From: Synechococcus sp.
GTDB lineage: Bacteria; Cyanobacteriota; Cyanobacteriia; PCC-6307; Cyanobiaceae
Assembly (NCBI GenBank): GCA_047284725.1
Contig: JBJBEO010000001.1
Span: 1,400,203 to 1,464,202 of the forward strand
Reading direction: 5' to 3'
Length of the DNA stretch: 64,000 nt
Position numbers and translations under genes: made by a program. Position 1 is the first letter of the stretch. The number at the start of each line of letters is the position of its first letter. The notes under the pieces were generated by a model. It worked only from the letters and a program-made list of their open reading frames with translations, had not been told where the DNA came from and searched no databases. Positions 1 to 64,000 of this stretch are shown here, piece by piece.

Positions 1-84
1 CCCGACTTTCCCGTCCTGGAACTCCACCACGGCATGGAGGTGCAGATCTGGGGTGTCGCCATCCACGTGATTCACCCGCTCTGA
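1..84 (+). CDS. umuD: C-terminal end of UmuD/S24 peptidase-family protein (partial at window edge)
   Basis: Frame 1 reads PDFPVLELHHGMEVQIWGVAIHVIHPL*, resembling the S24 C-terminus; its TGA overlaps the umuC ATG (TGATG). Confidence 0.8.
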   Translation, partial: PDFPVLELHHGMEVQIWGVAIHVIHPL

Positions 85-1358
85 TGCCCCGGGCCACGGC
101 ACTGATCGACGCCAACAATTTCTACGCCTCCTGTGAGCAGAGCCTCGACCCCGCTCTGCAGGGAAAGCCAGTGGTGGTGCTGTCCAACAACGATGGCTGC
201 ATCGTGGCCCGCAGCGCCGAAGCCCGTGCTCTTGGCATCGCCATGGGAACGCCTTTTTTCCAGGCCCGACGCGAACTGGAACGGCTCAATGTGGTGGTGC
301 GCAGCTCAAACTACGCTCTCTACGCCGACATGAGTCATCGGCTGATGAGCCTGCTGGAGTGCCAGGCGGAAGAGCTGGAGATCTATTCCATTGATGAAGC
401 CTTCGCCTGCCTCAGCCGACCGGCCGATGGAGACCTCAGCGCGTGGGCAAAACAGCTGCGAGCCCGCATCAAACAGAATCTAGGTTTGCCCATTGCGGTG
501 GGGCTCGGCCAGAGCAAAAGCCAGGCCAAACTCGCCAACCAGCTGGCCAAGCGCATCCCGGCCCACGCCGGCGTGTTCGATCTGGGCCGATGCCCGGACC
601 CCGACCTCTGGCTCGAAGCGATTGCCATCGAAGATGTGTGGGGAATCGGCCGCAAGCTGTCCCACTGGTGCCGCACGCGGGGGGTCACCAATGCCCGGGA
701 GCTGCGTGACATGCCCACCGGGGTCCTGCGAGCGAAGGCAGGGGTCATGGGTTGGCGGCTGCAGCAGGAACTCCAGGGCCAGGCCTGTCTCCCCCTGGAT
801 CTGACACCCGCTCCCAAACAGGAAACCTGCGTGAGCCGCAGTTTCAGCCGACCGATCACAAGCCTGAGCGAACTGCAGCAAGCGATTGCCACCTATGTGG
901 TGCGAGCCGCCGAAAAACTGCGCCACCAACAGCAACGGGCTGGAGCTCTCACGATTTACACCCGCACCAGTCCATTCAGTGCTGGCTTCTACAGTCGTTC
1001 CGCCAGCCTCCAACTCGACCTCCCCAGCAACGACACCAGCGTGTTGCTGAAGGCGGCGTTACCTCTGGTGAGCCATATTTTTCAGCCCCACCGGCAACTG
1101 GCCAAGGCAGGTGTGCTGATGCAGCACCTCCGCAGCAGCCACCAGCTGCAGCATCACCTGCTCGCCCCCTGCGATCCCGTGCATCAGCAGCGCCGCGAGC
1201 TGCTGATGGCCACGATTGACCGGCTCAATCACCGCTATGGCCGTCATGCTGTGGCTTGGGCCGCTGGCGGACTCGCCCCGAGCTGGAGGATGCGCCGGGA
1301 ACGGCTGGGAGGCGCCACCACCACCCGCCTCAGCGACGTGCCGATCGTGCAGGCCTGA
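84..1358 (+). CDS. umuC: Y-family DNA polymerase V subunit UmuC
   Basis: Motifs LIDANNFYASCE, VVLSNNDGC, YSIDEAF, DVWGIG and C-terminal W.MRRE.L...TT. Confidence 0.95.
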   Translation: MPRATALIDANNFYASCEQSLDPALQGKPVVVLSNNDGCIVARSAEARALGIAMGTPFFQARRELERLNVVVRSSNYALYADMSHRLMSLLECQAEELEIYSIDEAFACLSRPADGDLSAWAKQLRARIKQNLGLPIAVGLGQSKSQAKLANQLAKRIPAHAGVFDLGRCPDPDLWLEAIAIEDVWGIGRKLSHWCRTRGVTNARELRDMPTGVLRAKAGVMGWRLQQELQGQACLPLDLTPAPKQETCVSRSFSRPITSLSELQQAIATYVVRAAEKLRHQQQRAGALTIYTRTSPFSAGFYSRSASLQLDLPSNDTSVLLKAALPLVSHIFQPHRQLAKAGVLMQHLRSSHQLQHHLLAPCDPVHQQRRELLMATIDRLNHRYGRHAVAWAAGGLAPSWRMRRERLGGATTTRLSDVPIVQA

Positions 1359-1384
1359 GCATCACAGCCGCGCAACAACGTGAC

Positions 1385-1681
1385 TCAGCGGCCCCAGATC
1401 AACTGAATCTCACCGGAAGCTTTCGACAGCAACAGCACCATGCCCTCCGCATGGGCATTGAGGCCGGTCTGCTCCCGCAACAGAACGGTGCTGGCGAGGG
1501 CCACACCACAGGTGTCGGCAAACAACACCGGCAATGTTGCCGGCCCGCCGCTCATGCCCTGCAGATCAAGGGCCTGCTGAACAGCGCGCTTGGAGCGGTC
1601 CAGCCCCAGGCGTTCCACACAGGTGGGCCAGAGATCGTTGACGGGTTTGAAAGCGGAGAAATCAAACGACAAATCCACCAT
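1385..1681 (-). CDS. Hypothetical protein (98 aa)
   Basis: Clean ORF whose ATG overlaps the TGA of the upstream small gene. Confidence 0.7.
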   Translation of the reverse strand: MVDLSFDFSAFKPVNDLWPTCVERLGLDRSKRAVQQALDLQGMSGGPATLPVLFADTCGVALASTVLLREQTGLNAHAEGMVLLLSKASGEIQLIWGR

Positions 1682-1931
1682 CAGGCTGAGGCCTCCGGCA
1701 GGGCATTGCTGATCATTTCAGCCGTGACAGCGATGACTTCCAGAGCATCGTCATTGTCGAGATAGGCCTCGAAGGAGGCAAACCGCTCGATATGGGGATC
1801 AGCCCCGGCAACAGCACAGGCGGACGCCCAGTCGTTGTCGTCGGGCTTGACGGCGGCAAACGCCTGAAGGGCCTCCTCCAGATCACCGCCATCACCGATG
1901 CCCTCACCGTGCCAGATCGCTTCGAGAAAGG
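1669..1931. repeat. 263-bp direct repeat, left copy
   Basis: Matches 4752-5014 with no differences found by eye. Confidence 0.95.
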
Positions 1932-1935
1932 TCAT
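1681..1935 (-). CDS. Small acidic hypothetical protein, copy 1 (MTFLEAIWHGEG..., 84 aa)
   Basis: ATG at 1935; same as copy 2 except for one missing codon near the start. Confidence 0.7.
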   Translation of the reverse strand: MTFLEAIWHGEGIGDGGDLEEALQAFAAVKPDDNDWASACAVAGADPHIERFASFEAYLDNDDALEVIAVTAEMISNALPEASA

Positions 1936-2153
1936 GCCACACAGCAAGTAACGATCCAATCAGTTCATGACATCAAGTTAACGCCAAATGAAGGACCGCA
2001 AAATAGGAAAGAAGAAATCCAGGATCAAACCAAGAAGGCGACAGCCACCAAAAAAGCGTCAACCTCTCACCGTTCGCTAAGGCTCCTCTTAGGAAGCTCC
2101 AACGCAAAAACACAAACGCAGGGGAAAATGAGTTGGAATGTGAAAATTTTTTC

Positions 2154-4598
2154 ATGGAAAACCTGACTGTGATGGATTGCCTGCGGAGCATTACATTCAT
2201 CATTCCGGGGTCAGGTACCTCTCCAGATGTAGAGGTTTATGCATACGAAGGAACAGGGGAGGACGAAGGAAAGATATTTTTCTCCGTCAAAGTTGTTGAA
2301 GGCAGCGACTTAACGGCCGATTTGTCAGGATTTTTCTTTAACCTGAATGATTTTTCAGGTGAACTATCTTCCTTGGTAGCGACTGGAGAAAATATCACTG
2401 AATTTGCAACAGGCAATGTAATCGACCTTGGCAACGGTGCCAATATGAGAGGTGGCGGCCGCAAAGGCTATGACTTCGGATTAGAGGTTGGCAAATCTGG
2501 AAGAAGGAAGGAAGATGTTGATGATATTCAAGAAATTAGCTTCACTCTAGAAGGCGGTGAAGGAGAATTCCTCACACTTGATGACATTGCACAAGTTGAG
2601 TTTGGAGTCGTTCTGAAAAGCACAGATGAATTTCGCGAAGGATCCGCAAAAAACACTTTCATTGCACCTGCAGCACCCGACGCAAACGACGATTCCTATG
2701 ATGTTTTTGAAGATGGAGCTACAAGCTATGAAGACCCACTCGAAGCAGCACAAGGCATCGTATTCAATGTTTTGAATAATGATACCGATGCTGATGGAGA
2801 CATACTCACAATTACTGGCTTTAACTCATTAGCGCAATATGGAACGCTCGAAATTATCGATGGTGACGATGCAGACAGTCTTGTAGGCGACGCAATTCTG
2901 TACACGCCAACAACTGATTTAGCGACATTAGATATTGACAAGCTGCTTGTTGACACATTTGAATATTGTATCCACGACGGCAATGGAGGGACAGATTTTG
3001 CAGAAGTGACGATCAACTATAAACCTGTTGCCGATGTGCCAGAGATCAATTTTTCCCTATCAACATACGAAGTTGGTGGACTCGTCTCCGCCAATCAAAT
3101 TCTGATTTCCATTACAGATTCAATTACTGATGATGACTTCTCAGAATACTTCAAAACATACTCACAAAATCTTCTTGAGCTTCCAGCTGGGGTTTCTCTT
3201 GATTTTCTAAGCACCAATTATGATGGCACACTTCCCAGTGCACCAATCACATCAGAGTGGTTGCTCACGCTCGATGAAGAACAAAGTTACGACTTTGACC
3301 TGCAGTTCACAGGAACCTCATTTGAGTATTTTGGATTTGGATCAGACACGCCTGATTCGCAAGAGGGTTTTTCAGATTTAATCGCGATCGATTATGTTTT
3401 CAACTCCACGGAAACAAGAGTCGAGTTTGAAGCCACCGATCAAGATATCTGGGGGACGGGAGACAATTTTGAATTTTCAGACGACCAATTCATCGGAATT
3501 GAAGGAAACTGGGATACACCATCAGACGGAGCTCTTTATTTCAGCTCGCAAGGAAATGTAAGGATTGGATTCGATTCCAGCCTCGAAATCAATGGTGGCT
3601 CCATTGACGCAACGACAATCTATGATATTACAGCAGAATCCCAATACAATAAAACCTTAGATTTCTTGCAGATCAACACTTTCGCAGAGGCTGTTAGTAC
3701 AAGTTTTCAAACCACCAGTCCTAGTGGTGCATACGATCTAGACTTCATATTTGACGTCTCAATCAGCGCCACTGCAGGCGTGAATATAACTTTGCTAGAG
3801 ACCGAACTAGGAGATGTGGCAATCAATGAATCAATCAGCATTAGCACCCCAGCTGCATTTGCTGACAATGTAATTGATTTGATTGAATTCGACTCAACAC
3901 AAGTAACTCCTGTTGAGATACCAATCGCCGGTGATTTAGCGTTAGCAACACTTGCTTGGCCTCAACTTTCGGTCGAAGGTGAAGATTCAGGAAGTATCGC
4001 CCAGGAAGAGGGAGCTAGCAACAACTTTCTGCAGTTTGATTTAGATCTCGACGAAGCCGCAACAAAGCTATTTGGGCTACCTGTCAATATTATTGATCCT
4101 CCAAGAACGAATCTTGGACCGGCTTATTTTGATGTTCAACTTTTAGATGTTGACGTCAATGCTGGATTAAACTTCCTGCAAGATTTTGAACTCGAAACGC
4201 AAAGCCTTGATGGCAAGATAGTGTTTGAGAATGGCGCTGAGGTAGATTTCATCATTGGCGAGAGCCTCCAGTTTGCTAATGCATCCCAATACGACTCCAA
4301 TTTAGATGGGAACGTTGAGTACGATGTTATTGTCAACCCCAATTCAACTCTCGAAAATGACACGAGTGTTGGCTTCAACCTTGGCTTTGAGATAGAGGGT
4401 CCAAGTGCAGAAATTGGATACGAGATCGACAATCCATTCAGCTTTTTAGCTGGCCCAGAATCCTTCTCAGGAAGCACAACATTGGGTCCATATGGAACAT
4501 TTGATACTTCTGTAGGTGTTTTTGACCTTCCTGTCTACAATGAAGATGCTTTTGCCTTTATCTTTGAAGAGTCCACGATTGCTGGCCTGTCGGCATAA
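2154..4598 (+). CDS. Large acidic putative surface/extracellular protein with an Ig-like/cadherin-like domain
   Basis: APDANDDSYDV..ED, NVLNNDTDADGDILTI, ILYTP and FEYCIHDGNGGTDFAEVTI match cadherin-like/Big repeats; very D/E/S/T-rich; start could be 2133, 2154 or 2172. Confidence 0.8.
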   Translation: MENLTVMDCLRSITFIIPGSGTSPDVEVYAYEGTGEDEGKIFFSVKVVEGSDLTADLSGFFFNLNDFSGELSSLVATGENITEFATGNVIDLGNGANMRGGGRKGYDFGLEVGKSGRRKEDVDDIQEISFTLEGGEGEFLTLDDIAQVEFGVVLKSTDEFREGSAKNTFIAPAAPDANDDSYDVFEDGATSYEDPLEAAQGIVFNVLNNDTDADGDILTITGFNSLAQYGTLEIIDGDDADSLVGDAILYTPTTDLATLDIDKLLVDTFEYCIHDGNGGTDFAEVTINYKPVADVPEINFSLSTYEVGGLVSANQILISITDSITDDDFSEYFKTYSQNLLELPAGVSLDFLSTNYDGTLPSAPITSEWLLTLDEEQSYDFDLQFTGTSFEYFGFGSDTPDSQEGFSDLIAIDYVFNSTETRVEFEATDQDIWGTGDNFEFSDDQFIGIEGNWDTPSDGALYFSSQGNVRIGFDSSLEINGGSIDATTIYDITAESQYNKTLDFLQINTFAEAVSTSFQTTSPSGAYDLDFIFDVSISATAGVNITLLETELGDVAINESISISTPAAFADNVIDLIEFDSTQVTPVEIPIAGDLALATLAWPQLSVEGEDSGSIAQEEGASNNFLQFDLDLDEAATKLFGLPVNIIDPPRTNLGPAYFDVQLLDVDVNAGLNFLQDFELETQSLDGKIVFENGAEVDFIIGESLQFANASQYDSNLDGNVEYDVIVNPNSTLENDTSVGFNLGFEIEGPSAEIGYEIDNPFSFLAGPESFSGSTTLGPYGTFDTSVGVFDLPVYNEDAFAFIFEESTIAGLSA

Positions 4599-4623
4599 TT
4601 TATTTAACACCAAAGTAAAGATT

Positions 4624-4655
4624 GCCCTCCTTGGCTTTGCCATGGAGGGTTTTTA
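4624..4655 (+). terminator. Rho-independent terminator
   Basis: Hairpin CCCTCC-TTGGC-TTT-GCCAT-GGAGGG followed by TTTTT, just after the stop at 4598. Confidence 0.75.
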
Positions 4656-4751
4656 TTTCAAATTCAATTTTGACCTCTGATGAATGGATGAAATCATTGC
4701 CATAAAAATGCAATAACGCCAGCCATAGTTATAAGTGAAAGACATTGCCAA

Positions 4752-5014
4752 ACAAATCCACCATCAGGCTGAGGCCTCCGGCAGGGCATTGCTGATCATT
4801 TCAGCCGTGACAGCGATGACTTCCAGAGCATCGTCATTGTCGAGATAGGCCTCGAAGGAGGCAAACCGCTCGATATGGGGATCAGCCCCGGCAACAGCAC
4901 AGGCGGACGCCCAGTCGTTGTCGTCGGGCTTGACGGCGGCAAACGCCTGAAGGGCCTCCTCCAGATCACCGCCATCACCGATGCCCTCACCGTGCCAGAT
5001 CGCTTCGAGAAAGG
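4752..5014. repeat. 263-bp direct repeat, right copy
   Basis: Matches 1669-1931. Confidence 0.95.
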
Positions 5015-5021
5015 CCGTCAT
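4764..5021 (-). CDS. Small acidic hypothetical protein, copy 2 (MTAFLEAIWHGEG..., 85 aa)
   Basis: ATG at 5021; lies downstream of dnaG in host-like GC context. Confidence 0.75.
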   Translation of the reverse strand: MTAFLEAIWHGEGIGDGGDLEEALQAFAAVKPDDNDWASACAVAGADPHIERFASFEAYLDNDDALEVIAVTAEMISNALPEASA

Positions 5022-5162
5022 GATGCAGGGGGTCAGAAAGGAAGGCAGACATGGCAGAGACCATGCCGCCACCATCATCCGACCGCACGTCCAACGTTCA
5101 AGAGCAGGCCAGCACAGGAGGCAAGCCGAGGAGAATCAATCCGGCTCCCGGGGGGAAGCCCC

Positions 5163-7244
5163 TCATGCCGCAGGAGGCAGGACTTCACCAGGGGGAGCCT
5201 GGCTGGTGCTGTAGCCGGCACAACGCTGTTGATCGAGGTGAGCGATGTGCTTGCGCTCGCTGTAATACAAAGCCTGAAACCGCAGGGCATCGGTGTTGAG
5301 ATCTTCAAACAACGTTTGGATCCGCTGCTCGATATCAATGTTGGCCAGCGCCTGGGGTTGATCCTGCTCTTCCGCAATCAACGAGGCGATGCAACGCTCA
5401 AGGGTCTGCAAACGCTGCCCACCCCAGGCTTCGAGCAGGTGACGACAACGCTTGAGGCTTTTTTGGCGCTCGAGCATGGCCGCAGTGCCCCGGAGTTGCT
5501 GCATCGGATTCGCCAAGGCAAGCAACTGCAGTTCACCGGGCTCCAGCAAGGGGGTCAGTCGTGACACCAAGGCACTGTTCTCGAGCAACAGCTGATCGGT
5601 CAGCAACCGCGGCAGGTCAAGGTCTGCCAGTTCATGGCCTTCGTCCTGACCGCGACTGACCGCCTCGAGGCGTCCAGCCCCGATGTTGGTCTCCTCAAGA
5701 TCCGTGAGGGCGGCCCAGAGCAGTCGATGGTGCTGGAGCGCGAAATCTTCCAGTTCCCTCTCGCGCAGTTCACGCCGGATGGCGCTGCGATGAGATGGGC
5801 AATGGAGGTACAACCGCAGGATTTCCGCCTCGGAGCGCTCCCGCTGGCTGGATTCTCCGGGTTGTTCAAACCGCGCCGATCGGCCGTGCCAGCGCTGACC
5901 TTTCACCTGCTGACGCAGGTCTTCCTCCAACTGCAGGGCCAGCCGCCCTTGCCCGCCACTGAGTCGCTCAGCCACCTGCTGCAGATAGTGGGTGCGCACG
6001 GCCGATGGAGGCAATTTGCCCAGCAGCTCCACCAGGGCACTCACCCCCTGCTGGAACTGATCGGCCTTGTTCAAGTCACGGCCCTCAAGCACCTGCTCGA
6101 TCTGCCAGTCGAGCCACAGGGGTGCCTGATCAAGCAACGCCCGGTAGTCCCCTGGACCATGCTCCTTGAGGAACTCGTCGGGGTCCTTGCCGGAGGGCAG
6201 GTGAAGCACACGCAACTCCAGCTGACCCTGCAGAGCCAGTTGCTCCACTTCACCGATGGCTCGATTGGCGGCTCGGACGCCAGCGCCATCGGCGTCGAAA
6301 TTGAGCACGATCCGTTTGCCATCACTGCAGCGGCAGAGCTGCGTGATCTGCTGGCTGCTCAACGCCGTGCCCAACGCGGCCACAGCATTGGTGATACCAG
6401 CGGCGTGAAGGGCAATCACATCGAAATAGCCCTCCACCACCACCGCCCGATCGTCTTTGCGGATGGGATTGGCGGCCCGATCGAGACCGAACAGATGCTT
6501 GCCTTTTTCAAACACCTCCGTCTCCGGAGAGTTGAGGTATTTGGGCTCGCCGCCATCAAGGCTTCGGCCACCGAAACCAATCACCCGGCCCTGACGGTCG
6601 CGGATCGGCACCATCACGCGATGGCGGAAGCGGTCGTAAAAGCCATGACCGCCTTTACGTGGCACCACCAACCCTGCAGCTTCCAGCAGCTCAGGGGACA
6701 ACCCCTCCACCTGCTGTAGATGGTTGAGCAGACCATCCCATTGGTCAGGGGCATACCCCAGCTCAAACGCCTCCAGGGTGGCCTCGGTCAGGCCCCGGTC
6801 GTCCCGTAAGTACTTGAGGGCAGCCTGTCCGGCCTGCGAGCGCAACTGGGTTCGAAACCAGCCTGAAGCCAGAGCGAGAGCCCGATGCAACGTCTCTCGA
6901 CGTGACAGTTGCTGACGCAACCGCTCCTGCTGAGGCCCATCAACCGTTTCAACCGGCAGCTGATATTTCCGCGCCAGTTCCAGCACCACGTCGCTGAAAC
7001 TCTGGCGCTGCAGTTCCATCAGGAACTTGATGGAGTTGCCTCCGGCGCCGCAGGAAAAGCAGTAATAGAACTGCTTGGCAGGGGACACCGTCATGGACGG
7101 TTTGCTGTCGTCGTGAAACGGACAAATGCCGACGAACTCACGGCCCTTCTTCTTGAGCACCACGTGCTCTCCGACCACATCAACAATGTCGGCCCGTTCC
7201 TTGACGGCGTCGATCGTGCGGGGGTGAAGACGGGGCATCGCCAT
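5163..7244 (-). CDS. dnaG: DNA primase
   Basis: Zn finger CPFHDDSKPS...YYCFSC, YDRFRHRV, KYLNSPET, TOPRIM VVEGYFDV and FDAD.AG; start at 7244 or 7238. Confidence 0.97.
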   Translation of the reverse strand: MAMPRLHPRTIDAVKERADIVDVVGEHVVLKKKGREFVGICPFHDDSKPSMTVSPAKQFYYCFSCGAGGNSIKFLMELQRQSFSDVVLELARKYQLPVETVDGPQQERLRQQLSRRETLHRALALASGWFRTQLRSQAGQAALKYLRDDRGLTEATLEAFELGYAPDQWDGLLNHLQQVEGLSPELLEAAGLVVPRKGGHGFYDRFRHRVMVPIRDRQGRVIGFGGRSLDGGEPKYLNSPETEVFEKGKHLFGLDRAANPIRKDDRAVVVEGYFDVIALHAAGITNAVAALGTALSSQQITQLCRCSDGKRIVLNFDADGAGVRAANRAIGEVEQLALQGQLELRVLHLPSGKDPDEFLKEHGPGDYRALLDQAPLWLDWQIEQVLEGRDLNKADQFQQGVSALVELLGKLPPSAVRTHYLQQVAERLSGGQGRLALQLEEDLRQQVKGQRWHGRSARFEQPGESSQRERSEAEILRLYLHCPSHRSAIRRELRERELEDFALQHHRLLWAALTDLEETNIGAGRLEAVSRGQDEGHELADLDLPRLLTDQLLLENSALVSRLTPLLEPGELQLLALANPMQQLRGTAAMLERQKSLKRCRHLLEAWGGQRLQTLERCIASLIAEEQDQPQALANIDIEQRIQTLFEDLNTDALRFQALYYSERKHIAHLDQQRCAGYSTSQAPPGEVLPPAA

Positions 7245-7326
7245 GGCCCCATTCTGCGAGACCCTGCTCTCAACGGTGGAGGAGGGTGCGGTGCCAGGGT
7301 TGGCTCCAAGATGCCCGCCCCTACGG

Positions 7327-8226
7327 ATGCAACCACTGCTCAAGGCCATCCGGGGACGTCAATCACCAGAGGAATGGCGCGCCTGCGGTTGTCTGATTCT
7401 TTGCGCGCTGGCCTTCAGCCTGATGACGGTCTGCGTCAAGCATCTCGGCGGGGCACTGCCAGTGGCGGAAATCGTGTTCGTACGCTCGTTGATCAGCATC
7501 GCGATCACCCTGGGGATGCTCCACCGCGCCCAGGTCTCACCCTGGGGACAACGGCGAGGCTTGCTGCTGGTTCGCGGCGCCCTTGGCACCACAGCCCTGC
7601 TGTTTTTCTTTGAAGCCCTGGCGCGTCTTCCCCTGGCAGCCGCCACCCTGCTCCAGTACACCTATCCGACACTCACCGCCATCAGTGCCTGGTTGCTGCT
7701 CGGCGAACCGATCCGCAAACGCATCGGTTTGGCGGTGTTGCTCGGCTGGCTTGGGGTGATGCTCGTGGTGCAGCCTGATTGGATCGGGAGCTCAGTGGCA
7801 GGTCTACCGGCCATGGCCGTGGTGATCGGCCTTGGTGGTGCTCTGCTCACGGCCCTGGCCTACGTGAGCGTGCGCCAGCTCTCAGCCAGCGAACACCCCC
7901 TGGTGATCGTTTTTTATTTTCCGTTCGTCTCCGTACCGGCAACGCTGCCGTTCTTCTGGGGAGAAGCGGTTTGGCCGACGGCCATCCAGTGGATCTGGCT
8001 GCTGGGCGTGGGCTTGTTCACCCAACTTGGCCAGATTTGGCTGACGGAAGGGCTGGCGGCTCTGCCTGCTGCACGCGCCACCTCAATCAACTACGTGCAA
8101 GTTGTTTTCGCATCACTCTGGGGGGTGCTGTTCTTTGCCGAAGCGGTCACCGCCACGGTGGTGCTTGGCGCCGCCTGCGTGTTGGGGGCCACGCTGATCA
8201 GCCTCAGTGCCCGTCAGGCCCGTTGA
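7327..8226 (+). CDS. EamA/DMT family membrane transporter
   Basis: About 10 hydrophobic segments in two repeats; YTYP...LLGE and LFFAE motifs; start uncertain. Confidence 0.85.
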   Translation: MQPLLKAIRGRQSPEEWRACGCLILCALAFSLMTVCVKHLGGALPVAEIVFVRSLISIAITLGMLHRAQVSPWGQRRGLLLVRGALGTTALLFFFEALARLPLAAATLLQYTYPTLTAISAWLLLGEPIRKRIGLAVLLGWLGVMLVVQPDWIGSSVAGLPAMAVVIGLGGALLTALAYVSVRQLSASEHPLVIVFYFPFVSVPATLPFFWGEAVWPTAIQWIWLLGVGLFTQLGQIWLTEGLAALPAARATSINYVQVVFASLWGVLFFAEAVTATVVLGAACVLGATLISLSARQAR

Positions 8227-8340
8227 GCCGGCCTGAGCACGACAGCTCCACCGCACGACAACACCTCGCGCAGTTAACGCCTGATGCCGCGATCCAGCGA
8301 TTCCCCATTCGGCATCCGCGGCGAACACCCAGCTCGTCGT

Positions 8341-8784
8341 TCAGGCCTGATCAAGGGGCAATGGATAGGTCACCCACTCCTGGCCACCGGTTTCCGTGGT
8401 ACCGACGGGTTGGGCCAGACGCCAGCTCTCACCCCGTTCGCCACGTTCAAGGAAGAGCTCGAAGGGACTGTCGACTCTGACGCGATCGCCCGGCAAGCGC
8501 CAATCGAAACGCCCCGTGAGGTGGAGACCTCGATGATCGGCAAGGCGCATCGCCCCCTGCTCCTCCACGCGCACCCGACTGACATCAGGAAGCCCTGCCG
8601 CCTCGAGATCCAGCGACTGGGCAATGGCCGTTTGCGTCAACTGAATCTGAAGACCCAATGCCTTCAGCAACACGGCACGAGGGGGTTGATCAGGGCCGGA
8701 GCAGGCCGTCATGCCGAGGCCAAGAAGCACCACGCAAACCAGAGCGACCCCATGTTGAATCCAGCGTTTCAGGCGGGGGGGCAT
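8341..8784 (-). CDS. Putative lipoprotein
   Basis: Basic N-terminus, hydrophobic stretch and lipobox-like MTAC; the longer ORF overlaps ruvA, so the start was set at 8784. Confidence 0.65.
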   Translation of the reverse strand: MPPRLKRWIQHGVALVCVVLLGLGMTACSGPDQPPRAVLLKALGLQIQLTQTAIAQSLDLEAAGLPDVSRVRVEEQGAMRLADHRGLHLTGRFDWRLPGDRVRVDSPFELFLERGERGESWRLAQPVGTTETGGQEWVTYPLPLDQA

Positions 8785-8835
8785 GACGAAAGGGCTCGAC
8801 AGGTCAGGCAGCATGGAAGCAACGAGAGCAACCCC

Positions 8836-9486
8836 ATGATCGGTTGGCTGCAAGGGGAGCGCATTGACACCTGGTCTCAAGGTGGTCGAAAAGGCCTCGT
8901 GATCGCTTGCGGCGGCGTGGGCTACGAGGTTCAACTTACTTCTGGTCAACAGACAAGGCTGGAGACGGAGAGCCGCTGCACCGTCTGGATTCATCAGGTG
9001 CAACGCGACGATGGCACCAGCTTGTACGGCTTCGTTGAACGTCAGGAACGGGATTTGTTCCGGACCTTGATTGGAGTGAATGGGGTGGGTCCACAGATGG
9101 CCTTGGCCCTGCTCGAATGCTGTGGCGCCTCAGCGCTGGTTGAGGCGATCGTGGAAGGAGATCTGCGGCGCCTCACCCAGGCCCAGGGGGTCGGCAAACG
9201 GACAGCCGAGAGGCTTGCGGTGGAACTTCGCGATCGTCTCAGTGGCTGGCGTTCACCGGCACCGGATGCCCTGTCACTGGTGGACCGCACCGACCTGAAG
9301 ATGCTGCCGATTCAGGGCGATCCCCTCGAGGAACTGCAGCAAACCCTGGAAGCCCTCGGATACGAAGATCTTGAAATCCGGCGAGCGATGCGAGCCGTTG
9401 CCAATGCTGATCCGTCACCTGACCCTGATGATGCCGATGCCTGGTTACGACAAAGCCTGCGCTGGCTCAGTCAGGCATCGGCTTGA
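8836..9486 (+). CDS. ruvA: Holliday junction branch migration protein RuvA
   Basis: MIGWLQG, GVGYEV, LYGF...ERDLF, HhH motifs GVGPQMA and GVGKRTAERL. Confidence 0.95.
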   Translation: MIGWLQGERIDTWSQGGRKGLVIACGGVGYEVQLTSGQQTRLETESRCTVWIHQVQRDDGTSLYGFVERQERDLFRTLIGVNGVGPQMALALLECCGASALVEAIVEGDLRRLTQAQGVGKRTAERLAVELRDRLSGWRSPAPDALSLVDRTDLKMLPIQGDPLEELQQTLEALGYEDLEIRRAMRAVANADPSPDPDDADAWLRQSLRWLSQASA

Positions 9487-9541
9487 GGGGACCGTGACGA
9501 GGTAAATTGGTTGTTTGCACTGTCAGGGCCAGACGCCGCGC

Positions 9542-9811
9542 ATGTCGCTCGATACCACTCAGAAGCAGCAGCTGATCAACACCCACCAGACCCACGCCAC
9601 CGATACAGGATCGGCTGAGGTTCAAGTGGCCATGCTGACCGAGCGCATCTCCAAGCTCAGCAGCCACCTGCAGAACAACATCCACGACTTCTCCTCCCGT
9701 CAAGGGTTGCTGAAGATGATTGGCCGCCGCAAGCGTCTTCTCAGCTACGTGCGCAACAAGAGTGAGCAGCGTTACAGCGATCTGATCGGCAAACTGGGCA
9801 TCCGCGGCTGA
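9542..9811 (+). CDS. rpsO: 30S ribosomal protein S15
   Basis: [33 protein letters not shown]. Confidence 0.98.
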
Positions 9812-9836
9812 TTCGCCGCTTTCCAACGTTCCAGTC

Positions 9837-10250
9837 ATGGCCGATCAACGCAAACCCCTGCCGTTTGAACCCCGTCGATCGGTCGACGCAGCCAACCCGA
9901 CGAAAGGTGTGGCCCGGTCGCGAACCACCTCCCAGCCCATCCCGAAGGCTGTTGCCAATCGCATGGCACGCCGTGTTGCCATCGCAACGGGCGTGCCTTC
10001 GGTGATGGGTATGGCTGTCTTTATTGTCAGCTACGTACTTGTCTCCCGACAAATCCTTGAGATTCCACCAGGTATCACACTGGTGAGTTCAGGAGCTTGC
10101 TTCCTGCTTGGTCTGGTGGGCCTGAGTTATGGCGTGCTGTCTGCCAGCTGGGAAGCCCAGCCCGGCACTTTGCTCGGCCTTGAACACATCAAGCCCAATC
10201 TTCAACGGATGCGCAGTTCAATCAAGGCCCAGAACAGCAGCAGCACGTAA
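9837..10250 (+). CDS. PAM68-family photosystem II assembly protein
   Basis: IPKAVANRMARR, two TM helices, LSYGVLSASW; follows rpsO as in other cyanobacteria. Confidence 0.85.
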   Translation: MADQRKPLPFEPRRSVDAANPTKGVARSRTTSQPIPKAVANRMARRVAIATGVPSVMGMAVFIVSYVLVSRQILEIPPGITLVSSGACFLLGLVGLSYGVLSASWEAQPGTLLGLEHIKPNLQRMRSSIKAQNSSST

Positions 10251-10288
10251 CGGTGCCTGTTCATCGCAACGACATCACTCAACACAAA

Positions 10289-13200
10289 TCACGTTGACCC
10301 TGCTCCACTGAAAACAGCCTGGGTGCTGGCCACAAAAGCCTGCTCCTTCAGGTAACCAGCTGCGTCATCGGCATTGCGAACGCAGAATTGTGGACCAAGG
10401 CGGACGTAACGAACATCGGAGCCGTGTCGCACCGACGCCACCACCGGCACGCGCACTCCCAGTTCATCCTGCTCAGGGCGATGAGCCTGCAGGCACTCCC
10501 TCAGTTTGTGCTGAACAGCAACATCACTGGCCTGATCAGGAGCCAGCTCCACCAACAGCAGGCGCAGGTCATCAATCGCACGGCAGTCATCGACGATGAG
10601 CTGCACACGCTCATCACGACGATCGACTGCAGCCCACACCAACAAGCGGGCCTCGGCCATCAGATGATCGGAAAGACGTGCATAACTCTTGGGGAAGACA
10701 ACAGCTTCACAACTGCCGGTGAGGTCTTCAAGGGTGAGAACTGCCATGCGGTCACCCTTGCGGGTGGTGACCTGGCGATAGTCACTCACCATGGCAATCG
10801 CACTCACTTTGGCCTTATCCGCCTGTTCTTCGAGGCTGCCGAGACCAATGGGAGCCAACCATTTCGCCTGCGGCGTGAGCTGCTTCAGGGGATGATCCGA
10901 GAGATAGAAACCAACGAGATCTTTTTCTAGGCGCAGTTTCTCCGTGGGATGGTAATCAGGCACCGGTGACGCCTTCGGAGCCATGCTCAGGTCATGACCG
11001 GTGTCGCCCTGCGGCGACGACGCCGCTGCCGCTATCAGGTCGAACAGATTGCCCTGGCCACTCTCACGGTCCTTCGCCCGAGACGATGCCCAATCCAGCA
11101 ACAGCTCAAGATCAGCCACCAGCTGGGCCCTGTTGGCCTTGGGTTCCAATGCATCGAGGGCACCGCAGTGAATCAATGATTCCAGACTGCGACGATTCAT
11201 GACCGATGACGGCAGGCGGTCACACAGGTCGGCCAAGGACTCGAACGGCCCATCCGATTCACGACTCGCGATCAAATGACGGATGGCACCCTCACCGAGA
11301 TTACGAACGGCAGACAGACCGAACAGGATGCGGGTTCCAGTGGGCGTGAAATCAATTCCCGAAGCGTTGACGTCAGGAGGCATCACCTCAATGCCCATGG
11401 CATTGCAGTTGGAGATGTAGCGCTGCACCTTGTCGCTGGCACCGGCATTCACCGTGAGCAGCGCCGCCATGTAGGCCACTGGGTAATGCGCCTTGAGGTA
11501 GGCGGTTTGATAAGTCACCGCGCCATAGGCGGTGGAATGGCTCTTGTTGAAGCAATATTCCGCAAACAGCACCATCTGATCGAAAAGCTCGTCTGCGACC
11601 TTCTGATCCACGCCTCGTTCGCTGGCTCCTTTCACAAAGATGCTGCGATGTTTCTGCATCTCAGACACCTTTTTCTTACCCATGGCCCGGCGCAACAGAT
11701 CCGCTTCACCCAGCGAATAACCCGCCAGATCCTGAGCGATCTTCATGATCTGCTCCTGATACACCATGATCCCGTACGTCTCCTGGAGGATCGGCTCAAG
11801 GGCCTGATGGGCAAAGTCGATCGCCTCACGACCATGTTTTCGGTTGATGAATTTGGGGATCAGGCCGGCATCGAGAGGACCTGGTCTGTACAGAGCCAGA
11901 ATTGATGAAATGTCTTCGAGCGATGAAGGTCGCAGATCCCGAACGATCTGGCGCATTCCACTAGACTCGAGCTGGAAGATTCCCTCGAGGTCACCCCGGG
12001 CAAGCAGAGCGAACGTGTCGGCATCCTGAGCAGGAAGCTTGTCGGGATCGATGCGCTCTCCGAAGTTCGTTTCCACGAGCTCAAGGGTTTTATCGATCAT
12101 CGTGAGGTTCTTCAACCCAAGGAAGTCCATCTTCAGGAGTCCCATCGACTCCACGTCTTCCATGAAGTACTGGGTGATCACCTGACCATCGTTGTTGCGC
12201 TGAAGGGGCACCAGCTCATCCAGCGGATCAGCAGCAATCACCACACCGGCGGCATGCACCCCGAATGTTTTGTTGGTGCCTTCAATCCGCATGGCCATGT
12301 CGACCCAGCGCTTCGTGACCGGATCACTGAGATATTTCTCACGGAAATCCGGATTCGGAGACTCTTCCCCGATCATTGCGGCGAGCTTGGCAGGCTTGCC
12401 GCGCGCCACCGGGATCAGTTTGGCGAGCCGGTCTGCGTCGCCGTAGGGAATATCGAGCACACGGGCCACATCCTTCAGAACCGCCTTCGAGGTCATGCGG
12501 TTGAAGGTGATGATCTGAGCCACCTTGTCGTCGCCGTAGCGACGGGTGACGTAGTCGATCACCTCGCCACGGCGCTCGATGCAGAAATCGGTGTCGATAT
12601 CAGGCATCGACTTCCGTTCGGGGTTGAGAAAGCGTTCAAACAGCAAGCCATTGCTCACCGGGTCGATGTTGGTGATCCCGAGGGCATAGGCCACCAGAGA
12701 TCCAGCAGCCGACCCCCGCCCCGGACCCACAGGAATACCCTGTTCCCGGGCGAAGCGGATGTAATCCCACACCACCAAGAAATAGGTGGGGAAGCCCATC
12801 TGCTCCATGATCCCGAGCTCGTAGGTGAGACGCTCGCCGTACTCGTTGTTGATCGCTTCATCCGCTCCAAGGCTGAGGCGATCACGCAGACCCTGCTCCG
12901 TCACCTCCTTGAGATAACTCACCGGAGTATGGCCATCAGGAATGGGGAAGCGTGGCATCTGGTAACGCCCGAGGATGTCGTAGTCCTCAACCTTGTCGGC
13001 GACCAGGGCTGTTGTAGCAATGGCCTCCTGCACAACGGAAGGGTCGAGATGATCGGCAAACAGCCGCCCCATCTCCTCCTCGCTACGAATGAATTCGGTG
13101 CCGGTGTAGCGAAGACGCTTCTCGTCGGTGATCAGTTTGCCGGTGAGCACACACAACAGAGCATCGTGGGCCTCGACGTCATTGCGGGTGAGGTAGTGGG

Positions 13201-13825
13201 CATCGTTGGTGGCAACCAGGCCGATGCCCAACTCCTTGGCAATCTTGACGATCTCCACATTGACGATCCGATCCTCCTGAGAGCCGTGATCCTGGATCTC
13301 GAGATAAAAGTCATCGCCGAAGACACCTTGGTACCAACGGGCCACGTCCCTGGCCACGTCAGGGCGGCCCCGCAGAATCGCCTGGGGGATCTCCCCGCCA
13401 AGGCAAGCGGTGGCAATGATCAGCCCCTCGCTGTATTGCTGGAGGAGATGCTTGTCGATGCAGGCACGGGAAAAAATGCCACGACCCCGCATGCCACGAA
13501 GATGACTGATGCTGGTGAGCTTCACCAGGTTGCGATAACCGATGGCATTTTTGGCCAGCACCACCAAGTGGTAGCGGCGCTCCTTTTTCTGTTGTGGGTC
13601 ATCGATCGACCCATTCACCACATACATCTCATTGCCGATGATCGGCTTGATGCCTGCGCCCTCGCACAACTTGAGGAGCTCAACGGCTCCGTACATCACC
13701 CCGTGATCGGTAAGCGCCAGGGCCGGCATCCCCAGCTCCTTGGCCCTCTCCACCATCTGCGGCAGCTGTGACGCCCCATCCAGGAGGCTGTAGTCACTGT
13801 GGTTATGAAGAGGGACGAATGCCAT
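10289..13825 (-). CDS. dnaE: DNA polymerase III alpha subunit (contiguous, no intein)
   Basis: PHP motif [35 protein letters not shown] and an OB fold. Confidence 0.98.
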
Positions 13826-13914
13826 GGCCCCAGATTAGGGGGCCACGCAAGATAGAGAGAAGCTCGACTGAAACAACCCCAGATATGGGGTGCACCCGAG
13901 CTGCGCTGACGGGA

Positions 13915-15378
13915 TCAGGCGGGGATGAAGGCTCCCTGGGGACGGGTCGCCATCACCTGGGCCGCCTGCTCGTATTGGTGCGCCACCTGGAGCAATCGCG
14001 ACTCCTCCAGCACGTTGCCGATCAACTGCACGCCAATGGGCAAACCAGCGGAGTCAAAACCGCAGGGGACGCTGATGGCAGGCAGGCCGGCCAGGTTGGC
14101 TGGGATCGTGAGCAGATCTGCCAGGTACATGGCCAGAGGATCATCGGCGTGGGCCCCCTGACGGAACGACGTGCTGGGGGCCGTTGGGGTTAACAGCACA
14201 TCCACCTGCCCGTAAGCAGCATCAAAATCACGACGAATCAAGGTGCGCACTTGCTGCGCTTTCTTGTAATAAGCATCGACGTAGCCAGCCGAGAGGGCGT
14301 AGGTACCGATCAGAATGCGTCGCTGCACTTCACTGCCGAAGCCTTCGGCACGGCTCCGGGCGGTCATGGCCGCCAGGCTTTCAGCATCCTCAGCGCGAAA
14401 GCCATATTTGACGCCGTCATAGCGGGCCAGGTTGGCTGAAGCTTCCGAAGGCGCAATCACGTAATACGTGGCAATGCCGTCGGTGAAACGGGGACAACTC
14501 ACATCCACCAACTCGGCTCCCAGAGCCTTGAGCTGCTTGGCAGCGGCCATCACAGAGGCCTGAACATCCGCAGCCAGTCCATCCTGCTCAAAGCACTCTT
14601 TCACCAGACCCACCTTCAAGCCCTTGATCGGCTTGGCCAGGTCAGCGCTGTAATCAGGTACAGGCGCTTTGAGAGACGTGGAATCCCTTGGATCATGACC
14701 CGCCATCACCTGCAGCAATTCAGCCGCATCCGCCACATTGGTGGTGAACGGGCCAACCTGATCCAGGGAGCTGGCAAAGGCCACGAGGCCATAGCGGCTG
14801 ATGCGGCCATAGGTGGGTTTCAGACCCACCACGCCACAGAATGAGGCCGGCTGGCGGATCGACCCCCCTGTATCGGAGCCAAGGGAGGCCATGCACTCCC
14901 CTGCGGCGAGCGCCGCTGCACTGCCACCAGAGCTACCTCCGGGGACATGCTCAGGATTCCAGGGGTTGGCCGTGGGACCGAATGCAGAGGTTTCGGTGGA
15001 GCCGCCCATGGCGAACTCGTCGAGATTGGTCTTGCCGAGCAAGACGGCCCCCGACTCCCACAGACGCGTGGTCACCGTCGACTCATAGGGAGGAACGAAA
15101 TCCTCGAGCATGCGACTGGCGCAGGTGGTGGCGACACCCTTGGTGCAAAGGTTGTCCTTAATCGCCAGAGGCACACCCGCCAGGGGAGGCAAGGATTCAC
15201 CGGCGCTACGGGCAGCGTCAATCCGATCGGCATCAGCCCTGGCCCGTTCAGCCGTCACCTCGAGATAGGCGTTGAGACTCGGTTCAACGGCGGCGATGCG
15301 GGACAGGTGATGGTCCGTGAGCTCTCGGGCGGATACCTGGCCGCTCTGAAGTTGCTGACGCCACTCGGCGATCGCCAT
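13915..15378 (-). CDS. gatA: Asp/Glu-tRNA amidotransferase subunit A
   Basis: [45 protein letters not shown]. Confidence 0.97.
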
Positions 15379-15409
15379 CGACAAGGTCTGCTACTCAGCA
15401 GCGACGCTA

Positions 15410-15658
15410 TCAGCCGTCGTCAGCTGTCAGGGTGAAGGGCTCGCCACGACGGCAGCGAACCAGCGTGTGGCTGAGATGTGCTGGCGCTTCTGACGACACG
15501 TCGTCGAGGAACACGGGGAGTTGCTTCAACAGGCTGGAACGGGTCACAAAAGGACCGAACCAATAGGTGGTGTCGGGTCCCTGGGTCTGAACCCGGGCCC
15601 ACCAAGCCAGACCAAGACCGTTGGCGACACTGCGCAGCGGCCTGTTCAGGAGGCCCAT
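15410..15658 (-). CDS. Small cyanobacterial protein, DUF1816-like
   Basis: GLAWWARV...P..TYWFGPF pattern. Confidence 0.75.
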   Translation of the reverse strand: MGLLNRPLRSVANGLGLAWWARVQTQGPDTTYWFGPFVTRSSLLKQLPVFLDDVSSEAPAHLSHTLVRCRRGEPFTLTADDG

Positions 15659-15736
15659 CAGGGGAGGAAGCAGATAAAGGCATTGTGCCCTGTTTCCTCT
15701 CCAGCTGACGAAGGACGTTCCGGGAGTGGCGCGGAC

Positions 15737-17488
15737 TCAGAGTTCAACGCTGTCGTTGAAAGAACCTCCCGGCGTCGACGTGGCACCCGTGGATGTGGGA
15801 TCAAGACCAAGCGCCAGGTCAGGGGTCTCAACGGGGGTCGCAATCTCAGGCTGCAACTCGACTGCCGCATCGCTGTCCGCTGAAGAGTGCATCGCAGGCG
15901 CAGGGGAGACTTCATCGATCTGCACCGACTCAGAACGGTGCCCGGCTGCCGTCGCCAGCGCACCACAACGCGGCCGCACGATCGGTGGCGATGGAGCCTG
16001 TCCCTTGAGATCTTTCATCCAGCCACGGCGCGCCACCTCGTAGAGGCACATGGCCGTCGCAACCGATGCATTGAGGCTGGGCGTGACACCGCGCAACGGA
16101 ATCCGAATCAACTGATCACAGTGGCGCCTGGTCAGCAGCGACAACCCCTGCCCCTCAGAGCCTGTCACCACCACCAACGGTCCATCCAGATCAGCCTCAG
16201 GAAGCGTCACATCCCCCTCTTCTGCCAGACCCACCACCCGGTAGCCCGCATCCTTCAGCGTTTCGAGGGAACGGTTGAGGTTGACCACACGGGCGACGGG
16301 AAGGTGCTCAAGCGCACCGGCAGCCACCTTGGCGACGGACCCGGTGAGACCGGCACTGCGACGTTGTGGCAAGACAACGCCATGGGCACCCAATGCCTCA
16401 GCCGAGCGAACAATGGCCCCCAGGTTGTGCGGGTCGGTGAGGCCATCGAGAGCCAGCAGCAAGGGGGGTTCTCCCAACGCCGCACACCCTTCCACCAGGG
16501 AGGGCAGGTCCAGAGTTTCGGCAGAGGCCGTCTGCAGAGCGATGCCCTGGTGCACTGCGCCCCCTGTGAGTTGTCCCAAGCGAGCCCAGGTGACCTCCTC
16601 AACCAGAACACCCGAGGCCTTCGCCTCTCTCAGCAGCTGGAGGAATTTGGGGGAACTGCGGACTTCGGGTGTGCACCAGATGCGATGAATCGGACGTCCT
16701 GCCTCGAGCGCCGCCTGAGTGGCATGGCGCCCCCAGAGCATGTCATCGGCCTGAGCGTCAGGAGAATGGGCAAAGTCCTCACCCTGACTGGAGGCCTGAT
16801 CGAAGGAACCTCTGGCCTCATCCCGATGCCAGTTGCTGCGACGGGCCCCAACGCGGCCATCCTGCCGCTGACCACGGAAACGTTCAGGGCCTGAGGAACC
16901 GGCGCGAGCGGAACGATCCCCTCCCGGACGGTTGCTCCGATTGAATCGATCTTGACTGGAGAAACGGTCCTCCCGCTGAAAGCGACCGCCGCGCGCAGAG
17001 CCGGAGGCACGTTCTGAACGTGAGTCGGAAGCAAAGCGGTTGTCACGATTGAACGACCCTTCCTTGGAAAAACGACCACCATTGGAAGGCTGATCCTCGC
17101 GGCCGAAGCGGTTGCCGCGATCGGAACGATCCGACCTCGCATAGCGACGGTCGCCTCCAGACGCGGAGTCCCGATCAAATCGAGAGGCGCGGTCGAAACG
17201 ATCGCCGCGACCTGGGCGGGCCTTTCGATCAAAGCGCCCGTCACGGTCAAAACGGTCCTTGTGAGTCGAGCGGCTTGTCCGCTCTCCACGCCCGCCACGA
17301 TCGAAACGATCATCGCGATCGAAACGGGCAGCGCGATCCGAGCGGTTGTCTCGATCCGAACGGCCTTCGCGCTCAAATCGGGTCCGGTAGGGACGTCCGC
17401 CGCCGCCAGAGCGTCCTGCACCAGAGGAGCGTCCCCCTCCATAGGAACGGCCATCACCGGACGAGCGGCGATCAGAACGGAAACTCAT
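15737..17488 (-). CDS. rlmB: 23S rRNA Gm2251 methyltransferase RlmB with a long R/D/G-rich N-terminal extension
   Basis: WGRH, HQG, LDGLTDPHNLGAIVRSA, GSEGQG and SLNASVA SPOUT motifs. Confidence 0.93.
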   Translation of the reverse strand: MSFRSDRRSSGDGRSYGGGRSSGAGRSGGGGRPYRTRFEREGRSDRDNRSDRAARFDRDDRFDRGGRGERTSRSTHKDRFDRDGRFDRKARPGRGDRFDRASRFDRDSASGGDRRYARSDRSDRGNRFGREDQPSNGGRFSKEGSFNRDNRFASDSRSERASGSARGGRFQREDRFSSQDRFNRSNRPGGDRSARAGSSGPERFRGQRQDGRVGARRSNWHRDEARGSFDQASSQGEDFAHSPDAQADDMLWGRHATQAALEAGRPIHRIWCTPEVRSSPKFLQLLREAKASGVLVEEVTWARLGQLTGGAVHQGIALQTASAETLDLPSLVEGCAALGEPPLLLALDGLTDPHNLGAIVRSAEALGAHGVVLPQRRSAGLTGSVAKVAAGALEHLPVARVVNLNRSLETLKDAGYRVVGLAEEGDVTLPEADLDGPLVVVTGSEGQGLSLLTRRHCDQLIRIPLRGVTPSLNASVATAMCLYEVARRGWMKDLKGQAPSPPIVRPRCGALATAAGHRSESVQIDEVSPAPAMHSSADSDAAVELQPEIATPVETPDLALGLDPTSTGATSTPGGSFNDSVEL

Positions 17489-17502
17489 GAACGGAACGGG
17501 GG

Positions 17503-17910
17503 CTATGACAGGTCGTTTTCGGTCTCCTCCAGTCGATCCAGCAATTCGGCAAGCCGGGCAGGATTCTGTAAAAAGAGCCAGCCAACCATTGTCTCAAATC
17601 CCGTGGCTCGTCCATAGACGGAGGCCTCGCCGCGGCGGGGGCCACGACCAGCCCGGTTGCGACCACGCCTGACCAGATCCCTTTCCAGATCTGACAGATG
17701 GGACTCAAGGCGATCAAGCACCGCAGCCTGAGCATCAGCCTTCACTTCAGCCACGACAGCTTTATGCAGGTCATCGGCTCGCCCTGGACGGCGGCAATGC
17801 CTCAAACGCTGATGCAGCTCCCAAACGGCATCACCCAACCACGCCAGCTGAAGAGGACCCAGGTCGTCGGCACCTCCGCGCCCTGGTTGGGATCGAATCC
17901 AGTCGCTCAA
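17503..17910 (-). CDS. mrnC: Mini-ribonuclease III
   Basis: LAWLGDAVWEL, RRGRN, YGRATGFETMVGWL. Confidence 0.9.
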   Translation of the reverse strand: MSDWIRSQPGRGGADDLGPLQLAWLGDAVWELHQRLRHCRRPGRADDLHKAVVAEVKADAQAAVLDRLESHLSDLERDLVRRGRNRAGRGPRRGEASVYGRATGFETMVGWLFLQNPARLAELLDRLEETENDLS

Positions 17911-18272
17911 GCCGCCAGCTTGGTCAACGCACTCTCCAGATCGGGCACGAGATGAAGAAACTCCTCGAGCCTTACCAACTTCACGGTTTGAGCAACACGG
18001 GCATTGCCCACAACCAGGAAACTCCGCTTGGCGTCATTGCAGTGCTTGGCCAACTGCACCATGGCGCCGAGACCGGAGGAATCAAGGAAATCGATCTTGC
18101 TGAGATCGATCACCAACGCTGAGGTATTCGCCTTGAGAACGTCGGTGACGTACGTCAGAAACTGTTTCTCGGAGTAAGCATCGAGCTGTCCGGTGAAATG
18201 AAACAACAGACAGTGGTCACGCTGCTCAAAGCCACCACGCAGAGAAACAGTGAGTCGCTGCAGTTCAGTGAT
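17907..18272 (-). CDS. STAS-domain anti-sigma-factor antagonist (probable non-canonical start)
   Basis: GQLDAYS and IDLSKIDFLDSSGLGA; the start codon is discussed in the findings. Confidence 0.85.
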   Translation of the reverse strand: MTELQRLTVSLRGGFEQRDHCLLFHFTGQLDAYSEKQFLTYVTDVLKANTSALVIDLSKIDFLDSSGLGAMVQLAKHCNDAKRSFLVVGNARVAQTVKLVRLEEFLHLVPDLESALTKLAA

Positions 18273-18336
18273 GGAACCAGCCCCCCTCAGGCGTGTTGTG
18301 CCGAAGTTTAGAGAGACTGAAGCAGCTGGACCACCA

Positions 18337-19479
18337 TCAGCGACGTTCTGCCATGAGAGCAGCAAAACGGGAGAAGTGGTGGTCGGCGTCGTGGGGGCCG
18401 GGGCTGGCTTCCGGGTGGTATTGCACACCAAACACCGGCTGGCTGCGATGGGCCATCGCAGCCACGGTCCGATCGTTGAGGTTCAGATGGGTCACTTCCA
18501 CGGTCTCAGCTGGCAAGGAAGCCGCATCGAGCGCAAAGCCATGGTTCTGGCTGGTGATTTCCACCTGCCCGGTCGTGCCGCAGGGGTGATTCAAACCGCG
18601 GTGTCCAAAGGCGAGCTTGAAGGTGGAGCCTCCTAACGCCAATCCGAGGATCTGGTGGCCGAGGCAGATGCCGAAGAGAGGCAGCTGTCGCTGCTCCAGA
18701 AGGCCTTTGGCCAGAGCAATGCCTCCAACAACAGCGGCAGGGTCTCCGGGACCATTCGAAAGGAACACCCCTTCAGGCGCATGATCGAGCACCTCCTCAA
18801 GGGAACTGGACGCCGGCAAGACGGTGACCTCACAGCCATGGCCGACAAGGCGATCGAGGATCGCACGCTTGATGCCGAAATCGATTGCAACAACCCGGTA
18901 GGGCTTGTCGGGACGGGCCTGAAGACGTTGATCAAAGGCCGCTGCACAGGCCGAATTCCAGACGTAGGGCTCTTTCGTGCTGACGGTGTCAGCAAGGTTC
19001 AGCCCCTGCATCGACGGTGCAGTGTTGAGGTCCTCCAGCAGAGCCTGGGGGGAACGTCCGTCGGAGCTGATCACACCATTCATGGCACCTGCATCCCGGA
19101 GGTGACGCACCAGTGCACGGGTATCGATGCCATGAATGCCGATGACACCGTGCTGATCCAGCCATTCCGCCAGTGTCTGGCTAGATCGCCAGTTACTTGG
19201 CAGCGGGGCCAGTTGACGTGCGATCAAGCCTCTGGCGTGGGGTTGATCAGCTTCCTGATCTTCCCCATTGACCCCCGTGTTGCCCAACTCGGGGTAGGTG
19301 AAGGTGACCAGCTGACCTGAATAGCTCGGATCCGTCATCACTTCCTGATATCCAGTCATGCCGGTGTTGAACACCACCTCCCCCACCACGCTGCCGCGAC
19401 GTCCACAGGCCAAACCTTCGAACACGGTGCCATCGGCGAGCACCAGCACCGCAGAGGCTTTGGATTGGGCGGAAGTCAT
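18337..19479 (-). CDS. carA: Carbamoyl-phosphate synthase small subunit
   Basis: [38 protein letters not shown]. Confidence 0.97.
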
Positions 19480-19513
19480 GGACACGCAGACCCAGAAACA
19501 ACGGTTCGTCTTC

Positions 19514-20560
19514 TTATTGTTCCTCCCCGCCGCGCAGCGCCGTGCTGAGGCGCTCAAGGCGCTGCCAGGGATGCCCCTGAGCAAGACAGACGAGCGCCTG
19601 CTGAACCCCCTGCTTGAGATCCGGCTCAACTCCAGCCACCCAGAGCACCAGAGCCGTGTTCAAGGCCACGACATCCTGCTGAGCCCTGGTGCCACGACCC
19701 TGCAGCACTGCTTCAAGAATGGCCTGGTTCTCGTCCAGATCCCCGCCCCTGAGTTCCGCCAGTGGCGCCAACTGCAAGCCCACATCAACGGGGTTGATCC
19801 AGTCCGAGCGCAGTTGGCCCTTGTCGAGAATGCGAACGGCATTCGGCCCCTCAAGCGACGCCTCATCCAGCCCTCCGGCACCGTGCACCACAACGGCTCT
19901 TTCCTGACCCAGTCCCTGTAAGGCTGTGGCCATCGGATCGAGCAGGTCCTCCCTGGCCACACCCAACACCTGACCATTCGGGCGCAACGGATTCACCAGC
20001 GGCCCCAGGAGATTGAAAACCGTACGCACCCCGAGGCTGCGCCGCAACGGCGCCAGATTCACCAACGCCGGATGCCATGCAGGCGCAAACAGAAACGTGA
20101 GGCCAGCCTTGGGTAGCGCCTCCACCACCTGAGCCGCAGGGGCTGTGAGCTGCAGGCCAAGGGCCTCCAGTACATCGGCGGAGCCGACCTTGCCGCTTGC
20201 ACTGCGGTTGCCATGCTTGGCCACCACCGCACCACAGGCGGCCGCGGTGAAGGCAACGGCGGTAGAAATGTTGAACGTGTCAGCACCGTCTCCGCCAGTA
20301 CCACAGGTGTCGACCAGAAACCCATCGGGGCGAGGGCCGGGCAGAGGACATGCCTGGCGAAGCACCCGAGCCATCGCGGCCAGTTCCGTGCCTTCAGTTC
20401 CCCGAGCCCGGAGAGCAGCCAGAAACCCTCCTGTCTGAACCGGGGTGAGTGCCTCCTCAAGCCAGGCCTGCATGAGTGCTGTGGCCTCACCATCCGAGAG
20501 TCTGTCGCCCTGCAGAAGACGATCCAGCAATTGGGGCCAGGACACAGAGTGATTCGCCAT
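19514..20560 (-). CDS. trpD: Anthranilate phosphoribosyltransferase
   Basis: [37 protein letters not shown]. Confidence 0.96.
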
Positions 20561-20742
20561 GGGTTGACAGAAAAAAACCCGGGTGCAGAGCACTCCGGGC
20601 CAGGTGATGGGGACAACGCCAATATCCCTTAAAAATCGGCGTCTGGCCAGGCGGCTCTGATTTTTCAGCAGCCTGCTGAAAGGCCCTGCCGCCACTGGAG
20701 ACGAGGGCCAGTGCCTAGGTTGAACGCTGCGCTCGCCCATGG

Positions 20743-22494
20743 ATGGCCGCTTTCCGTCTTGATCTGATCGGTCGCTACCTGCGCCCCCATCGCCGCACCG
20801 TGCTGCTTGGCGCCGTGGCCCTTGTGATCGTCAACATGCTCAGCGTGATGATCCCCATGGAAGTCCGCCGGGTGATCGACGAACTGCAGCCTGGTTTCGC
20901 GATCAGCGATGTGCTGCGTCAGGCCGGGTGGATCGTGTTGCTCGCCAGCACGATGGCCGTGGTTCGCTTGATGTCCAGGCAGCTGGTCTTTGGTGTTGGC
21001 CGGCAGGTGGAAGTGGAATTACGGCAGCGCCTGTTCGATCACATGCTTCGACAGGAACCAGGCTGGGTGCAGGAGACCGGCAGCGGCGAAGTGATCAGCC
21101 GGGCCACCAGTGACGTTGAAAACATCAGACGCCTTCTGGGCTTTGCGGTGTTGAGTCTCACCAACACAGCATTGGCCTATGCCTTCACCATCCCGGCCAT
21201 GCTGGCCATCGATCCGGGACTGACAGTGGCAGCCATTGCCGTCTATCCCGTGATGCTGGGCACGGTGCGCCTATTCGGCGGCAGGATGATGCGTCAGCAA
21301 CGACGCCAGCAGGAGCATCTGGCTGGACTGAGCGACTTGATCCAGGAGGATCTCTCTGGGATCGCCGCCATCAAGATCTACGGCCAGGAAGCACAGGAGA
21401 AGGTCGCCTTTCAAGAGCGGAACCGCAACTACCGGGATGCCGCCATTCGTCTCGCTCGCACCCGCAGCACCCTTTTTCCTTCGCTTGAGGGAATGTCTTC
21501 GCTGTCTCTGCCACTGCTCCTGGCTCTTGGCAGTGGCCAGCTGCAGGCAGGCACCCTCAGCATCGGCGGACTGGTGGCCCTGATCCTTTACGTGGAAAGG
21601 CTGGTCTTTCCCACCGCCCTCCTTGGATTCACCCTCAACACCTTTCAGACAGGCCAGGTGAGCTTGGAGCGGGTGGAGGAATTGCTCGAGCGGCGTCCCT
21701 TCATCACTGACCCCCCCGAACCCAACCATTTGAACCAACCGGTTCAGGGGCGCATCGAAGCCAGAAATCTCTGCATCCGCTACGACAACAGCGAGAGAAA
21801 AACGCTTTCAGGCCTTTCGTTTGTCATCGAGCCTGGAGAACTGGTGGCCGTCGTCGGCCCCGTTGGTTGCGGCAAAACCACCCTGGCCCGGGCATTGGGA
21901 CGCATGGTGAACGTTGAGGAAGGCCAGCTGTTCCTCGATGGCTGTGATCTCACCACGCTTCGTTTGCGTGATCTGCGGGAACACGTGGCCCTGGTGCCCC
22001 AAGAGGGCTATCTCTTCACCAACTCGTTGGCTGACAATCTGCGCTACGGCAACCCAAGTGCGGAGATCGCCAAGGTTGAGGCAGCCGCAGAACAGGCTCG
22101 CCTCATGGATGATGTGCGTGGTTTTCCGGATGGATTTGACACCTTGGTGGGTGAACGCGGAATCACCCTCAGCGGCGGACAGCGCCAGCGGACGGCACTG
22201 GGCAGAGCCCTGCTGATGACCTCTCCGATCCTTGTTCTTGACGATGCCCTGGCGAGCGTTGACAACAACACCGCTGCAGCGATCCTTGCGTCGATCCGCC
22301 AGCAGCGGCAACGCACGATTGTGATGATCAGCCACCAGCTTTCAGCGGCTGCCGCCTGTGATCGCATCCTTGTGATCGAGCAAGGATGCCTCGTCCAGGA
22401 AGGTCACCACAGCACCCTGGTCAAAGAAAACGGTCTGTATCGCCGGCTCTGGGAACGCGAACAAGCGTCGGAACGTCTCGAAGCAGTGGCCTGA
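20743..22494 (+). CDS. ABC exporter, fused permease and ATPase (MdlA-like)
   Basis: TM domain plus [22 protein letters not shown]. Confidence 0.93.
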
Positions 22495-22543
22495 TCCGCG
22501 ATTCATGGCTTAGCTGAAACTACTGTTCAATGGTTGACGAGCC

Positions 22544-22792
22544 ATGGCGTCTTCCAAGTCCTATCTGGTGCGTTGCACCCTCACCTTCGGAGATATCTAC
22601 ATCCAGATCCTGGCCTGGATGGCTGTGATCTTTGTCAGCCTCGCCGCAGGCCTCGCATTGATGGGGTCAAGCAGGCCCTTGTTCGCGCTCGTGGGGGTCG
22701 GCCTGATCTTGGTTCTGAGCCTTCCTTTCCTTCTCTTCGCCTTTGTCACAACGCTGCTGAACCACATTCAGCTGACGAAACCTTCGACATAA
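22544..22792 (+). CDS. Small two-TM membrane protein
   Basis: ATG ORF with two hydrophobic helices. Confidence 0.65.
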   Translation: MASSKSYLVRCTLTFGDIYIQILAWMAVIFVSLAAGLALMGSSRPLFALVGVGLILVLSLPFLLFAFVTTLLNHIQLTKPST

Positions 22793-22992
22793 CGACGACT
22801 GCTCACCCCAATCGTTCTGACCTGAGGACCGGCAGGTCTTCAGAACTTCATTGAATCAAACTGAAACGACTGGGAGAAGCTCAAGCCGGATGGATTGAGC
22901 ACCAGCCGCAACCACCAAGAGCGAACCGAAGCACCTCACTCCACCACAGATGAGCAGGATTCCTAGGGTGAGCCTTGAGAATGAATGCTTCC

Positions 22993-23709
22993 ATGTTGCC
23001 TTCCTGGTTGACGGGTCAATCCTCTTCAGATGCAACCAAAGGCGATGACAGGCATGCGGTGCTGGGAACTGCACTGAAGGGGCCCTTGATGGACGATCAA
23101 GAGGAAGCACTGTTTGCGTGTGGTTGCTTCTGGGGTGCCGAAAAAGGGTTCTGGCGTCTTCCCGGAGTGGTGACAACCGCCGTCGGGTTTGCCGGCGGTC
23201 AGCTTCCTGACCCCAGTTACAACCAGGTCTGCAGTGGTCGCACAGGCCACACGGAAGTGGTGCGAGTGGTTTGGAGCACGCCTGCCATTGATTTCAGCGA
23301 TCTGCTCAAGCTGTTTTGGGAATGCCACGACCCCACACAGGGGGACCGTCAGGGGAATGACCGCGGCAGCCAATACCGATCAGCGATCTACACCACAACC
23401 GAGCGTCAACACGCGTTGGCCGTGGCCAGCAAAGCGGCCTATGGATCAAAGCTGACCAGGGATGGGTTCGCTGCAATCACAACGGAAATCAAGGCCGATC
23501 AGACGTTCTATCCCGCTGAGGCCTATCACCAGCAGTACCTGGCCAAGCCAGGCAGTCGCCCCTATTGCTCAGCCATGCCCACAGGGGTTCTGCTCGAGGC
23601 CTTCGAGGGCGCCGACTACAAGTTGTCCCCGAGAGTCTGGGATTTCTACGATTGGTCGATCTCCCACTGCGTGCTGAGGGGTGACAACAGTCCGATCAGC
23701 CTGGCATGA
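22993..23709 (+). CDS. msrA: Peptide methionine (S)-sulfoxide reductase
   Basis: GCFWGAE, GHTEVV, HDPTQ, GSQYRSAIY, AEAYHQQY. Confidence 0.95.
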   Translation: MLPSWLTGQSSSDATKGDDRHAVLGTALKGPLMDDQEEALFACGCFWGAEKGFWRLPGVVTTAVGFAGGQLPDPSYNQVCSGRTGHTEVVRVVWSTPAIDFSDLLKLFWECHDPTQGDRQGNDRGSQYRSAIYTTTERQHALAVASKAAYGSKLTRDGFAAITTEIKADQTFYPAEAYHQQYLAKPGSRPYCSAMPTGVLLEAFEGADYKLSPRVWDFYDWSISHCVLRGDNSPISLA

Positions 23710-23867
23710 AAACACCGTTTCCCGACTGGCTGGTGCTGACGACGATCCTCCTCACCCTGTTGGTGGTCTTTGCGCTCGCCTTCAGCCTCAGGCCCAGTGA
23801 CCCAGACGGACCTCCCTTGCTTTGGCGCACCACGCCACCCGAACGCGGAGACTCTCTTCAGATCTGA
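23706..23867 (+). CDS. 53-aa single-TM protein (MKTPFPDWLVLTTILLTLLVVFALAFSLRP...) absent from the ORF track
   Basis: ATG overlaps the msrA stop (ATGA); one hydrophobic helix; stop at 23867. Confidence 0.6.
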   Translation: MKTPFPDWLVLTTILLTLLVVFALAFSLRPSDPDGPPLLWRTTPPERGDSLQI

Positions 23868-23932
23868 CCACCGCTACTCCGCAACACAGCAACGTGCTGC
23901 CAAGGTGAACACTCTCTTCATCTGCCTGCTGT

Positions 23933-24283
23933 TTGCCTGCACCACCCGAGCCACAACAACAGCGGCGCCGGCTTCACCCGCTCCCCAAAGGTCTGGTGGA
24001 GCTTTACGGGCTCCTGGCAGTGCTCGTGGTGCTGATTCCTGAATGGCTGGCGGATGGCACCCTGTCGATGGACATCCGCAAAAGCGGTGATTCCATGCCG
24101 ATGACCACGCGGGCCTGGCGCACCCTGCCGGAATTGCAATTGGCGTCGATGAGCCTCAGTGAGCTGCGTGAACTGGCCAGACGCTGGCGAATCTGGGGTT
24201 ACAGCAGCGACCCCCGCGACCACCTCACCCAGCGCCTGCTGCATCGCGTTCGCCGTCAAAAGAGAGGGCGACATGCCTTGTGA
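23933..24283 (+). CDS. Hypothetical membrane protein
   Basis: ORF with one TM segment filling the gap before the tRNA; start uncertain. Confidence 0.6.
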   Translation: MPAPPEPQQQRRRLHPLPKGLVELYGLLAVLVVLIPEWLADGTLSMDIRKSGDSMPMTTRAWRTLPELQLASMSLSELRELARRWRIWGYSSDPRDHLTQRLLHRVRRQKRGRHAL

Positions 24284-24297
24284 TAACTTCGTTCTGC

Positions 24298-24371
24298 CGG
24301 GGCGTAGCGCAGCTTGGTAGCGCACCACTTTGGGGTAGTGGGGGTCGTGGGTTCAAATCCCGCCGCTCCGA
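24298..24371 (+). tRNA. trnP: tRNA-Pro(GGG)
   Basis: CGGGGCGTAGCGCAGCTTGGTAGCGC; anticodon arm CCACT-TTGGGGT-AGTGG; T arm GGTTCAAATCC; 3' CGCTCCGA with no encoded CCA. Confidence 0.95.
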
Positions 24372-24397
24372 TTCCGTCCACCTGATCACCCCAGCGA

Positions 24398-24427
24398 AAG
24401 TTCCTCCGAAGGAGGAGCTTTTTTTTT
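24398..24427 (+). terminator. Rho-independent terminator after the tRNA
   Basis: AAGTTCCTCC-GAA-GGAGGAGCTT followed by a T-run. Confidence 0.8.
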
Positions 24428-24431
24428 GCCT

Positions 24432-24770
24432 TCAGCTCTTCGTCTTGCGATGGGTGGGAGGTTGCGGTTCAGAGGACTGTTGATGCGCGCACGTCAGTCG
24501 GGTTGAAGCGGCGTAGCCTTTCAACCAGCGATTCACGCGCACCCGCTGAGAGGGAGGAATCTCGCCCAGAATCTGGGAAAGCTCCAGGGCTCCAAGCCGC
24601 TTGAGTTCTCTCACATCCACATGCCATAACTGTTCCGCCTCACGGATCAGACGCGCCCAGGTGCGCACCTGCTGCCACATCTGCAGTCGCAGCCTGGGTA
24701 GATCACCCTGCACTCCACTGGAGGGGCAGGGCTTTCTCCGGCGATGGATCTTGTGAGGTAACGCAGCCAT
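24432..24770 (-). CDS. Hypothetical protein
   Basis: ATG ORF of 112 aa in an otherwise empty interval. Confidence 0.6.
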   Translation of the reverse strand: MAALPHKIHRRRKPCPSSGVQGDLPRLRLQMWQQVRTWARLIREAEQLWHVDVRELKRLGALELSQILGEIPPSQRVRVNRWLKGYAASTRLTCAHQQSSEPQPPTHRKTKS

Positions 24771-24848
24771 GACACCAGCCTGAAGAGCAAACGGCCATGC
24801 GCCTCAAACCTTCTGGGAGGCTTCCAAGTGATGAAGCAAATCCTGTGT

Positions 24849-25709
24849 TCAGGAAGCCAGCTGCAGGTCTGATTCGAGCTTCTGAACCGGGAATTCAAGC
24901 GCTTCAGCTTCGCGAACACTGAGGCGGCGTGTCCAGGCTCCAGGAACAGGGTCATTCCAACGGAAACCAGCTTCACGGGCGAGGTGACGCTGGTCGTAGC
25001 TCACTTGAGCTTTGAACAGGGCACGAGGTTCAAGACCCAGACGCACCCGCTCCTCAAGATCCTCACAACGACGAAACACCTCGGCGAGGTAAATGCAATC
25101 CGTGAGAGCGCGGTGGGCGGCCCAGACGGGAATCTCATAGGCCAGTGCCAGATCCCTCACCGATGGCCTGGCTCGCAGCTGACGGTCCTCTGGCCAGCGC
25201 ATGTCTTCCATACTGCACAGCCAGGGCTTGGTGATGGCCGGCAAAGGACCACGGCCAAACCACTGGCGATCGAAGGCAGCGTGATGGGCGACCACCACAT
25301 CGGCTGACTCCACCAGAGCCTCGAAATAGACCAGAGCCGCTTGCCAGGGCTGCGGCCGATTCGTGGCTGCAGCAGGAATGTGATTGATCGGTTCTGCAGG
25401 ATTGTCTGCAACGGGCAGAAGAAACGACAGCTGAGCCAACACCTGACGACTGGGCAGATCAAACAGAACAACGCCCACCTCAAGACAACTGTTCGATCGC
25501 GCATCCAAGCCTGTGGTTTCCGTATCCAGGATCAGCAACGTGGACACCGCCTCCGCAGGGGTTGCCTGACGATCCATGTCCGTCACGTCCTTCAGGCTGT
25601 CTGTGCTGTCGATCAAAAGGGGGTCAGGCTGCTGCCCGGCCGCTGACGGGGTTGCAAATCCCGTCAACGAGAGCAGATCGAGTTGACCGGGAGCGGACTG
25701 GGCCTCCAT
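24849..25709 (-). CDS. DEDDh 3'-5' exonuclease (DnaQ-like)
   Basis: ILDTETTGL, VAHHAAFD, AHRALTDC. Confidence 0.9.
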   Translation of the reverse strand: MEAQSAPGQLDLLSLTGFATPSAAGQQPDPLLIDSTDSLKDVTDMDRQATPAEAVSTLLILDTETTGLDARSNSCLEVGVVLFDLPSRQVLAQLSFLLPVADNPAEPINHIPAAATNRPQPWQAALVYFEALVESADVVVAHHAAFDRQWFGRGPLPAITKPWLCSMEDMRWPEDRQLRARPSVRDLALAYEIPVWAAHRALTDCIYLAEVFRRCEDLEERVRLGLEPRALFKAQVSYDQRHLAREAGFRWNDPVPGAWTRRLSVREAEALEFPVQKLESDLQLAS

Positions 25710-25835
25710 TCAGATACCTTCGCCGAGGTCCCCATTCTCAGCTCTGCTGTCTAGTCCTTGTCCGATCAGGAGGGTGGCCCTCGACCTCTCACCACAGTCT
25801 CTAGGGTGCCTGCCATTGAATCCTTGGAGCTGGCG

Positions 25836-26297
25836 ATGCCCCTCAGCGTTGGAGATCAAGCTCCCAACATCAGCCTTGAAGATCACAATGGCAACACCTG
25901 CGCGATCGGTGACCGTGCTGGCACCGCCCTGGTGCTGTTTTTCTACCCCAAAGATGACACGCCGGGATGCACGGCCGAAGCCTGTGGCTTCCGCGATACC
26001 TACGCCGATCTCAAACAACTGGGAGCTGAAGTCTGGGGCGTGAGTGGCGATGACATCGTCAGTCATCGGCGCTTTTCTGAGCGCCATCAGCTTCCGTTTC
26101 CTTTATTGAGTGACACCAACCAGCAACTGCGTCGGGCCTTCGGTGTTCCCAAAACCCTGGGATTGCTTCCCTCACGCGTCACCTACGTGATTGACGGCAA
26201 TGGCACGATTTGCCATGTCTTCAACAATCTGCTCGATGGACCCGCCCATGTCAGAGAGGCCATGCAGGTGTTGCAGTCGTTGCCATCCCAGGCATGA
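25836..26297 (+). CDS. bcp: Peroxiredoxin Q / Bcp
   Basis: FFYPKDDTPGCTAEACGFRD. Confidence 0.92.
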   Translation: MPLSVGDQAPNISLEDHNGNTCAIGDRAGTALVLFFYPKDDTPGCTAEACGFRDTYADLKQLGAEVWGVSGDDIVSHRRFSERHQLPFPLLSDTNQQLRRAFGVPKTLGLLPSRVTYVIDGNGTICHVFNNLLDGPAHVREAMQVLQSLPSQA

Positions 26298-27046
26298 GCA
26301 CTTGGCGCCGATTCGGCGACTGTTGGTGCCTCACACCGCGTAGGCCGAGAGGAATCGTTGAATTCCTGGGGGGAAGCTACCTGGCGGCCACCCCTCAGCT
26401 CAGCTATCGACGCCTGCTGGAGGGGTTGGCAGATCGGGAGTTTGCCATTCATGCCTGGAGTTACGTTCCGGGCTTTGATCACCAGCTGCAGGCACGACAA
26501 GCCTGGAGTTCCCTGAGGGAGTGCCGCACCAGATTGCAAGACCGATTGGGAGAACGCCTGCCGACCCTCAAGTTGGGGCACAGCCTGGGCTGCAAACTGC
26601 ATCTGCTAGCTCCGGATGGCGGCCGCAGCGGTCTTGGGTTCATCGGCTTGAGCTTCAACAACTTCACCGCCGACCAATCCATCCCCTTCCTGGGGGCCAT
26701 GGCTCCGAGCCTTGGGGTCAACACCGAGTTCAGCCCAAGCCCTCAGGAAACGCTGCGACTGATCCAGCGCCACTACTTGCAGACACGCAATCTGGTGGTT
26801 CGCTTTGGCAATGACCAGCTCGATCAAAGCCCGGATCTGATCGCCGCCCTGCAGGCAAGGACTGACGATGCCAGTGAACTGTGTCAGCTTCCTGGTGACC
26901 ACCTGACCCCCGCCAGCGCAGGCTTGCGCCGCCAGTTGTTGGGCGATTGGGCTGAAGGAGAGGAACGCCAGCGCCAGGTGGAGCAGCTGCACACCCTGAT
27001 CGTCGACTGGGCTTCAGGGAACCCATCCGTCGCACCAGCCAGTTAG
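26294..27046 (+). CDS. DUF1350-like alpha/beta-hydrolase-fold protein
   Basis: FLGGSY, GHSLGCKLHLL, SFNN, EFSPSP, GDHLTP. Confidence 0.8.
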   Translation: MSTWRRFGDCWCLTPRRPRGIVEFLGGSYLAATPQLSYRRLLEGLADREFAIHAWSYVPGFDHQLQARQAWSSLRECRTRLQDRLGERLPTLKLGHSLGCKLHLLAPDGGRSGLGFIGLSFNNFTADQSIPFLGAMAPSLGVNTEFSPSPQETLRLIQRHYLQTRNLVVRFGNDQLDQSPDLIAALQARTDDASELCQLPGDHLTPASAGLRRQLLGDWAEGEERQRQVEQLHTLIVDWASGNPSVAPAS

Positions 27047-27250
27047 GCAGCAGCAAGAAACCTGGTCACCGATCGAACAAGGCCTCCAGCCAATGGATCA
27101 ACGCAGGCAATCACGCTCCGACCACGAGCACACGTCAACGCGAATCAAGACCGCAACGCCTCCAGAAAACTGCACAACAACAAAAACGATGGTTCAATGC
27201 GCCAGCCAGGAAACGATTGATACAGTTAAAGCCATCGCCGACCTCAAAAA

Positions 27251-27721
27251 ATGAGCAACAATAACCACCAAATCTTGTTGCAAATTGCGCAGTTGATCGC
27301 CCTCAGTGATGGCTCAATTTCCAACGCAGAGGAAACAATGATTCTCGAGCTGCCGCAACGCTTAGGGCTCGATACCACAAGCATCGCCTCCGAGCAGACC
27401 AACCTCTCACTTGCTTCCCTAGGGCGTTCATTGCAAGAGCATGGTGATCGATGCCTAGCGGCGAAGATTGCTTGCCTCGTCGCAGGGGCATCACGGAATC
27501 CAGGCGATCAAAGCGAGATCAATGCTGATGAACGCGCCGGTTACCGAGAATTGATCAACACCCTCAACCTCAGCGAAGAGGAACTCGCCGAGATCGAATG
27601 GTCAGCCAAAGAACAGTTGAAGCAGGGGAAGACTTTGCTCCAACATCTCGGTGATGCGTTGTTTGGAGCCGGAAGATGGCCCGACCCAGCTCTGATGGGC
27701 CCAGAAATTCCCGGCCTGTGA
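27251..27721 (+). CDS. TerB-like protein
   Basis: IALSDGSISNAEE and INADER motifs of the TerB fold. Confidence 0.65.
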   Translation: MSNNNHQILLQIAQLIALSDGSISNAEETMILELPQRLGLDTTSIASEQTNLSLASLGRSLQEHGDRCLAAKIACLVAGASRNPGDQSEINADERAGYRELINTLNLSEEELAEIEWSAKEQLKQGKTLLQHLGDALFGAGRWPDPALMGPEIPGL

Positions 27722-27723
27722 GA

Positions 27724-29706
<1,983 letters not shown>

Positions 29707-29847
29707 CCAGAGGAGGGCTAAAGAGGAGGCTCGCCATTGGCCTGAGCCCTCCGCAGAGTAGTGAGCACATCCCTTCCTTCGAAACACTGCTTCGCAACTC
29801 GTCGCCGAGGTGAGAGGGTGGAGAACACTGCACGTTGACGCAGGCAG

Positions 29848-30525
29848 ATGACGACGCCAGCGGCTTGTCTGTTTGATCTCGATGGGCTGCTGCTCAACAC
29901 CGAGCCGTTGCATGGTGAGGCCTGGGCAAGGGCCGCTGCCCATTTCGGCACACCTCTACGCGCCGACCAACTGCTCCAACTGCGCGGCCGCCGACGCATG
30001 GACTGCGCCGATCAGGTGGTGGCCTGGATTGACGCAGACATCAACCGCAACGAGCTCCTGGCGATTCAACAGCCGATCGCTCGCCGGCTACTCCCCACAG
30101 CAGCAGCCAACCCCTGGGCAGAAGCTTTAGTGACGTGGTGTTCGGGCCACGGCATTCCCATGGCGCTGGTCACCAGCAGCGCGGCAGATTCAGTCGCTTA
30201 CAAAACAACAAGTCATCCCTGGATCAATCAGATCTCCACCCGCGTACTCGGGGATGACCCCGACCTCCAGGCGGGAAAACCGGCCCCGGATCCTTTTCAG
30301 CTGGCAGCCCACCGACTCGGAGTCGAAGCGAAAGACAGCTGGGCGTTTGAAGACTCAACCGCAGGGAGTGTCGCTGCCCTCGCGGCTGGATGCAAGCTCT
30401 GGGTATTAGCCCCGGAAAACACTGTCAGCCTTGATTGGACTGCATTGCCCCAAACCAATCAATGGACACGGATCGGCAGTCTTCACGACGCACTGAAGGC
30501 CCTGATGATCAGTACAGGCGGCTGA
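29848..30525 (+). CDS. HAD-family phosphatase
   Basis: [25 protein letters not shown]. Confidence 0.9.
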
Positions 30526-31480
30526 GCACAAATTCAGGAAGTTCCCAGAGGGCCCTGCGGCAAGGGGAGTCAGGTAGCCACTCCAACGACTCGCGCGCTT
30601 CGCGCGCAAAGGTTTCGGCCAAGGCCCTGCTGCGCTGGATCGCCTCAGAGGCACGCACCAGTTCGAGAGCCTGCTCGAGATCCCCCTCGGCGCTGAACTC
30701 TCGTTCAATCAAACCCGCCAACGACGGCTGTTCCTCCAGGGCATAAAGAGCGGGGGCAGTGAGATAGCCGCTGGCAAGATCACTGGCGGCAGGCTTGCCA
30801 AGCTGCTGGTCGCTGCCAGTGAAATCAAGGATGTCGTCCACCACCTGGAAGGCCAAACCGAGTTGACGACCGAAGTGGTAAAGGGCATCGAGCCGCTCTG
30901 GTGATTGCTCGCTGAGGACACCTGCGGCACGAGCGCTGTTGGCGATGAGAGAAGCCGTTTTGCAGTAACTCTTCTCGAGATAGGTTTCAAACGACTGGCC
31001 AGTGTCGTAGCGGAAAAGCCCCTGCTTCACTTCACCATCTGCCAGATCCATGATGACGCGGCTGAGAAGCTTCACCACCTCGAGGTCATCCAGATTGGCG
31101 AGGTGCCAGCTGGCCTGAGCGAACAGGAAATCTCCTGCAAGCACTGCAACTCGGTGGTTGAAGCGGCTGTGAACAGTGGCGACTCCACGCCTGGTGGATG
31201 CCTCATCCACAACATCGTCATGGACCAGTGAGGCGGTATGGATCATCTCGGTGATCTCAGCCAGCCGCCGATGACGTGCGGTGAGCTCACCATCGGGCGC
31301 CAGAGCGCGAGAGATCAGCAGAACAATGCCGGGGCGGATTTTTTTACCGCCGGCACTGAACAGGTGCTCCGCCGCGGCCTGGAGGATGGGATGCCCCGCA
31401 CCGATGAGACTGCGAAGATCACTGAGAAGTGTCTCGAGGTCGAACTCGACCGGCTGCAACAGCTCAGTGACAGTGGCCAT
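30509..31480 (-). CDS. sds: Solanesyl/polyprenyl diphosphate synthase
   Basis: GGKKIRP, HDDVVD, FQVVDDILD. Confidence 0.92.
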   Translation of the reverse strand: MATVTELLQPVEFDLETLLSDLRSLIGAGHPILQAAAEHLFSAGGKKIRPGIVLLISRALAPDGELTARHRRLAEITEMIHTASLVHDDVVDEASTRRGVATVHSRFNHRVAVLAGDFLFAQASWHLANLDDLEVVKLLSRVIMDLADGEVKQGLFRYDTGQSFETYLEKSYCKTASLIANSARAAGVLSEQSPERLDALYHFGRQLGLAFQVVDDILDFTGSDQQLGKPAASDLASGYLTAPALYALEEQPSLAGLIEREFSAEGDLEQALELVRASEAIQRSRALAETFAREARESLEWLPDSPCRRALWELPEFVLSRLY

Positions 31481-31520
31481 GGATCCCCTCGGTGCGGCGA
31501 TCCTAGAAGGCCCAGGCCGG

Positions 31521-32309
31521 CTATCGCAGGGTGACGGCCTCGACCCGGGGACGGGATCCAAGCCAGGGCGTGGCGCGCAAGGCAAATCCGTCGGGATCCG
31601 CCGTGACGCACAACCTGGTGCGGGCCAGAGAGAGAGGTTGATCGGGTTGCGCCGGTTCAGGTGCTCCGAGCAAGGCATCAAGCTGACGGGCCACTCCTTC
31701 GGCTGGATCGATCAGGCGAATCTCCGGCGGCAGCAGTGAGCGGAGGAGCGGTTCCAGCAGGGGGTAATGGGTACACCCGAGGATCACAGCCTCCACAGAG
31801 GCTTCCAACAGAGGAGCCAGGTAATGCAGAGCTTGCTGGCGAAGTTCCTGGCTGGCGAGATCGCCCCGTTCGATCAGAGGCACGAACGTGGGACAGGCCT
31901 GCTGCACCACGAGGGTGCCTGGATTCAAAGCTTCAATGCTGGCGCGATAAGCACCGGAGGCCACCGTGGCGGGAGTGGCCAAGACGCCGACCCGCGATTC
32001 CTGCACCATCGCCGCGGCCGCTCCGATCAGGCCAACGACAGGGACTCCGGCCTGACCCTCCGCCACGTCCCGTGCCAACGCATTCGTTGTGTTGCAGGCC
32101 ATCACGACTGTCGTCACCTGTTGCTGTCTGAGCCAGGCCACCACTTCGGCGGCGATGGTGCGGATTTCAGCGGGTGAGCGGCTGCCATAGGGAACCCGGG
32201 CCGTGTCACCGAGATACACCGTGGGGATGGGGCCATGGCGATGAAGGATGCTGCGCAACACCGTGAGGCCGCCAACACCACTGTCAAACAGGCCGAGACA
32301 CAGGCTCAT
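31521..32309 (-). CDS. murI: Glutamate racemase
   Basis: FDSGVGGLTV, ACNT, LGCTHYP. Confidence 0.96.
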   Translation of the reverse strand: MSLCLGLFDSGVGGLTVLRSILHRHGPIPTVYLGDTARVPYGSRSPAEIRTIAAEVVAWLRQQQVTTVVMACNTTNALARDVAEGQAGVPVVGLIGAAAAMVQESRVGVLATPATVASGAYRASIEALNPGTLVVQQACPTFVPLIERGDLASQELRQQALHYLAPLLEASVEAVILGCTHYPLLEPLLRSLLPPEIRLIDPAEGVARQLDALLGAPEPAQPDQPLSLARTRLCVTADPDGFALRATPWLGSRPRVEAVTLR

Positions 32310-33397
32310 TACAGCCCCTTCAGATAGTTGAGGATGCCGGCGGCAATAGCCAGCGACAACCTGCGTCGATGGCCGGCATCGGCCAGGCGAGGGGCATCGA
32401 GACGGCCTGTGACAAAGCCTGTTTCCACCAACGCGGACGGCATTGTGGTGCGGCGAATCACAAAAAAGCGTCCTCGTCGCACGCCTCGATTAGGGCTGCC
32501 AGGCGACACATTCAGAACCTGTTGCTGCACGTGGGCCGCCAGCCGGGCTGAGCGGGGATCGGAGAAGTAAAAGGTCTCAATCCCATTCACTTCAGGCCGA
32601 GACATGCTGATGGCATTGGCATGAATACTGAGGAATGCTGTTGCCCCACTGCGGTTGGCCAGGGCCACCCTCGGAGGCAAATCCACATCCACTTCAGAGG
32701 TGCGGGTCAGCACAACCTGCACTCCTCTGGCTTCCAGCAGCCTGGCCACCTGAAGCGAAACATCAAGCACCACATCCGTTTCACGCAGGCCGCGGATCCC
32801 AACAGCACCGGGATCCGGTCCGCCATGACCGGGATCGATGACAACCCGGTAGCGCCCCCGAGGCACTTTCGGCAGTCCGGAAGGATCTACGGGTGTCCTG
32901 GAGGGGGTGATCCTGATGGGCGAAGTCCAGCCACTACTTCTGCGGGTGAGATCACCTTCACCAATGGATCGCAAACCACGGGTGGGTAATCCCTGAAACG
33001 TCATGCTCCAACGGTCCACCGCCGTTCCCACGAGCTTGAGCTGGCCGGGATCGAGTTCCACACCAGGCTGGAACTCAACCACCAATCGGGTTGCGCCAGG
33101 GGTGGGTTTACCAAGGCGAATCTCTCGCACCGCCCCACTGCCGCGGATCTTGCGTGGCCGGCTCAGCTCCCCAGGAAAATCAATCCATACCCTGGGGCCC
33201 ATCGTCCGGTTGCCTTCTTCAAAAAATGCATCCAGACGGGCTCCGGTTGCTGTACGCAACTTCAGAACCCCATCACTGGTGAGTGCCCAGGCCGCCAGAG
33301 CACTGGCAGCACGAGCCGGCAGGGCCGACAGGAGGCTGGTGGCCTGCAAACAAACGGCAGCCAGCAGGGCTAGGCGACGGGACTGGGCCGAGACCAT
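32309..33397 (-). CDS. amiC: N-acetylmuramoyl-L-alanine amidase (AMIN plus Amidase_3)
   Basis: Signal peptide, IDPGHGGPDPGA, SIHANA, LVETGF. Confidence 0.9.
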   Translation of the reverse strand: MVSAQSRRLALLAAVCLQATSLLSALPARAASALAAWALTSDGVLKLRTATGARLDAFFEEGNRTMGPRVWIDFPGELSRPRKIRGSGAVREIRLGKPTPGATRLVVEFQPGVELDPGQLKLVGTAVDRWSMTFQGLPTRGLRSIGEGDLTRRSSGWTSPIRITPSRTPVDPSGLPKVPRGRYRVVIDPGHGGPDPGAVGIRGLRETDVVLDVSLQVARLLEARGVQVVLTRTSEVDVDLPPRVALANRSGATAFLSIHANAISMSRPEVNGIETFYFSDPRSARLAAHVQQQVLNVSPGSPNRGVRRGRFFVIRRTTMPSALVETGFVTGRLDAPRLADAGHRRRLSLAIAAGILNYLKGL

Positions 33398-33402
33398 GAA
33401 CG

Positions 33403-34224
33403 TCAGAACAGAGCCGACTGGCGATGCTGAAGGCTCGGCATCTGATTGCGGATGCGCTGGAGGTGACCGCGGTCCACCGGGGCAATGGCGGCTCCAGGAA
33501 CCACGCCTGCATCAGCAAGAACTGTTCCCCAGGGGTCGATCACCATGGCGTGGCCATGGGTTTGGCGTCTGCCGTAATGAAGACCGGTTTGCGCAGGTGC
33601 CACCACAAATGCGGTGTTCTCGATCGCACGCGATTGCAAAAGCACCTGCCAGTGATCCTTTCCGGTGAAGGCCGTGAATGCAGCGGGAATCATCAACACC
33701 TCAGCTCCTGCGCCACTCAGGTGGCGATAAAGCTCAGGGAAGCGCACGTCGTAGCAAATGGACAGCCCAACCTTGCACAAACCGGGCACATCCACCACGG
33801 GTGGCAGGTCACGCCCGGGGGTGACGGTGGTGGACTCGCGATAGGGGATGCCATCAGGCAGATCCACATCGAAGAGGTGGATCTTGTCGTAGCGAGCCAG
33901 GAGCTGACCATCCCGTCCCACCAGTTCAGCGCGGTTGAGCGTGTGGGAGCCATCACCGTGGGGAACAGGAAAACCGCCCCCGAGAATCACCACCTGGTAG
34001 CGGCGAGCCATGGTCACCAGGAAGCTGCTGCACTGGTCGGCAAGGGTCGGTGCCAGGGACAGTCGGGCGGAATCTTCGCCCATGAAGGCAAAGTTTTCAG
34101 GCAGACCGACCAGCTCGGCACCGCGGCGTGCCGCCAGTTCAATCTGTTCCTCAGCAGCAGCGAAATTACTCTCCGGGTCCGAGGTGCTTGTGAGTTGCAC
34201 AGCGGCCGCCAGAAAGTCGCTCAC
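33403..34224 (-). CDS. Nit1-like carbon-nitrogen hydrolase
   Basis: LPENF, YDKIHLFDV, ICYDVRFPE; GTG start at 34224. Confidence 0.9.
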   Translation of the reverse strand: MSDFLAAAVQLTSTSDPESNFAAAEEQIELAARRGAELVGLPENFAFMGEDSARLSLAPTLADQCSSFLVTMARRYQVVILGGGFPVPHGDGSHTLNRAELVGRDGQLLARYDKIHLFDVDLPDGIPYRESTTVTPGRDLPPVVDVPGLCKVGLSICYDVRFPELYRHLSGAGAEVLMIPAAFTAFTGKDHWQVLLQSRAIENTAFVVAPAQTGLHYGRRQTHGHAMVIDPWGTVLADAGVVPGAAIAPVDRGHLQRIRNQMPSLQHRQSALF

Positions 34225-34258
34225 GGAAAGGGCTTGGAAAGATTTGACTCTAGGGGGA

Positions 34259-35023
34259 TCAAGCCTTCGACTCAGCGAGGCCAACAGCTCGCAACACTCC
34301 CCGTTCCACCTGGGTGGGGACCACGTTCAATTTGTCGAGTTCAGCACAGCAACGGAAATCGGCATCGTGATCACCGATCCGAATCAGCCGTTGTCCGTGG
34401 GTCGCCTGACGCAGGCACGCCTCCGGATCAGCCTGGCACCGCTCCCACAGCACAAGAGCCGCCTGCATCTCGTCGTTGGCTGCCGTCGCCCCCTGCTCGA
34501 TCAGCAACGCAGCAAGGGCACCAGCCGCCAGGGAGTCTTCGAGGGAATAGGCGCCTTCCCACCCGCTTCCCACGATCCACACGCGTTCAGGCCTGTCGTG
34601 AAGCAAACGATCCGCCACAGCACGACGGTTGGGAAGCGCAGCGGTGAACACCTGGGCGACATCGCGCACTTTCTGCAGCGACCGGGTGCCGTTGGTGGTG
34701 CTCATGAACAGGCGCTTGCCCTGCACTACCTCAGGAGTCACCGCCACTGGGGAATTCCCCAGATCAAAACCCTCAAGGGTCTTTCCACCCCGTTCACCCA
34801 CCAGCAGGCGCTGGTCATCGGGCCATTGCTGCGCGCTGGATCGCAACGCATCGAGATCACTGAAGGTCTGCACCGCTTCAGCACCGTTTTGCAGCGCCCA
34901 GGCAATCGTGGTGGTAGCGCGCAGAACATCGATCACCACAGCCGCCTCGGCCTTGCTGGAGACTTCAACGGAGGGGACGCAGTCGGGAACGTCAGCAGCC
35001 ACGTGGAAATAGCTCAACTGCAT
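34259..35023 (-). CDS. comB: 2-phosphosulfolactate phosphatase family protein
   Basis: [28 protein letters not shown]. Confidence 0.9.
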
Positions 35024-35088
35024 GGCCACGGTGAAGGAAGGGCGTGCGTCACAGTAACGAGGTCGCCTGCGCAGCAATCCAACGCTTT

Positions 35089-36648
35089 ATGGCCCTGTTC
35101 CGCTCCGGCCCGGCGACCCGTGATCTGCGCGGCTTCCTCAAGGTTCTGGAAGACAAAGGACAACTCCGCCGGATCAGCGCCCGGGTCAACCCCGATCTGG
35201 AGCTCGCCGCCATTGCCGACCGAGTGCTCGCCATGGGAGGCCCGGCTCTGCTGTTTGAAAACGTGATCGGGTCGTCGATGCCCGTTGCCGTGAACCTGCT
35301 GGGCACGGTGGAGCGGGTGGTGTGGAGCATGGGCCTCGAGCGGGCCGAACAGCTCGAGGAGCTGGGTGGTCGGCTGGCCCTGCTTCAACAACCAAAACCT
35401 CCAAAAGGGCTGGAGGAGACCAAGGCCTTTGCCAGGGTGTTCTGGGATTTGATTAAAGCGGTTCCAGACCGCGATCTCACTCCACCCTGTCGTCAGCAGG
35501 TGTGGATGGGGGATGACGTCAACCTCGATGCCCTGCCGCTGATCCGCCCCTGGCCGGGAGACGCCGGCGGCGTGATCACCCTTGGCTTGGTGATTACAAA
35601 AGACCCGGAGACCGGGGTGCCCAACGTGGGGGTGTACCGGCTGCAAAAGCAGTCGATCAACACCATGACGGTGCACTGGCTGAGCGTCCGCGGCGGAGCA
35701 CGCCATCTGCGTAAGGCGGCAGCCATGGGCAAAAAACTGGAGGTGGCCGTCGCTATAGGCGTTCACCCCCTGCTGGTGATGGCGGCCGCAACCCCGATCC
35801 CGGTGCAGCTGAGCGAATGGCTGTTTGCAGGTCTCTACGCCGGTGAAGGCGTGCGACTGGCGCCCTGTAAAACCCTGGATCTCAAGGTGCCCAGCCACAG
35901 CGAAATCGTGCTGGAAGGAACCATCACACCAGGAGAGGTGCTGCCCGATGGCCCCTTCGGCGACCACATGGGGTTCTACGGAAATGTGGAGGATTCTCCG
36001 CTCGTGCGGTTCCACTGCATCACCCAGCGCCGCGAACCGATCATGCTCACCACCTTCAGCGGCAGACCCCCCAAGGAGGAAGCCATGCTGGCCATCGCCC
36101 TGAACCGGATTTACACTCCGATCCTGCGCCAGCAGATCCCTGAGATCAAAGACTTCTTCCTACCGATGGAAGCTCTCAGCTACAAGCTGGCGGTGATTTC
36201 GATCGACAAGGCCTATCCCGGTCAGGCCAAACGCGCTGCCATGGCGTTCTGGAGTGCCTTGCCACAGTTCACCTACACCAAATTCGTGGTGGTGGTTGAT
36301 CAACACATCAATGTCCGTGATCCCCGCCAGGTGGTGTGGGCAATTGCCGGCCAGGTGGATCCCCAGCGCGATCTCTTCGTCCTGGAGAACACCCCGTTCG
36401 ACACCCTTGACTTCGCCAGTGAGCAACTGGGGCTGGGGGGGCGGATGGCCATCGATGCCACCACGAAAATCGGACCAGAAAAGAACCATGAATGGGGTGA
36501 ACCCCTGCGTCGCCCCGCCGAACTGGAACAACAAGTCAGCGATCGCATAGAAGAGCTGGGACTGAGCGACCTCGCTGGCCAGGAACCCGACCCAGCACTC
36601 TTCGGTTACGTGCTGGAGTCCCTGATCCAAAAGGCCGGAAGGGGCTGA
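35089..36648 (+). CDS. ubiD: UbiD-family decarboxylase
   Basis: GPALLFEN, NVGVYRLQ, GPFGDH.GFY, GRPPKEE, IDATTK. Confidence 0.93.
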   Translation: MALFRSGPATRDLRGFLKVLEDKGQLRRISARVNPDLELAAIADRVLAMGGPALLFENVIGSSMPVAVNLLGTVERVVWSMGLERAEQLEELGGRLALLQQPKPPKGLEETKAFARVFWDLIKAVPDRDLTPPCRQQVWMGDDVNLDALPLIRPWPGDAGGVITLGLVITKDPETGVPNVGVYRLQKQSINTMTVHWLSVRGGARHLRKAAAMGKKLEVAVAIGVHPLLVMAAATPIPVQLSEWLFAGLYAGEGVRLAPCKTLDLKVPSHSEIVLEGTITPGEVLPDGPFGDHMGFYGNVEDSPLVRFHCITQRREPIMLTTFSGRPPKEEAMLAIALNRIYTPILRQQIPEIKDFFLPMEALSYKLAVISIDKAYPGQAKRAAMAFWSALPQFTYTKFVVVVDQHINVRDPRQVVWAIAGQVDPQRDLFVLENTPFDTLDFASEQLGLGGRMAIDATTKIGPEKNHEWGEPLRRPAELEQQVSDRIEELGLSDLAGQEPDPALFGYVLESLIQKAGRG

Positions 36649-36695
36649 GTCAACGACCCATAGGATCGGTCGCATTCCAAGGCGACTGATTGCAC

Positions 36696-38015
36696 GTGTC
36701 CGGAACGAATGGCGCTCCCCGGGAACTGAAGGCCGGCGGCGGATTGACCGGACAGGTTCGGGTGCCGGGGGACAAATCGATTTCCCACCGAGCGCTTTTG
36801 TTCGGAGCCATCGCGGAAGGCACCACGACGATTGAAGGGCTGCTCCCAGCTGAGGATCCGATCAGCACTGCAGCCTGCCTGCGTGCCATGGGCGCCACGA
36901 TCAGTCCTGTTGATGATGGACGCGTGATCACCGTGGAGGGGGTCGGTCTCGATGGTTTGCAGGAACCTGGAGAAGTGCTCGATTGCGGCAATTCCGGCAC
37001 CACGATGCGGTTGATGTTGGGGCTGCTGGCAGGGCGAGAAGGTCGCCATTTCGTGCTCAGTGGCGATGCCTCCCTGCGCCGCCGACCCATGCAACGCGTT
37101 GGCCAACCGCTTTCCTTGATGGGAGCGGAGGTGCGCGGCCGCAACGGCGGCAACCTGGCGCCTCTGGCGGTGCAGGGCCGGAAACTGCGCGGGGCCGTGG
37201 TGGGGACCCCCGTGGCCAGTGCCCAGGTCAAATCGGCGCTGCTCTTGGCAGCCCTCACGGCAGACGGTCCCACCACCGTGATCGAGCCGGCCCACTCCCG
37301 CGATCACAGCGAGCGGATGCTGAAGGCCTTTGGTGCCGATCTCGAGGTCGGCGGTGAAATGGGTCGTCACATCAACGTCAGACCAGGGGCCACACTGACC
37401 GGTCAGCATGTGGTGGTGCCCGGTGACATCAGCTCAGCGGCCTTCTGGCTGGTGGCTGGTGCGCTCGTCCCTGGGGCCGATCTCACCATTGAGAACGTGG
37501 GGCTGAATCCCACCCGTACAGGCGTGCTCGAGGTCCTGGAGCAGATGGGGGCAAGGATCGATGTGCTCAATCGCCGTGATGTGGCCGGTGAACCGGTAGG
37601 CGATCTCAGGGTCATCCATGGCCCCCTGAAGCCCTTCCAATTCGGCGAGGAGGTGATGCCACGCCTGGTGGACGAGGTGCCGATCCTGAGCGTGGCCGCG
37701 TGTTTCTGCGATGGCGAAAGCCGCATCCGTGGCGCCGAAGAACTGCGCGTGAAAGAAACCGATCGACTGGCGGTGATGGCGCGGCAGCTGAAAGCCATGG
37801 GTGCTGACATCGAAGAGCATCCCGACGGTTTGACGATTCGCGGTGGGCGCCCTCTCAAGGGGGCTGCCCTCGACAGCGAGACCGATCACCGCGTCGCCAT
37901 GAGCCTGGCCATCGCAGCGATGCTGGCCGAGGGAGACTCCACCCTGGCGCGCAGTGACGCTGCTGCTGTGAGCTACCCCACCTTCTGGGATGAACTCGAA
38001 AGGCTGCGCAGCTGA
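36696..38015 (+). CDS. aroA: EPSP synthase
   Basis: [36 protein letters not shown]; start at 36690 or 36696. Confidence 0.97.
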
Positions 38016-38955
38016 TCAGCCTGCGGCAGGCCATCCGCTCGGCAAGCTGACGCCATTGGCGACAGCCGACGGAAGCTTCAGCCTCCACAGCGACCTGTTT
38101 GCAGAGGCCTTCCACTGCTCCGCTGGAGCGCTGGGTGAAGCCAAGGCCAAATTCGTGGCACCCGCGCAACTGGAACGTTTTGGGTCCCGTGGAGGCCTGC
38201 GGGTCCTCGATGTCTGCGTGGGCTTGGGGTACAACAGCGCTGCGCTGATGGAAGTCCTGAGGGACGTCCCTTCTCTGTCCTTTCAGTGGTGGGGCCTGGA
38301 ACTGGATCCCAGGCCACTTCGCCTTGCCCTCGGCCATGAAGAGTTTGTACGGCTCTGGTCTGAACCCGTGCTCCATCGCCTGGAAGCACTCCGTGATCGA
38401 GGCGGTTGGAACGACCAGACCGGCAGCGGACAGATGCTCTGGGGCGATGCCCGCGAGCAGCTGAAAGCACTCCGCCACGGCCCCCCAGTGGACCTGGTGC
38501 TGATGGATGCATTTTCTCCCAACCGTTGCCCGGAGCTCTGGAGCGAGGAATTTCTGCACGGCCTGGCAGAACAACTGGCCCCGGGGGGACGCCTGCTCAC
38601 CTACTCGAGGGCGGCAGCGGTACGAGGCAGCCTTCGGAGAGCCGGCTTGGATCTTCGCTCACTTCTGCCCGCCCCCGGACAACGCAAGGAATGGAGCTCG
38701 GGAACTCTGGCCAGCCGTCCCGATCCCCAGCAACCCCTGGCCGAGCAGGGCCCCGGTTGGACCCCCCTAAGCCCAATGGAGGAAGACCACCTGCTCACCC
38801 GCGCGTCGGTGCCCTATCGGGATCTTGGGGGGAATGACTCTGCGGCGGAGATCAAGCAACGACGGGAGCAGGAGCAACAACACTGCGACCTGATCAGTAC
38901 AAGCAGCTGGCAACGCCTCTGGAGGCAACGAGGTCATGAGATCGGATCATCATGA
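37990..38955 (+). CDS. MnmC-like SAM-dependent methyltransferase
   Basis: [33 protein letters not shown]; start uncertain. Confidence 0.8.
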
Positions 38956-39025
38956 AACGGAGCTCGTCCGGTTCGATCCCACAGCGGACTCCCGGTAGAT
39001 TCCGGCCAACCGTTTCAGCAGCCTC

Positions 39026-40366
39026 ATGCTCGCCGTTGCCGTCCTGGCCGCCGGAAAAGGCACCCGCATGAAGAGCGCTCTTCCAAAAGTGCTCCAGCCG
39101 CTCGCTGGTGCAACGCTGGTGGAACGAGTGCTGGACAGTGCTCGCAACCTCAACCCCGACAGGCGACTGCTGATTGTGGGTCACCAGGCCGAGAGGGTCG
39201 AGCAACAGCTCAGCAGCGTGGATGGTCTGGAGTTCGTGCTGCAACAACCCCAGAACGGCACAGGTCATGCCGTGCAGCAACTGATGCCCGCCCTTGAGGG
39301 CTTCGAAGGCGAACTGCTGGTACTCAATGGGGATGTACCCCTTTTACGGGCTGAAACCATTGATGAACTCGTGCAGACCCATCGCAACAGCGGTGCTGAA
39401 GTCACCCTGCTGACCGCACGGCTCAATGATCCCACCGGCTACGGCCGGGTGTTCGCCGATGCCTCCGGGCAGGTGAGCGGCGTCATCGAGCACCGCGACT
39501 GCAGCGACGAACAACGCAGCAACAACCTCACCAACGCGGGGATCTATTGCTTCAACTGGAGCAAACTGGCGGCCACTCTGCCGAAACTGAGCACTGACAA
39601 CGACCAAGGGGAGCTCTATCTCACCGATACCGTGGCCATGCTGGACAAGGCGATGCACGTGGAGGTGGCCGATCCGGATGAGGTCAACGGCATCAACAAC
39701 CGCAAGCAACTGGCCCAGTGCGAAGCGGTGCTGCAGGAGCGGCTCCGGGATCACTGGATGAACGAGGGGGTGACCTTTGTGGATCCCTCCAGCTGCACCC
39801 TGAGCGAACACTGCAGCTTCGGCCGTGACGTGGTGATCGAACCGCAGACCCATCTGCGTGGCACCTGCAGCATTGGGGATGGCTGCCGCATCGGCCCAGG
39901 CTCCATGCTCGAAAACGCAAGCCTGGGCAAGGAGGTGACCGTGCTGCTTTCCGTGGTGTGCCAAGCCCGGGTAGGTGATGGGGTGGCGATCGGCCCCTAC
40001 GCCCACCTGAGGCCAGGCGCAGACATCGGCGATCACTGCCGCATCGGCAACTTTGTTGAGGTGAAGAAGAGTCGCATCGGCTCCGGCAGCAAAGTGAATC
40101 ACCTCAGCTACATCGGAGATGCACAACTCGGCAGCAACGTGAATGTGGGCGCAGGAACGATCACTGCTAACTACGACGGTGTGAATAAACACCCCACAGT
40201 GATCGGTAATGACAGCAAAACCGGTGCCAACTCGGTCCTGGTTGCTCCAGTCACCTTGGGCAGCAACGTGACGATCGGCGCAGGTTCAACGATCACCAAA
40301 AATGTGCCGGATCAGGCATTGGCACTTGGTCGAGCCAAGCAATTCATGAAAGAAAACTGGAACTGA
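39026..40366 (+). CDS. glmU: Bifunctional UDP-GlcNAc pyrophosphorylase/acetyltransferase
   Basis: [17 protein letters not shown], hexapeptide repeats, GNFVEVK, NYDG. Confidence 0.97.
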
Positions 40367-40444
40367 ATCATCAGATTCTTTTCATCCCTATGCGCTGGCC
40401 ATCGCCGGGGAGTGTGGGAATTTGAGGGCGTCGCCGATCGAGCA

Positions 40445-40639
40445 ATGACGAACCACAAGCGGTACACGGTTCGCTATCGCGACGCCAACAGCAACTCGCG
40501 CGAGTGCTGTTACTACGCTAGTGATGCCTACGAGGCCCGCGTGCTTGCGATGGAATCCGTGCGTTACATCCACGACCATCCACACGCCATTGACCTCATT
40601 CGTTGTGAGGGCAGCCAGCGCATTCATCGCGTGGCTTGA
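40445..40639 (+). CDS. Small hypothetical protein (MTNHKRYTVRYRD...)
   Basis: ATG ORF of 64 aa. Confidence 0.6.
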   Translation: MTNHKRYTVRYRDANSNSRECCYYASDAYEARVLAMESVRYIHDHPHAIDLIRCEGSQRIHRVA

Positions 40640-41856
40640 AGCATGGCTTCAGGGGTTGCGGCGGTGGTGCGATCGAGCCCGGCGCTTGCCAGATCGTCCG
40701 GCAAGCGAGCGGCACAGCTTTGCAAGCGCGACCAACTGGGTAGCTGAATCGCCATCGGGTCCGCCAGAAACGACTGCACACCTGGGCGAATCAAATTGGC
40801 GAAGTCTTGGACAGCCAACTCTTCACCATGGCGGTTGTAGGGCAAGTTATTGACGGCTGAATCCAGGGCGAACTGCCGGATACGGTCTTCACCGACCCGC
40901 CGGAACAACACTTCAAGGGTTGCCACCTGTTCGGGGGGAATGGTGCATCCCTGATGCTCCATCAACCCCCGCAACACACTGGCAAGGATCTCAGAACACA
41001 TCCGCTGCAAACCCTCGCGCGGGGAATCACCCAGCTGTTTGTGCTTGTGGTCAAACAAACCCAGATCCACCTGCGCAATCCGGCTCAACGCCACGTGACG
41101 ATGCACCTCGGACAGCAAACCAATCTCGAGGCCCCAGTCGCAGGGGATCCGCAGGTTCACCGCGAGATCGCGCGTAAAAGCGAATTCACCGGCCAGGGGA
41201 TAGCGAAACGCCTGGAGATAACGCAGATAGTTGCTTTCGCCCATCAACTGGGAGAGAGCCGTGAGCAATGGACCAACGAACAATCGCGTGCCTCGCCCCT
41301 GCAGAGCATGGGTTTCCAGTGACAACCGGCTGTAGAACGCCTTCACATAGGCCACACCGCTGGAGGGAAGCAGCAGCGGCAACAACATCCGCTGCGGATA
41401 GGCGGGGCTGAAGGTTCGGATATCGGCATCAAAGAGCGCTACCACTTCAGCGCTGCGGATCGCCACACCGAGGCCCTGCCAGACAGCCCAACCTTTGCCT
41501 GGAGGGCCCATCAGATCCAGGCCCTGCTCGGTGAACCCCTGGAGAAGCTCCTTCACCGACGGTGCATTGGTCCATTGCACATGCACGGGAAACGGCATGT
41601 CTGCAAAGAACGCTTCCGCCTGACGCACCTCTTCCACACTGCTCGCCGACAGGGCGATCACCAGCTGATGGAGACCTGTGAGTTCCTGAAGAACCGAACG
41701 GATCAAGGCGAGGGCAGGACGCCTGAACTCCTCCATCAGGCAGGGGATCAGGAGTGTTGTCGGCCGTTGGCGCAGGCCACGGTGCAGCAAGGCTGGGTCT
41801 TGCAACCCCAGGCCGTAGTCGTGAATGGTGGTGATCAGGTCCTGCTGGAAGTCCAT
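40624..41856 (-). CDS. gpgS: Glucosyl-3-phosphoglycerate synthase
   Basis: MDFQQ..ITTIH start, GKGWAVW, DADI, YPLAGEF, DWGLEIG, DHKH; clustered with GH13 and HAD-IIB genes. Confidence 0.85.
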   Translation of the reverse strand: MDFQQDLITTIHDYGLGLQDPALLHRGLRQRPTTLLIPCLMEEFRRPALALIRSVLQELTGLHQLVIALSASSVEEVRQAEAFFADMPFPVHVQWTNAPSVKELLQGFTEQGLDLMGPPGKGWAVWQGLGVAIRSAEVVALFDADIRTFSPAYPQRMLLPLLLPSSGVAYVKAFYSRLSLETHALQGRGTRLFVGPLLTALSQLMGESNYLRYLQAFRYPLAGEFAFTRDLAVNLRIPCDWGLEIGLLSEVHRHVALSRIAQVDLGLFDHKHKQLGDSPREGLQRMCSEILASVLRGLMEHQGCTIPPEQVATLEVLFRRVGEDRIRQFALDSAVNNLPYNRHGEELAVQDFANLIRPGVQSFLADPMAIQLPSWSRLQSCAARLPDDLASAGLDRTTAATPEAMLQATR

Positions 41857-41925
41857 TCCGTGATCAGTGCGACAACATGACGGCATCGACACCCCGCACC
41901 CTGGCGTTGCGTTGGCTGAACATGG

Positions 41926-43638
41926 GTGGTGGAACGTGAGCAAGACATGCGTTTGGGAGCACTGCTCAACAGGTGGCGATACGGAGAGGATCGGGAGCGA
42001 ATTGAATTTCTGACGTCGCAATTGCTGCAGTTTGTGCAGACCGGCACCAATGCGACCCCAGACGCATCCCTCTGGGACGGCTCCACTTGCGTGTTGATCA
42101 CCTATGGCGATGCGATCCAAAACCCCGACGAAGCAGGGCTTCTGACCCTGCGGCACTTCCTTGACCGCCACTTCGGGGCACTCGCTGGCACGGTGCATGT
42201 GCTGCCTTTCTTGAGAGCCAGCAGTGACGGAGGCTTTGCTGTGGCCAGCCACGATCATCTGGCAGAGCACTTGGGCAGTTGGGACGACCTCAAGGCCCTC
42301 GGCCAGGGGCGTCGGCTGATGGCCGATCTGGTTCTGAACCACGTCTCCGCCGCCCATCCCTGGGTGCAGCAATTTCGCCAGGGAGAAGCACCCGGGGTGG
42401 AGTGCGTGCTGGCCCCCGACCCCACCGACGACTGGTCTCAGGTGGTGCGCCCCCGCAGCACAAGTTTGTTCACTGCGCTTCAAACCGAAACCGGACTGAG
42501 GCCGGTGTGGACCACCTTCGGGCCGGATCAGATCGACGTGAACTGGCACTGCGATGCCGTTCTGGTCGCCTATGCCGCATTGGTGAACCGGATGGTGGCT
42601 CACGGTGTGGGATGGCTGCGCCTGGATGCCGTTGGTTACGTGTGGAAAGAGGAAGGCACCACCTGCATTCACCACCCCCGCGCCCACCTGTTGGTGAAAG
42701 TGCTGCGTGCCCTGCTCGAGAGCATGGATCCCCAGGGGGTGGTGGTCACCGAGACGAATGTGCCTGAGCGGGAAAACCTCTCGTATCTCACGCCAGGAGA
42801 TGAGGCCCATCTGGCCTACAACTTCCCTCTTCCTCCCTTGCTCCTTGATGCCGTCTTGCGCGAGAAGGCCGATCTGCTCAACAGCTGGTTGAACCGCTGG
42901 CCCACCCTCCCCGACTCAACCAACCTGCTGAACTTCAGCGCCAGCCATGACGGCGTCGGTCTGCGGCCTTTGGAGGGATTGATGGACGAGGAACGCCTGT
43001 CACAGCTGCTGGAGCAATGCGAGCTCAGGGGAGGTCTGGTGAGTCACCGACGCCTCAGTGATGGACGCGATCAGCCCTATGAACTGAACATCAGCTGGTG
43101 GGCGGCGATGGCAGACGGAGGGCGGGATCCCCGACATCTGCAACGCGAACGGTTCCTGCTCAGTCAGTTACTGGTGATGGCTCTGCCAGGGATTCCTGCG
43201 TTGTACCTTCCCACCGTTCTCGCTTCGGGCAATGACGCGGCCACCTTTCGCCGCAGCGGCCATCGCCGTGATCTCAACCGCGAACGCTTCAGTGCTGCGT
43301 CGTTAGAGCGACAACTGCAGGATCCCGACAGTGATGCAAGCCACAACCTCCAGTGGCTGCAACACGCCATGGCGGTTCGTGCCTCCCTGCCCGCCTTCCA
43401 CCCCGATGCTGCGATGCAATGCCTCAGTGGACGGCAATCGGATCGCGTCATCCTGCAACGCGGCGACGGCGTATCGAAGCTTTGGGCTGTGCATAACGTC
43501 ACCGCCAATCGCATCAACCTCGACCTGCGCACCCTCGCCAATCGAAGCCAATGGTGCGATCGTCTCCGGGATCAGGCCGACGTCCCGACCCGGCTCACCC
43601 TCGCCCCCTTCGCCGTGCACTGGCTTCAACCATGCTGA
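41926..43638 (+). CDS. GH13 sucrose-phosphorylase-like enzyme (probable glucosylglycerate phosphorylase)
   Basis: LITYGD, HVLPF..SSDGGF, DLVLNH, WTTF...QID, RLDAVGY.WK, SHDGVG, YELN. Confidence 0.88.
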   Translation: MVEREQDMRLGALLNRWRYGEDRERIEFLTSQLLQFVQTGTNATPDASLWDGSTCVLITYGDAIQNPDEAGLLTLRHFLDRHFGALAGTVHVLPFLRASSDGGFAVASHDHLAEHLGSWDDLKALGQGRRLMADLVLNHVSAAHPWVQQFRQGEAPGVECVLAPDPTDDWSQVVRPRSTSLFTALQTETGLRPVWTTFGPDQIDVNWHCDAVLVAYAALVNRMVAHGVGWLRLDAVGYVWKEEGTTCIHHPRAHLLVKVLRALLESMDPQGVVVTETNVPERENLSYLTPGDEAHLAYNFPLPPLLLDAVLREKADLLNSWLNRWPTLPDSTNLLNFSASHDGVGLRPLEGLMDEERLSQLLEQCELRGGLVSHRRLSDGRDQPYELNISWWAAMADGGRDPRHLQRERFLLSQLLVMALPGIPALYLPTVLASGNDAATFRRSGHRRDLNRERFSAASLERQLQDPDSDASHNLQWLQHAMAVRASLPAFHPDAAMQCLSGRQSDRVILQRGDGVSKLWAVHNVTANRINLDLRTLANRSQWCDRLRDQADVPTRLTLAPFAVHWLQPC

Positions 43639-44483
43639 CCCAGCCGTCTGACTCATCCACCAATCTCTGGGTCGTGACCGACCTCGATGGCACGCTGCTG
43701 GATCATCATTACTGCTGGGATGCAGCCAAACCGACCCTGGACTGGTTGAGGCAATTGGGCATCCCCGTCATTCCCTGCACAAGCAAAACAGCGGAAGAAG
43801 TAAGGCAATTCTGTGTTGATGCCCACCTCACTGGACCCTTCATCGTCGAAAACGGCGGAGCCGTGCATGGCGGCATTGCCGACAGCAGCTGGAAGCACGG
43901 TCTTGGTGCTCCCCATGGACAATTGCGCCAACAGCTCAACACCCTGTCGGACCACGTCGGCGAAGCACTGATTGCCCTTGAAGATCTCTCTGCGCAACAA
44001 GTGATGGAACTCACAGGCCTGGCGAAGGATGCCGTTGGTCCCGCGCAGCGGAGAGAGTGGAGTGTGCCCTTCCTCAACGCTCCCGAACGCCTGCACGCAG
44101 ACCTCCAGCGACACGCCACTGCACTGGGACTCACGGTGGTGCAAGGCAATCGAATGAGTCATCTGCTCCAGGCAGGAACGAGCAAAGGCCACGCCGTCGC
44201 CAGCCTCAAAGCCCTGCTTGATCAACCCAACGTGCAGGTGCTTGCCCTGGGCGACTCCCCCAATGATGAGTCTCTGCTCCGCGCTGGTGACATCAGCGTG
44301 GTGGTGCCAGGCCCAAGCGGCCCGCACCCTCACTTTGCCGACGACATTGCCCATGGACGCTTGAAGCTCGCACCGGCCCCCCATGCCAGCGGCTGGGCCT
44401 GCAGCGTGTTGACTGCCGTCAAGGCACGAGTGTCTGCAGAGCTGGCAGCAACCGCTCCAGAGCCACCCCTCGACTGGCCTTGA
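43632..44483 (+). CDS. gpgP: Glucosyl/mannosyl-3-phosphoglycerate phosphatase (HAD-IIB)
   Basis: TDLDGTLLD, TSKT, ENGG, SKG, GDSPND. Confidence 0.85.
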   Translation: MLTQPSDSSTNLWVVTDLDGTLLDHHYCWDAAKPTLDWLRQLGIPVIPCTSKTAEEVRQFCVDAHLTGPFIVENGGAVHGGIADSSWKHGLGAPHGQLRQQLNTLSDHVGEALIALEDLSAQQVMELTGLAKDAVGPAQRREWSVPFLNAPERLHADLQRHATALGLTVVQGNRMSHLLQAGTSKGHAVASLKALLDQPNVQVLALGDSPNDESLLRAGDISVVVPGPSGPHPHFADDIAHGRLKLAPAPHASGWACSVLTAVKARVSAELAATAPEPPLDWP

Positions 44484-45807
44484 GCAAGACACAATCACCT
44501 GAACGCAGCCAGTCGGCAAGGGGAGCCGCTGCCTGCTCAGGCTCAGACACCAGGGCGAACTGAGCCATCGGCGACCCTGCGCGAGCCATCGCCTCGGCCT
44601 CAACACCCGTGGCAACGGCCACCACACCTTCCAAACCGAGGGCGGCCGCCCTCTCCACCACCCTGCGGTGCAGATCGGCGCTGTCGGCACCCAGCTCCAA
44701 CATCGTGCCGAGCACCGCAAAGCGACGACCCGGTTGCTGGCCCAGCAGCTCGAGAGCAGCGAACACCGCCTCCGGTGAAGCGTTGTACGTCTCATCCAGC
44801 ACCGTGAGTCCTCCAAGCTGGAGTCGACGATTACGACCACCGGGCACCTTCACCACAAGGCTCGACAGGCTGTCCATCCCAACGCCCAATTCCTCGGCAA
44901 CGGCACGGGCAAGCAACCAGTTACGGGCATTGTGACGACCCTCAAGGGGCATGCGGTAACGACGGTTCTGGAGCGAAAGAAGGCCGGAGCCCACGTCCAG
45001 TTGGCCCAGGTCATCCGCCATCGAAGCGGACACCTCCCCTTCAAGCCCCACCCGATGCACCCTGCCGTTCCAGACAGCCGACAACGCGGCTTCGAGAAGA
45101 GGATCTCCGGCTGGAATGACCACCAAACCGTCGGGTTTGAGCGCAGAGGTGATCTCACATTTGGCGGCGGCGATCGCCTCGCGGCTGCCAAGGCGACCGA
45201 TATGGGCGGTGCCGATATTGGTGATCACAGCCAGATCGGGTTCAGCACAGCGCGACAGACGCTCAATTTCCCCAGGGCCACGCATGCCCATCTCCACCAC
45301 CACGGCGGCATGACCACTCCCTGCTCCGAGCAGAGTGAGCGGAACACCGATATCATTATTGTTATTGTTAGAACTGGCCTGAATCAGGCCAAGGGGCGCA
45401 AGCGCTGCGCGAATCAGCTCCCGAGTGGTGGTTTTCCCTGCCGACCCCGTGACGGCAACGACAGGTCGAGCCAACGCATGCCGATGCAGGTTGGCGAGTG
45501 CCTGGTAGGCCTGCGTTGTGTCATCGACTCTCCAGTGAAGCAACCTCCCCGGCACTGGCCGGTCTGAATCCCTGGCCACCAAAGCGGCCTGGGCACCCAG
45601 ACGCTCGGCATCAGCCAGAAAGGCATGGCCATCAAACTGCTCGCCCACCAGAGGAACAAACAGCGCGCCGGCTTGCAAGCGACGGCTATCGGTGCAGATC
45701 GGTCCCAGCGGTTGGTTCTGCCACGGTCCGCTGAACCCAGAAGGATCTCCGACCGGATCCCCCCAGAGCTGCACCAACTGGCCAAGGTTCAACACGAAGG
45801 CTGGCAA
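44419..45807 (-). CDS. murF: UDP-MurNAc-tripeptide:D-Ala-D-Ala ligase
   Basis: DSR, TGSAGKTTT, EMGM, DETYNASP, LLKASRG. Confidence 0.95.
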   Translation of the reverse strand: MPAFVLNLGQLVQLWGDPVGDPSGFSGPWQNQPLGPICTDSRRLQAGALFVPLVGEQFDGHAFLADAERLGAQAALVARDSDRPVPGRLLHWRVDDTTQAYQALANLHRHALARPVVAVTGSAGKTTTRELIRAALAPLGLIQASSNNNNNDIGVPLTLLGAGSGHAAVVVEMGMRGPGEIERLSRCAEPDLAVITNIGTAHIGRLGSREAIAAAKCEITSALKPDGLVVIPAGDPLLEAALSAVWNGRVHRVGLEGEVSASMADDLGQLDVGSGLLSLQNRRYRMPLEGRHNARNWLLARAVAEELGVGMDSLSSLVVKVPGGRNRRLQLGGLTVLDETYNASPEAVFAALELLGQQPGRRFAVLGTMLELGADSADLHRRVVERAAALGLEGVVAVATGVEAEAMARAGSPMAQFALVSEPEQAAAPLADWLRSGDCVLLKASRGVALERLLPALQTLVP

Positions 45808-45903
45808 TCACAGTGAACTGATCATGCCGTTGTTGCTTCAAAGACAACAGAGGCGGACGAACGGGTTAGTGTCCGAGCACCTCAAGACAGGAGATGGCTG
45901 CGG

Positions 45904-46164
45904 ATGACTCGGAAGCGGAATTGGATCGGGTTCAGCACCCTTGTCATTTCACTGCTGTCGGCACCCGCCGCTCAAGCCCAGAGAGAAATTCCCAAGGCTC
46001 CGGGCCACGAGCAATGCCCACTTGGGTACGTGAACACATTGGGCACCACCTGTGTGTCGCCGATTTACTACGAAGTCGCACCCACCAACGGCAAGGCGTG
46101 CCTCAGTGGCTGGATGAATATCGGAGCTGGCTACTGCAAGAAAAAAACGCTCGGCATCTTCTGA
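45904..46164 (+). CDS. Small secreted protein with four Cys
   Basis: Signal peptide ending AQA, then CPLGY...CVSP...CLSGW...GYC. Confidence 0.7.
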   Translation: MTRKRNWIGFSTLVISLLSAPAAQAQREIPKAPGHEQCPLGYVNTLGTTCVSPIYYEVAPTNGKACLSGWMNIGAGYCKKKTLGIF

Positions 46165-46202
46165 GTCGGCTCCCCCAGAACGGGCGGAGGTCGAGGTGGT
46201 GC

Positions 46203-46994
46203 TCACGGCAAGGCATTCAGGATCATGCCTTTGCCGACCCTGGCGCTGCGGCCCAGCACCACCCCGTTCTCTGACATCAACGTCAGTGCGCTGTATCCCT
46301 CACGGTCAATTCGCTCCCACCAGCCTTCTGCCAGACCTTGACGCGTCTCGGGCATCAACGCGGACCAGCCATTGCCAAGGGTGATCTCGACGGTGTTCAG
46401 GGCTGAATCGGCAACGGCAGCGATCACCGGGGCGCTCTCATCGGCTGCAGGCGCAGCACTGACAAGAGGATCGCGGCCGAGAACAAGGGCAAGGAGGGCA
46501 TCGGGCTCAGCAGGAAGGGGCGCCTCCAACTGTTCCGGGGCCGCGGGACCAACGGAGGGACTTTGTTGCGATGGCCTGGCTGGCTCATCCGGAGGCGCCT
46601 CGAAGACAGACCGCTCGTCTGATGCCTCCGGTGGCACTCCGTCATCCACCTCCGAGGGACGTGCCGGGGCAGGGGAGGGCACCGATGACATCACTGGTGG
46701 TGCTGCCCTCAAGTGCGCAGAGACCTGGACCCCCGTGGTCACCAGAACAACCACCAAGGCCCCCAGCACCAGAGGCCAGAAGAGCGGGGCTAAATCACGG
46801 GGCCAGGCCTTGGGGACCCACAAGGAACCATCGCCATTGCGCCGCCACAACTCCTGAAGGCGCAGACGCAGATCAGCCACAACCGCACGCAGGTCGTCAA
46901 CGAGGGAACGCCACGGGTTGCGGTAGGGAGCTGGCAGGGGCGACGTTTCAAGGCTTGAGGCGTCACCCCCTGGCATCTGCGCCTGATCAGACAT
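46203..46994 (-). CDS. Pro/Ala-rich membrane protein
   Basis: One TM segment plus a low-complexity linker; ATG start. Confidence 0.65.
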   Translation of the reverse strand: MSDQAQMPGGDASSLETSPLPAPYRNPWRSLVDDLRAVVADLRLRLQELWRRNGDGSLWVPKAWPRDLAPLFWPLVLGALVVVLVTTGVQVSAHLRAAPPVMSSVPSPAPARPSEVDDGVPPEASDERSVFEAPPDEPARPSQQSPSVGPAAPEQLEAPLPAEPDALLALVLGRDPLVSAAPAADESAPVIAAVADSALNTVEITLGNGWSALMPETRQGLAEGWWERIDREGYSALTLMSENGVVLGRSARVGKGMILNALP

Positions 46995-47031
46995 CAGCGG
47001 CAGGAGGGTTCAACCCATTCTGTTGGGTTGA

Positions 47032-48603
47032 CTACTGGCGGTCCTGGCGCGGTCGACCGAGCAGACGCGTGATCGGATTGCGGGAGGGGCGAGTCGTCTC
47101 AACGAACCCTGGCTCAGGCAGGGCGAACGCAGACTCCGCTTGCCCGTCGGCGGGGGATTGCCAGCGGGAAGGGTCAGCATCCTGGCCTTGGGAAAAGCGC
47201 TCCACTTCCGAGGCATCGGGGCCGGGCTCCTTGATGCCGCAGACCTCGCGATACATGCGGTCGTACTCCACAGCTGACCGCGTCCAGCTGTAGTCCTGCT
47301 GCATGGCGCGCCGCTGAAGTTGGCGCCAACTGTCTTGATGCCGATAAGCCTCCCAGGCCCTGACAAGAGCGGTGTAGAAATCCACTGGATCAAAGCGATC
47401 GAAGCAGAAACCTGTGCCGCTGTGATGGGCAGGGTCGTGGGGAGGAACGGTGTCGACCAGACCACCCACTTTGCGCACAACCGGCACACAGCCGTAGCGC
47501 ATCGCCATCAGCTGACTGATGCCGCACGGTTCAAAACGACTGGGCATCAGAAAGGCATCACTGCCGGCATAGATCAAACGCGACAGGGCGTCGTCGTAGG
47601 TGAGGAAGACGGCGACGCGACCGGGATGGCGGGATGCCAGTTGCCACAAGCCCGACTCCAGGCCGCGATCGCCAGTGCCGAGCACCACGATCTGGGTATC
47701 GGTGTAGGCGAGCAGACGATCAGCCACCTGCAGCAGAAGATCAACCCCCTTCTGATCGACGAGGCGACTGACCATGCCGAGCAGGAAGGTGTCGGGGCTG
47801 ACGTTGAGCCCCATCCGCTCCTGCAGCTCTCGCTTGTTGGCGGCGCGACCGGAAAGCTGGTCGGCGCTGTAATTCGCCGCCAAGGCCTTGTCGGTGGAAG
47901 GGTCCCAGGCCTCCAGATCGAGACCATTGAGGATGCCGCGGAGCTTTCCGGAGATGTAGTTGAGCAGGCCGTCGAGTTGCTCTCCGTATTCAGCGGTGCG
48001 GATCTCCTGGGCATAGGTCGGCGACACCGCATTGACCCGATCGGCATAGAGCAACGCCGCGGCCATGGTGTGGTCTCCCTGCATGTACCAGGGGCACCAG
48101 GTGATCCGATCCAGCTTCCAGCGCCAGGGCCCCTGATATTTGAGGTTGTGGATGGTGAACACCGTGCTGATCTCGGGGTCCTGATGCATCCACACCGGGA
48201 TCATGCCGGTATGCCAGTCATGGCAATGCAGCACGTTCGGCTTCCAGACGTTCCAGGCGAACTCCGCCGTGGCGCTGGCAAAAAACGTGAAACGCCAATC
48301 TTCGTCTTCTCCGCCGTAGATGCGCTCTGGATCAAAGACAGGGTGACCAACCAGATAGAGAGGCAAGCCAGTGGTGGGATGGCGCGTCTCATAGACGGCA
48401 AATTCGGTCCCCATCGTCTGCGCACGCCAGATCGGCTCAGCAGAGATGTCGAGACGGCTCCAGAGGCGGCTGTAGCCCGGCATGATCAGGCGTACATCGT
48501 GGCCAAGCTTGGCCAGGGCCGGAGGAAGGGATCCGACCACATCGCCCATGCCGCCGACTTTCACCATGGGAGCGCACTCGGCAGCAGCAAACAGCACGCG
48601 CAT
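47032..48603 (-). CDS. glgA: Glycogen synthase
   Basis: [30 protein letters not shown]; start at 48603 or 48615. Confidence 0.96.
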
Positions 48604-48687
48604 GGTCAGTGGCACTTACGAAAGCGCCGCGACTTTAGATTGAAATCCCATGAAAACTTGAAAGCATTGCTGGTTTCTGGCCACTGA

Positions 48688-49332
48688 TCAGGGCAGAACG
48701 GTGACCGGGGTCCCCACCCTCACAAGGTCGAACACTTCCTGCACGTTTTCTTCGTAGAGGCGCACGCAGCCGTGGGACACCGCGCGGCCCACCGTCCAAC
48801 GATGGGGCGTGCCATGAAAACCGGACACGGTGCAGCCATCAATGGCAAGGTACTTCTCACCATCCCAGCCATTGCGTCCCTTGCAATCGCGATAAAAGCC
48901 GATCCAACGGGAGCCGAGGGGATTTTTCCCACCCGGTGCAATCTGTTTGCCGTTGACGGGATGCGTCCAGATCGGTTGACGCACCTTCTCCAGCACCCGA
49001 TGGCTTCCGGCGGGCGTTTCCCAACCTTCCGTGCCGACTGCAGCCGGGTAGCGACGGCTGATTTGTCCATTGCGCATCACCAGAAGCTGGCGGTGCTTGC
49101 GATCGAGCACCAGTTGAAGGCCAAGGCGACGTCGCAGTTCCAGCGGCACCCGGGCCAGGGATTGCTCCAGAGAAATGGGGGCAGCTTTCGGAGGAATGGG
49201 ATCAGCCGGGCGGTGGCTGGATCCTGATGCCGGTTGCGCCTTCACAGGCACAGAAACCGCTGCAAGAGCAAGAGCCAGGGCCGATGCCGCCTGCAACATC
49301 GGGAAACGCATCGGCATCGCAATCTGCATCAC
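48688..49332 (-). CDS. L,D-transpeptidase (YkuD family)
   Basis: Signal peptide, TPAG, NPLGSRW, FHGT...GRAVSHGCVRL. Confidence 0.9.
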   Translation of the reverse strand: MMQIAMPMRFPMLQAASALALALAAVSVPVKAQPASGSSHRPADPIPPKAAPISLEQSLARVPLELRRRLGLQLVLDRKHRQLLVMRNGQISRRYPAAVGTEGWETPAGSHRVLEKVRQPIWTHPVNGKQIAPGGKNPLGSRWIGFYRDCKGRNGWDGEKYLAIDGCTVSGFHGTPHRWTVGRAVSHGCVRLYEENVQEVFDLVRVGTPVTVLP

Positions 49333-49371
49333 AACGGAGGTGGCACCAGTCTGTTTGACCCCAACGTTTAG

Positions 49372-50247
49372 CTAAGGCAACCAGGGAGTTGACGAAAAGT
49401 CAGGATCCCGTTTCTCGAGAAAGGCATTGCGTCCCTCCTGTCCCTCCTCTGTTCGATAGAACAGATGCGTGGCCTGGCCAGCCAATTCCTGCAATCCGGC
49501 CATGCCATCGGTTTCGGCGTTGAATGCGGCCTTGAGGCACCGGATCGCTGTGGGGCTGTGCTGCAGCACCTCCCGGGCCCAACGCACCCCCTCGGCCTCA
49601 AGCTGCTCCAGGGGCACCACAGCATTCACCAGCCCCATCGCCAGCGCTTCATCGGCACCGTATTGCCGGCACAGGAACCAGATCTCGCGTGCCTTGCGCT
49701 GTCCCACGAGGCGGGCCAGATAGCCGGCACCGAAGCCGCCATCGAAACTGCCCACCCGCGGGCCGGTCTGACCAAAACGGGCATTGTCAGCCGCCAGGCT
49801 GAGATCACAGAGCAGATGCAGCACCTGCCCTCCGCCAATGGCATAGCCCGCGACAAGGGCAATCACCACCTTGGGCAAGCTGCGGATCAAACGCTGGAGG
49901 TCGAGCACATTGAGGCGAGGCATCCCCTCCTCGTCGACGTACCCACCGTCACCCCTCACACTCTGGTCTCCGCCGGCGCAGAAGGCGTAACCACCATCGT
50001 CGGCAGGGCCCACTCCTGTGAACAGCACCACACCAATGCTGCTGTCATCGCGGATACGGGTGAATGCATCGCAGAGTTCCACCACTGTTCTGGGGCGGAA
50101 CGCGTTGCGGCGGTAAGGCCGATTGATCGCAACCCGGGCGATGCCATCACCGGAACGATCCACGAGGATGTCCTGATAGGCACCCAACGGATGCCAGGAC
50201 ACCCCGGACTCTCCGGGAAGAACCGACCGGGGCGGTGAGGCGGTCAT
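49372..50247 (-). CDS. menB: 1,4-dihydroxy-2-naphthoyl-CoA synthase
   Basis: [25 protein letters not shown]. Confidence 0.96.
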
Positions 50248-52046
50248 CAGGGCTCATCTGACACTCGAACCATTGTGATCTGCTGGATTTCCTGACGAAG
50301 GGTGGCCCGCAGCTCCGCATCTACTGCTCGATCCGTACAGACCCGCAGCAGGGCGACACCGGTCTGGGCCAGGCCCCATGCCAACGCGGGGGGGACATCC
50401 TCAAGGCAGGAGATCTGGCGACCAGGGATGCCATGGGCCGCAGCCAGTGCCAGAGGATCCACCTGCTGAGGCATGGCAAACAAGGCATCAAACGCTGACG
50501 CCGGTGCCGCTGGAACCGGCAATTGCTGAAAGATTCCGCCCCCACCGTTGTCGATCAACAACACCAACAGCGGCTCGGACTCCTGACGCGCATGGGTCAG
50601 CAACCAGCCGTTGCTGTCGTGAAGCAACGCCAGATCCCCAGTGATCAACAGAGTGCGGCCCAGCACCCGGGCCAGACCCAGTCCCAAAGACAGGGTGCCA
50701 TCAATCCCGGAGGCACCTCGAAAACTGAAGCAGCGATGGTGACCTTGCACACCTGACGCAAAGGCCTGCCAATCCCGCACTGGGCTGCTGGCTGCGAGCA
50801 TCACCGGCACATCCGCAGGGATGAGGGCACCAAGGCATTGCATCAGCGCAGGCTCCGTCACGGCACCCTCGCCAGGCAGCCGACGCGTCAACCACTCGGA
50901 CATCCTCCGATCGCGGTCTTGCCAGCCCTGAATGAGCGTCTGATGACGCATCGGAGCAGGATCCGGCAGGGCCTGAGCGGCAAGCCAGCGCACCAGCCCC
51001 TCACTCCACTGCAAGGACTTCTTGAGGGGATCCAACGACCGTGGCTCACCCTCACTGATCAGCAGCTGAGGCCCCTCACACCGTGTCAACCAGGCCTCCA
51101 GGCGCCGACTGGCGGGCATCGGCCCCAACCGCAGCACCTGCAGATCCGCCTGGACCATGCCGGAGGGCAACGGCAGCGCATCCGGCAGCAGAAGATCCCA
51201 GTAACGCACCTGACCGGGCAGGTCAGCCGGCACAGCCGCCAGTGGATCCACTAGTACAGGCCAGCCACTGCAGTGCTGCCAGTGACGCAGTGCGTCCTCG
51301 AAGGCCGCTCGCTCTCCGGCCAGACCTCGCCATGGTCCCGCGACCACCACCCCCGGGCGGGAAGCATCAAGACCACACTGAGGCGGCAAGCCGGAAGCCT
51401 TCGGGTCGGACCAGCAAGGCCGGACAAACCGGGGGGCGTTCTGGCGATGCTGACGCTGGTGGCCCCAGGCGATCCAGAACGCCTGCTGTTCCGCTTCTGG
51501 CGGATGCAGAGGTTCTTCAAACGGCAGATTGAGATGCACGGGTCCGGGGCGCTGGTGGGCCCGAAGCCAAACCTGCTCCGCCAACGCATCCAAGTGATCA
51601 GTGGTGACAGTCTCCAGCCCCTGACCCGGACCATTCACGACTGCACGGCAAACCGCCTCAAGAAATTCCTCCTGATTCACGGTCTGATTGGCGCCGCACT
51701 GCTTCAGACGCGCGGGTCGATCGGCGGTCAGCAGCAACAGGGGCTGACAGGAGCGATCGGCTTCCACTGCTGCAGGCAGAAGGTTGGCCACAGCGGTGCC
51801 CGAGGTGGTGATCACTGCTGAGGCGCACCCTCTGGCGGTGCTGCTGCCCAGTGCCAGGAAGGCGGCCGAACGTTCATCAATGGCGGTTTCGAGCTGGATC
51901 AGATCGGCCCGCGCCAGCCCCCCCGCCGCCAACGCCAGAGGGCCTGACCGGCTACCGGGACAAAGCACAACATGCTCCAATCCCTGGGCCTGGAGCCTTT
52001 CCAGCACGCACAGCGCGGCCGCAAGATTGGCGATGGGACGGGTCAA
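50247..52046 (-). CDS. menD: SEPHCHC synthase
   Basis: [47 protein letters not shown] start near 52046. Confidence 0.95.
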
Positions 52047-52118
52047 AGCAGACGCGGCGCCTGGGAAGACGCTCTGGAGGGGACGCTGATGCGATCCTCG
52101 TTGTACACGCAAGAGGCC

Positions 52119-52730
52119 ATGGCCAGCGAAGGCAAACCAAGCCGGCAGCAGAGTTGGCGGGATGTGCTGCTCTGGGTGGTGCTCGCCTTGCTGCTGCGCT
52201 GGCTCGTACTCGAACCTCGCTGGATACCGTCCGGCTCCATGCTTCCCACCCTGGAATTGCAGGACCGCATCCTGGTCGAGAAAATCCGCCCCAAGATGGC
52301 CGACCAACGCCATCAACCCCTTGGCATCGGAAACGTAGTGGTCTTTGCAGTGCCCGACGCCCTGATCGACGCGGGGTATGACCCCAACACCGCTCTGATC
52401 AAACGGGTGGTCGCGGGACCCGGAGACACGGTGGAAGTGCGTGAAGGCCGGCTTTGGCGGAATGGCGAAACCGTGAACGAACCCTGGCGCGAAGAAGCCA
52501 TGGATTACGTGATGCCGGCGCAACGCGTTCCACCGGGCGCCCTCTGGGTGCTGGGGGACAATCGCAATGCCAGCCTCGATTCTCACCTCTGGGGGCCCCT
52601 GCCTCAGGAACGTGTCATCGGCACCGCGGTGTGGCGTTACTGGCCTTTGAATCGGTTCGGTCCGATACGGTTCCCCCTCCAAACCGGATCGGGTGACGAA
52701 CAGGGGGCTGGGTTAAGGTCGGGTTCTTGA
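52119..52730 (+). CDS. lepB: Signal peptidase I
   Basis: IPSGSMLPTL, IKRVVA.PGD, GDNRNASLDSH. Confidence 0.95.
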   Translation: MASEGKPSRQQSWRDVLLWVVLALLLRWLVLEPRWIPSGSMLPTLELQDRILVEKIRPKMADQRHQPLGIGNVVVFAVPDALIDAGYDPNTALIKRVVAGPGDTVEVREGRLWRNGETVNEPWREEAMDYVMPAQRVPPGALWVLGDNRNASLDSHLWGPLPQERVIGTAVWRYWPLNRFGPIRFPLQTGSGDEQGAGLRSGS

Positions 52731-52745
52731 GAGGCGGAGGTCGGA

Positions 52746-53093
52746 ATGTTTGATCCCGAATTCTTGACCACCGAAAACCAAGATGGTCAGCCTGTGAATG
52801 GCTTGATTCAGTACCTGCAGGATCAATCCCCTGATGTGCTCCAGCGGGTTGCGAAATCCGCCAGTAACGATATCCAGGACATCATCCGCCACAACGTGCA
52901 GGGTCTGCTGGGAATCCTCCCCGGCGAGCATTTTGAGGTGAAGGTCACCACCAATCGCGACAACCTCGCCAATCTGCTGGCCTCCGCGATGATGACGGGT
53001 TATTTCCTCCGGCAAATGGAGCAGCGCAAAGAACTGGAAGAGACCCTTTTTGCAGACGAGGAGATGTCGGTGAACCCGGATCCGGAGGTTTGA
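52746..53093 (+). CDS. DUF760-family protein
   Basis: N.LIQYLQ and LASAMMTGYFLRQMEQR. Confidence 0.85.
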   Translation: MFDPEFLTTENQDGQPVNGLIQYLQDQSPDVLQRVAKSASNDIQDIIRHNVQGLLGILPGEHFEVKVTTNRDNLANLLASAMMTGYFLRQMEQRKELEETLFADEEMSVNPDPEV

Positions 53094-53120
53094 GTCAGCG
53101 ACGTTGATTCAAGCAAGCGA

Positions 53121-54305
53121 TCATTCGATCACTTTGCCAACTGATTCACAGGGCGAGGCTGGCACGACTCCCAGATCCAGCAGTTGCTGATCAAGCGAAG
53201 CAAGAAAGGCCCAATTGCCCTGATCGGACGCCCAAGGCCTGGCCTCGATCGCACTGATCAACTCAGAGCACCGGTCTGGGCCAAAAGCCACAGGGGCGCT
53301 GTAGTGAGCTGGAATGAGCCAGCGCACTTCCGCATGAGACTGCAGTTCCTGGAGCCATGCCAGGAACACCTGCCGGGCCCGAGGCAACACCAGACGTTCC
53401 AACACGGGAGCGACCTGAAGCCTGGGAGCGACCTCTCCCATCAGCCCCTGAGCAGCCTGCTGCCACCCCACCTGCCATGCGAAGGGGTACACCCCAAAGT
53501 GGCAACGTCTGGAGCGCAATCCTGACTTGAAGGCGTAGCGAAGCACGTCCCCAATGCCCGGTACCTCAAGGGGTTCCGGCCTCAGATAGGACGCAAACAG
53601 CACCAACCTGGCCCAGCCTTGCCGCCGATTCGCTGGCGTGTCTTCAAGGGGCTGATCGCCACGCTCACGGGCGTGAAACAGCAACGGTGTTGGATCAGCA
53701 TCAAACACCGCAGGGGGTTCGGCGCTGATGCCGACAAGGGCATCCGTCACCAACAAGGCACCCGACGGGCAGTGCAGACAGCTGATCTCCTGAAAGCGAC
53801 CGGCACCCAGATCAAGAGGGCCGAGGGAGAACCACTGGCACACATCACCGTGAGGAACCCCGTCGTCGAGCAACACTTTGGTGCGCTGCGCCGGTACCCC
53901 CAGCCAGGCCAGGGGCAACTGCACTGGAAAGCTCCACTGGCCCGGACACACCCACACCTCCACATCCGGGAAAGCGCGGGCCAGGGGAGCGAGGGGAAGC
54001 TTGTGCTCCAAACCAGAGGCGGTGGGCAGCACGATGGTGCGCACGGGGCCGTGCTCAGCCTCCAGGGCCTGCACCATGGCACGCAGTTGCTGGGTGGGAG
54101 GCAGAGGGTTCACCAGCATCAACCCGCCTGGCACCTTCACGGCCGTCATGCGGATCGGAACCGCCACGTAATACACCCCCTGGAGCTGCTCAAAACTCCA
54201 GACCTGCCCAGGGATCAGTTCCTCAAAGTAAGTAACGCGATGGCCATAGGGGTACAGAGGCAGCAGCGGCCAGAAACCCCAGTACTGGTCGGCACGACTA
54301 TTCAT
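53121..54305 (-). CDS. DUF4336-like protein (metallo-beta-lactamase-like)
   Basis: WPLLPLYPYG, VPIRMT, SGLEHK, LLVTDA, IPAHY; its 5' end lies inside the left island repeat. Confidence 0.8.
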   Translation of the reverse strand: MNSRADQYWGFWPLLPLYPYGHRVTYFEELIPGQVWSFEQLQGVYYVAVPIRMTAVKVPGGLMLVNPLPPTQQLRAMVQALEAEHGPVRTIVLPTASGLEHKLPLAPLARAFPDVEVWVCPGQWSFPVQLPLAWLGVPAQRTKVLLDDGVPHGDVCQWFSLGPLDLGAGRFQEISCLHCPSGALLVTDALVGISAEPPAVFDADPTPLLFHARERGDQPLEDTPANRRQGWARLVLFASYLRPEPLEVPGIGDVLRYAFKSGLRSRRCHFGVYPFAWQVGWQQAAQGLMGEVAPRLQVAPVLERLVLPRARQVFLAWLQELQSHAEVRWLIPAHYSAPVAFGPDRCSELISAIEARPWASDQGNWAFLASLDQQLLDLGVVPASPCESVGKVIE

Positions 54306-54384
54306 TGCCAAGCCTCTCGCGCACCCTGGATTCGATAGCTCCAGCCCCATGATCACAGGTCTTGATCACCGATCGAGCACCCGC
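54259..54384. repeat. Approx. 126-bp imperfect direct repeat, left island boundary
   Basis: Matches 63179-63304; first 53 bp identical, 7 mismatches counted by eye in the rest. Confidence 0.93.
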
Positions 54385-54476
54385 ATCGCAAGCTCAGATT
54401 CAGACGAGCCCAGAACCAAGAATCAAGGTGCAAACCAGGATAGAGATTTCTGGAATCACCAAACTGACTCTTCCCA

Positions 54477-54734
54477 AGAGTTCGACGTCTTGTCCTTGCC
54501 CTGACTGCGATCTCGGCACTGACCCCTCAAGTCGCATTGGCCCAAATAGACCATCCCCATGGCCATCACGGCCATGGAGTGCATCACGCAAAACCTGAAA
54601 ACACGAAAGGGGCAGCGTTGATCGTCTCGAGAGACGCCCACAGTTGCACTCAGACTTCCTTCCATGACTGGATTCAACTGTCCCTTGATCTCGAGCTGTG
54701 CAACCGCGAACACAACGATGATCGAAATGCTTAG
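54477..54734 (+). pseudogene. Remnant of a secreted His-rich protein
   Basis: In-frame RVRRLVLALTAISALTPQVALA/QIDHPHGHHGHGVHH (signal peptide then His tract); no start codon between the TGA at 54465 and the signal peptide. Confidence 0.55.
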
Positions 54735-54802
54735 GTTCGCGCAACAATTCGATCAGCAAGCTATTGGAGCCCCGGGAGCTAAACACAAACAAAATTCAAA
54801 AC

Positions 54803-54832
54803 TTGACAAAGCCCCAACACCTAAGGTAGAGT
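54803..54832 (+). promoter_or_regulatory. Sigma70-type promoter of the precursor peptide gene
   Basis: TTGACA (54803-54808), 18-nt spacer, TAGAGT (54827-54832), A-rich tract upstream. Confidence 0.6.
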
Positions 54833-54865
54833 TAGGATAATGACTATTATGGCCATTAAAAAACC

Positions 54866-55048
54866 ATGGTGATCAAAAAAGTTACCATCGCAGATCTCGA
54901 GAACATCAGTGGTGGTGATTGCAAGGGCATAACCAGAAAAGTTTGCCGGGGCGAGAAAAAAGCCACCAAACAAATTGTCAAAGAATATGCAGAAAAACTG
55001 AAGGCGAAAAATGCGCGCCTCGAAAGCGGTGAAATCGAAGGACTCTAA
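54866..55048 (+). CDS. Double-glycine leader peptide precursor (CCRG-2-like leader), 60 aa
   Basis: Leader MVIKKVTIADLENISGG fits the xLxxxxLxxIxGG consensus; 43-aa core with 2 Cys and 9 Lys; a C39 transporter is nearby. Confidence 0.8.
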   Translation: MVIKKVTIADLENISGGDCKGITRKVCRGEKKATKQIVKEYAEKLKAKNARLESGEIEGL

Positions 55049-55093
55049 GTTCTCATATATTCATTCGATTCACCTCTGACATACTGAGCTTGC

Positions 55094-55140
55094 AAATGCT
55101 CTCAAGACGGCAACTACTGCCAATCTTGAGAGCATTTTAT
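55094..55140 (+). terminator. Hairpin after the precursor gene
   Basis: AAATGCTCTCAAGA / TCTTGAGAGCATTT perfect 14-bp stem with inner GGCA/TGCC, followed by T-rich sequence. Confidence 0.7.
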
Positions 55141-55326
55141 TGATTGAGACAAAACAGCCCCTAGCAAGGCTTGGGATCAGAAGGAAGCTGGAAAGTAAAT
55201 CCTGAAAAGCATCCTTCCAAATTAGATAGATTTTCGATGTCAGCTGTACAGTCAAAGCTAAAGAGCCTCAAGTATTTTTTTTGGCGACAAAGACAGGATT
55301 TTGCATCAAATAAATAGCCAGACAAG

Positions 55327-55461
55327 ATGGGCATCATTAAAGTCACCATCGACGTTCTCGAGGACATCAGCAAGGGAACACAGATGTGACTATCAAGAAA
55401 GGTTTGCAGAATCAAAACAACTCGAGAAGAGAAAAAACTGAACCCGCCCGGAGTTAACTAA
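55327..55461 (+). pseudogene. Degenerate second precursor paralog with in-frame TGA
   Basis: MGIIKVTIDVLEDISKGTQM*LSRKVCRIKTTREEKKLNPPGVN* aligns without gaps to the 54866 peptide. Confidence 0.75.
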
Positions 55462-55575
55462 CAAGAAATCCAGCGTCGAACATGATTCTGGAGGTCTCTA
55501 GATCTCCGGACCAAAAGCTTCTTACAACGAATGCATCAAAGGTGACCTTACTTCCAATACTCCAGCACGAGGCAC

Positions 55576-56799
55576 CTACGCAAGCATAAAAAGATCGCGA
55601 GGCTCCAATGGAGACAGCGGGAGAGGCTCGATCTCTCTGAACAAGTACGTGCATATATCTGCCCGCTGTTTAGCGAATAATTCGTCCCGTAAATCGCGAA
55701 CTTCAACAGGAACCAGATCCAATGAATACCGGCAAAGGAACTGCCGATACCAATGGAGAAATGACTCACTGTCTTCGGGAGCGAATGATGTCGGGTCCCA
55801 TCGGCGTTCCCTGCAGACCCGATTGAAATTCAAGAAACGGAAGTCATGTGGCTTACGCACAGATGAATGCCATACACGCTGTGGATCCAACGGTTGACGA
55901 TCTTCAGGATCTTCATCTAGCTGGACAACAGCCCAAAGGCGAGCACCGATCTCTCGTATCAGGTGGCGTTGCCATCCTTGATTCAGCCGAACAGGCGCTT
56001 GAAGACCCTTCCGTGGTTGCGGCACTGACTCGTCAGAGAGGAAGGTCATCCATTCACGCGTGTACTTGCGCTGCTGCTCGCCGTATTCAAGCTCGTGCCT
56101 GAGCCACTTGATCAAGAGAGGGCTACGGCTCATATCGTCCCTATCGAAACCTGCAAAGACTCCGGTGCAGTAGAAGCTGGCCAAGTCTTCGAAGAATTCG
56201 GGGCGTTGGACGGTAAAGCCTGGACAGAAGCGCTGGTACTCAGGCTCATGAGCCACGTCATACGAAATCGTCAGACTGTCGAAATCAGTCCCAATCCCCA
56301 ACTCCCTGTTAAGGTCCAGTCTGGCTAGGAACCAATAATCGAGCCCCACCGTCGCGACGGCTTCGGTGAGGAGGTGACAGAAAACGAAGGTCTCATAGTT
56401 ATCACTCGTTACGGGGCTGACACCAAAGCCCAATTCTGGAGCCAGGCCAGAAATCCACTGATAACCCAGAATATGAAGGTAGTCGTGAGCTAGGAAGGTG
56501 GCTTCCGGAAGGAGTTTGTCTTCTGGGTTGTACTCCCGGGTGTCGGAACCGGGATTGTCCAACCAACGATCCACAAAGGAGTTGGCCCTGTAGAAAACGC
56601 ATCCGCTCGCCGGGTTAAAACCAGCAAGCGACACTCTCACATGGTTTTGATAATTCCAACGAGCGTCAACCCCTCGACGTACGTAGCGAATTGACGGGTC
56701 AGCTAACGCACGGCGCAGCAGAGGGAGGCGCAGAAGAGAGCTTGCATGCGGATCTGCCGGTAGCACTGGACGATATCGATGCGGCATGGTGGAACTCAA
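55576..56799 (-). CDS. Uncharacterised protein with an HDxxH...E putative metal site
   Basis: FLAHDYLH followed by HLLTEAVA; start overlaps the transporter stop (TTGA), or ATG at 56787. Confidence 0.8.
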   Translation of the reverse strand: MSSTMPHRYRPVLPADPHASSLLRLPLLRRALADPSIRYVRRGVDARWNYQNHVRVSLAGFNPASGCVFYRANSFVDRWLDNPGSDTREYNPEDKLLPEATFLAHDYLHILGYQWISGLAPELGFGVSPVTSDNYETFVFCHLLTEAVATVGLDYWFLARLDLNRELGIGTDFDSLTISYDVAHEPEYQRFCPGFTVQRPEFFEDLASFYCTGVFAGFDRDDMSRSPLLIKWLRHELEYGEQQRKYTREWMTFLSDESVPQPRKGLQAPVRLNQGWQRHLIREIGARLWAVVQLDEDPEDRQPLDPQRVWHSSVRKPHDFRFLNFNRVCRERRWDPTSFAPEDSESFLHWYRQFLCRYSLDLVPVEVRDLRDELFAKQRADICTYLFREIEPLPLSPLEPRDLFMLA

Positions 56800-59009
56800 A
56801 GAGATTCGAACAGGGTCAAGGCGTCGGTTTCTTGCTGAGGGCGACTTGACCCTTCACCCAGCGTCAGGTCATGAGCGATCTGCCCATCTTTGAGGACAAC
56901 GATTCGATCGGCAACCCTCAGGATGGAGGGCCGATGAGTAATGAAAGCGATCGTGCGACCTTCGCGGCGGAGGTTCAACTCGGTGAGGACCGCCGCCTCT
57001 GCGGTGGCATCCAGGTACGACGTCACCTCGTCAAGAATCATCACGCTGGCATCTCGGTAGAACAACCGCGCCAACGCCAAGCGCTGCTTCTGACCGCTCG
57101 ATAGCCCTAAACCCGACTCTGGGATACGCGCGTGGATGCCACGTGGAAGCTGTTTGACAAAGTCAAGAATCTGGGCCGATCGACATGCCTCAAGCGCCCG
57201 ATCGGGGTTTGGAGGCCTGCCGCTTCCATAGGCCACATTGTCCAAAAGAGTTCCTTGAAACAAGGGATGCTCTGACAGTGCCAGGCCTGTTGTACGGCGC
57301 AGGTGCTTCCTCTTGATGCAGCGAATATCACGGCCGCCGATGGTCACGCGCCCCGATTGAGGAGACAGTAGACCTTGTATCAGATGTGCAATCGTGGTTT
57401 TCCCCGAGCCACTCCGACCCACGATGGCTGTAATTTCACCCTGACGGAGAACGAGGTTCAGGTCATCCACCACAGGCGGGGCTGTCGGGGAGAAGCGGTA
57501 ACGGACAGCCTCGAAAGCGATGTCTCCCTCAACAGGGCCTGCGTAGTCACCCCCTTCGTCCTCCGCCGACCGGTTAAGAGCGTCCTCAACACGGTCCAGC
57601 GAAAGTCGGGCCTCCTGGAGATCCACTCCTTTTTCGGCCAGCTCGGAAACCGGATTCAGGAATTGAGCGACGAGCAGACTCCCCGCCACCATGTCACCGA
57701 CGGTGAGATCCCCGGTCACCACATAGTGAGCGCCATAAAGGAGAGTCCCGATCGAAACGAGGGACTCGAAGGCATTCGTCAACGTGCGGGCGGGCAGGGT
57801 TTGCCGTTGGCCGTCCCGAACCGACACCAGGAAGTCATCCAATCGCCCCAGATAAGCTGCACGCGCATCGTCCTCGGCCCCGAGCGCCTTGATTGTGCGA
57901 ATCCCGGCCACCTGCTCAAGCAGGATCGTCTCCAACCGAGCCGACCGCTGAAGTTGGACCGCTTTGACTCGGCGTACGACAGGCCCCAAACACACTGGAA
58001 TCAGTGCGTAGAGCGGAGCAATCATCAAAGCTACAGGCAAGAGAGGTTCGGCAACCACCCAAAGCAGAACCAAGTACACAGCGAGGTTCCCAAACTCGAG
58101 AATGGTCTGCAGCACCTGGCCCGTCAAAAAATCCCGAACCGCTGAAACCTCGTCCAACGCTCCGGTCACATCCCCAGGCGTCTGAAGCTGAAACTCGGAA
58201 AGCGGGAGCGAAAAAAAGCGCTTGTAAAGATCCTCGCTTAGGTGGCGATCGATCCGATAGGAGACCTTATCCAGCAGCCATTGACGCCAAAACCGGGAGA
58301 CGTTCGAAAAAAACGACACCGCGAGATAGCCAACGGCAACCCATCCGAGCAGCATGCCATCGCGCCGCGGCATGACTTCATCAAACAGGAGTCGACTCAA
58401 CCAGGGGCCGACCGCACCCAACGCCAGCAGCGCCGCGGAACAGAAAAACGCCGCTAAGAGAATTCGCCGATGTCGACGCAACAGCCTCAGGTATCGCCTC
58501 ACATTCGGGCGAACCTCCGGCCACTCCCAGAACTGGTGATGGGGCACCATCAACAAGCAGATGCCAGACGTCCGCTCGTTGAGTTGGGCGACCGGGACCG
58601 AAAGAGGTCCGATCGCCGGATCAAGGATGGCTGCGTTATTTCCTCGGATCCCGTAGATCACCACAAAATGATGATCCATACCGACAATGACCGGCAGGGG
58701 TACAGATGACAGGTCAGTACTGAAGTCAAGCGAGAGCCCGAGAGACTCGAAACCGAGCTCCTGGGCTCCCAACTGAATGTCGCGAAGCGACGCACCTTCT
58801 CGACCGTCTCGCACGACCTTTCGACAACGCGCCAAGCCTGCTCGGCGGCCGTAGATCTGAATCACGGTTTCGAGGCAGGCAGCCGCGCAGTCCATTTCAT
58901 GGTGTTGAGGGACGAAACGCGCACGTCGTCGGGGGACTTTCGCAGCTAGCTCGCGGAGTTGCTGAAGTTCAGCAATCACGTCGTCGGCAACGGTCACGAG
59001 CGGTGACAA
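56796..59009 (-). CDS. Peptidase C39-containing ABC transporter (PCAT)
   Basis: QHHEMDCAAACL (catalytic Cys), HHFVV (His), ILDPAIG (Asp), TM domain, GRSGSGKT, LSSGQKQR, MILDE, ITHR. Confidence 0.93.
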   Translation of the reverse strand: MSPLVTVADDVIAELQQLRELAAKVPRRRARFVPQHHEMDCAAACLETVIQIYGRRAGLARCRKVVRDGREGASLRDIQLGAQELGFESLGLSLDFSTDLSSVPLPVIVGMDHHFVVIYGIRGNNAAILDPAIGPLSVPVAQLNERTSGICLLMVPHHQFWEWPEVRPNVRRYLRLLRRHRRILLAAFFCSAALLALGAVGPWLSRLLFDEVMPRRDGMLLGWVAVGYLAVSFFSNVSRFWRQWLLDKVSYRIDRHLSEDLYKRFFSLPLSEFQLQTPGDVTGALDEVSAVRDFLTGQVLQTILEFGNLAVYLVLLWVVAEPLLPVALMIAPLYALIPVCLGPVVRRVKAVQLQRSARLETILLEQVAGIRTIKALGAEDDARAAYLGRLDDFLVSVRDGQRQTLPARTLTNAFESLVSIGTLLYGAHYVVTGDLTVGDMVAGSLLVAQFLNPVSELAEKGVDLQEARLSLDRVEDALNRSAEDEGGDYAGPVEGDIAFEAVRYRFSPTAPPVVDDLNLVLRQGEITAIVGRSGSGKTTIAHLIQGLLSPQSGRVTIGGRDIRCIKRKHLRRTTGLALSEHPLFQGTLLDNVAYGSGRPPNPDRALEACRSAQILDFVKQLPRGIHARIPESGLGLSSGQKQRLALARLFYRDASVMILDEVTSYLDATAEAAVLTELNLRREGRTIAFITHRPSILRVADRIVVLKDGQIAHDLTLGEGSSRPQQETDALTLFESL

Positions 59010-59093
59010 TGAACTTGGTTGATCTCTGCATTATTCGATCTATTGCGCAGTCCAGTTACACCTAAATGCAAATTTAAAAAACTTGTATCGCCC

Positions 59094-59696
59094 ATGGCAT
59101 TGGATCGCCCCCTCGAACCGCCCGCAGTCGACACGCTCACTCACCCCCCGAGCCTTCAATCACTGACAATTGCTGATCGCAGTGTGTGGGTGCTCGACCA
59201 GGCTGTACCTCGAAACATTGTCGAAACCCTTTACGCCGACCTGTCGACACGCACGTTTACGTTCACCAATCAGGACAGCGAGGCCACCGAGTTCGCCAAC
59301 CACCTCATCCATCAGGGAGAGCTAGCCGATGAGAATCCCAACACGATCGGAAGAGTCGTCGAAGCCGCTCAAGCATTGATCCACAAACTGGGCCATCCGA
59401 CATTTCCACTCGAGCGGGTGTACGTCACGACAGCGCTCTTCGGCGACTATCAGCACGTCCACCGCGACGGTGATGTCTGGACGGCGCTCTACTTCGTCAA
59501 CCCGGTTTGGCATACCGATTGGGGCGGGGAACTGCTCCTGTATCACGACGACAATGCCAGTATCTCCACAGCGGTGGCACCTCGCTTCGGCCGACTTGTG
59601 ATCTTCGATGGGATGCTGAACCACCGCGCGGGTGTCCCAAGCAAATACTGCCCAATCGCACGCTTGGCACTGGTCATCAAGTTTCTGCGAAGCTGA
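59094..59696 (+). CDS. 2OG-Fe(II) oxygenase (prolyl-4-hydroxylase-like), paralog 1
   Basis: HRDGD, WTALYFVN..W..DWGGELL, GRLVIFDG, NHRAG, distal Arg. Confidence 0.9.
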   Translation: MALDRPLEPPAVDTLTHPPSLQSLTIADRSVWVLDQAVPRNIVETLYADLSTRTFTFTNQDSEATEFANHLIHQGELADENPNTIGRVVEAAQALIHKLGHPTFPLERVYVTTALFGDYQHVHRDGDVWTALYFVNPVWHTDWGGELLLYHDDNASISTAVAPRFGRLVIFDGMLNHRAGVPSKYCPIARLALVIKFLRS

Positions 59697-59903
59697 AAAA
59701 GGAGTCCAAGTGGATTCCGGGCTGACCCCGATGAAGCAGTCGGATGGGTCGACCTGGCACTTGCATCTTGGAGGTGCCGGATCGAGGTGGATGGCGGGGA
59801 AGCTGGGGGGACCCTTTCAATCGTCAGAGCGCTGCGCGCCTGTTCCTGCGCTCGGTGACAGGGATCGAATCATGGCCATGCCGTTGTAGGTGTGCTAAGA
59901 ACA

Positions 59904-60560
59904 ATGAGCCATCTTCGAAGCGTTGTTGTGGACTTCGAAGCGTTGTTTCGCCCCCCCGAGCCACCAAATTTCGACGCAGAACCGGTCATTCGTCCCTTGA
60001 TGGTGGGGGACGGAAGCTATCCTGCCTGGCTCGTCGACAACCTCATTGAAGCGGCTGCAATCAAACCGCTTCATGAGTGGTTTTTGACGCTTGGCTATAG
60101 CTTTGGCGACGTTGATCGAGCTGACACGAGCTTCATGCGACATCTTGTGCACTACTTCGACGAAGAAGAGTGCGAAGGCAATACGCCAGTAGCAACCATT
60201 GTGGCTACCGCTCGTTCAGTTGTTCAATCGCTGGGTCTTAATGCAGACCAACTCGAACGTGTCTACGCCAACTTCAACCTGTTTGGAGATCAGCAGTTCT
60301 CCCACACTGATGGGGATTGCTGGACAGCACTGATGTTCGTGAATTCGAGCTGGTCAGTTGATTGGGGGGGCGAGCTTCTTCTCTACGAACAGGGACCAGG
60401 CTCGGTTGCCCTGGCCATACCGCCACGACCCGGTCGGATGGTTGTTTTTGATGGCAATCTTGAACATCGCGGCGGATCTCCAAATCGCTTTTGCCTCGAC
60501 GCCCGTATCACAGTCGCGACGAAGTTTGTTCGCCCCACGGGAAGCGATGCTCGGCCCTGA
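59904..60560 (+). CDS. 2OG-Fe(II) oxygenase, paralog 2
   Basis: HTDGD, WTALMFVN..W..DWGGELL, GRMVVFDG, EHRGG, distal Arg. Confidence 0.9.
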   Translation: MSHLRSVVVDFEALFRPPEPPNFDAEPVIRPLMVGDGSYPAWLVDNLIEAAAIKPLHEWFLTLGYSFGDVDRADTSFMRHLVHYFDEEECEGNTPVATIVATARSVVQSLGLNADQLERVYANFNLFGDQQFSHTDGDCWTALMFVNSSWSVDWGGELLLYEQGPGSVALAIPPRPGRMVVFDGNLEHRGGSPNRFCLDARITVATKFVRPTGSDARP

Positions 60561-61659
60561 ATCCGCCGAAAAGCAAGCGTTCGACAAACGCTTCGAAGGC
60601 TTGCTTGACGTGTCACTCGTTGACTTGGTCGTTCCCGAAAACGCACCACGCGTGTTCTCATACGAGCTCGATGATGAAGTGCTGGCCTTCCAACGCCAGG
60701 AATACCTGAATGAGCCCCTCTTTGTTCCTGAGCTTTGGGCGACATACCGCCTTCTGGTGCGTCTCTTTGAGGGCCCGCTCCGCGCGCCAGGCCCAGATCA
60801 AGCAGACCTCTGTTTCCTGCCGCTCTTTTTGCCAGTCTTTGAAGCGATTGAGTTTGACCTACGGCCAACGATCTCGTCGTTGGAGTTATTGAACGCGGGT
60901 CCTCGTCATGTAGTGGCGTCGCTCTGGGACGGCTACCCTCGCCCGCCCTCTCGTCGAGCCAACCCCTACTCAATGCAATCGCTGGGATACCTCTTGGAGC
61001 CGACTGGCGTGGATAGCACCTGGTCCTGGATTGATGAGCGGTGGCGAGTGCTGACCCTGTGTGGAAGCATCGACGTGGACCCAGACGACGTCAACGTATT
61101 CCCGCTGGTCTTTCCCAACGACAGATCGCCAGGTGAGCGCCCTCTGCTGTATTCCTTCTGCGGCACCACCACCTATGACTCGGTCCCAACCGATCACATC
61201 CGCGGGCATGGCCGTGCATCAGCTTGGGAACACCTCATCTCGTCAAACCATCGAGACGTGTTCATCGGATCGCCATCGGACGCCCAAACGCGGTTCGGCC
61301 TAGCAACTCCGCTCAGGACGTTGCCGACAATGAGCCGATTCACCCTTTGCCCGGCAGGTTGGTCGCGCTGGTCATTCCGCATTTTTGAAGCACTAGAAGC
61401 CGGGTCGATCCCTGTCATCCTGAGCGATTACTCAGTGATGCCCTTCGCTGACCAGCTCGACTGGGACGCCTTCTCTCTGTATCTGCCCGAGGACGCGTTG
61501 GAAGATATCGACGATGTAATCCGCTCACTAACTCCGCAACGGGTCGCAGGTCTGGCGGCTTCAGCGCAGCACGTACGCAGACATTTGGGTCCAACTGGCC
61601 TGGCAAGCATGGTCACAACGGCACTGACCGACGTCTCGGAGGACCGGGCGCATGGGTGA
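60547..61659 (+). CDS. Exostosin-like (GT47) glycosyltransferase, paralog 1
   Basis: P.QADLCFLP, RPLLYSFCG, SRFTLCPAG...SFRIFEALEAGSIPVILSD...PF...LDW..FS. Confidence 0.85.
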   Translation: MLGPESAEKQAFDKRFEGLLDVSLVDLVVPENAPRVFSYELDDEVLAFQRQEYLNEPLFVPELWATYRLLVRLFEGPLRAPGPDQADLCFLPLFLPVFEAIEFDLRPTISSLELLNAGPRHVVASLWDGYPRPPSRRANPYSMQSLGYLLEPTGVDSTWSWIDERWRVLTLCGSIDVDPDDVNVFPLVFPNDRSPGERPLLYSFCGTTTYDSVPTDHIRGHGRASAWEHLISSNHRDVFIGSPSDAQTRFGLATPLRTLPTMSRFTLCPAGWSRWSFRIFEALEAGSIPVILSDYSVMPFADQLDWDAFSLYLPEDALEDIDDVIRSLTPQRVAGLAASAQHVRRHLGPTGLASMVTTALTDVSEDRAHG

Positions 61660-62794
61660 ACTCCACGATCCTGTCGAAAAGCAACGACGCGTGGCGTCCA
61701 TCAAGGCCGACATCGAAGAAGCCCTGGACGGTTTTATCCCGCCTCCGGAGGCCCCAAGGATCTGCACCTACCCCCTGGACGAAAGCATCACCGAGTTCGA
61801 GTTGGACGTCTTTCACCACGTCCCCACGATGCTGCCGGAGGAGCGTGGGACCTTCCTACTGGTTGAGCATGTTCTGCAGCGAATACTCGGGACCGAATCA
61901 CCAAACGAAGCAGATGCCTTCTTCGTTCCCCTGTACTTCCCGGTGCATGAAACCGAAGAGATCAACATCGAAGCCGCCATGTCGGGGCTTGAGTACATCA
62001 ACAGCGGCAAGAAGCATATTCTGTGCTCCCCCTGGGACACCTACCCTCGCCCGATCATGCGGCGCGCCAATCGGTACTGCGTCATCGCCGGCCAGCGCTA
62101 TGGCCACCTGGAGTGGCTTGAGAACCAGCGATGGCTAGATGACCGCTTCATGCTCTTCACCACAGAATCCACAGTCGACCTGCACCCGAACGACATCGGG
62201 ATTCTCCCTTCGATCCTTGCTGGCCCTGAAGGGCCTCCTGCGAGCGAGCGACCGCTTCTCTACTCGTTCTGCGGCGTCCTCTGCTACGACACCATGGCGC
62301 CGAACCACGTGCGCGGAGAGGCGAACCTTCCCCATTGGCAGTCGATGCGTGCGTCGCAAACTCCCGACGTTTTCGTGGGAACTCTGAACGATGCGCGGGC
62401 GCGGTTCGGAAACGCCACAACATTCAGAGATCTACCAGCCATGAGTCGCTTCACGCTCTGCCCCGCAGGGTGGGCGCGCTGGTCTTTTCGGCTGATGGAA
62501 GCGGTGAGTGCGGGTTCAATCCCGGTGCTTCTATCTGACTATTACGTGCGTCCGTTCTCACCATGGGTGGCCTGGGATCGATTCTCTCTGCGCCTGCCCG
62601 AGCGGGCTTTGAGCCAAATTGACCCAATACTCCGATCACTGCCACAACGCAGGATGGAAGGCCTCTCACGAACATGCGGAGCTGGCGCCGCGAGACTGGA
62701 CTATCGCTCTATGGCTCAGTGGATCATCGCTGCACTGATGAAACGTCTGGTCATGCATCCATCCCATCCGTATTCCCCTGCAGAAAAACACTAA
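61652..62794 (+). CDS. Exostosin-like (GT47) glycosyltransferase, paralog 2
   Basis: PNEADAFFVP, RPLLYSFCG, SRFTLCPAG...SFRLMEAVSAGSIPVLLSD...PF...VAWDRFS. Confidence 0.85.
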   Translation: MGELHDPVEKQRRVASIKADIEEALDGFIPPPEAPRICTYPLDESITEFELDVFHHVPTMLPEERGTFLLVEHVLQRILGTESPNEADAFFVPLYFPVHETEEINIEAAMSGLEYINSGKKHILCSPWDTYPRPIMRRANRYCVIAGQRYGHLEWLENQRWLDDRFMLFTTESTVDLHPNDIGILPSILAGPEGPPASERPLLYSFCGVLCYDTMAPNHVRGEANLPHWQSMRASQTPDVFVGTLNDARARFGNATTFRDLPAMSRFTLCPAGWARWSFRLMEAVSAGSIPVLLSDYYVRPFSPWVAWDRFSLRLPERALSQIDPILRSLPQRRMEGLSRTCGAGAARLDYRSMAQWIIAALMKRLVMHPSHPYSPAEKH

Positions 62795-62836
62795 ACCGAC
62801 TGAGCAGGGGGCATGAAACTGTGTCGATCCACCTTC

Positions 62837-62935
62837 CCCTTCCGATCCTTGGGCGACAACCTCTTTGAACGAGACATCACCCTCTGTGGTGGTGACAGCA
62901 ACTACGACGATCTCGTGATGGGATCCAGTTTCACA
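62837..62935 (+). pseudogene. Eroded fragment resembling a DUF4114 C-terminus
   Basis: Frame reads PFRSLGDNLFERDITLCGGDSNYDDLVMG, resembling the recalled LGDNxFGFEDxxGGGDxDYDDLV pattern; no start codon. Confidence 0.4.
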
Positions 62936-63178
62936 CTCCCGAGGCATCTGAAATGTGAACCCTGAAGCGACAGAACGGATCATTTAGCTGGATTCGCTCA
63001 GGTCCTGATCACAGCACCCCAGATCAAGCTGGTGCTCTTGAACTGGAGCCTCAAACCGCCTGCTGATAGCACAATTCAGAGCAAGCCCGTGGTAGACGCT
63101 TCAACTCGCTTGTACCAATGTTCATGTACAACTCAAGGACAAGACCTTCAGACCTGTTGGCGCAACTAATAGCTAAGT

Positions 63179-63304
63179 GGCAGCAGCGGCCAGAAACCCC
63201 AGTACTGGTCGGCACGACTATTCATTGCCAAACCTCTCGCGCACCCTGGATTCCACAACTCAAGCCCCATGATCACAGGTCTTGATCACCGGTCGAGCAG
63301 CCGC
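63179..63304. repeat. Approx. 126-bp imperfect direct repeat, right island boundary
   Basis: Matches 54259-54384 and contains a truncated 5' copy of the DUF4336-like gene. Confidence 0.93.
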
Positions 63305-63523
63305 CGGCACGGGATCTCCTTACAGCTTGCTCCTGGAGCAAGACATTGATGCCTTCTGGCTGCTCAAGATCCACAGAGGCAACTTTGGTGTTCTGAACCT
63401 ACAGCCCGTCTTTCCAATGCTCTTGGTTGGGCTCACCGTCATCGTGACAGTGCTAGATCAAGCAATGATCTTACAACGATCGCGATGACAACTTATTCCC
63501 TGGAGCGGTCCCTCTGAAGCCGC

Positions 63524-63945
63524 TTAGTAGCGCGCAAAGACCGAGGACGTCCCGTCATGAACGATGGCAAGATCCTCGAAGCGTTTAGCCTCAACGCCAG
63601 CGACTTGCATACCTGGAGAACCAATCGGCATCCCAGGTCCAGCAAGGCCTCGAATGTCAGGCCGTTCGTATAGCAGTCGTTGGATCGCATTGACTGGAAC
63701 GTGTCCTTCGATCACGTATCCCTCCACAACCGCGTTGTGACAGGAAAGGGCTGACACCATGCGCCTTCCTCACAGCATTCATGTCCTCGGTGACATGGTC
63801 ATCAATGCGGAATCCCGGCGATGCGATGTGCTCCCCCCATTGCGTACAACAACCGCAGCTCGCCAAGCGATACACGGACATCTGCGGACCGGTGGCCTAC
63901 TGGTGTCGGGCATCAAGCCATCTCCTTGAACGTTTCATGCGGACT
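63524..63945 (-). pseudogene. Frameshifted DUF411-family metal-binding protein
   Basis: VYR..SCGCC..W in one frame; SCH.AVVEGYVIEGHVP...GLA.PGMP.GSPGM in another; frameshift near 63750, 5' end degraded. Confidence 0.8.
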
Positions 63946-64000
63946 TTCACGAATTAATCAACATCTGATTATTTCTCACTGAGAATATCTCAATTTGCCT

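Follow-up and report, generated by a model that had tools for sequence, protein, structure and literature searches.

A repeat-bounded island of Synechococcus sp. encodes a probable RiPP cluster in which an HDxxH protein accompanies a lysine-rich precursor peptide

The window analysed here (the whole stretch of 64,000 nucleotides of Synechococcus sp. DNA) contains an 8.9-kb island of lower GC content whose seven genes very probably constitute a RiPP cluster. These genes encode a double-glycine (GG) precursor, a PCAT exporter, an HDxxH protein, two 2OG-Fe(II) oxygenases (OG1 and OG2) and two GT47 glycosyltransferases (GT47a and GT47b), and the catalytic motifs of the enzymes are all intact. With moderate confidence, the island is best explained as a horizontally acquired cluster that directs the synthesis of a ribosomal peptide from an undescribed family, of which the HDxxH protein and a conserved leader are the defining parts. 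An earlier note on this DNA had not recognised the combination as a described RiPP class, and a literature search likewise returned no paper describing this combination of enzymes and peptide.

Boundaries of the island and recurrence of its genes

The island is delimited by a 129-nt direct repeat whose two unstranded copies (54256–54384 and 63176–63304) are 94% identical. The left copy consists of the 5′ end of a DUF4336 gene and its upstream region. This gene (53121–54356, minus strand) is intact and its 5′ end was duplicated by the repeat, the right copy carrying the DUF4336 N-terminus again in truncated form. The GC content is 0.43–0.48 at positions 54500–55500 versus 0.58–0.67 in the flank (48000–54499). 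Two operons are divergently transcribed, one of which holds the oxygenase and GT47 genes. The repeat and the open reading frames bore out the earlier description of a bounded island with all seven genes. An anti-phage defence system was also considered and rejected: PADLOC gave matches to generic ABC-ATPase and generic 2OG models only, and the HDxxH protein, the GT47s and the peptide matched no model.

The same five kinds of gene were found within 5.5 kb on a 220-kb contig of a Myxococcales MAG (locus L002), with 38–56% identity. They are a 2OG oxygenase (7110–7718), a PCAT (7769–9964), an HDxxH protein (9974–11173), a precursor (11264–11470) and a GT47 (11486–12604). Their order differs from that of the window: oxygenase and GT47 lie on opposite sides, and the peptide gene stands between those of HDxxH and GT47. 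L002 has one oxygenase and one GT47 where the window has two of each. Because L002 repeats all five kinds between unrelated genes (a Cys-rich protein and a PIN toxin pair), the gene set is not a chance neighbourhood. L002 thereby provides the co-occurrence elsewhere that the earlier note had proposed to look for, and its synteny indicates that oxygenases and GT47s belong to the peptide and PCAT genes rather than to a stray polysaccharide operon. At a second locus (L001), a precursor, an HDxxH protein (69% identity), a PCAT (76%) and an oxygenase of the OG1 type (60%) are present before the contig ends.

Precursor, exporter and HDxxH protein

The precursor gene (54866–55048, plus strand) encodes 60 aa. 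The leader (residues 1–17) ends in GG (16–17), and the 43-aa core contains nine Lys, six Glu, two Cys, one Asn and no Pro. The peptide has the features of a double-glycine leader peptide and its cleavage is predicted. Homologues were found in L001 (HMM E-value 2.4e-32) and L002 (2.8e-28), and four more window-type peptides in a library of 1.84 billion proteins. When the window core was compared with the six related ones, only a Glu, a Lys/Arg and a Lys-Asn pair were invariant; no Ser, Thr, Cys, Tyr or Pro was invariant across the seven, and neither Cys of the window core recurs in any of the six relatives. This set of invariant residues would fit glycosylation of a hydroxylated residue. The earlier note had described a Pro-free core, which holds for the window peptide but not for its relatives, where Pro occurs within the variable ends of the core.

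The leader consensus of the family is M-x-IKKVT-[IV]-x-DL-x-N-[IV]-x-GG. The precursor shares the motif K-x-[LV]-T-[LIV]-x-[DE]-L with 43 small ORFs distributed over 34 of the 60 fetched HDxxH loci, most of them at most 360 nt upstream of the HDxxH gene and on the same strand. The precursor had also been credited with a promoter and a terminator. A sigma-70-like match (TTGACA-18-TAGAGT; 54803–54832, plus strand) lies 34 nt 5′ of the gene; it is weak and no evidence alone, because shuffled sequences contain 3.4 such sites on average against the single one found. A terminator scan downstream of the peptide gene called none; a hairpin resembling a terminator, with a U-rich run behind it, is present at 55094–55137 (plus strand; –29.9 kcal/mol, z = –3.98) and none of 200 shuffles folded as well. 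A decayed second precursor copy (55327–55440, plus strand) is interrupted by an in-frame TGA following codon 20 and has suffered deletions.

A PCAT joins three domains in one polypeptide: a C39 peptidase at the N-terminus, bearing the catalytic Cys and His, a membrane-spanning ABC domain and a domain that binds nucleotides. All three were recognised in a single chain encoded at 56796–59009 (minus strand), with matches to Peptidase_C39 (PF03412, 8.2e-23, residues 31–157), ABC_membrane (PF00664, 1.6e-35) and ABC_tran (PF00005, 2.1e-27). With its Cys motif (EMDCAAACLE) and its His motif (DHHFVV) also present, the protein is a PCAT. Its scores stay under the NCBIfam equivalog cut-offs, so it does not qualify as orthologous to any named exporter. 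Hydrophobic segments were found in the PCAT only, the HDxxH protein, oxygenases and GT47s having none. Coupling of the PCAT and HDxxH genes, noticed earlier, was confirmed as a 4-nt overlap, or a gap of 8 nt with the alternative start.

The HDxxH gene (55576–56799, minus strand) is translationally coupled to that of the PCAT and encodes a predicted soluble protein of 407 aa from a TTG or 403 aa from an ATG at 56787. Residues H105, D106, H109, E146 and D154 are invariant, and the Asp of the motif H105-D106-x-x-H109 is so in 22 sequences. The protein has 192 homologues and matched no Pfam or NCBIfam family (NCBIfam E ≤ 0.01). Its structure model is confident and had no significant PDB neighbour, the best being Cas3 HD domains (E 0.46–1.5, TM 0.17–0.24). 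Identity with a SmaX-type HD-domain oxygenase was rejected: neither the SmaX-type models (DUF6817 and HD_4; PF20680/PF13328) nor Pfam generally matched any of 22 HDxxH members at E ≤ 10. An alpha-KG-dependent HExxH hydroxylase (IPR026337/TIGR04267) was likewise discarded, as no NCBIfam match was obtained and the motif is HDxxH with an invariant Asp. As its conservation suggests, the protein may act as an enzyme and as a reader of the leader. The earlier note had listed it as an 'unknown metalloprotein'; far from being an accessory, it defines the family, is its most widespread member and, in place of the GT47s, forms the centre of the system. Of 60 other loci, 33 combine HDxxH with a protein of about 500 aa that is closest to the 'MchC protein' cluster and is missing from the window.

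Two independent routes could also converge on one peptide, the HDxxH protein and a 2OG oxygenase performing a two-step oxidation while the GT47s would glycosylate directly, without hydroxylation, for example N-linked at the invariant Asn or O-linked at non-conserved Ser/Thr. We regard this as possible but rather unlikely. In its favour, five loci (L003, L012, L013, L029 and L035) combine HDxxH, a 2OG oxygenase and a Lys-rich homologue of the peptide in operons devoid of glycosyltransferases, and a 2OG oxygenase accompanies HDxxH in 24 of the 60 fetched loci versus a GT47 in one. According to the available part of PMC12186529, a cascade of a 2OG oxygenase and a second metalloenzyme is documented in GG/PCAT clusters: SmaO, a 2OG hydroxylase, and then SmaX, a second iron enzyme, convert Asp to aminomalonate, and 24 such clusters are listed without a known class-defining enzyme. 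There, HHpred assigns SmaX to the HD-domain proteins (DUF6817/HD_4), its catalytic residues being numbered H31–Q147. This system resembles the window in its 2OG oxygenase, atypical His/Asp metalloprotein, GG peptide and PCAT; on that description, the window HDxxH protein is set apart from SmaX by being twice as long and by having no Pfam match and no significant fold match. Against the two routes stand the failure of all 22 HDxxH members to match DUF6817/HD_4, the cores without a classical invariant acceptor (Ser, Thr, Cys or Tyr), and the numbers of oxygenases and GT47s (two and two, or one and one in L002), which hint at pairing.

Glycosyltransferases and oxygenases

The GT47a gene (60547–61659, plus strand) encodes 370 aa from the ATG at 60547, in an ORF that opens at 60358, and the GT47b gene (61652–62794, plus strand) encodes 380 aa; neither protein has a transmembrane segment. 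Both matched Exostosin (PF03016; 1.1e-22 and 1.2e-22; 81.2 and 81.0 bits, cut-off 33.4), and the GT47 region resembles the GT47 domains of EXT2 and EXT1 (2.8e-09 and 2.3e-07). They are therefore predicted GT47/exostosin enzymes, glycosyltransferases of a plant/animal type. With the starts that comparison with relatives indicates, OG2 and GT47a overlap by 14 nt and GT47a and GT47b by 8 nt, in agreement with the overlaps noted earlier; the suggested profile searches (Peptidase_C39, 2OG-FeII_Oxy_3, Exostosin) all gave matches.

The GT47 clade is tiny, with 26 matches among 5.8 billion clusters. In the tree, GT47a and GT47b fall in two starred clades with largely parallel branching, a pattern that supports co-divergence of the paralogues as a pair. 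Being found at only one of the 60 HDxxH loci, GT47 is dispensable for the HDxxH family, of which it is a rare, lineage-specific add-on. Clade members with visible context lie together with an HDxxH gene. For nine of the 26 homologues, the longest contig has the same size as that of an HDxxH homologue, sizes alone being compared (shared sizes 43701, 111770, 10463, 17564, 43245 and 220419). OG1 homologues share sizes 43701, 111770, 7226 and 6243 with GT47 and 43701, 111770 and 9589 with HDxxH. These coincidences point indirectly to co-location of GT47 and HDxxH.

Members of the Pfam GT47 family are best known from polysaccharide synthesis. This background, the divergent transcription of the two operons and the 59 of 60 HDxxH loci without GT47 would suit an oxygenase-GT47 operon separate from the peptide, PCAT and HDxxH genes, such as a cell-surface glycan module sharing the island. 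We consider such a separation improbable: L002 interleaves the genes differently and yet keeps all five kinds within 5.5 kb, nine of 26 clade members lie on contigs equal in size to HDxxH-bearing ones, the enzymes have no transmembrane segment, the ORF list and profile search revealed no flippase, polymerase or sugar-precursor gene in the island, and a search of 72,556 plasmids gave no match.

OG1 (59094–59696, plus strand; ORF opening at 59019, start chosen by comparison with L001 and P0147) and OG2 (59892–60560, plus strand) matched 2OG-FeII_Oxy_3 (PF13640; 5.8e-09 and 1.6e-07; 37.2 and 32.6 bits, cut-off 27). The HxD...H...R signature is intact in OG2, and 21 sequences share H138, D140, H192 and R205 without exception. 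By their iron triad and basic residue and by the fold of the OG2 model, both are classed as PHD/P4H-like members of PF13640. The OG2 model (pLDDT 84.8) had as top PDB neighbours PolD (9blq, E 2e-09, TM 0.62–0.69) and PasI (9ei6), both enzymes of high-carbon nucleoside sugar pathways; they precede the prolyl hydroxylases PHD2 and EF-Tu P4H (TM about 0.6). The fold is as near to nucleoside-sugar tailoring enzymes as to protein prolyl hydroxylases. The best NCBIfam match was NF052475, named after FlmC, a gene of a flagellin-glycosylation locus; at 102.6 and 95.4 bits versus a cut-off of 240, the oxygenases are related to this family but not members. Their closest relatives occur in loci of peptide and HDxxH that lack PCAT and GG and whose operon includes no glycosyltransferase; it follows that the oxygenase has a sugar-independent role. 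That the oxygenases tailor the sugar or nucleotide-sugar donor of the GT47s and not the peptide is very improbable: the PolD and PasI neighbours and the FlmC match speak for it, but prolyl hydroxylases match almost equally, the nearest oxygenases belong to peptide-HDxxH-2OG modules without an annotated sugar gene, and neither the ORF list nor the profile search revealed a sugar-nucleotide biosynthesis gene in the island.

Known systems and proposed mechanism

In glycocins (sublancin/SunS, glycocin F, pallidocin), a SunS-type GT2 enzyme glycosylates a GG-leader peptide in the cytoplasm; the acceptor Cys, Ser or Thr lies within a helical hairpin stapled by disulfides, and a C39-ABC exporter removes the leader. 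The window shares the GG leader, the exporter and, as proposed below, glycosylation before export, and differs by its GT47s, extra oxygenases and HDxxH protein. Assignment to the glycocins was rejected, the island having no GT2 domain and the seven cores no Cys, Ser or Thr that is conserved as an acceptor. Class IIb microcins (MccH47/MccE492; MchC/MceJ) also have a GG leader, PCAT export and a carbohydrate-containing appendage; they share the first two with the window, but the MchC-like protein belongs to the other HDxxH loci.

Hydroxylation followed by glycosylation is known in eukaryotes (collagen Hyl-Gal-Glc, plant Hyp-arabinosides, Skp1 Hyp-glycan). As in the scheme proposed below, a PHD/P4H-like 2OG oxygenase makes the hydroxyl and glycosyltransferases extend it, in plants with a GT47 enzyme, described as ExAD in the available part of PMC5371791. 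These pathways differ from the window in being secretory or cytosolic and in modifying Pro or Lys within large proteins; no bacterial RiPP counterpart emerged from the literature search. As far as the available text of PMC13097080 describes it, the myxobacterial RiPP corallotide contains 5-hydroxylysine made by CorC, a divergent PF13640 oxygenase, a precedent for Lys hydroxylation by the oxygenase family of the window. In that account, the Lys lies inside a graspetide isopeptide bond formed by an ATP-grasp enzyme, which the window lacks, and corallotide carries no sugar. ChlH, BpmH and PflC/PosC are alpha-KG-dependent HExxH iron enzymes acting on RiPP precursors and were long taken for peptidases (PMC12636437). 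The window protein resembles them in its H-acidic-x-x-H motif, but differs in matching neither IPR026337 nor TIGR04267, in its strictly conserved Asp and in the presence of separate canonical 2OG oxygenases.

The analysis shows which genes the island contains, that their motifs are intact, that synteny is conserved, that the leaders form a family and where the island is bounded. From this we infer the following scheme, in which the chemical steps and their order, the residue that accepts the sugar, the sugar itself and what the product does are all proposals. The 60-aa precursor would be made in the cytoplasm and its leader, the only peptide feature common to all HDxxH loci, recognised by the soluble HDxxH metalloprotein. 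The HDxxH protein and the PHD-like oxygenases would then act on the Lys-rich, probably helical core, the oxygenases most likely hydroxylating a side chain, with Lys or the invariant Asn as candidates. The two soluble GT47s, old and separately conserved paralogues, would add a sugar from a housekeeping nucleotide sugar, and the PCAT would cleave after GG17 and export the product. The island contains neither an HlyD partner nor an immunity gene, which counts against this scheme, as do the rarity of GT47 at HDxxH loci, the closest oxygenases in operons that lack a glycosyltransferase, the PolD and PasI neighbours of the OG2 model and the HDxxH model with no significant PDB match. Action of the GT47s on the peptide is moderately probable; placement of the sugar on a hydroxyl made by the oxygenases is a more tentative proposal. 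Glyco-RiPP chemistry is plausible, and the product of the island is probably a new kind of modified, lysine-rich secreted peptide.

Architecture and boundaries of the island

All the elements named in the earlier note were recovered by ORF listing and by Pfam and NCBIfam scans. The precursor peptide gene (54866-55048, + strand) encodes 60 aa, with the double glycine at residues 16-17. The PCAT, a 737-aa C39-peptidase/ABC exporter according to the Pfam and NCBIfam scans, is encoded at 56796-59009 (- strand). It is tightly coupled to the gene located 3' of it (55576-56799, - strand), whose 403-407-aa product carries an HDYLH motif, matches no family and is referred to here as HDxxH. Divergent from this pair are the genes of the two PF13640 2OG-Fe(II) oxygenases, OG1 (59094-59696, +; start corrected) and OG2 (59892-60560, +), and of the two PF03016 glycosyltransferases, GT47a (60547-61659, +; start corrected) and GT47b (61652-62794, +). 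The reported overlap of the last three genes was confirmed (14 nt for OG2/GT47a and 8 nt for GT47a/GT47b). The cluster comprises seven genes in 8 kb. Hydrophobic segments were predicted only in the PCAT; HDxxH, OG1, OG2, GT47a and GT47b look soluble.

The island is indeed bounded by repeats: a direct repeat of 129 nt, whose copies (54256-54384 and 63176-63304) are 94% identical, brackets the genes and corresponds to the duplicated 5' end of the adjoining DUF4336 gene. The GC content is 0.43-0.48 across the peptide gene and elsewhere in the island is mostly lower than in the left flank. Outside the island, the window carries housekeeping genes of the chromosome (DnaE, DnaG, MenB/MenD-like, GlgA, EPSP synthase, GlmU-like, DUF1350 and DUF760), a set suggestive of a cyanobacterium. 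A promoter and a terminator had been proposed for the precursor gene; a strong hairpin followed by a U-run is present 3' of it, and the promoter-like site 5' of it is within chance expectation. A second, decayed precursor copy was found at 55327-55440 (+). Its leader-coding part aligns to 54866 onwards, and it contains an in-frame TGA after codon 20 as well as deletions. The Rfam scan of the entire window gave a single match, a tRNA (24298-24371), and a tblastn search of plasmids with GT47b gave none.

An ORF for a His-rich 65-aa product, HPHGHHGHGVHH (54537-54734, +), is located in the island's left arm, with the repeat on one side and the promoter-like site of the peptide gene on the other; it may be spurious. 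The left end of the window carries a gene for a Y-family polymerase of the ImpB/UmuC type (84-1358, +) and, after it, a gene (2133-4598, +) whose 821-aa product contains bacterial Ig domains and cadherin-like domains; this may be another accessory region. A reading of the cluster as an anti-phage defence system was considered and rejected.

The HDxxH family and its loci

Homologues of HDxxH were collected (192 at E <= 0.001 among 5590 candidates), and no Pfam domain was found in the best 120 of these 192. When 22 members were searched against Pfam at E <= 10, only four single-member noise matches were obtained, and the HDxxH profile had 0 matches among PDB sequences. Alignment of the 22 sequences gave 46 invariant columns, including H105, D106, H109, E146, D154, Y155 and W156. 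AlphaFold gave a confident model (pLDDT 92.7, pTM 0.92). A Foldseek search of the PDB with this model returned nothing at E <= 0.001, the top, non-significant matches being Cas3 HD domains. The ESM Atlas match, DUF6782 (score 0.90, 146 shared features), is a weak lead.

A scan of species-representative genomes gave 60 HDxxH loci, chiefly from Myxococcota, Bdellovibrionota, Acidobacteriota and Alphaproteobacteria. Neighbours lying no more than 9 kb from HDxxH were counted by tblastn. A protein of about 500 aa, designated C1, was found in 33 of the 60 loci, the PCAT in 25, a related 2OG oxygenase in 24 and a GT47 in one; 15 loci had none of these four, and several of them end at a contig edge. 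Small ORFs whose leader fits the pattern K-x-[LV]-T-[LIV]-x-[DE]-L...G-[GA] were present in 34 of the 60 loci (43 ORFs), the majority 40-360 nt upstream of HDxxH and on the same strand; the motif used for this count was drawn up after the sequences had been seen, so the count is descriptive and not blind. We infer that HDxxH may read the leader, because the leader is the sole peptide feature, and HDxxH the sole protein, common to the leader-bearing loci.

Several other locus types were observed. C1 lies directly downstream of HDxxH in loci of the L004-L059 series (e.g. L059:6206-7711) and is missing from the window. It had no match in Pfam, NCBIfam or PDB sequences. Its nearest ESM Atlas cluster is named 'MchC protein', with a score of 0.96 and 205 shared features; 35% of the cluster members carry a SelO domain. 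This match points to a microcin-H47-like peptide-activating enzyme. Tandem precursor paralogues (two or three per locus), which share one leader and have cores that contain Cys, occur in L011, L038, L043, L050 and L051, suggesting that the HDxxH system has further sub-families. JmjC-domain (cupin) oxygenases are encoded near HDxxH in some loci beside the PF13640 oxygenase or in its place (L025:7328-8356, L025:13653-15467 and L042:5115-6287). HlyD genes flank the PCAT in several other loci; no HlyD-type membrane-fusion gene adjoins the PCAT in the window (56796-59009) or in the Myxococcales MAG locus L002 (7769-9964).

Link of the oxygenases and glycosyltransferases to the peptide

The co-occurrence sought in other genomes was found in L002, which groups one GT47 gene with those of a 2OG oxygenase, a PCAT, HDxxH and a precursor homologue within 5.5 kb, flanked by unrelated genes. 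In a further locus, L001, an OG1 orthologue accompanies the precursor, HDxxH and PCAT up to the point where the contig ends. GT47b had 26 homologues, every one with PF03016; for nine of the 26, among the matches listed, the longest contig is equal in size to that of an HDxxH homologue. The contigs of the 13 OG1 homologues coincide in size with some of both sets. Among the minority of GT47 contexts that could be read, the homologues were not found mostly apart from a PCAT or GG peptide, the pattern that would have spoken against the earlier proposal. As far as context shows, the oxygenases and GT47s belong to the peptide system.

The GT47s match the GT47 domains of EXT1/EXT2 in the PDB sequence set. 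A tree was built from 25 of the 26 GT47b matches, the window pair and the L002 protein (P0129, a 254-aa fragment, was excluded). One clade (100/99) takes in all except three outliers. This clade splits GT47a from GT47b as two orthologue groups (starred in the tree) with largely parallel branching across five contig sets; on this basis, the pair is old and has been maintained.

An alignment of 21 oxygenases shows no variation in the iron triad or in the Arg that binds 2OG. In the PDB, the model of OG2 has its best neighbours in PolD and PasI, nucleoside-sugar tailoring enzymes, with protein prolyl hydroxylases close behind. In NCBIfam, the best match of OG1 and OG2 is 'FlmC family 2OG-Fe(II) oxygenase', under the cut-off; Caulobacter FlmC is described as cytidylyltransferase-like (PMC7591256), which does not account for that name. 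The nucleoside-sugar neighbours and the genomic setting of the oxygenases both call for caution. The nearest relatives of OG1 and OG2 are in alphaproteobacterial modules of a Lys-rich peptide, HDxxH and 2OG oxygenase, the oxygenases of C1-type loci forming a distant clade. These three-gene modules (L003, L012, L013, L029 and L035; located at about 9.5-11.8 kb in those loci that have full flanks) consist, in order, of a small Lys-rich ORF that carries the common leader motif but lacks GG, HDxxH and the oxygenase. A PCAT is absent, the operon encodes no glycosyltransferase and the neighbouring genes are unrelated; the peptide core aligns with that of the window. Because the nearest oxygenases are found in modules of this kind, the oxygenase-HDxxH pair is the older unit, with the sugar optional.

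The substrate was examined with a seven-precursor profile, which was compared with 1.84 billion proteins and gave 17 matches at E <= 0.001. Sixteen were retained (P0172, a 1078-aa repeat protein, was excluded): six of window type (the peptides of the window and of L001 among them) and ten of alphaproteobacterial type. The six and the L002 peptide make up seven window-type precursors, which share the block [RK]-[GA]-E-[KR]-[KI]-[AV]-[TI]-[KR]-[QE] and, further on, an invariant K-N. Across the seven, no position is invariant for Ser, Thr, Cys, Tyr or Pro, so a conserved GT47 site, if used, must be Lys, Asn or Glu. This restriction favours a hydroxylated residue, or an N-linkage, as the putative acceptor. 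Alternatively, glycosylation may take place in the variable tail.

Proposed pathway and its significance

The window locus is a real, coherent and conserved feature and very probably a RiPP cluster. No published description of an HDxxH-type RiPP family was found. Full-text literature searches returned no paper tying a GT47/exostosin enzyme to any RiPP and no description of hydroxylation followed by glycosylation in a bacterial RiPP, in line with the earlier note, which did not recognize the combination as a described class. A term search of the text of a cyanobacterial bacteriocin-cluster survey from 2011 (PMC3140520) found no mention of a glycosyltransferase or oxygenase. Precedents are offered by SmaO/SmaX (PMC12186529), alpha-KG HExxH enzymes (PMC12636437), CorC, a PF13640 enzyme that forms 5-hydroxylysine in corallotide (PMC13097080), and the plant GT47 ExAD (PMC5371791).

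In the proposed pathway, PHD-like 2OG oxygenases would hydroxylate a cationic helical peptide on Lys or the invariant Asn, and soluble bacterial GT47s would then O-glycosylate that hydroxyl. The process would be directed by HDxxH as a leader-reading, previously unrecognized metalloenzyme whose fold has no PDB counterpart. Such a pathway would parallel, in a bacterial ribosomal peptide, the glycosylation of hydroxylysine in collagen. The glyco-RiPP mechanism is reasonable but unproven. Action of the GT47s on the peptide is slightly favoured; attachment of the sugar to an oxygenase-made hydroxyl and the complete scheme as a new RiPP class are tentative proposals, each less likely than not. Since the cluster is small and all its enzymes are predicted to be soluble, it is directly testable by co-expression.

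If true, the scheme would provide RiPP glycosylation chemistry independent of GT2 enzymes and of Cys/Ser/Thr acceptors, and would assign the first role to a bacterial cytoplasmic GT47. The island boundaries and the nearest relatives, in Myxococcota MAGs, make the locus a clean case of a whole peptide pathway entering an unrelated host chromosome. The scheme would also give a function to the 190-member HDxxH family, which has no Pfam model or structural relative and adjoins leader-bearing peptides in several phyla.
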